Below, one piece after another: positions 1 through 64,000 of a stretch of DNA of 64,000 nt. The DNA comes from Macrostomum lignano (lineage: Eukaryota), in contig NIVC01001013.1 of NCBI GenBank assembly GCA_002269645.1, positions 247,142-311,141 on the forward strand, in the 5' to 3' direction. Both the position numbers and the translations under genes were made by a program. The notes beneath the pieces are model-generated. The model was not told the DNA's origin and ran no database searches. It saw only the letters and a list, made by a program, of their open reading frames with translations. Numbering within the stretch: the stretch's first letter is position 1; each line of letters begins with the position of its first letter.

Positions 1-3000
1 TTAAGCAAAATTTGATTAGGCCTAGCACTTTTTTACCTAGGCCTAGCCTAAGTTTAGCTTTTAATAAGAAAAAAATCAAATAATTATTTGGATAGGCCTA
101 TTTAAACAAACAATATTTATTATATAGTAGCAAAGATAAAACAATTGAATTTCAATATTAAATTTTTATTATTATTATTACTATTATTAATATAACCGTC
201 TAGATACTAGGCCCCTATATAATTATAATTTTAGCAAATTTAGGCCTATCTATAATGAAATGATCAGATTCTCACATTGATAGTTAAAGTGATAATAACA
301 TGGAAATGTTAAAAGTTAAGTGTTTTGGCTCTGGAATAAAACAAACAATTTTCAGCCAACTGAGAGCCAACTAAACTTACTGAGGTTGGGAAAATGCCAG
401 AAAGAAAATGTTGCAACTTGCAAAAATCTAGACTTCATGTTGCTAATATTATAGTCTGGAATCGACATACATAAGCTTTATTACTAAAACTTATTTTAAA
501 AATTATCTAGAGTTTTTAACTTGAAGTGTAATTAATGCATTTATTTGTGGTAGGATTACCCAGTTTATTCAGCCAGCCTAGTTTGACATTTAATATTATC
601 AAGCGATAAGCATTAATCGCTTTCCTTTCTTTTTCAATAAATTTAAAAGTTACTATATTAACAAACGTCTCACTAAAATACTAGCACCTACGCCAACGGT
701 TCTGCATTTTTATGATTTTCTAATTTAGGCCTGCTTACTATAATTACGCACAGAATTATTTCTATTGCAAATGTCTTTATGTAGACAATTATTTGAAATC
801 CATCGAAATTTCACAGTTCATCGAAAATTACACTCGAAAAGCTTATCATCGACAACCTAACAAGTATATAGCCTACATCCGGCCTACACGGGCAGGCAGG
901 CATGAGCCCATATGGGTTTAGTACAGTCATGGATCTAGTATGCTAGGCCTATGGGCTATGATAACAATAGTTTTTATTTGTTCCTTTTATTTTTATTAGC
1001 ATTTTAGTTTGTGTGCCTTTTCGATTGATATTGATAGATGATAGTGTCTATATCTAGTAGGCTACTAGGGACAGATTTAAGGGAAAGGGAAGGCAAGAGG
1101 GGTAGTAACCTCCCCCCTGCCCCTTGTAGGGGTGTGGTAATGATGGCGCCCCTATGAAGGCATAGCATGGGCCTAGTAGTAATATAGTAATGATGGCATT
1201 GGCATAGTAATGAATACTAGTAGGCCTAACTATTCTTTTTGGCTGGCACTGCTGACAGTGGCAGTCATAAATATTATCAATAATATTCTAAACATCTAAA
1301 GTAGACCTATAATACTTTGTATAGCCTAGGAATAGGCCTTTAAATCCAGATTCCAGAATAGGCCTAAGAAAAAAGATATAAAACTATCAAAAATACAAAC
1401 ATAGGCGATAGGCCTAGCCGCCTAGTCTAATTTGCTTAGCTAGGGCCTAACTTAATAGGCCTGGCCCGCCTAATCATACTATAAGCTTATACATCTCTTC
1501 TAATTTTATCTTTGACAAATGTCAATGATTTTTTGCCATATTTTATTTGTTATAGGCCAATCTATCATTCTATGTCATATATGTAGAAAGTCATTTTGTT
1601 TACCAATTTAAGAATTTTTATATTTTAAAAATTTTCAAGCTTATAAATTACATATTGAGTTTTAGCTTTTAAAATTCTAATTAGGCCTTATAAAGAATTC
1701 AAGTCTTAATGTAAAAAGACCCTTCTTAATGATTTTTATTAATATTTAAAAATTTTATATACAATAGGCCTAAGGCTAGTACTTTATCTTAACAAAATTA
1801 TATTTCTACTATCAAAGGTAGCTATCACAAGTTTCTATATCACATTAATTTAACTTTAAAATATTGATATAAAAGTTATCACAATATTTTATTAGTTTCA
1901 ACTAATTCTATTAAGTTATTAGCATGGATACTAAATTTCTAAAATAACTAGATAGGCCATTTATAATTTAGACATATATACTTAGTAAAACAGCTTTCTA
2001 TTTTCAGTTCACTAGAAAAAAGTGTGGCTTATATAAGCTATTTTATAAAAATAAAAATAGCTAAAATAACTTTGAAAAATTCATTAACCAAAGCTTATTA
2101 ATATAAACAACTTACTAATTGGTTTAGCAATATTGTATATTAGCCCATTCACTAAAATATATATTTATATGGTTAACTTTAGGCTAGAAAGGCAATAAAA
2201 ATTAGGGTGAAGCAGGAGATAAAAAAGAAAAATTTAGTTAAAAAAGTTTTAAACTAAGAAAGAGGCTAACAGCTAATAAATATGCCTTGGATTTAAAAAT
2301 ATATAAAATACTTAATTTTAATTTCTTATTGATGTGTTCTTGTTCTGTACTAATAGCATTCTTATATAGGCCTAAGCAGTATTTTGCTATTACTACTAAA
2401 TATACTACATATATATTTCTTTTAGTCTTATACATTATTAAAGTTAGAAGGCCATGGCTTTTAGTATTCTATAAGGCCCCTACATATGTATATTCTTTGA
2501 TATCTAAGTTGTCTACTGCTGATTTTGGTATTTTCACTAGAATATTTTGGAAAATATATATAATAAGACAAATTTTTCCTAAGAAATATTTGCAAATATG
2601 AAATTGCACAGATTTTTACATAAGAAAAAATTTCACAAAAAAATAATATAAATAATAGCAGCAACAAATAAAATGTTTTTAGCCAGTCAAGCAAGTTATG
2701 AAGGATAAAAACAATATCATAGGATACATTTCAGGGCCTAAATGCTAATATAAGATATAAAGACATGAAGAACAAATATAAAAAAGAAAAAATGGTATTT
2801 GAATCTTTTGCAACCAACTTTGCAAGCTATGTTTGCAAGGGTCTTGGTCTTTAGACTACAAAAATACTTTGTAGAAGCAAATAGATAGTTAACTCTAGAC
2901 TTGCATAGCATATCACACTAACTATTTATATAAAACTGTTTTACTTTAAATTACTGAGTAATATTAGGAATGAATATTCTATACGTATATTTTTAACTGT

Positions 3001-3117
3001 ATGTTTCTATCTATGTATATTAAGAAAGAAATTTTATTTCAAGCTAGCTTACTAATTTGAACATGTGTTAATAGTTTATTGATTTGCTATTTAGCTCTTC
3101 AGGATATCAGCTCCAAC

Positions 3118-4259
3118 ATGGATACACCAATACAAAATGAAGATTTATATAAACTACTTAACATTGATGAGAATGCTACAGAAAAGGAGGTAAGTTGTGC
3201 ATTCAATTGTGAATAATAAAGTTGAAATAAAGGCCCATTGCAAAACTAATTAGATGGCGAGGGATCGGTTTACTAAAATACAGGCATTTTTACTCCAGCT
3301 TTTTACCTAAGGTGCTAACTAAACCTCTCTAATCCATCCCCTGATAGATCACCAAAGCCTATCGCACCGCAGCGCTCAAAGTTCATCCGGACAAAAATCC
3401 AGACGATCCGCTGGCTGCTCAACGTTTCCGTCGACTGTCCGAGGCTCTGCAACTGCTCACTGACGCAGCCGCCCGAGCTGCCTACGATAAAGTGCGCCGT
3501 GGCCGTCAGGCTGCCGCCGAGCGGGCCCGGGCTCTCGGGGTAGGCCGGCGCCGATTCAAAGAGCAACTTGAGGCAGCCGAAGCTGCTGCAGCTGCCGCTG
3601 AGAGTGCGACGTCTGCAAGCGGCCGGAGCCGACAGGAGGATGAAGCCAGCCTAGAGAGGGAGAAGCAGCGGCTTAGGCGGGAGCTGAACGACGTTCTGGC
3701 TAGGGAGCAGGAGCTACTCAGGCAGGAGCTCCGACAGGCGGCTGCCGACAAGGATAAAGACAATCTGCCGACAATAAAATTGACTTGGCGTGGAGATCAG
3801 GATGACTGTTCTAGTCAGTCGGAGGCCTCTTTGAAGTCGCTGTGCTCCAGCTTCGGCGAGGTGGTCACCCTGTTGTACAGGCCGGGCAAGGCTAGTAGTA
3901 AGAAATCCAGTCGCGGTGGCAGCGGTGGTGTCGCTATTGTCGAGTTTCGTAGACACGACGACGCGGACAGGTTGGTCAAGGCCTTGACAGCGGGTCAAGG
4001 TGGACTGTCGGCTGTGTGGCTGCAGGGCCAGAAGCAGCAGCACCAGCAGACTCCCGTGCCTCCTGCCGCATCGGCAGCCACTACAGGCGATTGGCTGCCA
4101 ACCAATCAGGGCCGACCGTCTGGCGATTGGCTGCGCAAAGTGACAGCCGACGATCTAATTAAAATGTTTTCGCGTGGCAAACGCGCTCATCCTGGCGACG
4201 ATAAGAATAGTACGGATGATGATAATGCTGCATCTGCTGCGCCTACTGATGATCAGTAG
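3118..4259 (+). CDS. DNAJC17: DnaJ subfamily C member 17 (Cwc23/Cwf23-like J-domain + RRM protein), 2 exons: 3118-3189, 3348-4259 (~327 aa)
   Basis: Exon 1 encodes MDTPIQNEDLYKLLNIDENATEKE, followed by a GTAAGT donor at 3190. Acceptor tgatag ends at 3347 and the frame continues ITKAYRTAALKVHPDKNPDDPLAAQRFRRLSEALQLLTDAAARAAYDKVR (J domain with HPD motif). A coiled-coil region and a C-terminal RRM-like segment (IKLTW...SFGEV...AIVEF) follow. The join is phase 0 and in frame with ORF 3492-4259. AATAAA at 4379. Confidence 0.9.
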
Positions 4260-4519
4260 TATGTGTATAGCACTCAACTTGTGGCATTCTGATCAGTTGA
4301 TTTTATGCTGCATGTATATTGTTTTAAAGTCAAATACATTGCATTTATACAGTTTCTTACTACGATTAGAAAGTAAATAATAAACTGTTAATATTTTTCT
4401 AGTTTTTTAATATGGCCGATTGTAACGATGTATTCGAGTCCTTAGTGATTTTACACCCTGTAACGACTTTAAGACTGTAAAGAAATAGTCTTCGATGCTA
4501 TTACTACTGGTTTTTTTAG

Positions 4520-4980
4520 ACTAGAATTACATTTTTGGGCTGGAGATTACTGGTTTGAGATTTATATTACAGTTTTGAGTTTGATATTACCGGTTTTGTA
4601 GATTCATGTTACAGTTTAAGGCTGAAGATTACTGGTTTTGTAGATTCATATTATAGTTTTAGGCTGGAGATTACCGGTTTTTTAGATTCATATTACAGTT
4701 TTGAGTTTGATATTACAGGTTTTGTAGATTCATATTACTGTTTTAGGCTGAAGATTACTGGTTTTGTAGATTCAATCATATTACAGTTTTAGATCGATAT
4801 TACAGTTTTAGTAGATTCATATTAATTTTATATTCGATATTACAGGTTTTCTAGATTCATATTACAGTTTTAGATTCAATATTACAGGTTTTGTAGATTC
4901 ATATTACAGTTTTAGTCTGGAGATTACTGGTTTTGTAGATTTATATTTCAGTTCTAGGCTGGAGAATTACTGGAGTTTCA
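4520..4980. repeat. Degenerate T-rich tandem repeat (AGATTCATATTACAGTTTT core) between DNAJC17 and TFIP11
   Basis: Repeated TTTTGTAGATTCATATTAC and GGCTGGAGATTACTGG modules. Confidence 0.7.
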
Positions 4981-5082
4981 GATATCGCAGGTGAGAACTT
5001 GAGCGCACTCGCTGACCCCTCACCTACCCGCTCACTGAACATTGCAGCCAGCAGCCGCTAACGCCCAAGCGCACAACCTACA

Positions 5083-8000
5083 ATGGATGACGATGAAGAA
5101 GAGATGGAGCGCTTCGACATGACGGGGGCCGATTGGAAATATTCCATGGACCCGCTGGCCCAGCGGCGCCGAATGTCCAAGAAGCAGGCTTGGGCGGGCG
5201 TGTTCGCCAGCGACTCCGAAGACGAGGACGACGATGACGCCTTCGGCAATCGCCGCGGCTTCGGCAACCGGCGTCGCCGCGGCGGCGGAGCCGGCCGAGA
5301 CCGAGCCGGCGGTCCCATCAGTTTCGTTAGCGGCGGCGTCAAAGGCGGCCAGTCGGCCATGGATGATGATGACGATAAAGGAGGAAGAGGAGCAGCGGCT
5401 GATGAAGCTGGCGGCGGCGACATCACGGATGAGAGCGACGAGGAGATGCTGAGCGTGCGGCTGATCGAGCAGCGCCAGGCCGAGCGCAGGCAGCCGCAGC
5501 GGCCAAAACAGTCGGCCAATGATCGGCAGCGCCAGCAGCAGCAGGCCCAGGCGGAGCAGGGCTTCGGCCACTGGGAGCGGCACACCCGCGGCATCGGCAT
5601 GAAGCTGCTGGAGCAGATGGGCTACAAGCAGGGCAAAGGCCTCGGCAAAGACCTAGCTGGTATTGTCACTCCCGTTCAGGCTACAAAGCGCAAAGGCAAA
5701 GAGGCTGTGGGATTTTATCCCGAACAATCGGCGCCGGTGCCCAGGCGCGGCAACGAAGAGACGGTGACGGACGCGACCGCCAAAGCCACCTCACTTGCTG
5801 CTGCAGCCCGCTACAAGCGAAGTCAGCAGCAGCAGCAGCAGCCAAGGTACGCCATAAAAACACGAGAAGAGATTCTACGGGACGGAGCTAAAAAAGCGCC
5901 AGGCGGCGTGCCAGTGCTAGACAATGGCGCCAAAGTCAAGGTTTGTTCTGTCTATTGCAATGCAATTGTGGAGTGAATTATAACTCCGTTTCCCTGCAAT
6001 TCTCGGACCTTCTTCAATCACGCGACGCTACCCTCTGGTTCTTCAGGCTTCAGGTGTATCATTCAATCCTTCAGCTTACCGTCCTTCAGGTTATAGTTAC
6101 CCTCTCCTACAGTCCTTCAGGTTATAGTTACCCTCTCCTACAGTCCTTCAGGTTATAGTTACCCTCTCCTACAGTCCTTCAGGTTTTATTTTCCTCCCTC
6201 TCCTGTCCTTCAGATCATTTTACCCCCTCTCTCCTGTCTTTCAGGTCATTGCTACCCCCTCTCTCGATCTCGTCCTTCAGGCCATTGTTACTGTCTCTAT
6301 TCAGTTTTTCAGCCTGTAGTACCCCTAGTCCTTCAGGTTGTTGTTGATTTTACCCTATACCAGTTCGTAGTTATCGTTTAATCCCAGCTATCGTATCTAC
6401 CCAATATTCTATCCAGGTGATCGACATGACCGGGCCTCAGCAGCGGGTGTACGACGGCTATTCGGCGCTATCCCGATCGGCGGCCGGCGCGGACGATGAC
6501 GCGCTCGGTTCGGCAGCAGCCGAGGGCCAGCAGCAGCAGGGTGGCCAGCGCCGGTTCGACTGTCCCGCCCTGATGCACAACCTGGCCAGATTGGCCGACG
6601 CAGCCGAGGCTGAAATCGTTCGAACCGATCGGCAGCAGCGGGAGGATCGCGACAAATTGGCCAGCCTGCGAGCCGAGACCCAGCGACTGCAGCGAGGCCG
6701 TCGGGCTGTTCAGCTAGCCGAGTTGGACAGCCTCATCCGGCTGCTGGACGCCTACGACTCGGTTGCTAACCGGGGCGCCGGCCTGCCGGACGTGTGCGAC
6801 CTGGCCAAGAAGTTTCTGCAGTCAGCGCCGGCCGCGTACCGGCCGCTAGCCGCTGCTATGGTTACACCGGCTGCTAGGCGCTCTCTGGATGGCTGGCAAC
6901 CTCTGCTAGAGCCCGGCAGAGGCGCCGCTTGCGCTCGGCTGGTGCGCGAAGCTCTGGCGCCGGCCAACGATTCAATTGACGCCATCCTGTCCGAGTCGCT
7001 GCTGCCGCAGGTTCGACGCGCGCTGGCCCAGTGGAGTCCGAGGCAACCGGCCGAAGCTCTGGCTTTGGTGCAGGCGCTGCGAGGCCAGGCGCCCGGCATT
7101 GAAGATCTGATTAATACCGTTGTGAAGCCCGCGCTGCAGAGTGAGCTGCAACTGTGGGATCCGACTAGGGATCCGCAGCCTGTGCACGAGTGGTTGCAGC
7201 CCTGGTCTGCCGAGCTGGCGCTGGATGCCATGCACGAGCAGGTGAGAGACTGCTGTTTATCCATTGTGACCTGGTATTTATCCATTGGTATCTGATGCTT
7301 ATCGATTGGGATCTGATGCTTATCCATTGGGATCTGATGCTTATCCATTGTGACCTGATGCTTATCCATTGTGACCTGATGCTTATCCATTGGGTTCTTA
7401 TGCTTATCCATTGGGATCTGATGCTTATCCATTGTGACCTGATGCTTATCCATTGGGATCTGGTGCTTATCCATTGTGACCTGATGCTTATCCATTGGGA
7501 TCTGATGCTTATCCATTGGGATCTGATGCTTATCCATTGGGATCTGATGCTTATCCATTGCTATCTGATGCTTATCCGTAGTTTTCTGCTGCTAAATATT
7601 GCGGATCTGGCAATGATGCCAAAGCCTGTATAACCAATACCTTAACACACGAATACTGCAGGTATTGCAGAAGCTCGGCCAGTGCTTTGGCCAGTGGCGC
7701 CCGGACGACCTGAGTGCCAAAGGCGTCCTAACGCCATGGCGCGGCGCCGTGCGACCCCAACTGCTGGCGGCCTTCCTGCAGCGGCACGTTTTGCCCAAGC
7801 TGATCGACTGTCTGTCCGGGATGCGAATTGACCCGTCTGGCCAGCCGCTGGAGCAGTGGGTCTGGTGCAAGGCCTGGTGGGATCTGCTCAGTCCGCAGCA
7901 GATTGCTTCGCTGCTCGAGCGCGGCTTCTTCCCGGGATTTCACCGGGCCCTGTCGGCCTGGCTAGCCAGCCCCGGTGTCGACATGGCCCAGGTGGCCGCC

Positions 8001-8755
8001 TGGTACGCCGGCTGGCGGGACCAGCTGCCACCTGCGTGTCTGGACCTGCCTGGGGTGCAGCACCAGCTGGGTCAGGTCTGTGCACCCGATTTTCGCCTAC
8101 CCGCTCTGCATCGTTATACTTTCTCTGCCTGTTCTACCCTCACTTCCTCTTTCCTAACCTTTCTCATCTCTCTTCTCCCCTCATCTCTCTTCTCCTCTCA
8201 TCTCTCTTCTCCCCTCATCTCTCTTCTCCCCTCACCTCTCTTCTCCTCTCATCTCTCTTCTCCCCTCATCTCTCTTCTCCTCTCATCTCTCTTTTCTCAT
8301 CTCTCCTCTTCCATCCTGCTTTCTCACCTCCCTCTCCTCTATTTTAATATATTTCTACTCTAATTATTTAATTCACCATCCCGCAGGCCCTTCGCCTGAT
8401 GGACGCCGCCTTCTCCGGCCAGGAACCGGCTGCCGTTGTAGCCGCCGGCGCCGCTGCCGCTGCCGCCGCCGCGGCCACCGCTTCCAGCTCTTCCGTAGCG
8501 CCGCAGGCTCAGCCAGCCACTGTAGTGAACTATAATCACGGCCTGCTGGGCGCCAGGGACCTTCTAGAACGCCGGGCCCAGGAGCACGGCATCGTGTTCG
8601 CCCCCACCGGCCGCCGGCATCACGGCAAGCAGGTGTTCAATTTTGGTCGGCTACAAATTTGCGTTGAACGCGGCGTAATTTACTGGCTGACTGAGGGCCA
8701 ATGGCGCCCAGTGTCCCTTGACGATGTTATGAATAGGGCCACCATGCGGCAGTGA
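5083..8755 (+). CDS. TFIP11: Tuftelin-interacting protein 11 / Ntr1-Spp382-like G-patch spliceosome disassembly factor, 4 exons: 5083-5940, 6417-7241, 7662-8075, 8387-8755 (~821 aa)
   Basis: G-patch ([38 protein letters not shown]). The conserved KVK|VIDMTG motif is split by intron 1. GCFC-type region ([19 protein letters not shown]) and C-terminal [31 protein letters not shown]. All three GT-AG introns join in phase 0. Confidence 0.92.
6087..6185. repeat. 31-bp tandem repeat x3 in TFIP11 intron 1
   Basis: Unit TTATAGTTACCCTCTCCTACAGTCCTTCAGG, with degenerate copies continuing to ~6340. Confidence 0.85.
7258..7578. repeat. 21-bp minisatellite (~15 copies) in TFIP11 intron 2
   Basis: Unit CCATTG(G/T)GA(T/C)CTGATGCTTAT. 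Confidence 0.92.
8160..8340. repeat. CT-rich low-complexity repeat in TFIP11 intron 3
   Basis: Recurring CTCATCTCTCTTCTCC modules. Confidence 0.8.
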
Positions 8756-8844
8756 TCTTCAACTCCATTCTTTTCTTTATTGAATAATCTGGCTAGCTTC
8801 ACGCTTATCCTGATTGGCCAAATTACTTATCCTTTTCTGCTATC

Positions 8845-9222
8845 CCCATCTCCCTGTCCTCCCATCTCCCTGTCCTCCCATCTCCCTGTCCTCCCATCTC
8901 CCTGTCCTCCCATCTCCCTGTCCTCCCATCTCCCTGTCCTCCCATCTCCCTGTCCTCCCATCTCCCTGTCCTCCTATCTCCCTGTCCTACCATCTCCCTG
9001 TCCTCCCATCTCCCTGTCCTCCCATCTCCCTGTCCTCCCATCTCCCTGTCCTCCTATCTCCCTGTCCTCCCATCTCCCTGCCCTCCCATCTCCCTGTCCT
9101 CCCTTTTCCCTGTCCTCCCATCTCCCTGTCCTCCCATCTCCCTGTCCTCCCATCTCCCTGTCCTCCCATCTCCCTGTCCTCCCCATCTCCCTGTCCTCCC
9201 ATCTCCCTGTCCTCCCATCTCC
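8845..9222. repeat. 16-bp minisatellite (~23 copies) downstream of the TFIP11 stop
   Basis: Unit CATCTCCCTGTCCTCC. Confidence 0.92.
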
Positions 9223-10494
9223 CTCACTGATAACTTATACTGCATACTCAGCACTTGAACTCATTCAAAACCATATCCAGATCGTGGTTAAATAAAATAG
9301 TTCAAGCTAAAATATTGCGCGCGTGTTACAAAGCATTTTCTATGATATCAGTTTCGTTTGAGGCATCCGGATAAAGTGTAAGTGTGTTACTCAAAACTAC
9401 ATGCTCCTTGTGAATTTTGTATCTTATTAATTAATTAATTCAAATTGTAACAGATAATTTGCTTAATAAAAAAAAATATTTGCCTTCCAAAAAATGCAAA
9501 AGCTGTGTTTTATTAATCTGTTAAAATCTAAGAAAGTTTTTACTCTGGCCTTTGATCAAGGCCTTGGTCTCTTTTTTATTTTAGAGGAAAAATGATTTTC
9601 CTCTATGAAATGAAATGAAAAGCAAAACAGCCAGCATAACTTTGTGGCTTATTAATCATGTTATCATCATTTGCTGACTTGTTGCAAACTGTTTTTTAAC
9701 TGTGTAAATCGTGTATTTAAACAAACGGGGTACATATATCATGTTTATTAAACTCGGTGTGGCTTTGTTGAGTTAATAAGTAGATATTTTATTTTGAAAA
9801 AAATTATGTTATAAGTCTTGCGAGGATATAAGCTTCTCTAAACCTAGCCAGGGTTTAGGGAAGTGTTAACACCTGAAAAAACTGTCTTTCACTTTGTTAT
9901 CGAGAACTAATCTAGAATTTGATTGAAAAACAACAATTTAAAAAACACATTTTTACGTTAGACTGCTACGAAACTTGGGCCAGATACGCTCGTATTGATC
10001 ACAGCAAAGGAAATATTGAAAATTTCAATAAAAATTCAAACAGTGCACAAACAGATCAAATATTAAAGGTTTAAAATACCTTTATCAGATATATCATGGA
10101 TTAAAAAATAATCATAATTTACAAGTAGTAAAAATCACTGCCGTTTTTTGTTATAAATCTCGGAAATCTAATTAGGCTTCTTTTAAGGTACAAACTACAG
10201 ATGTGGCTATTTTAAGGCTAAATTTCCTTTTTGCTAGAAAATCGAAACCTTGACCTTCAAATGAAACTAGTGAGTTCTCGTGCTTCTGAAAATCTGTCTG
10301 TCCAATTACTTCGTACGCATCTTTCTGGTGCATTTTGCGGCGAAAAATAGCCTTCATAGATTTAATAACTCAACGTGATCTACTTACTATTAGTAGTAAG
10401 CTTTGAAAAAACGACAAGAAAAAATATGATTTCAAATTAATAGACAAAACACTCGTAGACAGTAGGTTATGCTATCAGTAGTATTTGTTGAATA

Positions 10495-12668
10495 TCACTG
10501 CAACGGCGGGCAGTCCTGGTGCAGGAAGTTCCTGGGCTGGATGACGCCTTTCTGACGCTCGACATCCGAGGCCAGGTAGCCGAGAGCCGCCTCCATCACT
10601 TGCGGATCGGCCTCTGAGTTCAGCTGGTACAGGTAGGTGTACAATCGCTTCCAAGTGTCGAAATTCACTCGAGCCGGGCCGCCCTCAGGATCGGCGGTGA
10701 GCTGCTCGCAGATGAGCTTCATGGTGCCGGTCAGGTCGCTGCACAGGGAGGCGCAAGCGACGGCGAAGAATTTCAGCCATTCCACTTTGCCAGTGAAGTC
10801 GCCGATCTGGGTAGTTAGGAGTTCGCCAGTCTTTGCGTTATTTTGTTTTGGTGTTGTGTTGCTGCTGGTTACAGGGTATACAGCAGGGTCGTTTTGGGTT
10901 CCAGGGGCGCCAAGTTAGGTTTTAAGGGCTTCAATTCAGTTGCAAGGACGACAATTCAGTTTCTAGGGCGCAATTTCAGTTGCTAGGGCGACAAATGATT
11001 CAATTGCTAGAGGCCGCCAAGTTAGTTGTAAGGGAGTCAATTCAGTTGCAAAGGCGCAAACTCAGTGCAAAAAGGTGCAAATTGATTTAGTTGTTAGGGG
11101 CGCCGGGTGCTAGGGGAGCCAATTGTCAGGTGCTAGGGGAGCCAATTGTCAGGTGCTAGGGGAGCCAATCGTCAGGAGCTAGGGGAGCCAATTGTCAGGA
11201 GCTAGGGGAGCCAATCGTCAGGAGCTAGGGGAGCCAATTGTCAGGTGCTAGGGGAGCCAATTGTCAGGAGCTAGGGGAGCCAATTGTCAGGTGCTAGGGG
11301 AGCCAATTGTCAGTAGCTAGGGGAGCCAATTGTCAGGAGCTAGGGGAGCCAATTGTCAGGTGCTAGGGGAGCCAATTGTCAGGAGCTAGGGGAGCCAATT
11401 GTCAGGTGCTAGGGGAGCCAATTGTCAGTAGCTAGGGGAGCCAATTGTCAGGAGCTAGGGGAGCCAATTGTCAGGTGCTAGGGGAGCCAATTGTCAGGAG
11501 CTAGGGGAGCCAATTGTCAGGTGCTAGGGGAGCCAATTGTCAGGTGCTAGGGGAGCCAATTGTCAGGAGCTAGGGGAGCCAATTGTCAGGTGCTAGGGGA
11601 GCCAATTGTCAGGTGCTAGGGGAGCCAATTGTCAGGTGCTAGGGAAGCCAATTGTCAGGTGCTAGGGGAGCCAATTGTCAGGAGCTAGGGGAGCCAATTG
11701 TCAGGTGCTAGGGTAACCAAGTCAGGTGCTAGGGGAGCCAATTTTCAGGAGCTAGGGGAGCCAATTGTCAGGTGCTAGGGTAACCAAGTCAGGTGCTAGG
11801 GGAGCCAAGTCAGGTGCTGGGGTAACCAAGTCAGGTGCTGGGGTAACCAAGTCAGGTGCTGGGGTAACCAAGTCAGGTGCTAGGGGAGCCAAGTCAGGTG
11901 CTGGGGTAACCAAGTCAGGTGCTAGGGGAGCCAATTGTCAGGTGCTAGGGTAACCAAGTCAGGTGCTAGGGGAGCCAAGTCAGGTGCTGGGGTAACCAAG
12001 TCAGGTGCTAGGGGAGCCAAGTCAGGTGCTAGGGTAACCAAGTCAGGTGCTAGGGGAGCCAATTGTCAGGTGCTAGGGTAACCAAGTCAGGTGCTAGGTG
12101 AGCCAAGTTCCTTTAAAAAACAGCCTGTCATAAAAATATTTTTGACCCGCTGAACGGAGCGGACTGTGCTAGAACTATCGAGCCGCTAAGAGCACATTCC
12201 TGGTGGTACAATGTATGCATACTGTATTTTAATAAAGGATTCGCTATCTAAAACGAATATCACAAAAATACGCTGATTGCACCCTGAATGGCATTCAGTA
12301 TTCACCTGGAACAGTTCCTGCAGACGCTCTTCCGGCAGATTTAGCGCCTTCCATTTTTCTGTGATGTCGCTTACTTCAACTTGCTTCTTTGGGCCCAGCT
12401 GCTTGTTGAGCACTCGGAGCAGACCGGGAGTGAGGCCGGTGTCCGTCTTCTGCGTTGCGGTTGCCATCTCGAGGCGCTCCTTCACTGGCGGAGTTTCACC
12501 GTCGGCCATGGCACGGAAGTAAGCGGCTGCCCAAGCCAGCACATCTGGCGGCTGGGTGCGGATTGCAGATTTGGTGAATTGCTTCAGGATGTCTGGCAAT
12601 GGGGGCGGGATCTGAATCTGCTCCGAGCAGTAGTAGGGGTCACCATTGTCTTTGTTTTCACCAGACAT
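10495..12668 (-). CDS. ROPN1L: Ropporin-1-like (RIIa D/D-domain, AKAP-binding ciliary/flagellar protein), 2 exons: 12668-12306, 10806-10495 (~224 aa)
   Basis: N-terminal YCSEQIQIPPPLPDILKQFTKSAIRTQPPDVLAWAAAYF (RIIa-like domain). CAG|GTGAAT donor at 12305 and cccag acceptor at 10807 join in phase 0 to IGDFTGKVEWLKFFAVACASL..MKLICEQLTADPEGGPARV, which matches the ropporin family. Confidence 0.88.
11105..12105. repeat. 23-bp/21-bp minisatellite in the ROPN1L intron
   Basis: GTGCTAGGGGAGCCAATTGTCAG grading into GTGCTGGGGTAACCAAGTCAG. Confidence 0.92.
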
Positions 12669-14702
12669 TGCCAAGCCTTGAATGATAATTTTGGTTGTTG
12701 AAGCCTTGAAACTATGGCGACTGGAAAGAAAAAAATGTTTGGATTACTTACAGTAAAAAACTAGAATGTTTATTTATTATTGAAAACAATTATTGATAAA
12801 GTAGGTCTTCGACTTCAAAAAGATATAGAAAATAGGGAAATATTTATCAAGAGTTATTAAACAAGCACAACTTATTTTTACTCTTAAATAAACTTTGTTT
12901 ATAAGTTGTAGAAAAGTAGAGAAAGTCTAGAGAAAAAATGGAACAACTGGGCCATGATATTGAAGTTAAAATTAGGTTCAAAATTAATTTCGTGGAGAAG
13001 TATATTTTATGTGTTTAGAACATTTAACAATTTAGATATACCAGAAAGGCATCATTTAAAATTCATAAAGCAAGTGGTTTATGATAGGTAGGCCAATATG
13101 ATAAATCAAAAAGTAAAGCGATTTATTCATTTAATACTCATTTTTCTATTTCTGTGACTGTATAGAAAGAAACGGTCCTTAAAACGTGCATCTAGCTACT
13201 GACAAATTAACAAACTAAAGGCACATAAGCACACTGCTTAACTTGACTACATAACTGTGTGACTAAAAAGAAAATTTTGCTAAAATTCTAAGCTTTCTAG
13301 CTACCTCTAATATCCATTAAGATAAGAATTTGAAATAAGATACATGATTTATTCTAAAGCTCAAAAATAATTAACTAATTGTTTGGTGAAAATTATTTAT
13401 AACATTGAAATATATGCTAGTGCCGTATAGTGCGCTGCGCAGGAGGCAGGAATCCATGCAAACAAGATTTAACTAACGTAAGCTTCATTGCTATTATTGC
13501 AGCTGATTTACTACAAAAAAGCACCTTTCGCTGTCTTAACACTCATGCATGTACTATGTGTTTTTGATCAAACAGATCACAACAAAATCTCGAATATTGA
13601 ATAGTCACTGGAATTTTAATATAAAATCAATAATAAATTAAAAGCAACATTGATACTTTCTGTAAACAATGTTTTATCAAAGGTAGTGAAGCTTTTTAAT
13701 TTTAAAAGTGATAAATAAGCGTAAGGAATAGTTGAATTTACTTTTAAGTCTAATTTTGCAATTCGTTTAACATGTTTTGTTTAAAAAAGTGTAAAGCAGC
13801 CCGAAAGAAATTATTTATCAAGGATGACTTAAGTAGTCCTTGAAATCTATAGAAATGAGAGTATCACGAAATCATCACAAAAATATATCACATTTCTCAT
13901 TTACCAATATTAATAATGATTGTGTGACTGGTGACTCAAACGTGAAAAAAAAAAAATCTAATGATTTTTGTTTTGCAGATTTAGTGTCATCACTATTTAA
14001 GCCGAGGCCCTAGAGCTAGGCGGCCTAGGGACTTTAGTCAGTTATGACGACATATCTTATTAAGTTATTCTTACATTTTTAGTTGACTTTTGCTTGCTCT
14101 AGGATCAGGAGAGCCTTTATTTGTGCTCTTTTGAAGAGTTGTTAATTAATACAAAATTATTTCTTTTGTTACTATCACTGTGCCAGCACAATGAGCATTA
14201 ACAAAGCAAATTAGTAGGCATAAAACCCAGACTAAGACAAGACAAATAGATTGTCTAAATATCTCATGCCCTAGTTATATTTAAAAATTAATAAATACAA
14301 CATACAACATTATACATTAGGCCTAATACTATTGTTAGTTACTATATTTAATTTAGTTTGATTTGATAACTTTGTCATTGGTAGGGGGGCTTATTTATAT
14401 TTGAATTGAATAGGCCTATATTGATTTGAATATAAAATACTTAGCTGGTGCATGGTGGTATAGGCCTAGGTAATTTACTCTGAGTCTTTTAGAAAAGAAG
14501 TGCACATATACTTTTTGCACTCTGTTTTGTTTACTTTGTTTACTTTGCTAACACTTATTTGCTCAATTTATCTTGATCTAATATACTTAAAAACTTTGAG
14601 TAGGGGGCCTACAAATTTTTTAATTCACTTTTTACATAATCCACTTTGTTTATAACCTGTGTTTCTAATAAAAAGCAACTTTAAATTTATATTGCTTGAT
14701 AA

Positions 14703-14893
14703 CAGTGGCGGATCCTGGGAGGGGGGGGGGCAAGGGGGCCATGGCCCCCCTCAGCTGCCTCGAAAAAAATTCTGCTCTTGGCCTTTGGCCCCCTTCTAAG
14801 TAAAGAAAGGGCTTGGGCCTTGGGGTGGGTTCCTACTTGGGGCAGTATGAAAAAAGTTGCCCCTCCCTCAAGAAATTCCTGGATTTGCGTCTG
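14703..14893. mobile_element. Non-autonomous hAT-type MITE (191 bp)
   Basis: Imperfect TIRs CAGTGGCGGATCCTGGA / TCCTGGATTTGCGTCTG. Exact 8-bp target-site duplication CTTGATAA at 14695-14702 and 14894-14901. GC-rich insert in AT-rich DNA. Confidence 0.8.
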
Positions 14894-15360
14894 CTTGATA
14901 ATAATCTAAGTTGATTGAAATGCATCAAATGTAAGATAATATAGGCCTAGTAATATTTTTTTTAAATTAATTAATATAGAAATAATAAATTTTTACTTGT
15001 ATATTATAATGTTTTGATAGGTTACAAATAATATTTAGCAAAGAAGGATAGTAAGGTTGATAGAAGTAATAAATTTTCTTAGCTCCCTTTATAATTCTTT
15101 TAACCAAAGTAGAAAAAGTTATTTATCATTTTGTCTATGGCCAATGTTATCCCTTTCTTATGAACAACTTTGCTTATAGCCTAGAAAGCTATTTAATAGA
15201 ATAAATATTCTCTAGAATTGAATAGAGAATATTTATCTTATTATAGTGGTTTATTGTTAAATTGACTATACCAATTTTCTATTGCATGAACCTGCAGTCC
15301 AGCCCCTAGAGTAGCATCACCCCATTGATAGCTGAAGCAGACAATCCTACTGACCTTGCT

Positions 15361-17370
15361 ATGTCATCCAGCACTGGACACCGCTCTGGCAAGCTGGCAG
15401 CTGCAAAGAGCGAGAAGGACCTACTCCAGGACGTGCTGGGCATGCTGCTAAGAGACGAGGACAATAAGTACTGCGCCGACTGCGATGCTAAAAGTCCCCG
15501 CTGGGCCAGCTGGAACATTGGCGTATTCCTCTGCATCAGATGCGCCGGCATCCACAGGAAGCTGGGCGTGCACATCTCGCGAGTGAAATCTGTCAACTTG
15601 GACTCCTGGACAGCCGAACAGGTGGCTGGGGTGGCCGCTATTGGTAACTCGCTAGCCAGAGCCGCCTACGAGGCCAACGTGCCGGATGGATTCCGTCGGC
15701 CGCAGACGGACGCCACGCTTGAGCAGTTCATCAAGGCTAAGTATGAGGAGAAGCGCTACTTAGCCAGGGACTGGGTGCTGCCTAAACCCGATCCAGCTGC
15801 TGTGTACGATCTGCTCAAGACCAACACTGCTCAGCGACGAGCTGCCGCCGCTGCTAACTCTGCCGCCGCTGACGGCGTGTCGCCGAAGCTGCCGGCGCCC
15901 GCGCCCGCGCCAGCCAGGCGCTCTGCTGGCAACACCACCGCGGCAGTGAAGCCTCCGCCGCAGGCTGCGTCTCAATCAAAGCCTGAGCCACCGCCCCCAG
16001 AGCAGCAGCCGGCAGCTCCTTCAGCAGTGCCGCAGCAGCCGCCGCCAGATCTGCTTGGCGGTCTGGCCGATGACGGATTTGGCGACTTCTCTAGCGGCGG
16101 CGGCGGTGGCGGAGTCGTCAGCTCGCACGCCAACGATTTGGCATTCTTAAGCGAGGGCAGCGCCACGACCGCCACTGCTGCCGACCTGTTTGCCAGCGAT
16201 TCTTCTAATTCTGCCAACACCGCCGCTGCTCCAAAGAAATCTATGAAAGATTCTATCATGGCTTTGTATGGTCAGCAGAATGCCGCTGCTGCTGCTGCTG
16301 CTTCTAGTGGAGGCGGCGGATTTCTAGCTCACAATCAGCAGCAGCAACACTTTGGCGGGATGCAATACTCGATGAGTACTCCTCAACTAGCTTCTGTAGC
16401 CAATTCAACTGGCTACCAGCCTATGCCGCAGCAGCAACAGCAGCAGCAGTATCAGCAACAATATCCATTTCTGCAGCAGCAACATCAACCTCAACAGCAG
16501 CAGCAGCAGCAGTTCTCGGCTCTGTACAGTCAAACTGCTGGCGCTCTCTACTCAACAGGTGGGCAGTTTGGTCCGCCGCAATTTGGCGGCGTGCCGACAC
16601 CGTCTTCTCAGCAACAGCAGCAGCAGCAGCAGCACTATGGATTTCAGCCACCAGGCTATGTCAATAATCAGTCTGCTTATTTGCTACAAGTAAGTGTTGC
16701 TTAATATTTTTTATTTGGTTTCCTCTATACTAATTTTTAGCACTTTATTGTAGGATAGATTATAGATCTTATATACACTAGATAGGCCACTGGCCACTCC
16801 CCATTCAGACAATGAATAGAAAATGACACCCAATAATGACTCGGGGACAAACAATGTTCGCTTGCACTACTGAAAACTAATCGTCAGTAGTCTATGGACA
16901 TAGACGAAAAAAATATATTTCATCGCAATACTTAAGTATAAGATCCATGTCTATGGTATATACTATAAATGAAGTTCTCTGTGGCCTTGAGACTTCAAAT
17001 TTGGGTTTTAACTTCGAATGCCCCATTCCACGGCTTGGGTGTCTGCCATTGCAACTGCTTTTTTCAACAATGAAATTTTCAAAGCCCATTTGAACTTTCT
17101 TTGCCCTTTTACTTGCTCTGTCAGCGGCCCGCCATGTCCACAATAATTCAGTAACTTTAGCTAATAATGTATAATAATAATAATAGTATTAGTACTATTA
17201 ACCGTTTGCGGCAATTCCCACAGATACAGAGCCAGATGGCCGGATTAAACTTCAAAGGTGCCGCCAATTCTGCTGGCTTTCCGCAACAGCAGCAGCAGCA
17301 GCAGCAACAGCCGCAGCAATACGCTGCTCAACAGCAGTCTGCTTTTGCTGCTGGCGACTTTTGGAACTAG
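15361..17370 (+). CDS. SMAP1: Stromal membrane-associated protein (SMAP1/2-type ArfGAP), 2 exons: 15361-16689, 17224-17370 (~491 aa)
   Basis: ArfGAP zinc finger CADC-x16-CIRC with [10 protein letters not shown] and [23 protein letters not shown]-like [13 protein letters not shown] motif and Q-rich tail. CAA|GTAAGT donor at 16690 and cccacag acceptor at 17223 join in phase 0 to IQSQMAG...FWN*. Confidence 0.88.
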
Positions 17371-17699
17371 CTAGCCAATACAGTCAGGCAACAGGCCCAT
17401 AAGCACTCGTTTGTAACTTTTTAGCAAGCGCGGCTCAGCTGCACTAGTCGGGTTATTAAGAGCTTGTCCTAGGCTACCCAACACCCCATCGGCTTGACTC
17501 CTCTGTATTGCAATAGGCGCCAAACTAAACTAATGATTGAAATCTCGATCTTGCAAAATTTTTCCGTTTCAAAATTAGCAAAATAATTTTGCTGCTATCG
17601 GTACTGTGCTTTGGTAGGCTTAACTTGAAATCCGGATTATTTTTTGTTTTTATTTTGTTGGCTATTAGAATGGATTGCTAATATATTCAATATTACATA

Positions 17700-17845
17700 A
17701 TAGTAGTAATAATAATATTAATAATAACAATAATTGATTACACCTGCCCAAGTGGCAGATGTGCAACCGACAGCTCAGCCGCAGCGATTGCGCGGCGCAT
17801 CTGAAGGCTGCGTACGGCTGTTCGGTCCAAGGACTGGGGGCAGGG
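17700..17845 (-). mobile_element. 5'-truncated inverted copy of the same SINE 3' end
   Basis: 17731-17840 is the reverse complement of 18091-18183 (CAGATGTGCAACCGACAGCTCAGCCGCA...CTGCGTACGGCTGTTC.GTCCAAGGACTGGGGG) with a ~22-nt indel. It runs into a (TTA)n-like tail on the minus strand. Confidence 0.65.
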
Positions 17846-17910
17846 GGGACTAGGCTACAGTCCCGTAGTAAAGGGAATAAAACGAATTGCTAATCTATTT
17901 TAATATTAAA

Positions 17911-18185
17911 GGGTTTTAGCCTAGTGGTTACTCCCACGACTCACGACTTGAAGGTCGGGGTTCGACTCCCAATCCTAATCGGAACGATTTGTGTCCTTGA
18001 GCAAAGACACTTAACTCTGCATTGCTTCAGTTCACCCAGCTGTAAAATGGGTGCCAGCATTAGCTGGGGTAATTGAGGGTGTGTGGTGACCCCCCCCCAG
18101 TCCTTGGACTGAACAGCCGTACGCAGCATGCGGCTGAGCTGTCGGTTGCACATCTGGCCGTTAGAGCAGGTGTAGTCAATTATAT
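17911..18185 (+). mobile_element. tRNA-derived SINE with CORE-like central domain
   Basis: A-box-like TAGCCTAGTGG and B-box GGTTCGACTCC. These are followed by GTGTCCTTGAGCAAAGACACTTAACT...CAGCTGTAAAATGGG, which resembles the MIR/CORE domain (GTGACCTTGGGCAAGTCACTTAAC...CTGTAAAATGGG). AT-rich 3' end. Confidence 0.7.
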
Positions 18186-19311
18186 TAAACTATAAAGTGG
18201 ATACAATGAATTGCTAAACTATTCAAGGTAAAGGAAAATTGAATAGTTCCTCGTAATACGCTACTTGGTATTTTCTCGGCAGTGGATAATTTTATAACAC
18301 CTTAATAATTGCTTGCTCATTAATTACGCAAAACAGTATGCACTGATTCCAGTTAGTAATTTACAAAAATTCATTAATATTCATTGATATGATTGTTCAG
18401 ACAAATTATAGCAAAATTTGACCGTGTTAAAATTCTGGCAAATTTAAATGCTACATCAGAACTGCCTGTTCGGTATTCGATTCGATCTTCACAGCTCTAT
18501 CCAGTTGTATTTCGCATGCAAGCTATGATATAACTGTTCTAAGTTTTATTTGTTGATTAGCCCTTTTATTCGTTTTGTTCCTCGTCAGAAATGTATTCGA
18601 TTGGATTAATGCATTCAAAAATTGCATAATCGCTTTTTTGACAATTAAATTTTAATTGGTGTCTGTTCGCTTGTCCTTATTAATTTTTTTCTTCTATTAT
18701 TTATTAATCTATGCTACAATTTTCGCAACAAAGTGTGCTTAAAAAGTTGATAAGCGCAGAGTTTTTTCCGAGCGCATATATTTTCAATTGGCAGGTCCCT
18801 CCCTCGCTACTAACTGTTTTGTTTTGAGTAGTCTAATATGAATGTAAATTTTGATGATTATAAAAAAGTTTGCGCGTATTTTTTTAATAAATTAACTACA
18901 GACGTGTCCTGACCGTGTTTTTAGTTTTGTTAAATTTGTTGATGTTGTCCCAATGCTGGGGGGGCTAGAAATATTGATGACGGGGTCTGGATAAAATCAA
19001 CCTTTATTTTATGTGTAGCTGCAATAATTTGCTTGTCTATTTATTTAATAGGACTTGCCATTTATAAATGTTGTTATTGAAGACTGTTCTTCGAGTACCC
19101 CTGTCTCATCAGCCCCCGTGTCTAAATAACAACTTAAAGACCAGATTAAGCTTATTCTTTAGGATATTTAATTGTCTTGCAAATCAGTGTAATCAGATAC
19201 TAGCAAAATAACGGTTGTTGTCTTGTGCTTTTATTTATTTATATCACCAAAATATTTGACTTTGTCATCACTAGCACTGGTCGCTGGTCATTTTGAGTCC
19301 GTCATGGTCAC

Positions 19312-19500
19312 TTAAGTCGGTCATCTTCACTGGATGCTCATTTGAGTCAGTCATCTTCACTGGATGCTCATTTGAGTCAGTCATCTTCACTGGATGCTCA
19401 TTTGAGTCAGTCATCTTCACTGGATGCTTGCATTTGAGTCAGTCATCTTCACTGGATGCTCATTTGAGTCAGTCATCTTCACTGGATGCTCATTTGAGTC
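19312..19500. repeat. 30-bp minisatellite (~6 copies)
   Basis: Unit GAGTCAGTCATCTTCACTGGATGCTCATTT. Confidence 0.9.
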
Positions 19501-20416
19501 GGCTCATCATCACTAGATTTGAGTCGGTCACCACAGCTCGATCATGTTTTTGAGGCGGTCATCTCTTCATGTCATCTCTCGTTACACTGTCGATTCGCGA
19601 GAATTCGGGCCACTGGCTACTGGCTTTTAACTACCAGATTGAAAATAAAGTTTTTATCAATGCTTCAATCGAAAAAAGGTGCCCCGTTAAAGCAGTCAGT
19701 CGGTCATGAGACGGTATCTGCCAATGCCTCCTTTTTTATCGGAAGTCCACAGCGACATCTGGTCTCGCTGTCTAAGTGCCAAGGCCACTACAAATGGATT
19801 CCTTCGGTTTCTGTTCTTGCCGCGAAAAAAACATTTCTGAACGGCCCGGCAATGCCATTGTTTTCATCCTCCGCCTGTCTGTCTGTCCGATATCTGATTT
19901 CGGAGAAGAGGATTTTCCGCCCGATCGACGTTAAGCGCTTTAACTTGGTCTTTGACTTCCTCTACTCATTGCGATCACATTAATAGCTTGTATTGTCTGC
20001 TGTCTGAGCCGGAGTGGCAACCCGCGATACTCACTGATTCTTAGACATTCAACTGTCTGATGAGAGCAGGTGGCCAAGACTTTAATAGCTCAGATATTGC
20101 TTGTCTTATACACAGCTATACACGGTGTAGAATGCCTGTAGCTGGTCCTGGGGACTGGGCTTGCGCACCTGGCTCAGGTTGGAGTCAAATTTAAACCTTC
20201 GATCTAGCCGGATTTCCTCTCTGGGCAAAGTTTCATGTTTCAATTTGCCTTGAGCTTTGGCTTTCACCCTGTCTACGAGTGTTAAGTGCTTTTGTAATTA
20301 TAAATCTTAGTAGCTGACTTGTTGCAATTGAATCTATGGATATACTCCTGCATACATGTATTTAAATCGAAAATAAGTGAATGCAGGAGGCAGTTGCTTT
20401 TACATTCGCCCCCTTA

Positions 20417-21030
20417 GAATCACTCCTGATCCGCCCCACAAGAATCACTCCTGATCCGCCCTACAAGAATCACTCCTAATCCGCCCATGAGAATCACTCC
20501 TGATCTGCCCCACAAGAATCACTCCTGATCCGCCCCACAAGAATCACTCCTGATCTGCCCCATGAGAGTCACTCCTGATCCGCCCCACAAGAATCACTCC
20601 TGATCTGCCCCATGAGAGTCACTCCTGATCCGCCCCACAAGAATCACTCCTGATCTGCCCCATGAGAGTCACTCCTGATCCGCCCCACAAGAATCACTCC
20701 TGATCCGCCCCACAAGAATCACTCCTGATCCGCCCCACAAGAATCACTCCTGATCCGCCCTACAAGAATCACTCCTGATCCGCCCCATGAGAATCACTCC
20801 TGATCCGCCCCACAAGAATCACTCCTGATCCGCCCTACAAGAATCACTCCTGATCCGCCCCATGAGAATCACTCCTGATCCGCCCCACAAGAATCACTCC
20901 TGATCCGCCCTACAAGAATCACTCCTGATCCGCCCCATGAGAATCACTCCTGATCCGCCCCATGAGAATCACTCCTGATCCACCACATGAGAATCACTCC
21001 TGATCCGCCCCATGAGAATCACTCCTGATC
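20417..21030. repeat. 25-bp minisatellite (~24 copies)
   Basis: Unit AGAATCACTCCTGATCCGCCCCA(C/T)(A/G). Confidence 0.92.
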
Positions 21031-21692
21031 CAAAAGCAAAGTTTAATATTGCTAACTATTGCAGTTTGCAAGCCATAGTGAGTAAAATATGTTTTCAAAT
21101 AATGCGTCAATCCAATATAGATCGCTAGCGTCTCTCAATGCAGCGGGGATCCGTGATCCATACGTGACACGATCAGGTTGATCGCTCGCTACCGCCAGTT
21201 CTGAGACAGTATTTAATAACCAACTCTAATAGCCAATATCGTTCTGTTTGTATCGGACCCGAAGAGCAAACAGGTTTGACAATCGAAACTGCCAGGGTCG
21301 GTGGTCCGTCGTAATTTGTTTGGATTTTCACTCGCATGAACTCCGAATCGAAGCTATATGAGCTCATAGAGATTGTTGAGTCTTTGTGCTAACAGGAGTC
21401 TTGGTTCATTTGCACTGGGTGTGCGCAATCAACCAAAACTTGGTTTCGCAACCTCTCTTGTTAATTTTAGACAGATCATGTCTGGGACATTGCCACACAG
21501 CCGCAGTTGTGTGGAATTGAGGGCGCATCGCTTACGACTAACTAATGCAAGCTAATTGCTTCGGAATTTCAAAAATTGGAGGTGATGCGTGTCTTCAAAT
21601 AGACTCGGAATTTGTAGGGCCATGCTGCAGTAAATTTTCCCAAAGTTTTCCGAAGCCAGCCATACTTAAAGCTAGCAAGTCGGCCTGGACCT

Positions 21693-22135
21693 TCCAGATC
21701 CTCAGACTAGAATTCTCCCAGATCCTCAGACTAGAGTTCTCCCAGATCCTCAGACTAGAATTCTCCCAGATGCTCAATCTAGAGTTCACCCAGATGCTCA
21801 GACTAGAATTCTACCAGATCCTCAGACCAGAATTCTCCCAGATCCTCAGACTAGAGTTCTCCCAGATCCTCAGACTAGAATTCTCCCAGATCCTCAGACT
21901 AGAATTCTCCCAGATGCTCAATCTAGAGTTCACCCAGATGCTCAGACTAGAATTCTACCAGATCCTCAAACTAGAATTCTCCCAGATCCTCAGACTAGAG
22001 TTCTCCCAGATCCTCAGACTAGAATTCTCCCAGATGCTCAATCTAGAGTTCTCCCAGATGCTCAGACTAGAATTCTTCCAGATCCTCAAACTAGAATTCT
22101 CCCAGATCCTCAGACTAGAATTCTCCCAGATCCTC
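21693..22135. repeat. 24-bp minisatellite (~18 copies)
   Basis: Unit CAGATCCTCAGACTAGAATTCTCC. Confidence 0.92.
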
Positions 22136-22552
22136 GGAATAGAATTAAAACACGGTTTTACTCAGCTTCACTTGAACAGCACAGACCCCAAGTCTTTTCT
22201 GTGAACTCTTGATTTTCTCAAAAAAAAGAATGCGTCTGGAAAAAGACTATAAAAAGCCATCCAGACTGCAGCAATGAACATCGCACTCTCATCGCTTGGG
22301 TCAATATGCTGGCAGTAAATAAACGGAATGTAAATTTTCTGACAATGGCCCATTCAGGCAAACAGAGCCTGATTATGCAAATGAGGCATTGTGTCTGTAG
22401 TTACAGACCGGCACAATGCGCCCCGTGATAGCGGACTAGTCAGGTAGGTATTGGCCTGCTAAAACTCTTTCTATTATATCTATATACTATTAAAATTGGT
22501 CAGAATTTCATTTTCTGTTACTCATTTCGGCACGTCCAGCAACAAATCTACG

Positions 22553-22556
<4 letters not shown>

Positions 22557-22590
<34 letters not shown>
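22557..22590. repeat. (CT)n microsatellite
   Basis: Pure CT run. Confidence 0.9.
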
Positions 22591-22592
<2 letters not shown>

Positions 22593-22947
22593 AAAGTCGC
22601 AGTTTTTCTTAATTAAAAGCTCTCTCGAGTTCAGAAAGTTGATAAATGCCAAGGTGCCGCCGCTAGCTGGCCAACTGAGCACGTAGTCAGCTCATCAATT
22701 GTGCGCTGGCCAGTGCGAGGTGTGACTGCAAAGCGAGTTGAGGGGCCTGTCTGGCAGGGGGAGCTGGTCCTGTGCCTGAGTCTAATTTATGACGCCGCAT
22801 ATTTCTCTGTTGCTCGGCTTTCTTAATAATATTGACTGATTTGGGGCCCGGCCATCTCTATATGGCTTCTACGCAGGTAATTAGTTTGTGCGGCATCCTG
22901 AAATCACCGGGATAATTGGCTATTGTGGGGCGAAAATTCTTATATTC

Positions 22948-23390
22948 GGCGCTAATCCTCTCATTTGGCGCTAATCCTCTCATTTGGCGCTAATCCTCCT
23001 ATTTGGCGCTAATCCTCCTTTTTGGTGCTAATTCCCCTATTCAGGGCTAATCCTCCCATTTGGCGCTAATCCCCCTATTTGGCGCTAATCCCCCTATTTG
23101 GCGCTAATCCTCCTATTTGGCGCTAATCCTCCTTTTTGGTGCTAATTCCCCTATTCAGGGCTAATCCTCCCATTTGGCGCTAATCCCCCTATTTGGCGCT
23201 AATCCCCCTATTTGGCGCTAATCCTCTAATTTGGCGCTAATCCCACTATTTGGCGCTAATCCTCCTATTTGGCGCTAAAATTCTCATTTGGCGCTAATCC
23301 TCCTATTCGGCGCTAATCCTCCCATTTGGCGCTAATCCCACTATTTGGCGCTAATCCCACTATTCGGCGCTAATCCTCCTTTTCGGCGCC
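22948..23390. repeat. 19-bp minisatellite (~23 copies), most units containing TAATCC
   Basis: Unit TTTGGCGCTAATCCTCCTA; 20 TAATCC hexamers counted. Confidence 0.92.
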
Positions 23391-24099
23391 AAGACTCTCT
23401 CTAACTTTAATTTAAACTATTCGAAATTATTCTGAATTTCAAAGACTCAGAAAAAGTCTTCAAGCACAACTTGCAGTTGCTAAGCCGAATGGCGCCGTAT
23501 TTGCGGAATTTCAATCCACTCAAGTGGAGCCCTGCGTCCGATAAGATTTATTTCTTTGCCAGAAAATTTCACGCATCCGATTTCTCAAGCATGCAACGCA
23601 GATTTCAATCCTTTCTTGGCTGAGAAAATTCTGTCAAAGAACCGACTGGCCAAGGGAAGATAAGGGCACCTGTCATCTGGCCATCTTCGCTGGGATTTCG
23701 ACTGTGGGTGCATGATCAAAAGCTTCTGGCCCCCTTTTCCCTTACCCACCTCCTCATCCGAATTTCCCCATTCTCTCGCAATGGGAGGCAATAAAAAATT
23801 GCTGGGATCTGTTGCGATCAGCAGTTCCATATGCCCAGGCTTAATTTGATACCGATCTTGAGCTGGCCTCTCTCGCCGCACGACCTTCTGTCAGAACCGG
23901 CCGCCAGTCAAACTCAGTGAGCGAGTGAGAAAGTCGCCAACTCAGAAATCGAATTATTCGAACAACAGGGAGTCACGTCCTGTCTGCCTCTCGATCCCTA
24001 ACTTTTGTTTAAGAAAACTTTCATCGAGAATTTCATTTCTCTATTTTACCTGTTGTGATTTATGAGCCAAGGTTTATCTGTAGCCATCTCCATTAATAC

Positions 24100-25125
24100 T
24101 GCAGTTTTGGCGCCGCTGTCTCTTCATTTCAGTCCTTCAGTTTTGGCGCCGCTGTCTTTTCATTTCAGTCCTTCAGTTTTGGCGCCGCTGTCTTTTCATT
24201 TCAGTCCTTCAGTTTTGGCGCCGCTGTCTCTTCATTTCAGTCCTTCAGTTTTGGCGCCGCTGTCTTTTCATTTCAGTCCTTCAGTTTTGGCGCCGCTGTC
24301 TCTTCATTTCAGTCATTCAGTTTTGGCGCCGCTGTCTCTTCATTTCAGTCCTTCAGTTTTGGCGCCTCTGTCTGTTCATTTCAGTCATTCAGTTTTGGCG
24401 CCTCTGTCTCTTCATTTCAGTCCTTCAGTTTTGGCGCCTCTGTCTCTTCATTTCAGTCCTTCAGTTTTGGCGCCTCTGTCTTTTCATTTCAGTCCTTCAG
24501 TTTTGGCGCCTCTGTCTTTTCATTTCAGTCCTTCAGTTTTGGCGCCTCTGTCTCTTCATTTCAGTCCTTCAGTTTTGGCGCCTCTGTCTTTTCATTTCAG
24601 TCCTTCAGTTTTGGCGCCTCTGTCTCTTCATTTCAGTCCTTCAGTTTTGGCGCCTCTGTCTCTTCATTTCAGTCCTTCAGTTTTGGCGCCTCTGTCTCTT
24701 CATTTCAGTCCTTCAGTTTTGGCGCCTCTGTCTCTTCATTTCAGTCCTTCAGTTTTGGCGCCTCCGTCTCTTCATTTCAGTCCTTCAGTTTTGGCGCCTC
24801 TGTCTGTTCATTTCAGTCCTTCAGTTTTGGCGCCGCTGTCTCTTCATTTCAGTCCTGCAGTTTTGGCGCCGCTGTCTCTTCATTTCAGTCCTGCAGATTT
24901 GGCGCCGCTGTCTCTTCATTTCAGTCCTGCAGTTTTGGCGCCGCTGTCTCTTCATTTCAGTCCTGCAGATTTGGCGCCGCTGTCTCTTCATTTCAGTCCT
25001 TCAGTTTTGGCGCCTCTGTCTTTTCATTTCAGTCCTTCAGTTTTGGCGCCTCTGTCTTTTCATTTCAGTCCTTCAGTTTTGGCACCGCTGTCTCTTCATT
25101 TCAGTCCTTCAGTTTTGGCGCCGCT
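24100..25125. repeat. 36-bp minisatellite (~28 copies)
   Basis: Unit CAGTTTTGGCGCC(G/T)CTGTCTCTTCATTTCAGTCCTT. Confidence 0.93.
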
Positions 25126-25909
25126 GCCGCCTCAAAGAAATATCAAAGCCAAGAATGCAGAGCTGTCAGGTGTACCAGCCTCATTCGGGGTGTGGCTCGG
25201 AGGCGAGGCACAGAAGAAGGAAAATAAATCGAATCGAAATCCCAGTCTGAGCTCCCCTCCCCTCCTCTCTCTCTGTGTCTTCCTCGGCTTCGGCTTGCGC
25301 GAAATTGCCTCATCACAGTTTCGGGGATTTAATCCCCGGCTAAGCTCCCTCGCGCGCTGTTCCCCCCCCATTTTCTAAAACATCTCCCGCGCCCGTGTGA
25401 GGGATTAGTGGGGCCGCAGCTTCCGAAAGTTTCTCGTCGATAATTTTGGGCCCCACCCGCCCAGCGGGGGGCCTCGGGTCCTCCGCTAGGCATGGCGGAC
25501 AACAATTTCTTTTTGCGCCAAAGGAGACGGAGATTAACTGCCCTGCCAGCCTCATCAGCAGCTTCTGGGCGGAAATGAAAGTGGCGAAAAGGGCGTCGGG
25601 GATATTGGGAAATGAATTTCTCTGTGTTTTTCGAATTAATTCCCCCCCGGCCGGCCTCCGCTCTCTTTTCTCGTTCCGTCGGTGGTCCAAAGCGAACAGA
25701 AATATGGTGGGGCGGCTCCTTTGTCAGCAAACAGATTAGCTGATCCTCTCATTCTAGATCTTCCCAAATCCTTTCGAATCTGAGCACGCCAACCCCCCAG
25801 CCTCCGTCGTCAAGGCCGGTGACGCTGCTGAATTGGGCAATTAGCACCTAGCAATATGGTTAAAAATTTTCAATGATTTGTTTGTCTAAAATTTATATGC
25901 ATGTTACTC

Positions 25910-26345
25910 CTATCTGATTGGATCTACATGTATCTAATCCTTTTTGATTGGATCTACATGCACCTAATCCTTTTTGATTGGATCTACATGCATCTGATTA
26001 GATCTGCATGCATCTAATCATGTGTGATTAGATCTACATGCATCTGATTAGATCTACATGCATCTGATTAGATCTAAATACATCTGATTAGATCTACATG
26101 CATCTGATTAGATCTACATGCATCTGATTAGATCTAAATACATCTGATTAGATCTACATGCATCTGATTAGATCTACATGCATCTGATTAGATCTACATG
26201 CATCTGATTAGATCTAAATACATCTGATTAGATCTACATGCATCTGATTAGATCTAAATACATCTGATTAGATCTACATACATCTGATTAGATCTACATA
26301 CATCGGATTAGATCTACATGCATCTGATTAGACCTACATGCATCT
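25910..26345. repeat. 20-bp minisatellite
   Basis: Unit CATCTGATTAGATCTACATG. Confidence 0.9.
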
Positions 26346-27109
26346 AATGACGCATGTCAGACAGAAATTCGCGGTTTTGTGTCAAAGAGTAAGTCATGTA
26401 TAGTAAAATAGTACAGAGTAAAAGAATAAAGTGTAAAAAGAAAATCTTGCATAAGTGCAAAATTATATTAAGGTGAACAGCTGCCTATTTCAAATACACA
26501 ACCATCAGTCTGAGTCAGTGTAATCTTCATCTTCAACTAGTCTCATTCCAAGATTTCATGAAATCAGTTCCAAACAGGCATACTGAACCGTTACGCATAG
26601 ATCAGGCAAAATTTTCAGAAAAAGTTCGCAGATAGCCTAACGAGCTTCTGCGGGGTTTCTTTCGTGTGAAAGGAAGCTCACCGATCTTCTAGAAGAGACA
26701 GACATTTTAGCTTATTAAGTTAATTAAAAATAGATCATCTATATATGATATGCATTTCAGGTAGAAGTGACATAGGTTTTGCCTCTGCTCATCCTCATTT
26801 TCGAGTCTCATCTCCCACCAGCTCTTGAGCTCTGCTCCTCAGAAGCCTTTTTTGCAAGGCCGACCGCGTGCAGAGGAGATTGCCTTAGCCACGTGGCACG
26901 CGAGTTCTTGCAAGAAGAAAACGAATGAATATGTCGGACACCTGCGCAAAAGGGAAGCTGGATGATGGAGAAGGGAGTATGGAGCTGATCTGCGCTAAAA
27001 ATGGAAGCTACTAGTGTTGAGCGATTCCGTGATGGGGATTATTCCAGACTGGACTCGTTCTAGGATGCTGAAGCATTTTCCTCAGATTTGAATTCCTTCA
27101 ACTCCCAGA

Positions 27110-27930
27110 TCTTCAGATCCTCCCAGATCCTCCCAGATCCTCTCAGATCCTCTCTTATCCCCCCAGATCCTCAGATCCTCCCAGATCCTCCCAGATCCTC
27201 TTAAATCCTTCCAGATCCTCTCAGATCCTCTCTTATCCCCCCAGATCCTCAGATCCTCAGATCCTCCCAGATCCTCCCAGATCCTCCCAGATCCTCCCAG
27301 ATCCTCCCAGATCCTCCCAGATCCTCCCAGATCCTCCCAGATCCTCTCAGATCCTCCCAGATCCTCCCAGATCCTCCCAGATCCTCCCAGATCCTCCCAG
27401 ATCCTCCCAGATCCTCTCAGATCCTCTTAAATCCTTCCAGATCCTCTCAGATCCTCTCTTATCCCCCCAGATCCTCAGATCCTCCAGATCCTCCCAGATC
27501 CTCCCAGATCCTCCCAGATCCTCCAGATCCTCCCAGATTCTCCCAGATCCTCCCAGATCCTCCCAGATCCTCCCAGATCCTCCCAGATCCTCCCAGATCC
27601 TCCCAGATCCTCCCAGATCCTCCCAGATCCTCCCAGATCCTCCCAGATCCTCCCAGATCCTCTCAGATCCTCTCAGATCCTCCCAGATCCTCCCAGATCC
27701 TCTCAGATCCTCCCAGATCCTCCCAGATCCTCCCAGATCCTCCCAGATCCTCCCAGATCCTCTCAGATCCTCCCAGATCCTCCCAGATCCTCTCAGATCC
27801 TCTCAGATCCTTCCAGATCCTCTCAGATCCTTCCAGATCCTCTCAGATCCTTCCAGATCCTCCCAGATCCTTCCAGATCCTCCCAGATTCTCCCAGATCC
27901 TCCCAGATCCTCCCAGATCCTTCCAGCTCC
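27110..27930. repeat. 10-bp minisatellite
   Basis: Unit CAGATCCTC(C/T). Confidence 0.93.
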
Positions 27931-29806
27931 TCCCAGCTCCTCCCAGTTTTTTCACTTGTCTAACTCAGTAACCAGGGCAAAAAGAAATTGGCTGCAGCAG
28001 TTGAGCAGGCAGGCAGGTTTTGAGCAGCTGCACAGGGGTGGCCTCGCCATCTCCAGCAGCCAATCGGTTCGCTTGGACTCGCCGGATTGGCCGACCTCCG
28101 CGACAGAAACAGTTTCTGCGCCAAGCTCCAACCCGGCGCTGCAGATTTCTTGAGCTTATCTTCCGCCTGCTTCTGCTAGCGCCTTATTCCAGCCTCCCTG
28201 CCCCATCGTGTCCAGTCCAAACACAGCTGCCCGATTCGCTTCGTCCCGCAGTCGCCAACCCGCTCGCCAAATCCCTTCTTAATCCCCTCCAGCGGGACTC
28301 CCATCCTTGCCCGGCTCCTTCTAGAAGAAGATCTCCAGCTTTGAGGCTTCGAAGGCCGCCTTTTCTATTATTAAAATCTCAAGTGTCAAACGATTCAGGT
28401 GAGTATCGATTTAACAGCATTCTCCCATTGCTCCCATTGTCTGGTCATTTTGCTCAACCAAATTGGGTTGCTATTTTTGTTGCTTCCCACAGATTTTTTG
28501 CCTCATTTGTTTCGTAAAATTTCTAATTATAAAGTTTTCCTCCTTATTTATTAATAACTTTTCCACCGCTTTTCCTGTGCATCCGCCCCTTACCGCCCAG
28601 TTTTACGACAAATCCGCCCTATTTCCGCCCCCTTCGACTCCGGGTCCCGCCTTCATCTCCATAGCTTCTGTTTTCCGTCATTCCGTTTTAAAACGGATTT
28701 TAACAAATTTTTAGCAAACCGCCGTTCATTTTTATCCCGAAATTGCGTGCGCAAAAGAAAAACCTATTTAGACCCTGTGCGGCTATACGGGAGAGGGCAG
28801 GCCATTGGGGATGAAGCTGCGCCGAGCTGTCGCTGCTTACGCCAGCGAGTTTTTGTCTCCAGTCTCTGCACCCTGGGGGGCTGCAGGCGCTGCTCCCTTC
28901 CTCTATTTCTCTCTCTCGACCCACCCCACCCGACCCCTCCCGGGCCATCAGAGTGACATGTTTTCAGTCCTTTAATCCTCTCGCTAATCCCTTCCATTCG
29001 AATGGCAGGGCCCCCGGGAAAGAGGCGGGAGACACGGGGCAAAAGCAGGGCGAGAGAGGCAGCTGATCGAAAAAAATGGCTTGAGCCCATCCTCCGCTTG
29101 TCTCTCCCCTGACAATTGCAGGGAAAATATGAATAGAAGACAAACTCGAGCTCAGGTGGGGCAACAGGGGGGGGGGTGGTGGCTCCGATGGGGCTCCGAA
29201 ACTCGGCTTCCCATTTCGCTAAAACTTCCCCCCCTCAGCATCTCCTCTGACAGCCATCGGCTGTCCCGAAAGTTCCCCAACTCTTGCTGACCCGCCGCCC
29301 CCAGACGAATATCCCTAATCCCCTACTAAATCCATCGCGATGGCGACGACTCGACTTACGATGCGGCAACTCCGTTCAGCGGCCCCGCGTGGTGCACCTG
29401 CAGACAGGCCGCCTGCTTTTAGTCTCAGCCTCTCCTCTTTCCAGCTGGGGATTAGAGATCCCCCAGCCCGTGCTGATGAAGGTGACGGGGGAGTGGGGTT
29501 CAAGCGACAGTTTCACCCAACGCCACTCGCCCTAAAACTCCCATATACGCTGTCTGCGTCTCTCTACCTGTCTATCCGAAATCCGAGGCCGACCCATTAA
29601 CTCGGCGCACGCTCGCCCCACTCGCCGCGGTGTCAGTGGGACCCATCGTCCTGAGCTCAAGTTTCCTCGTGCCTCAGGCCTCTCTGGCTCTCTATTTAGT
29701 ATTTTATCGACACAAGAACTGCAGCTGCCGGTGTTCTTCATCGTTCTTCAAATCGGGAACTGAATACCAACTATAGGTTTGGTGATTTCATTCCAGCTGC
29801 AGAGCG

Positions 29807-31038
29807 ATGGACTGGAGCGGCTATCACCACGGCTCGCAGTTCAATTATAACCCGCATCCGGGAGGCGCCAGCGGACTTGGCAAGCAGGGCTTCGCCATGA
29901 TGGGCAACCTGGGCGTCGGGATCGCCACACCGCCGGCTCATCACGAGATGCTCCATCATCCGGCCCTGACCGCCTACTCCAGTAAGACTGAACTCTGTCA
30001 CACTACTCTGTCTCGTATTCATGAGACGAACTCGAGTTTCTCTAAGTTTTCATTTTCCAATTTGCAGCCCCTGTGCGCAAGCAGCGGCGCGAGAGGACCA
30101 CCTTCACCAGGGCGCAGCTGCAGATCCTGGAGGAGCTGTTCGGCAAGACCAAGTACCCGGACATCTTCATGCGCGAGGAGGTGGCGCTGCGGATCAACCT
30201 GCCGGAGTCGCGGGTGCAGGTCTGGTTCAAGAACCGCCGGGCCAAGCAGCGCCAGCAGCAGAAGCAGAAGGAGGCCGGCGAGAAGGCCGCCCACTGCGGC
30301 GTGTCGGCCGCCTCCGCCGGACAGCCGGTCGGACACGCCGGACACGCCGGACACGCTGGACACGCCGGACACGCCGGACACGCCGGACACGGAGCGAAGG
30401 CCGTCTCCGTCTCGGCTTCCGCCGCGCCGCTGGCCGGAGGCTCCGCACTCGCCGCCGCCACCGCTGCCGCTGCGGCCGCTGCCGCCAACATCGGCGGCAG
30501 AGGCGGCGGCGCCGGCATCGGCGGCGGAGGCGGCGGCGCCGGCATCGACATGGCCGGCTGCCTCCACGACGCCGGCGGTGGCGCTGTCAAGTGCGAGGAC
30601 GTCGACTCGAGCAGCCCGTCGCCCGCCAAGACGCTCAGCCTGCCCGGCTCGGCCGAGGCCTCCAAGCGCAGCCCCGCCGTCTCCGCCAACGGCCACGCCG
30701 CCGCCGCGGCCGCCGCTGCCGCGCACTTCCTCACCGACTCTACCGGACACTCCGGCGCCGCCGGCTGGGGCGCCTCGGCCGCCGGACGCCTCGCCGGACC
30801 CAACAGCCCGACTGACGGCGGCTCCGCCTACGCCACCTGCGTTCAGCAGCAGCACCGCAGCGCTGCCGCAGCCGCAGCCGCCGCGGCCGCTGCCGCTGCC
30901 TACCACAACCAGACCTACGGACAGTACAGCGCTACAGGCTACCCTCCGTATGACTACCTGCGACCTGCTGCCTACCCGCAGCAGCCGCCAGACTATGACT
31001 ATCAGGGCTGGTCATCGCGCAAGCTGCAGCTGCTGTGA
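29807..31038 (+). CDS. otx: Orthodenticle/Otx K50 homeobox protein, copy A, 2 coding exons: 29807-29981, 30068-31038 (~381 aa)
   Basis: Homeodomain [57 protein letters not shown] (K50, Otx diagnostic) and an Otx-tail-like end [15 protein letters not shown]. The 86-nt phase-1 intron GTAAGA...TTTGCAG (29982-30067) joins exon 1 in frame. Confidence 0.93.
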
Positions 31039-31709
31039 ACTCTTTGACACTTGATTGATATCGGATTAATGATTTATTGTTCGGTCATTGTTGGGACTTT
31101 GCGTCAAAGTGCAAACCGTTTTTGTGTCGGGTTTTCATCCGGGATTTCACTATTAAGCTTTTCTATATATTCTCCTTATGCGTTTGAGTCCCCTAGCGAT
31201 GAGCAATATGTACAGCCATAGGAATGCGTTCTAAATAAGTGTAGTTATTATTGTTTAAATTTTGTTTAAATGCTCTCCTTGTAGACAGTAATTATTATAG
31301 CTTCTGGCACGAATTTCTGCGATATTACTTACTTTACTCACACCTGTCACTCTGGTCTCTCTGTTTGTTAAAATTAGAAATTTAAACATGTTTTTAAGCA
31401 TCTGTCTCTGCAGATCGTCCAGAACTGTCAATGTTTAGTAAAGGCCTGTAGCTATGCACTACTTTGTCGCGTCTCTAAATTTAAATCATTCTGCATAAAG
31501 ACTGAATCTATAGGCAACTGGTTAACAATAAAGCTGATTTTTATAAGTGCGAAATGCAAGTATATATACATATATATTTATATGAAATATATATTGAGCA
31601 ATGAAAACTAATACTGTATGTTTAAGAATAACTATATAAGACGGATGTATTTCAGTTGTAGTTCATTTTTTTGTTAAAAGTATAGCGTGAGAAAATTCTA
31701 GTCTTAGAA

Positions 31710-32500
31710 CAGCGCCCCAAACAGCCCCCAAACAGCCCTCAAACAGCCCCCAAACAGCCCCCAAATAAACCCCAAACAGCCCCTCAACAGCCCCCAAACA
31801 GCCCCCAGAAAGACCCCCAAACAGCCCCCAAACAGACCTCCAACAGCCCCCCAAACAACCCCTGTAAACAGCCCCCCCAAACAACCTCAAACAGCTCTCA
31901 AACAGCCCCAAACAACCTCAAACAGCTCTCAAACAGCCCCAAACAACCTCAAACAGCTCTCAAACAGCCCCAAACAACCTCAAACAGCTCTCAAACAGCC
32001 CCAAACAACCTCAAACAGCTCTCAAACAGCCCCAAACAACCTCAAACAGCTCTCAAACAGCCCCAAACAACCTCAAACAGCTCTCAAACAGCCCCAAACA
32101 ACCTCAAACAGCTCTCAAACAGCCACAAACAGCTCTCAAACAGCCCCAAACAACTTCAAACAGCTCTCAAACAGCCCCCCAAACAACCTCAAACAGCTCT
32201 CAAACAGCCACAAACAGCTCTCAAACAGCCCCAAACAACCTCAAACAGCTCTCAAACGGCCCCCCAAACAACCTCAAACAGCTCTCAAACAGCCCCAAAA
32301 AACCTCAAACAGCTCTCAAACAGCCCCAAACAACCTCAAACAGCTCTCAAACAGCCCCAAACAACCTCAAACAGCTCTCAAACAGCCTCAAACAACCTCA
32401 AACAGCTCTCAAACAGCCCCAAACAACCTCAAACAGCTCTCAAACAGCCCCAAACAACCTCAAACAGCTCTCAAACAGCCTCAAACAACCTCCAACAGCC
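31710..32500. repeat. AAACAGCCCC-derived 10/11-bp repeat forming a 31-bp unit, in the spacer between the two Otx 3' ends
   Basis: Unit AAACAACCTC-AAACAGCTCTC-AAACAGCCCC. Confidence 0.9.
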
Positions 32501-32914
32501 AGTATGCCAATCAATCCAAGCAACGCAGCAAACTGAAACGAAGCGACAAAAAGCACATTAAATATTGTTAACAGACGAGCAAATATATTATTGCGGCAGA
32601 CTAAGGATCAGAGCACGAACACAGGCGGTAAGCTATTCTTCAATTTGCATACGCTACATTTTAGTGAGAAAAGTTGCAATACTATGCAAAATTCAGAGAA
32701 GGAAATTACAAAAACAAATATATAGGGAGACTGAAGAGGCTTACATGTAACAGCCAAGCATTTTTCTTCTGCATTGGGGCCGGAATTTCAATGATCGGTA
32801 AGAAAACGGTGGCGGAGGCATGCAGCATACAAATCCAGATAAAGCTTATTAATTAATACACAGAGACTGTTTAGGCCGGACTATATATGGAATATTCCTG
32901 CTAAAGTCAGTGAG

Positions 32915-35900
32915 CTACAGCAGCTGCAGCTTGCGCGATGACCAGCCCTGATAGTCATAGTCTGGCGGCTGCTGCGGGTAGGCAGCAGGTCGCAGGTAGT
33001 CATACGGAGGGTAGCCTGTAGCGCTGTACTGTCCGTAGGTCTGGTTGTGGTAGGCAGCGGCAGCGGCCGCGGCGGCTGCGGCTGCGGCAGCGCTGCGGTG
33101 CTGCTGCTGAACGCAGGTGGCGTAGGCGGAGCCGCCGTCAGTCGGGCTGTTGGGTCCGGCGAGGCGTCCGGCGGCCGAGGCGCCCCAGCCGGCGGCGCCG
33201 GAGTGTCCGGTAGAGTCGGTGAGGAAGTGCGCGGCAGCGGCGGCCGCGGCGGCGGCGTGGCCGTTGGCGGAGACGGCGGGGCTGCGCTTGGAGGCCTCGG
33301 CCGAGCCGGGCAGGCTGAGCGTCTTGGCGGGCGACGGGCTGCTCGAGTCGACGTCCTCGCACTTGACAGCGCCACCGCCGGCGTCGTGGAGGCAGCCGGC
33401 CATGTCGATGCCGGCGCCGCCGCCTCCGCCGCCGATGCCGGCGCCGCCGCCTCCGCCGCCGATGTTGGCGGCAGCGGCCGCAGCGGCAGCGGTGGCGGCG
33501 GCGAGTGCGGAGCCTCCGGCCAGCGGCGCGGCGGAAGCCGAGACGGAGACGGCCTTCGCTCCGTGTCCGGCGTGTCCGGCGTGTCCGGCGTGTCCAGCGT
33601 GTCCGGCGTGTCCGGCGTGTCCGACCGGCTGTCCGGCGGAGGCGGCCGACACGCCGCAGTGGGCGGCCTTCTCGCCGGCCTCCTTCTGCTTCTGCTGCTG
33701 GCGCTGCTTGGCCCGGCGGTTCTTGAACCAGACCTGCACCCGCGACTCCGGCAGGTTGATCCGCAGCGCCACCTCCTCGCGCATGAAGATGTCCGGGTAC
33801 TTGGTCTTTCCGAACAGCTCCTCCAGGATCTGCAGCTGCGCCCTGGTGAAGGTGGTCCTCTCGCGCCGCTGCTTGCGCACAGGGGCTGCAAAGTTAATCC
33901 GATGAGGTTGCGTTCGGGCTTGAGAAAATGGCGCTAATGGGTTGAGTTCAGTTGTGTTACACGCACTGCCTTTCGTGTCTGAGCAGCTGCCCCAGGTGGG
34001 CCAACAAGCAGCGGGGAGCCGCAGCCGCCCCCTCTCGAATTCTCTCGGCTCGGCGAGCCCGGCGGGTGGGGGGTGCGCCGTTTTGTTTTAATCTGCAGCA
34101 TTCAAAGCAGACCTTCAATCCGCTGGGATTATTCCCTATACAGACAGGCGCGCCCCTTTGTAGCCAAATAAAATTCTTTCGCATCCACGCGAGAGGCTGG
34201 GGAGTCGCGTGTCGGGCGCTCTGCAAGGTCGGGTTGGCCTCCCCCCTATAGAGCAGTCAAGTATGCTCATCAATCTGAGCATTCCATTGAATGCGGCACT
34301 CAGGTGGTCAGTGATGGATTCGGCCTGATGCAGCCAGCGCCTGTGCTCAAGGACCGCGAGCATTTCTTTGTGTTGACGAAATCTTTCATTTTCTCCTATA
34401 GCCGCCTCGAGGCGGATTTTCTGTGAGTAAAAAGTAATAGTTGCATCGAGTGGGGGGATTACAGGTAGGAGGGGATACGGACTGGATTTTCGGTTTAATC
34501 AAGCTGAGTATCGAGAAAGATGGCTGAGGGCGGAGGCGGTAAGGTAATCAAGTTAATAGCAGCAAATAAATGCCCCGAAGCAATTATTTCAGTTAGAAGA
34601 TTGATCGCTTTCCTTTCGAGGTGTGTTGACAACATTCAGCCTCAACCTTGACCTGTTCTGGAAACTTACTAGATACTTCTTGAAGTGTTTTCTAATTCAC
34701 AGGCCTCTGAATCCGCTACCCCGCTCCTTCAGTGAGCTGCTCAATCCGCTACCCCTGCTCCTTCAGTGAGCTGCTCAATCCGCTACCCCCGCTTCTTCAG
34801 TGAGCTGCTCAATCCGCTACCCCCCGCTTCTTCAGTGAGCTGCTCAATCCGCTACCCCCGCTCCTTCAGTGAGCTGCTCAATCCGCTACCCCCGCTCCTT
34901 CAGTGAGCTGCTCAATCCGCTACCCCCCGCTTCTTCAGTGAGCTGCTCAATCTGCTACCTCCGCTCCTTCAGTGAGCTGCTCAATCCGCTACCCCCGCTC
35001 CTTCAGTGAGCTGCTCAATCCGCTACCTCCGCTCCTTCAGTGAGCTGCTCAATCCGCTACCCCCGCTCCTTCAGTGAGCTGCTCAATCCGCTACCCCCGC
35101 TCCTTCAGTGAGCTGCTCAATCCGCTACCCCCCGCTTCTTCAGTGAGCTGCTCAATCTGCTACCCCCGCTCCTTCAGTGAGCTGCTCAATCCGCTACCTC
35201 CGCTCCTTCAGTGAGCTGCTCAATCCGCTACCCCCCGCTTCTTCAGTGAGCTGCTCAATCTGCTACCTCCGCTCCTTCAGTGAGCTGCTCAATCTGCTAC
35301 CTCCGCTCCTTCAGTGAGCTGCTCAATCCGCTACCCCCGCTTCTTCAGTGAGCTGCTCAAGCCTCTACCCCCGCTCCTTCAGTGAGCTGCTCAAGCCTCT
35401 ACCCCGCTCCTTCAGTGAGCTGCTCAAGCCTCTACCCCCGCTCCTTCAGTGAGCTGCTCAATCCGCTACCCCCGCTCCTTCAGTGAGCTGCTCAATCCTC
35501 TACCCCCGCTCCTTCAGTGAGCTGCTCAATCCGCTACCTCCGCTCCTTCAGTGAGCTGCTCAATCCGCTACCTCCGCTCCTTCAGTGAGCTGCTCAATCC
35601 GCTACCTCCGCTCCTTCAGTGAGCTGCTCAATCCGCCACACCCGCTCCTTCAGTGAGCTGCTCAATCCGCTACCTCCGCTCCTTCAGTGAGCTGCTCAAT
35701 CCGCTACCTCCGCTCCTTCAGTGAGCTGCTCAATCCGCTACCTCCGCTCCTTCAACTGGCCGCACCAACCGCCAAAACTCTCGAATCTATATTAGGCTCC
35801 TATTTCCCTTGTTTCAAACTCACTTGCATAGGCAGACAGTGCCGGATGGTGCTGCAGCATCTCGTGATGCGCTTGGGCCGCCGCCGCCGCCGCCGCCGCT

Positions 35901-36190
35901 GTCTGCAGAGGCATTCCGTCGCCTCTACCGCCGCCGCCGGCGCTGCCGCCAGAGCCGCAGGTGGCTCCGGTGGAAAATCCGCCGATAGCTGAGCCGCCGC
36001 CGAGACCGACAGTCAAGTCGCTGTCGTTGCCGCAGCCGAATATGCCGCCTCCTACGCTGCTCGACATGTCGGGCATCGGGTAGCCAAACTGAGTCTGGCC
36101 AACCAAACTATGATGGTGCTGGTGGTGGTGATGATGAAGCTGAGCCTGTTGCTGATGAGTCTGAGTCTGGTAGGCTGTGTTCCAGTCCAT
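32915..36190 (-). CDS. otx: Orthodenticle/Otx K50 homeobox protein, copy B, 2 coding exons: 36190-35824, 33885-32915 (~445 aa)
   Basis: Same homeodomain exon as copy A in reverse orientation. Exon 1 (MDWNTAY...[16 protein letters not shown]) is homologous to copy A exon 1. The phase-1 intron GTGAGT...TTTGCAG (35823-33886) joins in frame. Confidence 0.92.
34705..35752. repeat. ~34-bp minisatellite (~30 copies) in the Otx B intron
   Basis: Unit AATCCGCTACCCCCGCTCCTTCAGTGAGCTGCTC. Confidence 0.93.
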
Positions 36191-36229
36191 TTCCTGCAGA
36201 AAGGTTTAGGGAGCACGAATGATTTGCTG

Positions 36230-36442
36230 TCGCTATGCTGTTGCTATGCTGTTACTATGCTGTTGCTATACTGCTGCTATGCTGCTGCTATGCTGTTACT
36301 ATGCTGATGCTATGCTGCTGCTATGCTGCTGCTATGCTGTTGCTATGCTGTTGCTATGCTGTAACTATGCTGTAACTATGCTGTAACTATGCTGTAACTA
36401 TGCTGTAACTATGCTGTAACTATGCTGTTGCTATGCTGTTGC
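36230..36442. repeat. 11-bp repeat just upstream of the Otx B ATG
   Basis: Unit TATGCTG(TTGC/CTGC/TAAC). Confidence 0.85.
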
Positions 36443-37180
36443 TAAGCCGTTGTTCATGCTCAGTATAGCAACTTCCGATTCATTTGAGCAAACTGCTTCG
36501 AAGAAAGAAAATGGCATGGCTTCGCCCTTCTCCTCTGCTAAAGAAGATCCCAATCCTGCATGCTTGCTAATCCCCTCCCGGCTCTTCTTAATCCCCTTTC
36601 TCCTACCCAAATAATTCACCCCGTCTCCCGATACAAGTTGATGAAAAATGCGTGCCTTGTCTGTCTCCCCAAGCCTCGCCTTTGCCTCGCCCTCGCCCTT
36701 GTCGTTTCCCCCCTGCTTGCCCGGTTCCAGAGCTCGCCGCCTCCTCGCCCATCGCCATTTTCGCTCATACACCATGCATTTTAGCTGCTGTTATATGCCG
36801 ACAATTCCCCATCGAGCTCGAGACCCGAGGCATGAGCTGGGGGGAATGAGACTTCCCTCTGGGAGTTGCTGGCTATCGAGTATCAGTCGAGTTGATAAAG
36901 ATGAAAAACCTGCATGGCGAGAGGCGCTGGGCATGGAAACTTTCTGGGGGAGACGAGAAATTTCGAAATTTTCTGAAATTTCCAAACTCTGATACCTACG
37001 CTTGTAAAAGAGATTGCAATGTCTTAGTGCAGCTGTGCTCACGAGGACTCACCGACTGTTGAATTTGGCTATCATTTTATCGCAGCCGTTTAACTTAGAC
37101 TTAAAGCAAGACTCGCCTCTGTTCTGAATGCTGAGCAACTATAGCTCCATCTCTCCCTGCATCCCCAGCTTCTTCGGGTA

Positions 37181-37190
37181 TTTATATAAA
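37181..37190 (-). promoter_or_regulatory. Candidate TATA box for Otx copy B upstream of a putative non-coding first exon (~37155-37053)
   Basis: TTTATATAAA lies ~130 nt upstream of a strong minus-strand donor CG|GTGAGT (37052). The matching acceptor TTTCTGCAG sits 3 nt before the ATG (36194). Confidence 0.4.
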
Positions 37191-38479
37191 ACCCATGCAG
37201 GGCCTTGGCTTACTCCTCACCCACCCACCCCAATCCTGAAGGCCTTTGAGCTGGGGCTCAAGCAGTGCTAATCTTCTGGCCCCTAATCGGTCACAAATCC
37301 CCGTGTCCCCCCTCAGACCCTTATTGAGCTCATGAATTGTGAGCAGCTAAGACCAGTCTCTAGTTGGATTGAGAAATCTTCACCTAACCAAGCCTAGCGA
37401 TAATAATTTATCCTTATTGTCTCTGAGCACAGCAGAGAGGTACGGACGGCCATTTCTGAGGAAGAAATCTGCTTCCTTATTTGCAGCTCAGCTGATTCAG
37501 GGGGGGGGGTGGGTGCCAGCGGGGGGATTATAATCCAGCTTGCAGGCCGGATTATCCTCGCATTGTGAAGGGGAAAATTTCTAAACAGCGGCTGCGGCGA
37601 GCCCTGAGGATTAGCAGGCTTACCTTGGCGTGTGCGGCAGGCGGAGTCCGAGCTGATAAACAGGGGATGCGAGCAGCTCAGGTAAGGCGGATCGGAGGAT
37701 AATGAATTAGACTGATGGGGAGCTGAAGGCTGGACTGACAGACCGCGGCAGAGTTGGCCGAGGAGAAATGCCGGTAAAAATGATTTGTGTTTTCCTGTCT
37801 TCCTGTCGAAGAAGCGAGGAGAGGATTAAGTGGGGATTTTGTGTAGGCACAAGAGGAGGCGAGAGGCGGGGAGGAGCGGGGGTCGCGGTGCGGACCAGTG
37901 GGCGCTGTTCCTTCTGTGAGGAAAGGTGTTAGGGGCGGCTGTGAGGCTCCATCGCTCAGAGCTCAGCCAATGAGGAGCCTTGGCTGAGGGAGCAGGGCTA
38001 GTCTGGTTGGCTGGCAGGGCAGCCAGCCTCTGTCTGCTCCCCTCAGCAGGTTCTGCTCCACCCAAGCAGCCCTCGGTCTGTGAAGACTTTCTAAGAAATT
38101 CCCATGAGAAATGTGTACTCGATTCTCAGAGGAGGATTGAGAAAAAATAACAAAAAATATGGCAGAATGATCAATAAAAGCTTAAGATAATGAACTATTA
38201 GCGCGTGCTTACAATCAGTATAATGTGTACTAAATATAGTTTGTAAAGAACCTTTAAGGTTTCAACTTTCGGTTGAAGCAAAAGTTCAAAGTGCACGTTA
38301 CACATATCCCGCCTTCCTATTGGGGCTTCATCTTAACTTGCTCAAAAAGATGCTGCGTTCTGCTTGGATACAAACTGAAAGAGCGAGGAACTGATTAACA
38401 GAACAATTCTCGCGCCACCGATTAAAGTCCCAGGTTCGATTCCACAAAGTAACCCCAAACAGAACAGGGCCCGCAGAGC

Positions 38480-39410
38480 AGCGCCACCAAAACGACGCCT
38501 CCAAAACGGCGCCTCAAAAAAGGCGCCCCAAAAAACGACGCCTCCAAAACGGCGCCTCAAAAAAGGCGCCCCAAAAAACGACACCTCCAAAACGGCGCCT
38601 CAAAAAAGGCGCCTCAAAAAAGGCGCCCCAAAAATGGTGATTCCAAAACGGCGTCTCAAAAAAGGCGACCCAAAAATGGCGCCTCCAAAACGGCGTCCCA
38701 GAACGGCGCCTCCAAAACGGAGCCCCAAAAACGACGCCTCCAAAACGGCGCCTTAAAAATGGCGTCTCCGAACGGCGCCCCCAAAACGGTGCCTCTAAAA
38801 CGGCGCCTCCAAAACGGCGCCCCAAAAATGGCGCCTCTGAAACGGCGCCCCCAAAACGACGACTCTAAAACGGCGCCGCTAGAACGGCACTTCCAAAACG
38901 GCGCCTCCAAAACGGCGCCCCAGAACAGCGCCTCCAAGACGGCGACTCCAAAATGGCGCCTCTAAAACGGCGCCTCCAAAACGGCGCCTCCAAAACGGAG
39001 CCCCAAAAACGACGCCTCCAAAACGGCGCCTCCAAAACGGCGCCCTAAAAACCACGTCTCTGAAATGGCACCCCAGAACAGCACCCCCAAAACGGCGCCC
39101 CAAAACGAAGCCCCCAAAACGGCGCCCCAAGATGGCGCCTCTAAAACGGCGCATCAAAACGAAGCCCCCAAAACCTCAGAACTGCACCTCTAGAACGGCG
39201 CCCCAAAACGGCACCTCTAAAACGGCGCCCCAAAACGGCGCCCCAAAACGGCGCCCCAAAACGGCGCCCCCAAAACCTCAGAACTGCACCTCTAGAACGG
39301 CGCCCCAAAACGGCACCTCTAAAACGGCGCCCCAAAACGGCGCCCCAAAACGGCGCCCCAAAACGGCGCCCCCAAAACCTCAGAACTGCACCTCTAGAAC
39401 GGCGCCCTCG
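38480..39410. repeat. Degenerate AAAACGGCGCC(C/T)C minisatellite
   Basis: Many copies of AAAACGGCGCC with local higher-order duplications. Confidence 0.9.
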
Positions 39411-40164
39411 AACACAGCGTACCTCAACCCCCCAAAACAGCAAAACACATAATAGTAAAGTTTAACAATATATAAAAACAAACAATGCTCTAAATTAGTT
39501 CAGAAACATGCTGAGCAAATTCACGCCATGAAAAATTGAGGTAATCACAGCTTGCAGTTGTATACATATAAATGCTGAATTATTTTATACTTGCCAAAAC
39601 TTTCATCCAATCAACACCTGTGCTGCATCAGATCAATTGTTAAAAGAGGAACAATAGTAATTATAGTTTTACAGTAATCTAAACACAACAATTTATGCAT
39701 AATGAATCTCCGATACAAGTATTCTATGAAAGTTCAGCATAGACGAATTATGCAATAAAACAACAATGGAACTAATATGCTGTATGTACGCTCGTAGGTG
39801 TGATGTTTGATATTCAATTCTATAATTAGTATAATTGGTGCAGAAAGCGAAGTCTATTGTCGCCTACTGTTTGTTTGGCCCAATATGAATGCTGATACTT
39901 GCATGCGGAGCAGGTGTGACAACTATAATATTATACACCGTTGTGTTCATACATAGGAGCTCACAGAAGATTTTCATGCCATATCCTAGAATTTGATTGG
40001 CCAACTTTGAAAAGTATTATATAAACTGAGCAAGAACTCCACTCTGCAAATTAATTCCCTTTTCTGCTCTGGTTTTTAAGCCTCCTTTGACATTATCCTG
40101 TTTCTGCATGATATTGCGGGCTATAGTTCTTTAGTATGAGACGCGCTGTACCCTGTCTGTACCC

Positions 40165-40890
40165 CTCTCTCTTGACTCTTATCGCTCTCTACCCCTCTCT
40201 CTTATCGCTCTCTACCTCTCTCTCTTATCGCTCTCTACCTCTCTCTCTTATCGCTCTCTACCCCTCTCTCTTATCGCTCTCTACCCCTCTCTCTTATCGC
40301 TCTCTACCCCTCTCTCTTATCGCTCTCTACCCCTCTCTCTTATCGCTCTCTACCCCTCTCTCTTATCGCTCTCTACCCCTCTCTCTTATCGCTCTCTACC
40401 CCTCTCTCTTATCGCTCTCTACCCCTCTCTCTTATCGCTCTCTACCCCTCTCTCTTATCGCTCTCTACCCCTCTCTCTTATCGCTCTCTACCCCTCTCTC
40501 TTATCGCTCTCTACCTCTCTCTCTTATCGCTCTCTACCCCTCTCTCTTATCGCTCTCTACCCCTCTCTCTTATCGCTCTCTACCCCTCTCTCTTATCGCT
40601 CTCTACCTCTCTCTCTTATCGCTCTCTACCCCTCTCTCTTATCGCTCTCTACCCCTCTCTCTTATCGCTCTCTACCTCTCTCTCTTATCGCTCTCTACCC
40701 CTCTCTCTTATCGCTCTCTACCACTCTCTCTTATCGCTCTCTACCTCTCTCTCTTATCGCTCTCTACCCCTCTCTCTTATCGCTCTCTACCCCTCTCTCT
40801 TATCGCTCTCTACCCCTCTCTCTTATCGCTCTCTACCTCTCTCTCTTATCGCTCTCTACCCCTCTCTCTTATCGCTCTCTACCCCTCTTT
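40165..40890. repeat. 23-bp CT-rich minisatellite
   Basis: Unit CTCTCTCTTATCGCTCTCTACC(C/T). Confidence 0.93.
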
Positions 40891-41614
40891 CTCATCTCTT
40901 CCTCCAGGCCTCCTTTTCGGTCGATGAGTCTCAGCGAGCCCCTCGCCTGTTGCCGGCAAGCTGCAGGCTGCACAAACCCCCGGTGCACCGAATAAAGACT
41001 CCCAGCTCGCCTGTCTCCTCGGTCCTGTTTAGGTTGCGAAATCCCGCTGCGACCTTTGATGGACAGGTCGATTATATTGGACTCAAAAAGACTTGGATAC
41101 TGACCGGCAATATTTAATACTTGTTTGGGTGCTCAGGATCAAGGAGTCTCACTTTCCTCTGCTTTATAATGACCCCTCGCCTCATCAACTTTGAGTATTA
41201 AATTGCAGATTGAAGGGGTCAACATCTGTGAGCAATTATCTCCTGTAGATCTGAGGAAGAAGTCACAGGACACTGGGGAGTATCCGGGTCTTTCAACTCC
41301 CCATTTTGTGCGCTCCGCATGCCAACAAGAATATTTCCCATTTTCACGGCCCAGAGAGCACCATAATATCTCAGACTCTATTAGATAGTTTGTAGCCTCC
41401 AAGAGCTTGGCCTGCAATTTGCACTTTATCATCATCCGGTCCTGCTGTGCGACCCACGCGGTATCCAAGACTGCGGCGACATTTGGGAATCATGCCGAGT
41501 TTCTTTTGTTTAAGTTTTGCAAAAAATTATCCCATAACCATAGGGGGTGATTCATGTGAATTGCAATATTGAGTCAACAATAATGATCACGTGATCCACC
41601 GACTCAGTGTTTAC

Positions 41615-43030
41615 GATCTGGAGAGATTTAGGGGAGGTCTGAGGGTGAGACTGATCTGGGGAGATTTAGGGGAGGTCTGAGGGTGAGACTGATCTGGAGA
41701 GATTTAGGGGAGGTCTGAGGGTGAGACTGATCTGGAGAGATTTAGGGGAGGTCTGAGGGTGAGATTGATCTGGAGAGATTTAGGGGAGGTCTGAGGGTGA
41801 GATTGATCTGGAGAGATAGGAGAGGTCTGAGGGTGAGATTGATCTGGAGAGATAGGAGAGGTCTGAGGGTGAGATTGATCTGGAGAGACTCAGGAGAAGG
41901 GTGAGATTGATCTGGAGAGATAGGAGAGGTCTGAGGGTGAGATTGATCTGGAGAGACTCAGGAGAAGGGTGAGATTGATCTGGAGAGATAGGAGAGGTCT
42001 GAGGGTGAGATTGATCTGGAGAGACTCGGGAGAAGGGTGAGATTGATCCTGGAGAGACTCAGGAGAAGGGGGAGATTGATCACGGAGAGACTCAGGAGAA
42101 GGGGGAGATTGATCATGGAGAGACTCAGGAGAAGGGGAAGATTGATCACGGAGAGACTCGGGAGAAGGAGGAGATTTATCCTGGAGAGACTCGGGAGAAG
42201 GAGGAGATTAATCTGGAGAGACTCAGGAGAAGGGTGAGATTGATCATGGAGAGACTCAGGAGAAGGGTGAGATTGATCTGGAGAGACTCAGGAGAAGGGT
42301 GAGATTGATCCTGGAGAGACTCAGGAGAAGGGTGAGATTGATCTGGAGAGACTCAGGAGAAGGGTGAGATTGATCTGGAGAGACTCAGGAGAAGGGTGAG
42401 ATTGATCTGGAGAGACTCAGGAGAAGGGGGAGATTGATCCTGGAGAGACTCAGGAGAAGGGTGAGATTGATCATGGAGAGACTCAGGAGAAGGGTGAGAT
42501 TGATCCTGGAGAGACTCAGGAGAAGGGTGAGATTGATCATGGAGAGACTCAGGAGAAGGGTGAGATTGATCTGGAGAGACTCAGGAGAAGGGTGAGATTG
42601 ATCTGGAGAGACTCAGGAGAAGGGTGAGATTGATCTGGAGAGACTCAGGAGAAGGGTGAGATTGATCCTGGAGAGACTCAGGAGAAGGGTGAGATTGATC
42701 TGGAGAGACTCAGGAGAAGGGTGAGATTGATCTGGAGAGACTCAGGAGAAGGGTGAGATTGATCTGGAGAGACTCAGGAGAAGGGTGAGATTGATCCTGG
42801 AGAGACTCAGGAGAAGGGTGAGATTGATCTGGAGAGACTCAGGAGAAGGGTGAGATTGATCTGGAGAGACTCAGGAGAAGGGGGAGATTGATCTGGAGAG
42901 ACTCAGGAGAAGGGTGAGATTGATCATGGAGAGACTCAGGAGAAGGGTGAGATTGATCTGGAGAGACTCAGGAGAAGGGTGAGATTGATCTGGAGAGACT
43001 CAGGAGAAGGGTGAGATTGATCTGGAGAGA
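41615..43030. repeat. 38-bp to 32-bp GA-rich minisatellite
   Basis: GAGACTGATCTGGAGAGATTTAGGGGAGGTCTGAGGGT grading into GAGATTGATCTGGAGAGACTCAGGAGAAGGGT. Confidence 0.92.
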
Positions 43031-43669
43031 CTCGAGTAGTGAAATCTACCTTAAATTTATCATCGACAATGCATGCAAAGGGGAACGCTCTATAGGTCTG
43101 TCAGCGGATACCTTGCGAAATAGATCTGATGCATATCTGCAAATCATGAGCTCCCTAAACCTTGGGAGAGCTCTCCCCATGCTGTCCACCCACCTTCAGC
43201 CGCGGCGTGACGAGATGCTCCTCCCACTTGTCCCACAGAGATTTATAACGACTGCCGGCCTGACCAAATGCTTGATTGCGATATGAAACTCCGGCCAACG
43301 CACAGAAGGGACAATTAGCCTTATGCCGTTTGGGACATAATGACGGCCAAGATTGTAATGGGGGGATGGGGACGGGCGGAAAGAGGATTAAAAATTCCCA
43401 CAATCCCCTGATGGGACATGCGGCGGACTGTTAGGAACTGATGACAGGTCTGTCTGATTCTCTGCAGTGTTTGAGATTTGAAAATCTAAATATACTGATA
43501 AGCCAACGGCCTAATTACTGTTTGAACTTGAGTTGCGCTGGGCCACAACAGCCTTGGCATAGCGGCATCGAGATATTGAATATTGCACCTATGGCCCTCG
43601 CTTTCACAATCTCAGTCTCTGTATGCACACCATTCTCAACTCCCCCTCTGTGCATCTCACCTCTCTATC

Positions 43670-44175
43670 TCACTCCATCTCACCTCTGTATCTCACTCCA
43701 CCCCACCTCTCTATCTCATTCCAACCCACCTCTGTATCTCACTGCACACCCCACCTCTGTATCTCACTCCATCTCACCTCTGTATCTCACTCCATCTCAC
43801 CTCTGTATCTCACTCCATCTCACCTCTGTATCTCACTCCATCTCACCTCTGTATCTCACTCCATCTCACCTCTGTATCTCACTCCATCTCACCTCTGTAT
43901 CTCACTCCATCTCACCTCTGTATCTCACTCCATCTCACCTCTGTATCTCACTCCATCTCACCTCTGTATCTCACTCCATCTCACCTCTGTATCTCACTCC
44001 ATCTCACCTCTGTATCTCACTCCATCTCACCTCTGTATCTCACTCCATCTCACCTCTGTATCTCACTCCATCTCACCTCTGTATCTCACTCCATCTCACC
44101 TCTGTATCTCACTCCATCTCACCTCTGTATCTCACTCCATCTCACCTCTGTATCTCACTCCATCTCACCTCTCTA
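43670..44175. repeat. 23-bp minisatellite
   Basis: Unit TCTGTATCTCACTCCATCTCACC. Confidence 0.93.
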
Positions 44176-45029
44176 TCTCAGTCAATTTCACCTCTAAATC
44201 TCCCTCCTTCATCCCCATCTCGCCGTCTCTAGCCGCGCACTCAGACCCACAGCTCGCCATCGCAGACAGCCTTAGCAACCCTCAATACTCGCCCTTATTG
44301 CGGCGCCAGATGCCAGAGCAAACAGCAAACCATTGGAGCCCCCAGCTCAGTGCTGGCAGCCACCGCAACCACCCTGTTTGTCCGTGAGTAAGTAGCAGGT
44401 TGCACATTTTCTTTGAGTAGCCTCTGGCCACTTTCTCTCCTCCCTACCAACTCTCAGAATCTTCTCTCTCCTTCATCATAGTAATACTCGAGCTAAAAGC
44501 CGAACAGCAATCTGGGGGAAATTCTCTCACGCCGGAGCTGAGCAAACTCAAGCTGTGCGCCCGGTTTTCTGGGGACTGAAAAGAGAAACTCGCTAGCGGT
44601 TCCTCATCCTCAGCATCCGCCGCCCGAGGTGCTAAGTGGCTCCGGCAAACACCCAGCTAGTGGACACTCTGTCTGCTTGTCTGCTTGTCTGTCTGTCTCT
44701 CTGTCTGTCTGTCTGCCTATTCGCCCCGAGGCCAGGGATTTCGGCTGTGCACACAGACAGGCAAGGCGCAGGGCCTCCTCAACAATCAGAGAACACAAGA
44801 GAGAGGGGCCTTTAGGGCCTTTTTAAAAATGAAAATATTAAAAAGAAATTTAGCATTCAGAAGACTGTTAAATAGATCTCTCATAACTGGAGCTGTAACA
44901 TATTGTCCAAATTCTCTGGGGCAAATGGGCACTGAAACGTAAATGTGTAGAAAGTAGCGAAATCTACTCAGAAACTGCTCAAAAAGTGAGCTCAATGTAC
45001 TAATGTGTGCGCTCTGTGCGAGAGGTGAA

Positions 45030-45275
45030 GAGTAAAGAGGTGGAGAATAGAGAAGTGGAGAGTAGAGAGGTGGAGAGTAGAGAGAGGTGGAGAGTAGAGA
45101 GAGGTGGAGAGTAGAGAGAGGTGGAGAGTAGAGAGAGGTGGAGAGTAGAGAAGTGGAGAGTAGAGAGAGGTGGAGAGTAGAGAGAGGTGGAGAGTAGAGA
45201 GAGGTGGAGAGTAGAGAAGTGGAGAGTAGGGAGAGGGGGAGAGTAGAGAGAGGGGGAGAGTAGAGAGAGGAGAGT
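45030..45275. repeat. GA-rich short-unit repeat
   Basis: Unit GTGGAGAGTAGAGA(GA)G. Confidence 0.85.
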
Positions 45276-45989
45276 AGAGAGGGAGGTGGAGTGAGTAAAG
45301 GCGAGAAAACGGAGATTTGAGCGAGAAAATATTTAAAAAGGCAAAAATGGAGTGGAATAAAATATAAAAAGATAAGATAAGAGATCCAAGCTATGGAGGC
45401 GCACAAATGCATGACTAATCTAATAATATTTATGTAACTCTATAAGTTATTAAAAGCATTGTTTCAAGACATCCGTCGATTCAGCCTAAAAAAGTTAAGC
45501 CTCAACCAGTGACGGAACAGGCAGGCTATGAATGGCAAAGGTTAGCATTGTCTCAGGTAATTTCACCTACAGTAGTGTATAATACTGTTAAGGTCCCAAA
45601 CTCCGTCAGCTTCACTCAAAGCATCATCTTGCTGTGCCTGTTTGCCAAGACAGTCGCGGCCATCTGTTCCTGTCTCTGGGCGGAACTGGGATCGCATTTC
45701 GGCCGGCGGTGGGGCACTCGGACTCGGAGAGACAATCAAGTGGACAGCGGAGCACCCTGGGCAGTCACTAATTACATCCGCACCGGCTCTTGACACGCGC
45801 TATCGAGTTCACAAAAACTTATTGAAGCCTTGGGTTGCATGGCAGAGTGTGTTGCCTGAGTGTGTGTGTGTGTGTGTGTGTGCTGCCTCATCAAAGTTTT
45901 ATCAATCGTTTCTGCACACCAAAAGTCGCAGGCCAACTACAGGGGGGAGATGGAAGCTATAGGAGCTGATCTTGATAGTCCTCGGAAAT

Positions 45990-46470
45990 CAAGGTGGGAG
46001 ATTAGATAGAAGGAGAGAGATCAGAGAGATCAGAAGAGAGAGATTAGATGGCAGGGGAGAGAGAGGTTAGATGGCAGGAGAGAAATTAGATGGTAGGAGA
46101 GAGATTAGATGGAAGGAGAGAGAGATTAGATGGAGAGAGAAATCAAATGAAAGGAGAGAGATCAGATGGAACGAGGAAGATCAGATGAAAGGAGAGGGAT
46201 TAAATGGAAGAAGAGAGATTATATGGAAGGAGGGAGATCAGATGGAAGGTGAGAGAGAGAATAGATGAAAGGAGGGAGATCAGACGGAAGGAGGGAGATC
46301 AGATGGAAGGAGGGAGATGAGATGGAAGGAGGGAGATTAAATGGGAGGAGAGAGATCAGATGGGAGGAGGGAGATCAGATGGGAGGAGGGAGATCAGATG
46401 GAAGGAGGGAGATCAGATGGGAGGAGAGAGATCAGATGGGAGGAGGGAGATCAGATGGAAGGAGGGAGAT
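45990..46470. repeat. Degenerate GA-rich repeat
   Basis: Recurring GAGATCAGATGGAAGGAGG. Confidence 0.8.
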
Positions 46471-47397
46471 GAGACACAGCACAGCAGATCGGCAGTTCAA
46501 GGATGGAAACTAATCGCTGTTTCATTACACTGGAACCAATTTTCACATTGCCGGATTAAATCTTCATTTTTCTGTTCCCAACAGTGACGACTTCCCCTTC
46601 GATTTCAAGATTAAGACAACAAACTGCAAACCCACGAGGAGATTAATATCTCGATAAGAGAGTGTCAAACCAATTCGGGTTACCAAGGCTGCAAATCTAT
46701 CCGACTAATCATGCTATTAGAAATACAGTTAATTTTCACATAGAAATATTTCACTTGAAAATGCAGAACTTTTGACCAAAAGTTCGGTTTGCTCCCTCAG
46801 TTTATAATTACTCAACATTCGAGCTACTCGCTCCCTTCACCCTCCCGCTGCGGTGGCCTTATCGAGTTGGGAAGGGAAGTGTCTGCAGGGTAAATATTGA
46901 TCCCACAGGCAATTTGACTTATATTCAATACTTGCCAATGCCTGCAATAGAAATTCGTGTTTGCTAAAGAAGTTCGGTTGAAAAAAAGCTTCATATAATG
47001 CAGGTGTGCTGGGAAGACTTGTCACCTACACGAACTGATTGTTGAATGGCTATTTAGTCTAATCCAATATTGCAAGCGGGTTCGTGCTGGGTTTTTTTAG
47101 GGGAGGGGTGGTGGGCGGAGTAGTCTGTAAATAAATCCCCTTAACACCAGGCCGCTCACAGAGCCTGGAGGCGTTGTGGAAAGTCCGCAGTGCCCTCCCC
47201 CCTGCTGGCACACTTTGTCCATTGTTGGCTAAGGTGTTGCGTACATTGATTTCTTCATGAAGGTGATGGAACACAAGACCAAGCAAAGGGGCGAAGTTGC
47301 TTTAAAAGTGACTGGCAAAATAATAGCCTAAAAAATGGCGATTTTAGGCTTTTTGATCTGATTGCGCCCTTCTTTCAGGGTACAAGAACAGCGTCTA

Positions 47398-47830
47398 TTG
47401 TTCAGGGTGGCGCGTCTAATTGTTCAGGGTGGCGCCTTATTGTTCAGGGTGGCGCCTGATTGTTCAGGGTGGCGCCTACGTGTTCAGGGTGGCGCCTGAT
47501 TGTTCAGGGTGGCGCGTCTAATTGTTCAGGGTGGCGCCTAATTGTTTATTGTGCGCCTAATTGTTCAGGGTGGCGCCTAATTGTTCATTGTGCGCCTAAT
47601 TGTTCAGGGTGGCGCCTAAGTGTTCATTGTGCGCTTAAGTGTTCATTGTGCGCCTAATTGTTCAGGGTGGCGCCTAAGTGTTCATTGTGCGCCTAAGTGT
47701 TCATTGTGCGCCTAATTGTTCAGGATGGCGCCTAGTTATTCAGGAAGGCGGTCAGTATTCTGGAAGGCGTCTAATTTCTTAAACTGGTGCCTAATTGTTC
47801 AGGTAGTGCCTGATTGTTCAGGATGGCTCC
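47398..47830. repeat. 20-bp minisatellite
   Basis: TTGTTCAGGGTGGCGCCTAA alternating with TTGTTCATTGTGCGCCTAA. Confidence 0.88.
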
Positions 47831-48414
47831 TGATTGTTCAGTTGAGCTTTCTGGGGCGTCACTGAGCCAGGCAGGCAAAAGACAACAGTCATAAAAGCAG
47901 AAAAATCTATCTAATTTGAGCAGCAGATGGCAGCAGAGGCCAATCGCAAATCTGTAAGCAAAATCTTCCAATCTGCACCTTGGGCCCCGACAGCAGATCT
48001 TCGCATCCGATACGAGCAACACGGGGGCTTTCGCACTGTCTCATATTTTCTGGCCCTTAACTAACCATTCAAGCAACAGAACGTCTACTATTATTGCTCA
48101 TCCTAGTCATGAAAGAGGATCCGCCTTCCCCCACACTCTCAGCAGCAGCCGCCACCCCCCCCCCCCTGCATTCCGTCGGTTCTCCCAGGTGAATGGAAAA
48201 GATTTTTTTCTCTCTCTCCGTCACTTTCACGCGACAAAGACAGGGGGAGGGAGGCGACTCACGCAGATTGAGCAATTAATGCTCTGGACTGGCTTGCCAT
48301 GGACATCTAATAATAGAGCATCTGGAAAGGAAACTGTCGAAACTGGCGAAGCCACTCGAGTCCTTTGAAACTTCACAATAATAGCAATCCGACCCGCTCA
48401 AGGTTTGTGTCTCT

Positions 48415-48680
48415 TCTCAGCTCTCTTCTCTTTTTTCTCCTCTCTCTTCTATCTCCCTTTACTCTCCTCTCCTCTTCCCTCTTCTCTATCCTCTCCCCTC
48501 TCCTCTCTCCTCTCGTCGCTCTCTCTCCCATCATCTCTCTCTTATCTCCTTTCTCCCCTCCTCTCCCATCTCCTCTCTCCTCTCCACTCTCCTCTCTCAT
48601 CTGCCCTCTCTTTTCTCTCCCCTTATCTCCCCGCTCCTCTAATCTCGCCTCTCCCCCTCTCTACTCTTTCCTCTCCTCTC
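48415..48680. repeat. CT-rich low-complexity tract
   Basis: Pyrimidine-rich CTCTC runs. Confidence 0.8.
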
Positions 48681-49604
48681 TCAGGCCCTGATTTTTAGTG
48701 TTGCGCTAGATTCTATCAGGCCATTAGGTTAAAAAGCAATCAGAATTATTGGGTAGCAATGCCGATTTCCACTCCAGACACTTCCCAATCTCGAACTCCA
48801 TGGCTCGCAGCTCTCAGTCTCCTCTGGGCGCCTCATCGTTTCGTTTTCTCTTCTCGTCCCTACCCCATCAGAGAGCCGTCTTCTTTTACAGCAGCAGCAG
48901 CAGCAGCAGCAGAAGCGTTCTCTCCCTGTCCGTCTGTCCGTCTGTCTGCCTGTCTGCCCGAATTGTGACACGAGATCAGGTGAAACTTGAAGCTGCGCGG
49001 AACAAAAAACTCAGAGGCAAGTCGAATCACGCTGCTGCTGCTGCTGCTGCTGCTGCTGCGAGGGGGATAATTAAGCAAAGTTTTGTGGAAGTTTGGAGCT
49101 AAAATTCCCGGATAAAAATGTAGATAAAAATTATTGCCCAGCGCTTAATTAACACATCGTACGAAAGTTCGATTCGAGTGTATCCAAGCAGCTCTCCTGG
49201 ACCCAATTAGAGCATACAGCTCAGAGAATTGTTCTTCTCAGACAGCAGTGTTTGCTAATCGGATCATCGGAGGCGAAGTTTGCCATTCGCCCCTTCGGCT
49301 TTTTCACAGGAAGAAATCCCAGGTGATTGCGCGAGTTTGTCTTGAGGCGGCGCAGAGCACACAGTGCGCAGGCTGTCAACACGCTCTGCTTCCAGGAGAA
49401 CTGTAGTCTATAGAGTTTGTTTCTTTCTCTCTCTACTCTCTTCTTTTAGAAGACACGAGGCGAGGTGCAAAAGTGTATAGTAGCGTGAGTTAAATAATCC
49501 CCAGTGTCATGCAAGGTGTCACACTCACTGACAGGCCGACAGACCGTTCTTGGTGAATATGCAGTAGATTACACAGTCCACTCAATACACTCAAATGTGG
49601 ATGT

Positions 49605-52700
<3,096 letters not shown>

Positions 52701-53664
52701 TCAGTGAATTTGAGACAGTATTTAGCTTTAGCGGTGACTTAAGTCGCGATTCAATCGAATTGTTTCGGCAAAAATTTACACGGAAAGATGTTGTGCAAGA
52801 TCCCAAGAAAAAAACATGACAATATCCTTGATTAGAACACCAAAAGCTAGCCCGGAGCAGCCCCCACATCCATACGAATGCAGTGAAATGGCCAACCAGC
52901 AGTCATCCGGGGGGTAACGCAGGCGGACACGCGAGCCTCGGTCGTGTGGACTTAAGCTCCTAATCGGCTTAGCCCTCTGTGAAACTTTGAAGAAACTTCG
53001 CTACTGACTGGCGGCACCTGCGGCTGCCCCGGAGCCTCTTGCGTCACCGGGCAGAGGCCGGGAGGAGATACATGCATTAGGAGAAAAAATATTGGGTAAG
53101 GACGGGAAGAACGAGCGGTATGAAATTCAGTCAAAACTGCGTCATCCATCCAATATTCTATCTTAGATTTCAGCTCCACAAGAGGTAGGTCAATTTTTTT
53201 CGATATCAACCTCGAGCGCCCAGGCCTAGCAACTAAAATCCCCTTTGGAGTTTAGAGTGGGCCGATGCCATTGGCCACCTGTGCGGCCGTTCAATTGGTC
53301 TCGTATCACTGTGGGGATTAGGGCCATAGAGCGTGAGCTCAATTCAGCGTGAAGGGCGTTGGAGACCGCTGCTCAATTAGTTCCCATTCAGGATATTTCT
53401 GTTCGCTAAATTAGCCCTGAGTCGGCCGTGAGTTGAGCTGTATATGGTCCGCAGTTGAAATTGCGATTGCATCTGCCTACTCTGAGTAGTCTAGTTTGAA
53501 TGTGCGAGTGCGTGGCTGATAAAACAGTCGTTTTAGATTAGAAATAGACTATGTCTTTAGACAGTAACAGGCAGTGTCTGTCGAAGGAGTAGCTGTAATA
53601 TACGCTCGTACATAGATTGGAACAAGGTAGGGTCTTGAGTGTCTAGGCACTGTAAACAGTCACA

Positions 53665-54150
53665 GATACAGCCGTAATGGTTGTGTCTAGGTAACTGTTA
53701 ACTGTAAACAGGAACAGGTACAGCCGTAATGGTTGTGTCTAGTTAACTGTTAACTGTAAACAGGAACAGGTACAGCCGTAATGGTTGTGTCTAGGTAACT
53801 GTTAACTGTAAACAGGAACAGGTACAGCCGTAATGGTTGTGTCTAGTTAACTGTTAACTGTAAACAGGAACAGGTACAGCCGTAATGGTTGTGTCTAGTT
53901 AACTGTTAACTGTAAACAGGAACAGGTACAGCCGTAATGGTTGTGTCTAGTTAACTGTTAACTGTAAACAGGAACAGGTACAGCCGTAATGGTTGTGTCT
54001 AGTTAACTGTTAACTGTAAACAGGAACAGGTACAGCCGTAATGGTTGAGTCTAGGTAACTGTTAACTGTAAAGAGGAACAGGTACAGCCGTAATGGTTGT
54101 GTCTAGGTAACAGTTAACTGTAAAGAGGAACAGGTACAGCCGTATAGGTA
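53665..54150. repeat. 52-bp minisatellite
   Basis: Unit TTAACTGTTAACTGTAAACAGGAACAGGTACAGCCGTAATGGTTGTGTCTAG. Confidence 0.92.
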
Positions 54151-56034
54151 TAGTGTCTAGCTTCACAGCAATCCGATTCTATCGACGTCCCATGACAAAT
54201 ATGGGCTTTTGCAATACATCGACGGGACCTTGATCAGAGTTTTACCGCCTTCTCGGACAGGACGCAGCTCCGCAAAGAAGGGCTCCACAAGGTCGATGTG
54301 CTGCGAACAAGGCCGTGTGGGGTATAGCTAGGGTTCGGAAATTCGGCAGTAGAAGAGGCTGTTGCAAAGCATGAGCTGGGCGAGGCGAAGCCAAAGCTAA
54401 AGAAAACGCTAGACGCAACGACACTTCACCGAAAGCTATAGGAACGCTGGGCGGAAAAAGAGGCTGAGGCAACAAAATAATAGGTCTAGAAGAAGGCAAC
54501 TCAATAGATGCGATAAAGCAAAGCGCTGCAGCTAAAAGACAGCAGTGAGCCCCAGTCCCATTTCAGATCGGACAATGGCGAGTCGGCGAGACGAGCGAGG
54601 CGGTTGACAGGCGGAAAAAACCCCGGCGAAAAAAAGTTATCGAGCGTGGGTGGCGCAGGAGGTCCGCCGGCGGGGAGGAGCATCAGGCGCACCCAAATTT
54701 GGCGACCAACCCGAGGAGCGTGGCAACCGGCCCGGTGGACGTGCGGAATACGGTAAAAAGACTCAAGACTAGACCTCCCCTAATCGCTCGAACGCAATCT
54801 AGGCAAAACAATAACGCCTAGGTAATTAACCGCGCCCAAATAGCAACTCGCTTGTTCAGTGTTAAAAGACCGGAAAAGCGTGCCACGCCCACGCGTAAAT
54901 TCACCCCTACAGCGGCAGGGGGGGGGGGCGAGATTGAACTAATAATATATATAAAGGCTCGCCTCGGCCCCGAGTGGAGTTGAGCCGGGAGTTTTAAGCG
55001 ATACTTCACTTTTAACTTGGTATTAAAACTATTCGTTCGCGCGTTATTTCTTCAACTACGAGGCCGCAGAGAGGCTAAACAGATCGAGGAGCTTACGGCG
55101 AGTCCGGTCGATTACATTGGTCAGCAGCACACACGCGCGGTCTTCTCACAATGCCACCTTCGCCCGTCCTTTCCACTGCCTATACTAAAACTGACACCTT
55201 CATCACCAACAACAGCAGCAGCAACAGCAGCAGCAACACCAACAGCAGCAGCAACAACACCAGCAACAGCTAGCACTCTGGGCTCAATTTCCGAGCATTG
55301 AAGAAGAAGCTAGAAGAAGTATTTTGGGTGCAGCTGCTGGAAGCGAAGAGTGCTGCACATCCGGCATGAGCTGCAGTTCACTGGGGCAAAAGGTAACGGT
55401 CGCGACTAAATACACTTAGTATGTGTAAAAATAAAAGAACATGATGTCTTGTATTTTATTAGTTTTTAGACGGTTCCCCCCTCAGTAACTCGTAGTTACA
55501 ATCGAATAAAAGTAAGACTCATGTTTCCCTTATTTCCATTGGATTAAGGAAAATTCTTTAAAAATTATTATATTAGTAAACTAAAGAGGTACTTCGTTTT
55601 CGATACAGGAGCTGAAGTGAAACTAATTTATGTGACAGTTAAAATTGATTCTTTTGAACTTCACACGTGTTTAGGTTTCGTCAAATTTATTTTGTGCTTT
55701 TAAGTATGAAGTTTATACGATACATGTACGTTGGCTGATTTAAACCAATTTTTATTTACAAAAGTGCTCTATTTCACCATTTTTTTGCAGAAAGATATCA
55801 GTATGTTTTTTTCAATCATCTGTATGACATTTTTTTCACTCATAGGCATGGCATTCATAGCACAGCCCGCGCTAAAATTATCACTTCAAATGTAAATAAA
55901 CAATTTTGTACAATAAAATTTTTGTATTAGCGCATTTTTCGTTTCCATATTCTGCTTATTTTAATCAATCTAAAAATATGAGCTGGAAAGAAAAATGTTG
56001 TTTAAATAAAGGCAATTTTTAGACGCACCCTTAT

Positions 56035-56668
56035 AAGGTAACTGTAAACAGGCACAGGTACAGCCGTATAGGCAGTGTCTAGCTAATTGTAAACAGGCAC
56101 AGGTACAGCCGTATAGGCAGTGTCTAGCTAATTGTAAACAGGCACAGGTACAGCCGTATAGGCCGTGTCTAGCTAATTGTAAACAGGCACAGGTACAGCC
56201 GTATAGGCAGTGTCTAGCTAATTGTAAACAGGCACAGGTACAGCCGTATAGGCAGTGTCTAGCTAATTGTAAACAGGCACAGGTACAGCCGTATAGGCAG
56301 TGTCTAGCTAATTGTAAACAGGCACAGGTACAGCCGTATAGGCCGTGTCTAGCTAATTGTAAACAGGCACAGGTACAGCCGTATAGGCCGTGTCTAGCTA
56401 ATTGTAAACAGGCACAGGTACAGCCGTATAGGCAGTGTCTAGCTAATTGTAAACAGGCACAGGTACAGCCGTATAGGCCGTGTCTAGCTAATTGTAAACA
56501 GGCACAGGTACAGCCGTATAGGCAGTGTCTAGCTAATTGTAAACAGGCACAGGTACAGCCGTATAGGCCGTGTCTAGCTAATTGTAAACAGGCACAGGTA
56601 CAGCCGTATAGGCCGTGTCTAGCTAATTGTAAACAGGCACAGGTACAGCCGTATAGGCCGTGTCTAGG
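56035..56668. repeat. 45-bp minisatellite (~14 copies)
   Basis: Unit CTAATTGTAAACAGGCACAGGTACAGCCGTATAGGC(A/C)GTGTCTAG. Confidence 0.93.
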
Positions 56669-57244
56669 TAAGGGACAAGAACTAGGTTGGTAGTGCCTAC
56701 AGAAGGCACGGCCACTGTCTGACACATAGGACAAGAAAAATCGAGCTCAAGTTGCGCAATCAACAAGGGCCAGGCGCATATAGACAGAGTTAAGATCAGG
56801 ATCAAATACTGGGACACAATGAGCTCCAGTCGTCATGCTTGACCCTCTGTATCGCGCATCGCTGATCATCCGCACTGAAGTTTTTTGCGGAATCCTTAAG
56901 ACCCCGCCTGGCAACTATAGAACTGACCGAAGCCCGAATGAGCCTATAGGACATGCAGGGATAGCAACTCAGGCCTTCGGTGTTGGCCAACAAAGCAATT
57001 CGCAATTCACACTTCATTTATTTTAGCCTTTAGAAAGAAATTCTTCATTGTAAGAAAAGACCTACTGGTCCATTATTGGAACAATCTTTCCATTCGGGGA
57101 GTGACATCACATCGAGAGTAAGGGTCAAAAAAACTTAACAGATGCTAGCAGTAGTAATAGTAACTCGCGATTTCCATATAATAATCAGATTAACTATTTG
57201 TTTCCTGAATCAATGGAATTTGAGGTAGCTCGAGAATCTGGCAA

Positions 57245-58025
57245 AATTGGTGTCAGGAGTCGCCAGAATGGGTGTCAGGAGTCACCAGAATAGGCGTCAG
57301 GAGTCGCCAGAATGGTTGTCAGGAGTCACCAGAATAGGCGTCAGGAGTGGCCAGAATGGGTGTCAGGAGTCACCAGAATAGGCGTCAAGAGACGCCAGAA
57401 TGGGTGTCCGGAGGCGCCAGAATGGGTGTCAGGAGTCGCCAGAATGGGTGTCAGGAGTCACCAGAATGGGTGTCAGGAGTCGCCAGAATGGGTGTCAGGA
57501 GTGGCCAGAATGGGTGTCAGGAGTTGCCAGAATGGGTGTCAGGAGTCACCAGAATAGGCGTCAGGAGTGGCCAGAATGGGTGTCAGGAGTCACCAGAATA
57601 GGCGTCGAGAGTCGCCAGAATAAGTGTCAGGAAATGGCAGAATGGGTGTCAAGAGTCGCCAGAATGGGTGTCAAGAGATGCCAGAATGGGTGTCAGGAGA
57701 TGCCAGAATTGGTGTCAGGAGATGCCAGAATGGGTGTCAGGAGATGCCAGAATGGGTGTCAAGAGATGCCAGAATGGGTGTCAGGAGATGCCAGAATTGG
57801 TGTCAGGAGATGCCAGAATGGGTGTCAGGAGATGCCAGAATGGGTGTCAGGAGATGGCAGAATGGGTGTCAGGAGTTGCCAGAATGGGTGTCAGGAGATG
57901 CCAGAATTGGTGTCAGGAGATGCCAGAATGGGTGTCAGGAGTTGCCAGAATGGGTTTCAGGAGATGCCAGAATGGGTGTCAGGAGTTGCCAGAATGGGTG
58001 TCAGGAGATGGCAGAATGGGTGTCA
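57245..58025. repeat. ~22-bp minisatellite
   Basis: Unit CCAGAATGGGTGTCAGGAG(TCG/ATG). Confidence 0.9.
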
Positions 58026-59179
58026 GATGCAATTAGTTAAAGAAGCAACAAACACAATGAAAAACTGCGCTGCTAATATTTTATAGTTAAACTAATCAAA
58101 ACATATGCTTAGCTCGCAGCTCTCTAACCAACGACCAATGATCCTCGGCGCCTGGATTAGCTGGGAACCAAAATCGGAAATGATATAAAAAACAAATTCA
58201 TTAATTTATTTGCTATTGAGAAATAGTACGCACGATTAATTAAGCTTATAGTAGTATATATAGCAACGATCGGTATTAAATAGCATAAAAATAGATTCAC
58301 AGGCCAACAGTACAAAATAAATAAGGTTTAAGAAGATTTATAAAAATCCAAGCCACAGGCAGACAGACTGGCGGGTGAGAGTAAAAATTGTAATAATTAC
58401 AGTCAATATTGATATACAACCGGCATTTCGAGCTGATAAAAATTCAAGCTTAACTTACTTTTATATAAACGATATTAATTAAGCATACAGTACTGAAATT
58501 GATCGGCTCTTATAACCTCAACACATTTATTTTCGGGTCTGTGGTGTTAAAATTAACGCAAACAGATAGGCAAAATTTATTAACAAGCCCTTTATTATAT
58601 ATTGCGGAATGGAAATCATAATCTGGTTTAATACGCTAAAAAGGGCCAATTTCAAAAAGTAGCTTCATAATCGATCATTTAGTTGACAATTATAAATCAG
58701 ATAATTTTACTGCGCGAAACAGCTTACTGATAAGTAGGCTGGCTAGGTTAGAAAAGTGAGCAAATCGATCATTTTGAAATAAGGCGTTTTTTGATAAATC
58801 CATATTGTACTAATTAGTAGGGAAGGAGCAGTGGAGGGCACATGTACAATGCCATATAGTATCTACAATGGAAATAGTTTTCTTTTACCCAATTAATTTT
58901 ATAACATTATTTAATAGACAATGCAATACATTACAAAATAATATTTTCGTTAATTTACTTTGTTTGTAATACAATACTTTCAAGAAGCCGATTACAGCTA
59001 CTACTTAACGAATAGTAGCTTGAAAGGACATTTATATTCATCAAAAAAACCGCTCTACTTAAAGTACCAATAAGGAGTTCTAGACGAAAAAACTTAAGAG
59101 AGAAAGTTAAAAACTCAATAAGTTCTTTTATGTCCAGGAATTAATTAAAAGATTAACGATGTATGCCAGAGTGGACTGT

Positions 59180-59745
59180 CAGGGGGCGCTAGAATCGGCG
59201 CTAGGGGGCTCTAGAATCGACGTTAGGGGGCGCTAGAATCGGCGCTAGGGGGCTCTAGAATCGACGTTAGGGGGCGCTAGAATCGGCGCTAGGGGGCGCA
59301 TGTGCAAGGTTGTGTCAGGGGTCGCCAGAATCGGTTGTCAGGGGAGCGCCAGAATCGGTTGTCAGGGGAGCGCCAGAGTCGGTTGTCAGGGGGCGCCAGA
59401 ATAGGTTGTCGGGGGCGCCAGAATAGGTTGTCAGGGGCGCCAGAATAGGTGTCAGGGGAGCGCCAGAGTCGGTTGTCAGGGAAGCGCCAGAATAGGTGTC
59501 AGGGGGCGCCAGAATAGGTTGTCAGGGGAACATCAGAATAGGTGTCAGGGGAGCGCCAGAATCGGTTGTCAGGGGGCGCTAGAATAGGTTGTCGGGGGCG
59601 CCAGAATAGGTGTCAGGGGCGCCAGAATAGGTTGTCAGGGGGCGCCAGAATAGGTGTCAGGGGAGCGCCAGAATAGGTGTCAGGGGCGCTAGAATAGGTG
59701 TCAGGGGCGCTAGAATAGGTGTCAGAGGGCGCTAGAATCGGCCCC
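59180..59745. repeat. ~22-24-bp minisatellite
   Basis: Units (G)TTGTCAGGGGGCGCCAGAATAG and GGGGGCGCTAGAATCGGCGCTA. Confidence 0.88.
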
Positions 59746-60404
59746 AGGGTCATTATGAAAGCTATTGACAGAGCTGATGCAAAAATTTTGATTTTTTAAG
59801 GCAGCTGACCTGCAAAGTGAAGCTGGCTAGCGAGTTTCCTAATCCAGATTTCGTATCTAGAACTCCACGACTGCAAAAAGGTGGGAGAAAGGAAACCGAA
59901 TGAGAAAAATATTAATTTATAGAAACTATTAACAGACATGATTGATAATTGTAAGTAATATAAGTAGCTGATGCAATATATATACGCAGGCAAACAATAG
60001 CCAGTTATAATTTTAGGAAATGCAACAGGATCAGCAGGTGTGCAGTAAGAGAGCGGAGCGATGGAAGAAAGCCATCTCAGGGGCACGAAGGGAAAATGGG
60101 ATCGGCGGCAATAAAAACGGGGACTTTTGTTTAGGCTTAGATATTTTAAACAAAAAATAGACAGGGTTTAAAGCAGCGGAGCACGTTAATAAAGCTTTAG
60201 TAAAAAAATTACCTGCTTAAGTATTTTTCAGAATAACCGGTGATAATTAAAAATTAATCAAGTTTTCACAATATTGATCGTAGAAAAACAGTGGCAGGCA
60301 TAAACGGTAGCTTTGAGAAAGATTCACTGTTGGTAAGGCTAAAAACTGTTTAAAAGGCTATGTCGAACATTGTGTTACATTTTTATGCTCTGGGAAGGTG
60401 ACGG

Positions 60405-61375
60405 TGGTGGCCCAGCAATTGAGGATCTGGGAAGCTGGCCCAGCAACTGACACTCTGGGAGGCTGGCCCAGCAACTGACACTCTGGGAAGCTGGCCCAGC
60501 AACTGACACTCTGGGAGGCTGGCCCAGCAACTGAGGATCTGGGAGGCTGGCCCAGCAACTGAGGATCTGGGAAGCTGGCCCAGCAACTGAGGATCTGGGA
60601 AGCTGGCCCAGCAACTGAGGATCTGGGAAGCTGGCCCAGCAACTGACACTCTGGGAGGCTGGCCCAGCAACTGAGGATCTGGGAGGCTGGCCCAGCAACT
60701 GAGGATCTGGGAAGCTGCCCTAGCAACTGAGGATCTGGGAAGCTGCCCCAGCAACTGAGGATCTGGGAAGCAGGCCCAGCAACTGACACTCTGGGAGGCT
60801 GGCCCAGCAACTGAGGATCTGGGAGGCTGGCCCAGTAACTGAGGATCTGGGAGGCTGGCCAAGCAACTGAGGATCTGGGAAGATGGCCCAGCAACTAAGA
60901 TCTGGGAGGTCGGCCCAGCAATTGAGGATCTGGGAGGCTGGCCCAGCAACTGAAGATCTGGGAGGCTGGCCCAGCAACTGAGGATCTGGGAGACTGGCCC
61001 AGCAACTGACACTCTGGGAGGCTGGCCCAGCAACTGAGGATCTGGGAGGCTGGCCCAGCAACTGAGGATCTGGGAGACTGGCCCAGCAACTGAGGATCTG
61101 GGAGACTGGCCCAGCAACTGACACTCTGGGAGGCTGGCCCAGCAACTGAAGATCTGGGAGGCTGGCCCAGCAACTGAGGATCTGGGAGACTGGCCCAGCA
61201 ACTGACACTCTGGGAGGCTGGCCCAGCAACTGAGGATCTGGGAGGCTCGCCCAGCAACTGAGGATCTGGGAGGCTCGCCCAGCAACTGAGGATCTGGGAG
61301 GCTCGCCCAGCAACTGACACTCTGGGAGGCTCGCCCAGCAACTGACACTCTGGGAGGCTGGCCCAGCAACTGAGT
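60405..61375. repeat. 28-bp minisatellite (~34 copies)
   Basis: Unit CTGA(GGA/CAC)TCTGGGAGGCTGGCCCAGCAA. Confidence 0.93.
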
Positions 61376-62199
61376 ATGGTGGTGGAGACATGACATACCT
61401 AAACAGAACACAGAAGCCTAATTATTCTCCAATCGTGATATCGTCTGGAGGATGTCTCCCTTAAAAAGAGAGAAACTCCGGTTAACATAATTGAGTAAAA
61501 GGGCATTATTATACGATAGCAAACTGACATAAATGAATATTAAAGTTTACTAATTTAATAAACAAAGCAAATCAAGGCATGCATGCAACGTGATTATGTA
61601 ATTATTTGACCAACAATTTTGGGAATGGAAGGCTTCAACCTATAGCTTTGATAGACAGACAGGCAGATATTTATAAAGCGGTACTACTCTTGATAATTTT
61701 AAAAGGCACATACGTTTACAACAGTGGAAATTGTTGCACATCAGAGCTTCCAATAGAATGACTAAATAAAATGTGCGCACCTTGAAAAATTCTAATACTA
61801 TTTGTACACTAATAGTGCATTATATGAAATAGACATTCTGTCGCACTGACTCACTCAATTAAAGCGTACTAATGTAATCGAGTTACAAACAAGGCTCCTT
61901 CTTAAGCCCCTGGATCAAATGCGCACGCAACGTTAGGATTGTCTTACAGGTGAAGGAAATTTTCTGACGCCATACTGCCCTAGCAACTAGCTTCAAGTCT
62001 CTCGAACCAGTCAAATCTTGGCTCGCTTCATTTTTAAGCATAAAAGACCGTCGGTCTGCCGCGCATGCGGCTTAGGGTGGAACGCTGTGCAATTTCAATA
62101 TTGAAATGTGCTCTTGCATGCGGTGCACACTGACTTTTGACTCACTATCCACTCTAAGGACAAAAATCTATATTTAGATCAGCATGTACTTTAAGTGCG

Positions 62200-63080
62200 A
62201 TGCTAAACACCACCCCATGATACTTCAGGTGCGATGCTAAACACTACCCCATGATACTTCAGGTGCGATGCTAAACACCACCACATGATACTTCAGGTGC
62301 GATGCTAAACACCACCCTCAGATACTTCAGGTGCGATGCTAAACACAACCCTCAGGTACTTCAGGTGCGATGCTAAACACTACCCTCAGATACTTCAGGT
62401 GCGATGCTAAACACCACCCTTAAATGCTTCAGGTGCGATGCTAAACACCACCCTCAGGTACTTCAGGTGCGATGCTAAACACCACCCTCAGATACTTCAG
62501 GTGCGATGCTAAACACAACCCTCAGATACTTCAGGTGCGATGCTAAACACCACCCTTAAATGCTTCAGGTGCGATGCTAAACACCACCCTCAGATACTTC
62601 AGGTGCGATGCTAAACACCACCCTCAGATACTTCAGGTGCGATGCTAAACACTACCCTCAGGTACTTCAGGTGCGATGCTAAACACAACCCTCAGATACT
62701 TCAGGTGCGATGCTAAACACCACCCTTAAATGCTTCAGGTGCGATGCTAAACACTACCCTCAGGTACTTCAGGTGCGATGCTAAACACCACCCTCAGGTA
62801 CTTCAGGTGCGATGCTAAACACTACCCTCAGGTACTTCAGGTGCGATGCTAAACACCACCCTCAGGTACTTCAGGTGCGATGCTAAACACCACCCTCAAA
62901 TGCTTCAGGTGCGATGCTAAACACTACCCTCAGGTACTTCAGGTGCGATGCTAAACACCACCCTCAGGTACTTCAGGTGCGATGCTAAACACCACCCTCA
63001 GGTACTTCAGGTGCGATGCTAAACACCACCCTCAAATGCTTCACGTGCGATGCTAAAAACCACCCTCAAATGCTTTAGGT
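62200..63080. repeat. 34-bp minisatellite (~25 copies) just 3' of the Rap2 stop
   Basis: Unit AGGTGCGATGCTAAACACCACCCTCAG(G/A)TACTTC. Confidence 0.93.
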
Positions 63081-63165
63081 GCGATTGTAAACATAATCTA
63101 CATCACTCTAGAAGAAGCTCATAGCAACGCGGGCACAGGCAGACACGGGAGTGCACGAGAGTCAG

Positions 63166-63580
63166 TCAGAGAATGGCGCAGCAGCATCCGGATCCACCAG
63201 ACCTGGCCTTGGCTACGGCGCTCATCTCGCCGACGGCCACGCGGAATACCTCCTCAATGTTGTAGCCAGTCTTGGCCGAGGCCTCCAGGTAAGGACACGA
63301 CCAGGCTCGGCTGAGACTCTCGCCCATGTCCGGCGCTACCTGACGATAATCGGCCAGGTCGGCCTTGTTGCCAACCAGCACAATGGGACTGTTGGATTGG
63401 CCTTTGACTCGGTTAATCTGATCGCGCAACTGCTGTATATCTTGAAACGTCTGCATGGATGTTACGCTGAAGACTACAACAAAGCCTTGGCCATTTTTTA
63501 TGTATAAATCGCGCATTGAGGCGAACTGCTCCGTGCCAGCCGTGTCCAGAATCTCCAGCACTGCCGGCTGCTGGTCAACA
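63166..63580 (-). CDS. RAP2: Rap2-like Ras-family small GTPase, 3' coding exon only (5' exon with the G1 box not seen, probably beyond the window end)
   Basis: VDQQPAVLEILDTAGTEQFASMRDLYIKNGQGF (Rap2-type switch II), NKAD (G4), EASAK (G5) and C-terminal CCCAIL CAAX box. Acceptor ctccccag at 63582-63581 (phase 2). The ORF-track N-terminus upstream of this is intronic. Confidence 0.88.
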
Positions 63581-63744
63581 CTGGGGAGAGTGAGGCAGGT
63601 ATAAATTGCCTTATTATCAGCATTTGGGTGGCTGGGTGGCCGGCTGTCTTGCGCAACTACACAGTGCACTAGATAGAATCAATACAAGTGACTCAGCAGG
63701 GTTAGGGTCCGACCATTACAAGTATCGTACTGTCAATCAAAAAC

Positions 63745-64000
63745 GGCTCATGGGGGAACTGCTGAGATGTCAAGGCTCATAATGGGAGAATTGCTGAGAT
63801 GTCAAGGCTCATAATAGGGGGGAATTGCTGAGATGTCAAGGCTCATAATAGGGGGGAATTGTTGAGATGTCAAGGCTCATATTGGGGGAATTGCTGAGAT
63901 GTCAAGGCTCATAATGGGGGGAATTGCTGAGATGTCAAGGCTCATATTGGGGGAATTGCTGAGATGTCAAGGCTCATAATGGGGGGAATTGCTGAGATGT
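63745..64000. repeat. ~31-bp minisatellite in the Rap2 intron (runs off the window)
   Basis: Unit GGGGGAATTGCTGAGATGTCAAGGCTCATA(A)T. Confidence 0.9.

What the first reader, a model, noticed from the sequence alone, without database searches (positions are those of the whole stretch)
3090..8755. Candidate operon of two interacting spliceosome-disassembly factors: DNAJC17 (Cwc23) followed by TFIP11 (Ntr1/Spp382)
Seen: the genes are co-oriented, with only 823 nt from the DNAJC17 stop to the TFIP11 ATG. AATAAA lies at 4379, followed by a T-rich repetitive spacer and acceptor-like AGs at 4981 and 5047, with no obvious separate promoter. Established: yeast Cwc23 (DNAJC17 ortholog) binds Ntr1/Spp382 (TFIP11 ortholog), the G-patch activator of Prp43 in spliceosome disassembly, and SL trans-splicing with operons occurs in flatworms. 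Inference: this is a functionally coherent polycistronic unit for two partners of one complex, which would be unusual for an animal operon.
Basis: partly seen in the sequence, partly recalled or inferred. Interest (0 to 1): 0.72.

Follow-up and report, generated by a model that had tools for sequence, protein, structure and literature searches.

The report
Likely flatworm operon: DNAJC17 then TFIP11
Two neighbouring genes of the flatworm Macrostomum lignano, encoding two proteins that work together to take the spliceosome apart, are probably transcribed as one unit. Such two-gene operons are common in this animal, the pairing is not seen in the other animals checked, and the transcript evidence could not be reached.

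Summary
The window is Macrostomum lignano (contig NIVC01001013.1).

- **Genes.** A DNAJC17/Cwc23 orthologue (327 aa; exons 3118-3189 and 3348-4259) is followed on the same strand by TFIP11/Ntr1 (821 aa; 5083-8755). The TFIP11 model is identical to the NCBI protein.
- **Spacer.** 823 nt separate the stop from the ATG. There is one AATAAA, at 4379. A 42-nt minisatellite fills 4526-4973. Acceptors TTTCAG|4982 and TTGCAG|5048 match the published trans-splice motif.

M. lignano trans-splices about 30% of its genes and has about 15% of them in operons. Published operon spacers are about 100 nt once repeats are subtracted; here 133-199 nt remain. Two older UniRef gene models splice from a donor overlapping the DNAJC17 stop codon (4258|GTATGT) to 5048 or 5070. 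That hints at read-through transcripts.

An operon is therefore likely (about 0.65) but unproven. No reads were reachable, and a separate start site near 4975 is not excluded.

The claim that this is "unusual" is weakened in three ways:
- Thousands of operons exist in this species.
- No DNAJC17 lies within 10 kb of TFIP11 in Echinococcus, Opisthorchis, Ciona, Caenorhabditis bovis or an unnamed relative.
- A few partner pairs are expected by chance.

Verdict: a new member of a known kind, of modest interest.

The parts
3093..3111 (+). Cluster of three acceptor-like AGs upstream of the DNAJC17 ATG: TTTAG|3095, TTCAG|3103, ATCAG|3111. These are candidate spliced-leader (SL) addition sites for the first gene.
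   Evidence: Sequence. The NCBI 5'-partial CDS of this copy opens at 3097, which puts the transcript start at about 3095, just after AG 3093-3094. The CDS of copy L003 opens at the equivalent of 3112, just after AG 3109-3110. The neighbouring 236-aa minus-strand gene shows the same pattern in all three copies. This fits the published TBONE procedure, which cuts transcripts at SL sites (PMC5730564).
3118..4259 (+). DNAJC17 / Cwc23 orthologue, 327 aa. Exons 3118-3189 and 3348-4259; intron 3190-3347; stop TAG at 4257-4259.
   Evidence: Hand-built model equals the C-terminal 327 residues of PAA73417.1, Mlig017391g2. Pfam DnaJ E 8.6e-22, with the HPD motif present. RRM_1 scores 19.7 bits, just under the 20.7 cut-off. 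Every named hit among the top 24 is DNAJC17, at 33-57% identity.
4259..4264 (+). Consensus-like splice donor GTATGT overlapping the last base of the DNAJC17 stop codon (TA|GTATGT).
   Evidence: This donor is used by UniRef models P0098 and P0099. I reproduced their junction peptides exactly by joining 4258 to 5070 and 4258 to 5048.
4379..4384 (+). AATAAA, the likely poly(A) signal of DNAJC17, 120 nt after the stop. The cleavage site is inferred at about 4400.
   Evidence: It is the only AATAAA or ATTAAA in 4200-5100. Its function is inferred; no poly(A) reads were available.
4526..4973 (+). T-rich minisatellite, 42-nt period built from two ~21-nt half units, 10.7 copies. It fills 54% of the spacer.
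   Evidence: TRF. 45% T, and each unit carries TTACAG/TTTTAG/TTGTAG. The array is found only here in the window. It is present in both other copies of the locus. Repeats are reported to inflate operon spacers in this species (PMC8629364).
4976..4990 (+). Acceptor TTTCAG|ATATCGCAG followed at once by a consensus donor (CAG|GTGAGA at 4991). This is candidate SL site 4982, with a possible 9-nt micro-exon.
   Evidence: TTTCAG matches the published trans-splice acceptor motif [T/C]TNCAG, and GTGAG matches the published cis donor motif GT[G/A]AG (PMC8629364). Use of either site is not shown.
4991..5047 (+). Possible 57-nt 5'-UTR intron (GTGAGA...TTGCAG). Its 3' end is the second candidate SL acceptor, with the exon starting at 5048.
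   Evidence: Acceptor 5047 is the one used by model P0099. An in-frame TAA at 5059 explains why the NCBI TFIP11 CDS is complete, provided the transcript starts upstream of it.
5083..8755 (+). TFIP11 / Ntr1 (Spp382) / STIP orthologue, 821 aa. Exons 5083-5940, 6417-7241, 7662-8075 and 8387-8755.
   Evidence: Model identical to PAA73418.1, Mlig019197g1. Pfam TIP_N, G-patch and GCFC. Matches human TFIP11 (8ro2_TF) at E 1.8e-97 over residues 1-816.

Best explanation
The locus is most likely an ordinary two-gene spliced-leader (SL) operon of Macrostomum lignano.

Proposed mechanism:
1. Transcription starts in the AT-rich region upstream of 3095.
2. The DNAJC17 mRNA is capped by SL addition at one of the AGs at 3094, 3102 or 3110.
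3. It is cleaved and polyadenylated about 20 nt after AATAAA at 4379.
4. Polymerase continues through the repeat-filled spacer.
5. The TFIP11 mRNA is released by addition of the 35-nt SL at TTTCAG|4982, with the 57-nt piece 4991-5047 then removed in cis, or directly at TTGCAG|5048.
6. Occasionally the donor that overlaps the DNAJC17 stop codon (4258|GTATGT) is joined in cis to the same acceptors. That would give the read-through products captured in older gene models.

Shown: gene identities, geometry, signals, organism, and the existence of the across-spacer gene models.

Inferred: the read-through itself, SL addition at TFIP11, and the single promoter.

The pairing of two physical partners is real. 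It is probably a recent, lineage-specific adjacency. Whether selection for co-expression keeps it is open.
For: 1. The organism is M. lignano. The TFIP11 model is 100% identical over its full length to BOX15_Mlig019197g1, and the locus is NIVC01001013.1.
2. [quoted passage not shown] Operons were defined as co-oriented neighbours with a trans-spliced downstream gene and a repeat-adjusted distance under 1 kb, with a mode near 100 bp. The authors note that repeats inflate operon spacers (PMC8629364).
3. Here the genes are co-oriented with nothing annotated between them. The CDS-to-CDS gap is 823 nt, of which 448 nt are tandem repeat. From the inferred poly(A) site at about 4400 to the acceptors, 133 nt (to 4981) or 199 nt (to 5047) remain after subtracting the repeat.
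4. Both candidate acceptors match the published SL acceptor motif [T/C]TNCAG.
5. The upstream gene looks trans-spliced. Its NCBI CDS is 5'-partial and opens right after an AG in two copies of the locus, as does the neighbouring 236-aa gene in three copies. This is what cutting at SL sites would produce.
6. Two UniRef models from the earlier assembly run across the spacer, joining 4258 to 5070 (P0098, in frame) and 4258 to 5048 (P0099, out of frame, ending 14 codons later). I reproduced both junction peptides exactly. The out-of-frame model is hard to explain without transcript evidence.
7. 69.9% of trans-spliced genes are conserved with human, against 36.9% of the others. TFIP11 is such a conserved gene.
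8. About 7% of assembled transcriptional units in this species are multi-SL precursors (PMC5730564).
Against: - No read, cDNA or transcript coordinate was reachable, so SL addition at TFIP11 and a dicistronic precursor are not demonstrated.
- How the UniRef fused models were made could not be checked, because the paper describing them is not held. P0098 uses a weak AAG acceptor and carries an internal patch and a truncated end, which is typical of a gene predictor stitching reading frames together.
- YTNCAG is frequent, and the repeat itself supplies 11 copies.
- A TATA-like TTTATATTT (4940-4948) lies about 35 nt before 4982.
- The composition switches abruptly at 4974 from 45% T to 37% C. That is equally what a separate core promoter with a first mini-exon and 5'-UTR intron would look like.
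- The current NCBI annotation keeps the genes separate.
- The three M. lignano copies are 95-98.5% identical across the aligned blocks, so their shared layout says nothing about constraint.
Confidence: 0.65

Rival explanations
1. The two genes are independent and merely close. TFIP11 would have its own start site at about 4970-4985, a tiny non-coding first exon ending at 4990, and a 57-nt 5'-UTR intron (4991-5047). DNAJC17 transcription would end after 4379. An SL might still be added to TFIP11 as a monocistronic gene.
For: - A consensus donor GTGAGA sits at 4991, only 9 nt after AG 4981, with a good acceptor at 5047. A donor upstream of an acceptor normally favours cis-splicing over trans-splicing (Conrad et al. 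1993, as cited in PMC8629364).
- A TATA-like TTTATATTT lies at 4940-4948.
- There is a sharp switch to C-rich unique sequence at 4974.
- A canonical AATAAA follows the upstream stop by 120 nt.
- The NCBI annotation lists two separate genes.
- 60% of trans-spliced genes in this species are not in operons.
Against: - After subtracting repeats, the gap is 133-199 nt. That falls in the published operon mode near 100 bp rather than among ordinary intergenic distances.
- Other intergenic gaps around this locus are 1.7 to about 7 kb.
- Older models splice across the spacer.
- The TATA-like string is just a degenerate repeat unit in an AT-rich array.
Confidence: 0.27
2. The two reading frames are really one gene. 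The spacer 4259-5069 would be an intron that removes the stop codon, giving a DNAJC17-TFIP11 fusion protein as a main product.
For: - UniRef model P0098 (1118 aa; the UniRef100 entry counts 2 members) is exactly this in-frame join, 4258 to 5070.
- The donor TA|GTATGT is consensus-like.
Against: - The acceptor at 5069 is a weak AAG that does not match the species motif.
- P0098 also carries an internal patch and a truncated 3' end, as predictor-built models do.
- There is an in-frame TAG, then a proper AATAAA 120 nt later. TFIP11 has its own ATG with A at -3 and G at +4.
- The newer transcript-based annotation separates the genes.
- None of the 59 TFIP11 relatives carries a DnaJ domain.
- No DNAJC17 relative carries G-patch or GCFC.
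Confidence: 0.05

Closest known systems
Spliced-leader (SL) operons of Macrostomum lignano (Wudarski et al. 2017, PMC5730564; Ustyantsev & Berezikov 2021, PMC8629364)
   Same: Same organism. Co-oriented neighbours less than 1 kb apart, with a repeat-filled spacer that shrinks to 133-199 nt once repeats are removed. YTNCAG acceptors lie ahead of the downstream ATG. Two-gene size, the commonest class (75%). Both genes are conserved housekeeping genes, the class enriched among trans-spliced genes.
   Different: SL addition to the downstream gene, the defining evidence, could not be seen here. The published work names no individual DNAJC17-TFIP11 operon. The gene identifiers and names are absent from the held papers and supplements.
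Caenorhabditis elegans operons (SL2-resolved; Blumenthal & Gleason 2003; Allen et al. 2011, as cited in PMC8629364)
   Same: The upstream gene has a normal poly(A) signal, the spacer is about 100 nt, the downstream mRNA is freed by trans-splicing, and most operons hold two genes. From my own knowledge, some nematode operons do hold functionally related genes.
   Different: M. lignano has a single SL and no specialised SL2. The spacer here is swollen by a minisatellite. In C. bovis the TFIP11 orthologue has no DnaJ neighbour within 10 kb.
Operons of parasitic flatworms, such as the trematode enolase operon (PMC12582326)
   Same: Flatworm SL-resolved polycistrons. The median intercistronic distance is 99 bp in S. 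mansoni.
   Different: Few operons are conserved between species. Neither tuftelin/TFIP11 nor DNAJC17 appears in that paper's text or its 17 supplementary files. No DNAJC17 lies within 10 kb of TFIP11 in E. multilocularis or O. felineus.
Yeast NTR spliceosome-disassembly module: Cwc23 - Ntr1/Spp382 - Ntr2 - Prp43
   Same: The two products are orthologues of Cwc23 and Ntr1. Cwc23 binds the Ntr1 C-terminus and keeps Ntr1 on the spliceosome. Both are chains of the yeast intron-lariat spliceosome 5Y88.
   Different: Gene 1 here has the J-domain plus RRM layout reported for Cwc23 orthologues of intron-rich eukaryotes. I found no report that the two genes are linked in any other organism. The interaction has not been tested for the flatworm proteins.
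Read-through ('conjoined') transcripts between tandem genes
   Same: A donor in the last exon of the upstream gene is joined to the first strong acceptor of the downstream gene (4258 to 5048 or 5070), as in models P0098 and P0099.
   Different: Here it would be a by-product of operon transcription, in which the trans-splice acceptor is captured in cis. Whether such RNAs exist is not shown.

Membership tests
M. lignano spliced-leader (SL) operon (criteria of Ustyantsev & Berezikov 2021) | Immediately adjacent genes on the same strand, with no opposite-strand gene between them | tested here: met
   DNAJC17 at 3118-4259 (+) and TFIP11 at 5083-8755 (+). Nothing else is called between them in the NCBI annotation.
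M. lignano spliced-leader (SL) operon (criteria of Ustyantsev & Berezikov 2021) | Repeat-adjusted intergenic distance below 1 kb (mode about 100 bp) | tested here: met
   823 nt from stop to ATG, of which 448 nt are tandem repeat. About 133-199 nt remain between the inferred poly(A) site and the acceptors. The poly(A) site itself is inferred from AATAAA.
M. lignano spliced-leader (SL) operon (criteria of Ustyantsev & Berezikov 2021) | Downstream gene carries the 35-nt spliced leader | not testable with these tools
   No RNA reads or mRNA coordinates were reachable. Only motif-level support exists: TTTCAG|4982 and TTGCAG|5048 match [T/C]TNCAG, a motif that is frequent here.
M. lignano spliced-leader (SL) operon (criteria of Ustyantsev & Berezikov 2021) | One promoter and one polycistronic precursor | not testable with these tools
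   The only support is indirect: older models P0098 and P0099 splice across the spacer. Their evidence base is unknown.
DNAJC17 / Cwc23 | N-terminal J domain with the HPD motif | tested here: met
   Pfam DnaJ E 8.6e-22 over residues 9-71; 'VHPDKN' is present.
DNAJC17 / Cwc23 | C-terminal RRM, as in orthologues of intron-rich eukaryotes | tested here: inconclusive
   RRM_1 scores 19.7 bits against a cut-off of 20.7, over residues 182-237. Most DNAJC17 hits carry a precomputed RRM_1 domain (PF00076), and their alignments cover 72-96% of the query.
DNAJC17 / Cwc23 | Closest relatives are DNAJC17 rather than other J proteins | tested here: met
   Every hit among the top 24 that carries a source name is DNAJC17, from molluscs, annelids, vertebrates and fungi. 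Other DnaJ classes appear only from E about 1e-12.
DNAJC17 / Cwc23 | Binds the Ntr1/TFIP11 orthologue of its own species | not tested
   Known for yeasts and reported as conserved. Not examined for the M. lignano proteins.
TFIP11 / Ntr1 / STIP | TIP_N, G-patch and GCFC domains in that order, with full-length similarity to TFIP11 | tested here: met
   Pfam TIP_N 5-99, G-patch 168-210, GCFC 425-658. Human TFIP11 E 1.8e-97 and C. elegans STIP-1 E 9.7e-87, both end to end.

The most novel reading that the evidence does not exclude
The adjacency is functional rather than accidental. One precursor would deliver the chaperone-like partner (DNAJC17) and the Prp43 activator it stabilises (TFIP11) in fixed proportion. 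A fraction of that precursor would be cis-spliced from the donor inside the DNAJC17 stop codon to 5070. That would make an in-frame DNAJC17-TFIP11 fusion protein, a natural 'Rosetta-stone' fusion of two spliceosome-disassembly partners. It would arise in an animal whose operon expression itself depends on the spliceosome.
Probability: 0.08. Interest if true: 0.6.

Novelty: new member of a known kind. Interest (0 to 1): 0.3.

Why it matters
If confirmed, this is one more of several thousand M. lignano operons. What sets it apart is that its two products are direct physical partners in spliceosome disassembly.

Animal operons mostly group unrelated housekeeping genes. Clear cases of partner proteins sharing one precursor help with the question of whether operons in animals ever serve co-regulation or stoichiometry.

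M. lignano can be made transgenic, so the spacer and the upstream promoter can be tested directly.

The practical value today is smaller:
- It flags that older UniProt/WormBase models (A0A1I8FY55, A0A1I8FZF6) fuse the two genes.
- Because of that fusion, 90% protein clustering lumps DNAJC17 with TFIP11, which can mislead homology searches.

Because the adjacency is absent from the cestode, trematode, tunicate and nematode inspected, no deep evolutionary constraint is indicated.

Tried and rejected
- **Exact look-up of my spliced proteins.** I went through homology hits instead.
- **Missing self-hit for DNAJC17.** The search gave no M. lignano hit. The reason is that the M. lignano DNAJC17 proteins sit inside the TFIP11 cluster, bridged by the fused model.
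- **Public transcript assemblies.** The cluster holds no Logan or ENA member, so no cDNA-like contig with a leader could be read.
- **Gene identifiers and names in papers and supplements.** I searched for Mlig019197, Mlig017391, Mlig000474, TFIP11 and DNAJC17 and found nothing. The 2021 operon paper has no held supplement.
- **The paper describing the older annotation.** Wasik et al. 2015 is not held.
- **Paralogous copies as a test of constraint.** L002 and L003 are 95-98.5% identical across the aligned blocks, spacer included, so they are uninformative. The apparent deletion of the 5' part of TFIP11 exon 1 in L003 is a garbled stretch of the assembly.
- **Synteny.** No DnaJ gene or DNAJC17-like sequence lies within 10 kb of TFIP11 in E. 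multilocularis, O. felineus, Ciona intestinalis, C. bovis or the unnamed ENA contig. Three schistosome-family look-ups found no record.
- **A shared CAG(G)ATATC motif at both 5' ends.** It occurs 3 times in the window against about 2.4 expected, and the third site is not at an obvious gene start. I treat it as unexplained and probably chance.
- **SL RNA gene.** It is not in the window or in the fetched loci.
- **Searches not run.** No Macrostomum relative closer than 38% identity appeared in the database, and only one context look-up remained.

Full report
**Observation**

I read 2500-9500 and built both gene models by hand.

Gene 1:
- It starts at ATG 3118.
- It has one intron, 3190-3347 (GTAAGT...TAG).
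- It stops at TAG 4257-4259 and encodes 327 aa.

Gene 2:
- It starts at ATG 5083.
- Its exons are 5083-5940, 6417-7241, 7662-8075 and 8387-8755, all with GT-AG borders.
- It encodes 821 aa.

The stop-to-ATG gap is exactly 823 nt. AATAAA at 4379 is the only canonical poly(A) hexamer between 4200 and 5100. The spacer is 40% T, and 448 nt of it (4526-4973) is a 42-nt-period minisatellite. The only correction is that 3103 is an acceptor-like site, not the start codon.

**Identity of the genes and the organism**

Gene 2:
- It has TIP_N, G-patch and GCFC domains.
- It matches human TFIP11 (8ro2_TF, E 1.8e-97) and C. elegans STIP-1 (E 9.7e-87) end to end.
- It is 100% identical over 100% of its length to Macrostomum lignano BOX15_Mlig019197g1 (sequence equality checked).

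The window is therefore M. lignano assembly Mlig_3_7, contig NIVC01001013.1.

Gene 1:
- It has a J domain with HPD and a sub-threshold RRM.
- All of its named hits among the top 24 are DNAJC17.
- My model equals the C-terminal 327 residues of NCBI PAA73417.1.

The absence of a self-hit has a trivial cause. The M. lignano DNAJC17 proteins are filed in the 90% cluster of TFIP11, bridged by a fused gene model.

**The functional link**

The literature held here states the following (bioRxiv 10.1101/2024.06.27.600868):
- Cwc23 binds the C-terminus of Ntr1.
- Cwc23 is needed to keep Ntr1 on the spliceosome.
- The interaction is conserved within species.
- DNAJC17 is the human orthologue of Cwc23.
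- Orthologues in intron-rich eukaryotes add an RRM.

In my own searches, Cwc23 and Spp382 appear as chains T and U of the same yeast entry, 5Y88.

**Is it an operon?**

The background comes from Ustyantsev & Berezikov 2021 (PMC8629364) and Wudarski et al. 2017 (PMC5730564):
- M. lignano has one 35-nt spliced leader (SL).
- 30% of its genes are trans-spliced.
- 10,458 genes (15%) are assigned to operons, 75% of them two-gene.
- The acceptor motif is [T/C]TNCAG.
- Distances between trans-spliced neighbours peak at about 100 bp once repeats are subtracted. The authors stress that repeats inflate operon spacers.
- About 7% of assembled transcriptional units are multi-SL precursors.

Against these criteria, the pair shows the following:
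- It is co-oriented, with nothing annotated between the genes.
- It lies under 1 kb even without adjustment.
- It leaves 133 nt (to 4981) or 199 nt (to 5047) between the inferred poly(A) site and the acceptors after removing the repeat.
- Both acceptors fit the motif.

The first gene itself looks trans-spliced. Its NCBI CDS is 5'-partial and opens right after an AG in this copy (about 3095). It also opens right after a different AG in copy L003 (equivalent of 3111). The neighbouring 236-aa gene shows the same signature in all three copies.

**Gene models that cross the spacer**

Two UniRef models from the earlier assembly are informative.
- P0098 (1118 aa) joins the two proteins through '...[13 protein letters not shown]...'.
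- P0099 (354 aa) ends '...[18 protein letters not shown]'.

I reproduced both exactly by splicing 4258 to 5070 and 4258 to 5048. The donor is TA|GTATGT, overlapping the stop codon.

P0098 looks predictor-made. It uses a weak AAG acceptor and has an internal patch and a truncated end. P0099 is out of frame and uses the strong acceptor, which is hard to explain without a transcript spanning the spacer. I could not verify how these models were made, because the paper is not held. I count them as moderate, indirect evidence of read-through.

**What argues the other way**

- No reads, cDNAs or mRNA coordinates were reachable, so the two defining features are untested. These are the leader on TFIP11 and a common precursor.
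- A consensus donor, CAG|GTGAGA at 4991, lies 9 nt after AG 4981, with acceptor 5047 lying 57 nt further on.
- A TATA-like string lies at 4940-4948, and the composition switches sharply at 4974.
- Taken together, these features also fit a separate start site with a mini first exon and a 5'-UTR intron.
- YTNCAG is common, and the repeat supplies 11 copies of it.

I put the operon at about 0.65, independent genes at about 0.27 and a true single fused gene at about 0.05.

**Is the pairing special?**

The three M. lignano copies (window, L002, L003) are 95-98.5% identical across the aligned blocks, spacer included. They say nothing about constraint.

No DnaJ gene or DNAJC17-like sequence lies within 10 kb of TFIP11 in any of these:

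| Genome | Locus |
|---|---|
| Echinococcus multilocularis | L005 |
| Opisthorchis felineus | L008 |
| Ciona intestinalis | L006 |
| Caenorhabditis bovis | L007 |
| Closest non-Macrostomum relative (unnamed ENA contig) | L004 |

None of the 59 TFIP11 relatives carries a J domain. The 2025 survey of parasitic-flatworm operons does not mention either gene in its text or supplements.

With several thousand operon pairs, and perhaps a 1-in-1000 chance that a neighbour is a known partner, a few such pairs are expected by chance. This is my rough estimate, not a computed value. The pairing is real and neat, but nothing shows that it is selected.

**Verdict**

- The locus is most likely one more two-gene SL operon of M. 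lignano: a new member of a well-described kind, with an appealing but unconserved pairing of partners.
- The most novel reading still open is that the read-through splice makes a real DNAJC17-TFIP11 fusion, or that the operon fixes the stoichiometry of the two partners. I give that under 0.1.
- The decisive data already exist publicly as SL-trimmed and poly(A)-anchored RNA-seq tracks for this assembly, but they could not be reached with these tools.

Noticed in passing
window 30061-31036 and 32917-33892: Inverted duplication of a homeodomain-encoding exon. The arms are 976 nt, reported as 100% complementary, and 1880 nt apart. They give two near-identical 321-aa reading frames on opposite strands. 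It may be a recent inverted gene duplication or an assembly artefact.
   Followed up: partly
window 6077-6291, 7250-7577, 8161-8339, 8845-9224; also 49490-52870: Each intron and the 3' flank of TFIP11 carries its own distinct minisatellite, with periods of 31, 21, 17 and 16 nt. A repetitive stretch of about 3.3 kb lies at 49.5-52.9 kb (seen as long repetitive reading frames), and many more such stretches fill the window. This fits the very repeat-rich M. lignano genome.
   Followed up: partly
protein cluster of P0036 (UniRef A0A1I8FY55, A0A1I8FZF6; NCBI PAA73417.1, PAA47119.1): The fused gene model P0098 causes DNAJC17 and TFIP11 proteins to share one 90% cluster represented by TFIP11. As a result, a DNAJC17 query returns no M. 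lignano hit. This is a database trap for orthology work on this species.
   Followed up: yes
window 3100-3108, 4979-4986, 19896 (-): CAG(G)ATATC occurs three times in the window. Two of the sites sit at the acceptor-like positions just upstream of the two genes' start codons. About 2.4 occurrences are expected by chance, and the third site is not at an obvious gene start. Unexplained.
   Followed up: partly
L003 11880-12090 (equivalent to window 4992-5563): In the second copy of the locus, the 5' part of TFIP11 exon 1 is replaced by about 200 nt of garbled, only loosely similar sequence. It looks like a poor-consensus stretch of the long-read assembly and explains why TFIP11 is not annotated there.
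   Followed up: partly
window 10495-12704 (-) and 15361-17248 (+): The neighbours are a 236-aa gene with no Pfam match on its largest exon, whose 5'-partial CDS starts right after an AG in all three copies, and an ArfGap gene. The first converges on TFIP11, so the putative operon ends with TFIP11.
   Followed up: partly
L004 (ENA ERZ25070786 ctg145728l) 10001-12199: The closest TFIP11 relative outside M. lignano (38% identity) is an intronless gene on a metagenome contig, flanked by reverse-transcriptase and DDE-transposase fragments. The organism is unknown.
   Followed up: no

What the first reader, a model, noticed from the sequence alone, without database searches (positions are those of the whole stretch)
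30068..33885. The 971-bp inverted arms could flip the 1,876-bp spacer and swap the two genes' 3' UTRs
Crossover between near-perfect inverted repeats inverts the intervening DNA. Because the arms are the terminal coding exons, an inversion leaves both ORFs intact but exchanges their 3' UTR and poly(A) regions. This would be a potential flip-flop post-transcriptional switch or a standing inversion polymorphism. Read-through across the spacer would also yield a ~970-bp hairpin dsRNA able to silence both genes.
Basis: inference. Interest (0 to 1): 0.7.

Follow-up and report, generated by a model that had tools for sequence, protein, structure and literature searches.

The report
Convergent Otx genes sharing one homogenised exon
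Two tail-to-tail Otx homeobox genes of the flatworm Macrostomum lignano have an almost identical last coding exon, most likely because gene conversion keeps copying one onto the other; a flip of the DNA between them is geometrically possible, but nothing shows it acts as a switch.

Summary
The inverted repeat is real. Arms 30061-31036 and 32917-33892 are 976 nt with 2 mismatches, separated by 1,880 nt. Each arm is the coding part of the last exon of an Otx-type homeobox gene: A on the + strand (381 aa) and B on the - strand (445 aa). Identity starts 7 nt before the splice acceptor, stops at the stop codon (TGA vs TAG), and is random outside.

The ATG exons are old paralogues, at most 75% identical over 60 nt. 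A third, unpaired Otx paralogue differs from the arms at 30% of homeobox third positions, while A and B differ at one site there. The best reading is concerted evolution of the terminal coding exon by gene conversion, possibly GC-biased. That is a known kind (Capitella Dlx, C. elegans col-12/13, Y palindromes).

A simulated arm crossover keeps both ORFs and swaps stop codons and 3' regions. There is no recombinase, no second orientation and no RNA evidence. By analogy, inversion would be a rare by-product of conversion, not a switch. Orientation polymorphism could not be tested, because no independent copy of the locus was retrievable.

The parts
27971..28111 (+). Gene A (Otx-A) upstream non-coding exon; its 5' end is not defined
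   Evidence: The N-terminal extension of the M. lignano UniProt model P0122 maps here. Exact reconstruction with a canonical GT donor after 28111.
28325..28398 (+). Gene A second upstream non-coding exon
   Evidence: P0122 residues 48-71 match at 100%. AG acceptor before 28325 and GT donor after 28398.
29797..29981 (+). Gene A ATG exon (ATG at 29807; 58 codons + 1 nt; phase 1)
   Evidence: AG acceptor before 29797 and GT donor at 29982-83. Splicing to 30068 gives a 381-aa ORF that is identical to P0122 across the junction.
29982..30067 (+). Gene A last intron (86 nt); its last 7 nt (TTTGCAG) are inside the repeat
30061..31036 (+). Inverted-repeat arm A = coding part of gene A's terminal exon (CDS 30068-31038, stop TGA)
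   Evidence: GC 73%, GC3 86%. Private derived G>A at 30499.
30085..30255 (+). Homeobox of gene A (K50 paired-like, Otx type)
   Evidence: Pfam PF00046, E=5e-21, residues 65-121. Best database hits are Otx/otd proteins.
31037..32916 (.). Unique spacer. It holds gene A's 3' UTR side (AATAAA at 31527), a 31-bp minisatellite (31708-32500) and gene B's 3' side (32914 down to about 32500)
   Evidence: The two halves share no homology. GC 42%.
31708..32500 (.). Strand-asymmetric minisatellite (about 25 x 31 bp, A+C 85% on the + strand); G-quadruplex motifs only on the - strand (31747-31829)
32917..33892 (-). Inverted-repeat arm B = coding part of gene B's terminal exon (CDS 33885-32915, stop TAG)
   Evidence: Private derived C>A at 33809, the partner of 30144; the outgroup has GGC like A.
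33698..33868 (-). Homeobox of gene B; protein identical to A's
   Evidence: tblastn 100%; mirror coordinates of the Pfam match.
33886..35823 (-). Gene B intron (1,938 nt) containing a 34-bp x 31 minisatellite (34710-35754)
   Evidence: Donor CAA|GTGAGT at 35823 and acceptor TTTGCAG| at 33886; the only donor that gives an open, phase-compatible ORF.
35824..36190 (-). Gene B ATG exon (122 codons + 1 nt; phase 1). An old paralogue of A's ATG exon
   Evidence: Only MDW... and ...AHHEML(Q)HHPAL(S/T)AY(A/S) align with A. The best nucleotide block is 75% over 60 nt.

Best explanation
The locus is a pair of convergently transcribed (tail-to-tail) Otx/orthodenticle paralogues in Macrostomum lignano. 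The duplication is old: promoters, upstream exons, introns and 3' UTRs no longer align, and the ATG exons keep only two short motifs. The coding part of the last exon (homeodomain plus the whole C-terminal half, 323 codons) has been homogenised by non-allelic, arm-to-arm gene conversion, probably GC-biased. The tract ends at the splice acceptor and at the stop codon because only sequence held similar by purifying selection still offers the homology that recombination needs. The result is two genes with different regulation and different N-termini (58 vs 122 residues) but an identical DNA-binding and C-terminal module. Shown: the repeat, the gene models, the discordant divergence and the homogenised synonymous sites. 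Inferred: conversion as the process, its GC bias, and that it is recurrent and not a single event. A crossover resolution of the same intermediates would invert the spacer and swap the 3' regions. I regard that as a rare, unprogrammed by-product.
For: (1) 976 nt with 2 mismatches, and random identity immediately outside. (2) The boundaries coincide with the CDS: 7 nt before the acceptor, and the first base of two different stop codons. (3) Both genes have complete, phase-compatible GT-AG models. Gene A's four-exon model reproduces an independent M. lignano protein model (P0122) residue for residue. (4) The best-conserved block outside the arms is 75% identical over 60 nt, against 99.8% over 976 nt (Fisher p = 6e-18). 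(5) Outgroup test: over 67 homeodomain codons with the same protein, A differs from the unpaired paralogue L001 at 25 nt (23 synonymous; 30% of third positions) and from B at 1 nt. The identity is therefore not due to protein-level constraint. (6) Each arm carries one private derived change, as expected after a complete homogenisation. (7) GC3 in the homeobox is 0.97-0.99 in the arms and 0.85 in L001. At the 16 weak/strong-changing differences the arms carry G/C 13 times and A/T 3 times, consistent with GC-biased conversion. (8) The 0.2% arm divergence is below the 1.1% CDS divergence reported between M. lignano subgenomes, so homogenisation is recent (PMC10733133). (9) Close precedents exist: Capitella Dlx tail-to-tail pair, engrailed/invected, C. 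elegans col-12/13 and hsp-16, and Y palindromes.
Against: Only one assembly of one haplotype was available. No orthologous A-B pair from another species or subgenome could be retrieved, so the classical tree test (exon 2 grouping by genome, exon 1 by gene) was not done. A single recent replacement of one terminal exon cannot be told apart from recurrent conversion. There is no gradient of divergence towards the tract edges, which a long-running steady state might show. In a genome where 93% of read pairs multi-map, polishing could have inflated the identity somewhat. Gene B has no transcript or protein-model support here. The GC-bias evidence is modest (13:3).
Confidence: 0.8

Rival explanations
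1. A single, very recent event and not ongoing conversion: one whole-exon conversion or a partial inverted duplication pasted gene A's terminal coding exon over gene B's (or the reverse).
For: Only 2 differences, one private to each arm. No divergence gradient towards the edges. Katju and Bergthorsson warn that ORF-limited identity can reflect partial duplication (PMC3966223).
Against: Breakpoints landing exactly at a splice acceptor and a stop codon are very unlikely for a random duplication. They are expected if exchange is limited to pre-existing homology. B has its own old Otx ATG exon, correct phase and its own stop codon. The very high GC3 of the arms suggests repeated biased exchange.
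Confidence: 0.12
2. One reading: recombination between the arms flips the 1.9-kb spacer often enough to act as a flip-flop switch, or exists as a standing inversion polymorphism that re-pairs each Otx gene with the other's 3' UTR and poly(A) region.
For: The geometry was verified in silico: ORFs stay intact and stop codons and 3' regions swap. The arms (976 nt, 99.8%) are good recombination substrates. Inverted paralogues do produce functional inversion polymorphisms; the CTRB1-CTRB2 16.6-kb inversion swaps promoter and exon 1 and changes the expression ratio (PMC6145291).
Against: No recombinase, transposase or short specific sites are present. Only one orientation is seen. In Y palindrome P6, with far longer arms, inversion occurs at about 1.5e-5 per generation and is about 19-fold rarer than conversion. 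The two spacer halves share no homology and gave no trace of past flips. A programmed somatic switch by general recombination has no precedent in animal nuclear genes (my knowledge).
Confidence: 0.1
3. The pair works as a hairpin or antisense RNA source. Read-through from one gene across the spacer into the other arm gives a ~976-bp dsRNA, or convergent overlapping 3' ends give dsRNA. Either would feed RNAi and cross-silence both Otx genes.
For: Both arms would lie on one RNA if termination fails. Gene B has no canonical AAUAAA or AUUAAA on its strand until 31078, 40 nt from A's stop codon, so B transcripts might run antisense through A's 3' UTR. hpRNA loci derived from inverted gene copies are known in Drosophila (PMC10317233).
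Against: Each arm has its own promoter-proximal exons and is a coding exon of an apparently intact developmental regulator. Gene A has AATAAA at 31527. Variant signals exist for B (AATAAG at 32850, AATAAT at 32592). No expression or small-RNA data are available. Rfam finds nothing in the window.
Confidence: 0.05
4. Assembly artefact: a fold-back chimeric read, or a mis-joined homeologue or allele, created a false inverted copy.
For: M. lignano is a neopolyploid with three about 98%-similar subgenomes and is hard to assemble. Gene B has no independent support.
Against: The copy is limited exactly to a coding exon. It has two differences and a different stop codon. It sits mid-window between unique, non-homologous flanks. 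It is spliced in phase to a distinct, anciently diverged Otx first exon. Fold-back artefacts give perfect palindromes with arbitrary ends, and a mis-joined homeologue would carry homologous introns and UTRs.
Confidence: 0.03

Closest known systems
Capitella teleta Dlx-a/Dlx-b tail-to-tail homeobox pair with gene conversion (PMC3199776); hexapod engrailed/invected is cited there
   Same: Closely linked, inverted tail-to-tail homeobox paralogues in a spiralian. The homeobox region is kept near-identical at the nucleotide level while the rest of the genes is diverged.
   Different: The Capitella tract is about 150 bp plus 31 bp and includes some intron. Here it is 976 nt covering the entire terminal CDS (homeodomain and C-terminal half) with CDS-exact ends. 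The gene family also differs (Otx, not Dlx).
C. elegans col-12/col-13 and the hsp-16 inverted modules (reviewed in PMC3966223)
   Same: Near-100% identity confined to ORFs or modules with completely diverged flanks. The hsp-16 modules form an inverted repeat with a short unique spacer (416 bp).
   Different: Those tracts cover whole genes or gene modules. Here only one exon of a multi-exon gene is homogenised, leaving different N-termini and regulation.
Human Y-chromosome palindromes, e.g. P6 (PMC3723533)
   Same: Arm-to-arm identity above 99.9% is maintained by GC-biased intrachromosomal conversion. Spacer inversion occurs as a rare crossover outcome.
   Different: Arms of about 110 kb on a non-recombining chromosome, against arms of about 1 kb that are single coding exons in an (apparently) ordinary chromosomal region.
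CTRB1-CTRB2 16.6-kb inversion polymorphism (PMC6145291)
   Same: Oppositely oriented, near-identical paralogues. A crossover inside the genes leaves the mature proteins unchanged but re-pairs gene bodies with different regulatory parts and changes expression.
   Different: There the promoter, exon 1 and intron 1 are swapped and both orientations are documented in populations. Here the 3' UTRs would be swapped and only one orientation is known.
Drosophila hpRNA loci (PMC10317233)
   Same: Inverted duplicates of gene sequence that can form long RNA hairpins.
   Different: In hpRNAs both arms lie in one non-coding transcription unit and siRNAs are documented. Here the arms are the coding exons of two separately promoted genes and no RNA data exist.

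Membership tests
Otx/orthodenticle homeobox genes | Paired-like homeodomain with lysine at position 50 | tested here: met
   Pfam Homeodomain, E=5e-21. The sequence ...[14 protein letters not shown] has K50. The top database hits are Otx/otd/Crx proteins.
Otx/orthodenticle homeobox genes | C-terminal Otx domain or tail (Pfam TF_Otx PF03529; W-x-F-Q-V-L-like tail) | tested here: inconclusive
   PF03529 was not detected, as in most invertebrate Otx hits. The C-terminus ...[10 protein letters not shown] resembles the ...SWKFQVL end of an Otx hit (P0105).
Concerted evolution by non-allelic gene conversion between linked inverted paralogues | A near-identical tract embedded in genes whose other homologous parts are much more diverged | tested here: met
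   2/976 differences in the arms against 15/60 in the best block of the ATG exon, Fisher p = 6e-18.
Concerted evolution by non-allelic gene conversion between linked inverted paralogues | Synonymous sites homogenised (not explained by protein constraint) | tested here: met
   Same protein over 67 codons: 23 synonymous differences to the unpaired paralogue L001 and 1 between A and B.
Concerted evolution by non-allelic gene conversion between linked inverted paralogues | Paralogues within a genome more alike than orthologues between genomes (tree test with a second species or subgenome) | not testable with these tools
   No second A-B locus could be retrieved.
Concerted evolution by non-allelic gene conversion between linked inverted paralogues | GC enrichment of the converted tract | tested here: inconclusive
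   Homeobox GC3 is 0.97-0.99 in the arms and 0.85 in L001. At weak/strong-changing differences the arms carry G/C 13 times and A/T 3 times. The direction is as expected but the sample is small.
Recombinase-driven invertible switches (Hin/Gin/Fim invertons, FLP/2-micron) | A site-specific recombinase encoded nearby, with short specific inverted sites at the borders | tested here: not met
   No recombinase or transposase domain in the window's ORFs. The arms are 976-nt coding exons.
NAHR inversion polymorphism between inverted paralogues (CTRB1-CTRB2 type) | Inverted repeats long and similar enough for homologous recombination | tested here: met
   976 nt at 99.8% with a 1.9-kb spacer.
NAHR inversion polymorphism between inverted paralogues (CTRB1-CTRB2 type) | Both orientations present among individuals or haplotypes | not testable with these tools
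   A single sequence only; no reads or other assemblies were reachable.
hpRNA / endo-siRNA hairpin loci | Both arms in one transcript, with small RNAs mapping to the arms | not testable with these tools
   No RNA data. The arms belong to two convergent genes. A poly(A) signal lies at 31527 on the + strand, and none is canonical on the - strand until 31078.
Fold-back or haplotype assembly artefact | Perfect palindrome with arbitrary ends, or flanks that are also homologous | tested here: not met
   Two mismatches, CDS-exact ends, different stop codons and non-homologous flanks.

The most novel reading that the evidence does not exclude
The spacer is a recurrent or standing inversion, differing between M. 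lignano lines, between the three subgenomes or between sister species. It would re-pair two differently regulated Otx genes with two different 3' UTRs and measurably change their expression. Alternatively, convergent read-through makes dsRNA that cross-silences both genes. Either way the exon-sized palindrome would be a regulatory device and not a passive by-product of conversion.
Probability: 0.1. Interest if true: 0.6.

Novelty: new member of a known kind. Interest (0 to 1): 0.3.

Why it matters
It is a clean example of exon-limited concerted evolution in a key head and eye patterning gene. Two Otx genes keep independent promoters, N-termini and UTRs, but recombination forces them to share one DNA-binding and C-terminal module. 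This has practical consequences in M. lignano:
- Exon-2 probes, RNAi triggers and guide RNAs will hit both genes, and short reads cannot be assigned to either.
- Phylogenies built on the homeobox will misdate the duplication.
- If the spacer orientation turned out to vary, the locus would be a compact natural system for measuring conversion-to-crossover ratios and 3'-UTR effects in a transgenic-tractable flatworm.

Tried and rejected
- I tried to retrieve an independent copy of the locus, to test spacer orientation and do the tree test. The exon-2 ORFs, the 415-aa read-through ORF and P0122 are not on record.
- All three protein searches found only a partial gene A model (P0122) and an older paralogue (P0002/L001). 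The searches were visibly lossy, since each missed a hit found by another. Absence of a gene B model is therefore weak evidence.
- L001 was first taken as the orthologue from another species. I rejected this once P0122 matched gene A exactly. L001 is a paralogue, far more diverged than the genome's duplication-derived copies.
- I looked for homology between the spacer and L001's 3' flank as a trace of past flips, and found none.
- I looked for homology between the two spacer halves and found none.
- I looked for neighbouring genes within 10 kb to use as handles. There are only translated minisatellites.
- Rfam found nothing.
- I considered cDNA-templated conversion as the reason for exon-exact ends. 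It cannot be separated from DNA-DNA conversion limited by homology. The shared TTTGCAG is weak evidence, since L001 also has ...GCAG.
Full report
**Observation.** The window contains one long inverted repeat: 30061-31036 pairs with 32917-33892, 976 nt, with 1,880 nt between the arms. A base-by-base comparison finds two mismatches, 30144 C/A and 30499 A/G, which is 99.8% identity. Identity in the 70 nt beyond either end is 23-26%, which is random. A self-BLAST of the whole window shows no other long dispersed repeat; the rest are tandem arrays.

**What the arms are.**
- Each arm encodes [12 protein letters not shown]...[12 protein letters not shown], a paired-like homeodomain with lysine 50 (Pfam Homeodomain, E=5e-21), followed by about 260 low-complexity residues ending ...[10 protein letters not shown].
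- Database hits are Otx/orthodenticle/Crx proteins throughout.
- Gene A (+ strand): ATG at 29807, GT donor at 29982, AG acceptor before 30068, stop TGA at 31036-38, 381 aa.
- Gene B (- strand): ATG at 36190, donor CAA|GTGAGT at 35823, a 1,938-nt intron, acceptor before 33885, stop TAG at 32917-15, 445 aa.
- These are the only two homeoboxes in the window.
- The repeat begins 7 nt inside each intron (TTTGCAG) and ends at the T of the two different stop codons. It is therefore co-extensive with the coding part of the terminal exon.

**Organism and independent support.**
- A partial UniProt model from Macrostomum lignano (P0122, A0A1I8IW91) is identical to gene A across the ATG exon, the splice junction and the homeodomain.
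- Its N-terminal extension is reproduced exactly by two further upstream exons with canonical GT-AG sites: at least 27971-28111 and 28325-28398, joining at 29797.
- The window is therefore M. lignano or something nearly identical, and gene A's structure is independently modelled.
- A second M. lignano Otx (P0002, contig NIVC01001954.1, locus L001) is a paralogue. It is 87.6% identical in the homeobox, about 74% in the tail and about 71% in the ATG exon. It stands alone, with no inverted partner within 10 kb.
- That divergence far exceeds the 1.1% CDS divergence reported between the three M. lignano subgenomes (PMC10733133). L001 is therefore an older duplicate and serves as an outgroup.

**Why gene conversion.**
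- Outside the arms, A and B are old. The ATG exons (58 vs 122 codons) align only at MDW... and ...AHHEML(Q)HHPAL(T/S)AY(S/A). The best nucleotide block is 75% over 60 nt. Introns (86 vs 1,938 nt), upstream regions and the two spacer halves do not align at all.
- The contrast of 15/60 differences there against 2/976 in the arms gives Fisher p = 6e-18.
- Protein constraint cannot explain the identity. Over 67 homeodomain codons that encode the same protein, A differs from L001 at 25 nt (23 synonymous; 30% of third positions) but from B at one.
- Each arm has one private derived change. B's GGA contrasts with GGC in both A and L001. A's AGA breaks a 27-bp internal repeat that is perfect in B. This is the pattern expected after a complete homogenisation followed by new mutations.
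- The arms are very GC-rich: GC 73% and GC3 86% overall, against a 42% GC spacer. In the homeobox, GC3 is 0.97-0.99 in the arms and 0.85 in L001. At the 16 weak/strong-changing differences the arms carry G/C 13 times and A/T 3 times. This fits GC-biased conversion, but the sample is small.
- CDS-exact ends are what one expects when only selectively conserved sequence retains enough homology for exchange.
- The same pattern is documented for the Capitella Dlx tail-to-tail pair and engrailed/invected (PMC3199776), for C. elegans col-12/13 and hsp-16 (PMC3966223) and for Y palindromes (PMC3723533).

- I simulated crossovers at four positions in the arms. In every case both ORFs remain intact and full length. 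Only the stop codons (TGA and TAG) and everything downstream change partners. The geometric claim is correct.
- Nothing indicates a switch. The window's other ORFs are a TFIP11-like G-patch/GCFC gene, an ArfGAP and a Ras-family GTPase. The ORFs near the pair are translated minisatellites. There is no recombinase or transposase.
- In Y palindrome P6, whose arms are about 100 times longer, inversion occurs at 1.4-1.7e-5 per generation against 2.5-3.2e-4 for conversion. I therefore treat inversion here as a rare by-product.
- A neutral or mildly functional inversion polymorphism, as at CTRB1-CTRB2 (PMC6145291), remains possible. I could not test it, because no independent assembly or reads of this locus were reachable.

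**The dsRNA idea.**
- A read-through RNA would indeed contain both arms.
- Gene A has AATAAA at 31527. Further matches on the + strand are AATAAA at 31764 and ATTAAA at 32557.
- Gene B has no canonical signal on its strand until 31078, 40 nt from A's stop codon. It has only variants at 32850 (AATAAG) and 32592 (AATAAT).
- Antisense overlap of the two 3' ends is therefore conceivable.
- The central minisatellite is 85% A+C on the + strand and carries G-quadruplex motifs only in gene B's sense. It could act as a pause or termination element. This is speculation.
- Rfam finds nothing. Without RNA data the idea stays open but unsupported.

**Artefact?** A fold-back or mis-join would not produce all of the following: a copy limited exactly to a coding exon, two differences, a different stop codon, non-homologous flanks, and in-phase splicing to a distinct ancient Otx first exon. 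Polishing in this highly multi-mapping genome might have slightly inflated the identity.

**Verdict.**
- The feature is real and well defined.
- Best explanation: concerted evolution of the terminal coding exon of two convergent Otx paralogues by gene conversion (confidence 0.8).
- A single recent event cannot be told apart from recurrent conversion on present data.
- It is a new member of a known kind.
- The flip-flop and hairpin readings are geometrically sound but unsupported.
- Interest is modest (0.3). It would be higher if long reads revealed both spacer orientations.

Noticed in passing
window 27102-27946: A 10-bp minisatellite (CTCCCAGATC, about 86 copies) ends 25 nt before the first mapped exon of gene A (27971). 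It therefore sits in or next to its promoter or 5' end.
   Followed up: partly
window 34710-35754 and 36225-36452: A 34-bp x 31 minisatellite fills half of gene B's intron. An 11-bp x 21 array (TGCTGTTGCTA) lies 35 nt upstream of gene B's ATG. The whole Otx locus is riddled with arrays that could themselves promote recombination.
   Followed up: no
window 31708-32500 (G4 motifs at 31747-31829, - strand): The spacer minisatellite is extremely strand-asymmetric (A 41%, C 44%, G 7%, T 9% on the + strand). It has G-quadruplex motifs only on gene B's sense strand. It may be a directional pause or termination element between the convergent genes.
   Followed up: partly
window 31073-31078 (- strand AATAAA): The only canonical poly(A) hexamer on gene B's strand in the whole spacer lies 40 nt from gene A's stop codon. 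If it is used, B's 3' UTR would span the entire spacer and overlap A's 3' UTR in antisense.
   Followed up: partly
window 17709-17840 and 17981-18193; L001 3092-3335: An inverted-repeat element upstream of gene A (arms about 73% alike) matches a segment 7 kb upstream of the paralogous Otx gene in L001 at 80-90% identity. It is either a mobile foldback or MITE-like repeat, or a conserved upstream element shared by the Otx paralogues.
   Followed up: partly
L001 12355-12498 (M. lignano contig NIVC01001954.1): The annotated protein P0002 ends in a different reading frame from the conserved Otx tail, which tblastn finds intact in another frame. This is probably an indel error in that assembly or a mis-model, not a real truncation.
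   Followed up: no
window 49608-52592: A 3-kb array of a 24-bp unit (about 124 copies) produces 900-1,090-aa 'ORFs' in several frames on both strands. These are artefacts of the repeat. Many further arrays (14-, 23-, 32-, 17-, 19-, 20-, 52-bp units) fill 38-54 kb.
   Followed up: partly
window 30330-30391 / 33562-33623 and 30489-30547 / 33406-33464: Inside the shared exon there is a 9-bp x 7 repeat encoding (HAG)n and a 27-bp x 2.2 repeat encoding Gly-rich sequence. One of the two arm differences (30499) lies in the latter.
   Followed up: yes
window 3492-8363, 15325-16704, 63166-63669: The neighbouring host genes are a possible RRM protein, a TFIP11-like G-patch/TIP_N/GCFC gene, an ArfGAP-domain gene with a 459-aa single ORF, and a Ras-family GTPase exon on the - strand. 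The Otx pair lies in a gene-poor interval of more than 40 kb between them.
   Followed up: partly

Follow-up and report, generated by a model that had tools for sequence, protein, structure and literature searches.

Recent gene conversion as the best explanation of a near-identical homeobox exon in two inverted Otx paralogs of Macrostomum lignano

How can two neighboring genes carry an almost identical exon when the sequences on either side of it show no resemblance? This question is raised by a locus of Macrostomum lignano at which two Otx genes, inverted paralogs of each other, are arranged convergently (tail to tail) about 1.9 kb apart. Copy A lies on the forward strand and copy B on the reverse strand, and these are the only two Otx copies in the window, the whole 64-kb stretch of DNA that was analyzed. 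One assembly underlies the whole analysis, and the genome that it represents is neopolyploid and rich in repeats.

Gene models and Otx class membership

A UniRef partial model from M. lignano (A0A1I8IW91, hereafter P0121) matches copy A at 100% across four exons. Its residues 1-47 and 48-71, each at 100%, correspond to two non-coding exons on the forward strand, one at 27971-28111 (5' end undefined, GT at 28112) and a second at 28325-28398 (flanked by TTCTAG and GTGAGT). The first coding exon (29797-29981, forward) contains 175 nt of coding sequence from the ATG at 29807, with the acceptor CATTCCAG just upstream and the donor CCA/GTAAGA. An 86-nt phase 1 intron (29982-30067, forward; GT..AG, 40% GC) separates it from exon 2, and the 100% match to P0121 continues over this junction. 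In translation, the 971-nt coding sequence of exon 2 (30068-31038, forward) specifies the homeodomain, an Ala/Gly-rich linker, and a conserved tail ending in TGA. The product is 381 aa long without internal stops, and a poly(A) signal scan placed AATAAA at 31527.

The existing gene model covers copy A only, and for copy B the databases searched contained neither a supporting transcript nor a supporting protein. Its first coding exon (35824-36190, reverse) spans 367 nt from the ATG at 36190, with the acceptor TTTCTGCAG 3 nt upstream. A phase 1 intron of 1938 nt (33886-35823, reverse; GT..AG) follows, more than half of which is a minisatellite of 34-nt period and approximately 31 copies (34710-35754; tandem-repeat scan). 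Exon 2 again contributes 971 nt of coding sequence (32915-33885, reverse), here ending in TAG, for a product of 445 aa without internal stops. The poly(A) signal scan found no canonical signal for copy B before 31078. Between the genes lies a unique spacer that includes both 3' flanks (31037-32916), which show no similarity to each other; it holds a minisatellite of 31-nt period (31714-32500; tandem-repeat scan). Rfam had no match anywhere in the 64-kb window.

The two introns interrupt the same codon in phase 1 with canonical GT/AG borders, and a splice acceptor lies 3-10 nt 5' of the ATG in both copies. The initial annotation had given lengths of 971 nt for exon 2 in both copies, 175 versus 367 nt for exon 1, and 86 versus 1938 nt for the introns, all of which proved correct. 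Its view that two proteins with the same homeodomain and C-terminus differ in their N-termini is likewise borne out by translation (381 versus 445 aa).

Several features place both genes in the Otx class. The Pfam homeodomain model (PF00046) was matched over its full length (1-57 of 57) in A (E=5e-21) and B (E=1e-20), and direct reading of the QRRERTT... sequence gives lysine at position 50, indicative of bicoid/Otx-type specificity. Among the best 120 protein matches, almost all named ones were Otx, ocelliless or Crx, with ~65-92% identity in those alignments that span essentially only the homeodomain, and an exhaustive search of representative proteins likewise returned Otx/otd/Crx as closest relatives. 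By eye, the C-terminal end, where an Otx tail motif of W-x-F-Q-V-L type is expected, appears to be a variant of the SWKFQVL ending of other matches. The Pfam TF_Otx model (PF03529) had no match in A or B at E<=0.1; it is also absent from most protostome Otx matches among the best 120 and is a deuterostome-centered model, not a defining Otx feature. By sequence, A and B are Otx-class (K50 paired-like) homeobox genes. In libraries of 5.8 billion and 1.84 billion proteins, the C-terminal part of exon 2 and the N-terminus of copy B found only homeodomain-level matches and P0121. P0121 was itself absent from the best-120 search, probably crowded out of the candidate list by low-complexity words, so negatives from that search are unsafe.

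Extent of the identity and divergence outside it

A repeat finder reported one inverted repeat, with 976-nt arms (arm A, 30061-31036, forward; arm B, 32917-33892, reverse) and 1880 nt between them. Base-by-base comparison matched 974 of the 976 bases (99.8%), leaving exactly two mismatches, the same two that had been named beforehand (30144, silent; 30499, R/G). The silent one pairs GGC at 30144 in A with GGA at 33809 in B. As paralog C (see below) has GGC, the A of copy B is derived. The other pairs AGA (Arg) at 30499 in A with GGA (Gly) at 33454 in B. Here the adjacent copy of an internal 27-nt repeat reads GGA, so that the A of copy A is derived, at a CpG. Both differences are thus derived GC-to-AT changes, one in each copy.

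Identity begins at TTTGCAG, 7 nt before exon 2 starts. Its last base is the initial T of the stop codons, TGA in A and TAG in B, and both limits agree with those reported earlier. Directly outside the arms, it falls to random level on both sides. A sensitive word-size-7 search between the upstream regions, introns, and 3' flanks of A and B found no similarity, in keeping with the dissimilar introns and 3' UTRs described in the initial annotation. In exon 1 the same search returned only a 14-nt and a 10-nt match. As a description of the converted tract, the earlier term "exon-precise" gives an upper bound and no measured breakpoint, because the arm ends are conserved regardless: the intron-final GCAG also occurs in paralog C and in a contig from another species, and the final 13 coding nt, CTGCAGCTGCTGT, are identical in paralog C too. 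Common to exon 1 of A and B are MDW, the weak motif TQF.Y.P, and a 15-aa C-terminal motif. MDW and an AHHEML-type motif had been recognized as remnants before; the weak motif comes in addition.

A third M. lignano Otx paralog, C (protein P0002, locus L001), is unlinked to the pair and was used as a reference. Its reading as an ortholog from another species was rejected, as P0121 places copy A in M. lignano too, which makes P0002 a third paralog. No second Otx copy lies beside C within 10 kb on either side. Across exon 2, the synonymous divergence (pS) between A and B is 0.004 (1 change in 254.5 sites). In the sole alignable exon-1 motif, only 15 codons long, pS is ~0.67 (7 changes in 10.5 sites, saturated) and pN is 0.058, which substantiates the multiple synonymous changes claimed for that motif. 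The contrast in pS is ~150-fold (p about 1e-6 by an ad hoc Fisher table). Between either copy and C, pS in the homeodomain is 0.47-0.50. The exon-1 values point to an old duplication under purifying selection, while the common intron position and phase, the intact gene models, and the acceptor 3-10 nt 5' of the ATG argue for duplication of the whole gene. At 0.2%, divergence between the exon-2 copies is also below the 1.4-2.4% published between the three subgenomes of M. lignano (PMC10733133).

The linker of ~200 aa is Ala/Gly-rich and identical in A and B, including the lengths of its repeats, among them (GHA)7 and poly-Ala tracts. In C it is Gln-rich and unalignable, which indicates fast evolution and means that selection does not explain the identity. 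In C, conservation is seen in the homeodomain and the C-terminal tail. The first exons of A and C are collinear (38% identity over 65 aa), and the alignment of B with A is limited to the final 15 aa. Adding C as a third taxon pairs A with B in exon 2; the shortness and low complexity of exon 1 preclude a supported tree there.

Base composition sets exon 2 apart. In the homeodomain, third codon positions are G or C (GC3) at 66/66 codons in A versus 56/66 in C (p=0.0014) and 57/66 in the other species' contig. For exon 2 as a whole, GC3 is 277/322 (0.86) versus 130/180 (0.72) in the pooled first exons (p=2e-4), and six other ORFs in the window range from 0.58 to 0.72. Homeodomain differences between A and C number 13 with the strong base in A to 1 with the weak base in A. 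Such extreme GC3 hints at recurrent, GC-biased conversion. Codon preference could explain it in part, as the homeodomain of C is also GC3-rich (0.85).

Several candidate observations were set aside. Clustered near-identity of A and C halfway through the homeobox, which resembled an older conversion tract, was rejected as evidence of one: the stretch abounds in two-fold codons, which a strong GC3 preference would fix in any case, and part of it is identical in L002. A match of 81-90% between L001 3092-3335 and 17.7-18.2 kb of the window was rejected as a conserved non-coding element, being a dispersed repeat in one genome. Logan contig L002 (run DRR639838), on which another organism has a related Otx exon, was too short and too diverged for a cross-species test. 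Searched as exact queries against the contig index, four ORFs of the window and P0121 gave no match, and a literature search on Macrostomum Otx duplicates or M. lignano gene conversion found nothing specific.

Explanations of the shared exon

The best explanation of the shared exon, and in our view a likely one, is that old inverted paralogs recently underwent interlocus gene conversion. It would start from two old Otx paralogs, tail to tail, each with its own 5' exon(s), first coding exon, and phase 1 intron, and each with a large exon comprising homeodomain, low-complexity linker, and conserved C-terminal tail. Very recently, non-allelic conversion between the inverted large exons would have replaced the sequence of one copy by that of the other, after which each copy would have gained only one private GC-to-AT mutation. 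The tract would be limited to the exon because no other homologous stretch remained on which strand invasion and annealing could act; in the introns, the UTRs, and most of exon 1, sequence had diverged or minisatellites had filled in. The two resulting proteins would share their DNA-binding and C-terminal parts but differ at the N-terminus. An ancient inverted duplication with a homogenized exon had been proposed in the initial annotation, and it gains support from the pS contrast, the identical linker, and the lack of flanking similarity. The recombination mechanism is one that we infer from sequence comparison. Conversion may have recurred, as the GC-biased composition suggests, with one genome showing only the very recent last event. 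Both genes are probably expressed, and presumably under different regulation.

Alternatively, exon 2 alone of one gene could have been copied next to or into an older paralog in a single recent event, a partial inverted duplication that took a non-homologous route (e.g. fold-back template switching) and did not involve homology-driven conversion. A single event and many look alike in one genome, and the mere two differences between the arms would suit such an origin. However, both endpoints would have had to fall within 0-7 nt of the exon limits and to put the exon back in phase with a homologous first exon that already existed. If breakpoints fell at random over a 6-kb locus, the odds would be on the order of one in a million, and the GC3 excess would be left unexplained. 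We regard this route as quite improbable.

We give similarly low credence to an artefact of assembly or polishing, in which exon-2 copies that are really more diverged were made alike by consensus building or short-read polishing. The neopolyploid genome, with three subgenomes 1.4-2.4% apart and 36% of the Mlig_3_7 assembly by length in chimeric scaffolds (PMC10733133), invites this concern, as does the end of P0121 only 156 nt into arm A. Yet a fold-back chimera should yield a spacer-less palindrome with symmetrical flanks, whereas here the spacer is 1880 nt of unique sequence and the outer flanks are unrelated save for intact, homologous but diverged first exons. Judging by the saturation of exon 1, unconverted copies would be expected to lie tens of percent apart and to differ in the lengths of their low-complexity tracts, which polishing cannot erase, and the two copy-specific differences have persisted. 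The end of P0121 coincides with the canonical Otx homeobox intron position and thus probably reflects gene prediction rather than a contig break.

Conversion through cDNA, with the mRNA of one copy being reverse-transcribed and then recombining with the second copy, would account for the 5' limit of identity following the exon so closely. It is very improbable, as both introns were kept, identity reaches 7 nt into the intron, and it halts at the stop codon, where a cDNA would have extended it into the 3' UTR. Purifying selection alone, holding the exon-2 copies identical without recombination, fits the conserved homeodomain and C-terminal tail of C but is effectively refuted by synonymous-site identity, since selection on the protein does not freeze ~254 synonymous sites or the lengths of (GHA)7 and poly-Ala tracts, and in C the linker shows no conservation whatsoever.

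Implications and known systems

If gene conversion is the correct explanation, the locus would be an unusually clean case of partial concerted evolution, with one exon locked while the N-termini, introns, and flanks (presumably regulatory) are free to evolve. A further reading, which we consider rather unlikely, is that the pair forms a palindrome whose two copies have persisted for long. Repeated GC-biased conversion, not protein selection, would then have driven every homeodomain third position to G/C and may have made the linker Ala/Gly-rich, where the unconverted paralog C is Gln-rich. Were this true, the three young subgenomes of M. lignano would provide three natural replicates of GC-biased conversion. 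More speculatively, read-through or overlapping convergent transcripts could form long dsRNA and lead to small-RNA autoregulation of Otx dosage, an idea that follows from the 976-bp inverted exons 1.9 kb apart and from copy B lacking a canonical poly(A) signal before 31078.

RNAi is routine in M. lignano. The locus would set what the paralogs share, the DNA-binding module, apart from the context in which they differ, in a flatworm where transgenesis is described as established (PMC5730564). For annotation and phylogenetics, the Otx genes of Macrostomum call for caution: a duplication date taken from exon-2 trees would be wrong, multi-mapping of short reads is to be expected, and copy B currently lacks annotation. 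The phenomenon is well known, and the value of this locus is that of a case study and possibly, through the three subgenome replicates, a test bed for GC-biased conversion, rather than a new principle.

Drosophila Hsp70Aa/Ab and the C. elegans hsp-16 pairs are close inverted copies kept near-identical by intrachromosomal conversion, with identity decaying where homology ends. In these pairs, conversion homogenizes whole genes, often including promoters. The M. lignano pair differs in that only the last exon is homogenized, such that different N-termini are kept.

Conversion confined to the homeobox part has already been described for homeobox pairs (PMC3199776, PMC8208926). Dlxa and Dlxb of Capitella teleta are likewise lophotrochozoan homeobox paralogs inverted tail to tail, with homeoboxes 98.4% identical at the nucleotide level, an identity that continues for a few nt inside an intron, and the rest mostly diverged, for which the authors invoke gene conversion (PMC3199776). 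Their tracts measure 150 bp and 31 bp, with an 18-kb spacer, and show no GC difference (PMC3199776), compared with 976 nt, a whole exon, a 1.9-kb spacer, and a clear GC3 excess in M. lignano. Mammalian TPRX1 and TPRX2, PRD-class genes derived from CRX/Otx and in opposite orientation like the M. lignano pair, have undergone repeated interlocus conversion mainly in the homeobox part, with conspecific pairs clustering in trees (PMC8208926). There the evidence spans multiple species, the tracts are <=492 bp, and the genes flank CRX (PMC8208926), whereas M. lignano offers, in one genome, a bona fide Otx pair with a longer and near-perfect tract.

Structure and setting of the Otx pair

The coding sequence of copy A joins 29807-29981 to 30068-31038 on the forward strand (381 aa), and that of copy B joins 36190-35824 to 33885-32915 on the reverse strand (445 aa). 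Both were translated without internal stops, and their GT..AG introns lie in phase 1 within the same codon. Pfam analysis identified a full-length homeodomain, carrying K50, in each product. The C-terminus appears to be a variant of the Otx tail, and nearly all top matches among those listed were Otx, ocelliless, or Crx. A tblastn search of the window revealed just these two Otx copies. Both genes also have a splice acceptor 3-10 nt 5' of the ATG, a shared feature which points to whole-gene duplication as a further structural sign.

A search with the N-terminus of copy B returned a single protein, the partial M. lignano model P0121 (UniRef A0A1I8IW91, 183 aa). Four blocks of this model matched the window at 100% identity, with proper splice sites (27971-28111, 28325-28396, 29795-29981, and 30068-30216), which identifies the window as M. 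lignano DNA. Copy A accordingly has two non-coding exons upstream, and an existing model already contains its junction of exons 1 and 2. No representative of copy B was found in the protein libraries searched. P0121 ends in ...ESRV, the position of the canonical Otx/PRD homeobox intron (homeodomain positions 46/47), which none of the three M. lignano Otx genes (A, B, and the reference paralog C) contains. At this end (window 30216-30220), CAG/GTCTGG resembles a donor site.

A 415-aa ORF within 29807-31054 (+) starts at the copy A ATG, crosses the intron, and enters exon 2 in a wrong frame. Both strands of the inverted-repeat arms that carry exon 2, which is very GC-rich and open in several frames, also contain several ORFs of 250-336 aa. 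These extra long ORFs are composition artefacts, potentially misleading for ORF-based gene callers. Copy A has an AATAAA at 31527, 488 nt past its stop. For copy B, the first canonical AATAAA or ATTAAA in the interval between the two stops (31039-32914) occurs only at 31078, adjoining the copy A stop codon. Unless copy B relies on a variant signal, its 3' UTR may therefore overlap that of copy A in antisense orientation.

Other genes in the window include a TFIP11-like splicing factor with TIP_N, G-patch, and GCFC domains (5083-8090, +), an ArfGAP protein (15325-16704, +), a Ras-family GTPase exon (63166-63669, -), and a weak RRM ORF (3492-4259, +). Within the roughly 12 kb of repeat-rich DNA on each side of the Otx pair, no coding ORF was recognised except the 5' exons of copy A. 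Minisatellites whose periods range over about 10-38 nt form arrays at 24062-25378, 27102-27946, 31714-32500, 34710-35754, 36225-36452, 38481-39378, 41615-43033, and 49603-52693. They occupy much of the non-coding DNA, reach 3.1 kb, and produce many spurious long ORFs. One accounts for most of the intron size difference between the Otx copies, while another lies directly 5' of the copy B ATG. A dispersed repeat of about 130-240 nt (81-90% identical) occurs as an inverted pair (17709-17840, +; 17981-18193, -) lying 12 kb upstream of copy A, and also upstream of paralog C, at 3092-3335 of its contig L001. It had no match in Rfam and is probably a transposable-element fragment.

Paralog C (protein P0002, BOX15_Mlig008535g2) is unlinked, residing in region 10001-12499 of NIVC01001954.1 (L001), and no further Otx copy lies in the 10 kb flanking it on each side. 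It shares with A and B the phase-1 intron position and a homeodomain identical save one flanking residue. Its linker is Gln-rich, that of A and B is Ala/Gly-rich, and the two are unalignable. The A/B tail, followed by a TAA stop, is visible in paralog C only in the correct frame and is also present in the alternative model P0130. The C-terminus of the NCBI model for P0002 (PAA62285.1) is frame-shifted and the other frame brings back the conserved tail, which points to an assembly indel or mis-annotation. A related Otx-like exon from another organism, at 130-1132 of Logan contig L002 (run DRR639838), has the same acceptor context (TTGCAG/CCCCTGTGCGGAAGCAG), and its homeobox is 85% identical at the DNA level. 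It differs in having an additional intron after the homeodomain and another C-terminus.

Extent of the shared exon

Direct reading of the region and a repeat scan revealed one long inverted repeat, with arms of 976 nt each (30061-31036 and 32917-33892) separated by a 1880-nt spacer. Base-by-base comparison, including 300 nt of flank on either side, identified exactly two mismatches between the arms: C at 30144 in A versus A at 33809 in B, and A at 30499 in A versus G at 33454 in B. All coordinates and counts in the initial annotation proved correct. Beyond both arms, identity falls sharply to random level across the 300 nt compared, and no similarity was found between the upstream regions, introns, or 3' flanks of the two genes.

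The 5' limit of identity is TTTGCAG, the final 7 nt of each intron. At the 3' end, the last shared base is the first one of the stop codon, T (TGA in A versus TAG in B). Paralog C shares the intron-final GCAG and the final 13 coding nt of exon 2, and L002 shares TTGCAG. The visible limits therefore mark how far the tract can extend at most, as determined by where homology persists, and are not measured breakpoints. In homology-dependent repair, heteroduplex or synthesis may reach the edge of a homologous block but not pass it. The outer limits of the tract fit such repair.

Probable gene conversion and its alternatives

Divergence was estimated from Nei-Gojobori counts. Between A and B, exon 2 had a pS of 0.004 (1 change in 254.5 sites) and a pN of 0.001. 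The motif AHHEML(Q)HHPAL.AY, outside which exon 1 could not be aligned, had a pS of 0.67 (7 changes in 10.5 sites) and a pN of 0.058. The homeodomain of A or B compared with C gave a pS of 0.47-0.50 and a pN of 0.013. Judged by motif and homeodomain pS, the A/B split is no younger than the split from C, and purifying selection has acted on exon 1 of A and of B. The first exons of A and C are collinear (38% over 65 aa), while that of B aligns to A over its last 15 aa only and to C over MDW..AY only. In exon 2, A pairs with B instead, the incongruence between exons expected under conversion, although exon 1 is too short for a supported tree. Together with the dissimilar flanks, the contrast in pS supports the core reading of the initial annotation, in which a single exon would be converted between old inverted Otx paralogs.

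Genome assembly in M. lignano is known to be difficult, and over-polishing could have erased real differences between the exon-2 copies. The divergence to be expected on the evidence of exon 1 makes this unlikely. A single non-homologous copying of exon 2 would have needed both breakpoints to fall 0-7 nt from the exon limits. Selection alone is contradicted by the identity of synonymous sites. Every low-complexity tract of exon 2, including (GHA)7, a 27-nt duplication, and poly-Ala runs, is also equal in length between the copies. The linker evolves too fast to align with C, and selection therefore does not explain the A/B identity. Conversion through a cDNA conflicts with the retention of both introns, with the inclusion of 7 intronic nt in the tract, and with the halt of identity at the stop codon. 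A fold-back chimera of the assembly would not leave a unique 1.9-kb spacer and intact, different first exons, and is excluded.

Timing, possible recurrence, and known cases

Paralog C has GGC at the codon of 30144, indicating that GGA of B is derived. At 30499, AGA of A is likewise derived, at a CpG, since the other unit of the internal 27-nt repeat carries GGA. Each copy has thus acquired a single GC-to-AT change of its own after the last homogenisation. Subgenomes S, L1, and L2 of the neopolyploid M. lignano are reported to differ by 1.4-2.4% (PMC10733133). Exon-2 divergence between A and B (0.2%) is well below this range, so the last homogenisation is probably younger than the subgenome divergence.

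Composition offers a hint of recurrence, as expected under GC-biased conversion. Homeodomain codons ending in G or C numbered 66/66 in copy A and 65/66 in copy B, versus 56/66 in paralog C (p=0.0014) and 57/66 in the related contig from another organism. Differences between the A and C homeodomains were 13 strong-in-A and 1 weak-in-A. GC3 was higher in exon 2 (277/322) than in the pooled first exons (130/180; p=2e-4), and ranged from 0.58 to 0.72 in six other ORFs of the window. Codon preference may also account for this composition.

We found no paper that deals with duplicated Otx genes of Macrostomum or with gene conversion in M. lignano. Conversion between inverted homeobox paralogs is already known, and the M. 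lignano pair adds another case of the same sort. In Capitella teleta, the tail-to-tail paralogs Dlxa and Dlxb have a 98.4% identical homeobox and are otherwise diverged, which the authors attributed to gene conversion (PMC3199776). The Otx/CRX-derived mammalian TPRX1 and TPRX2, in opposite orientation, have undergone repeated conversion biased toward the homeobox part (PMC8208926). Compared with both, the M. lignano pair has a longer and cleaner tract that spans homeodomain, linker, and tail, as well as a shorter spacer and a GC3 signature.
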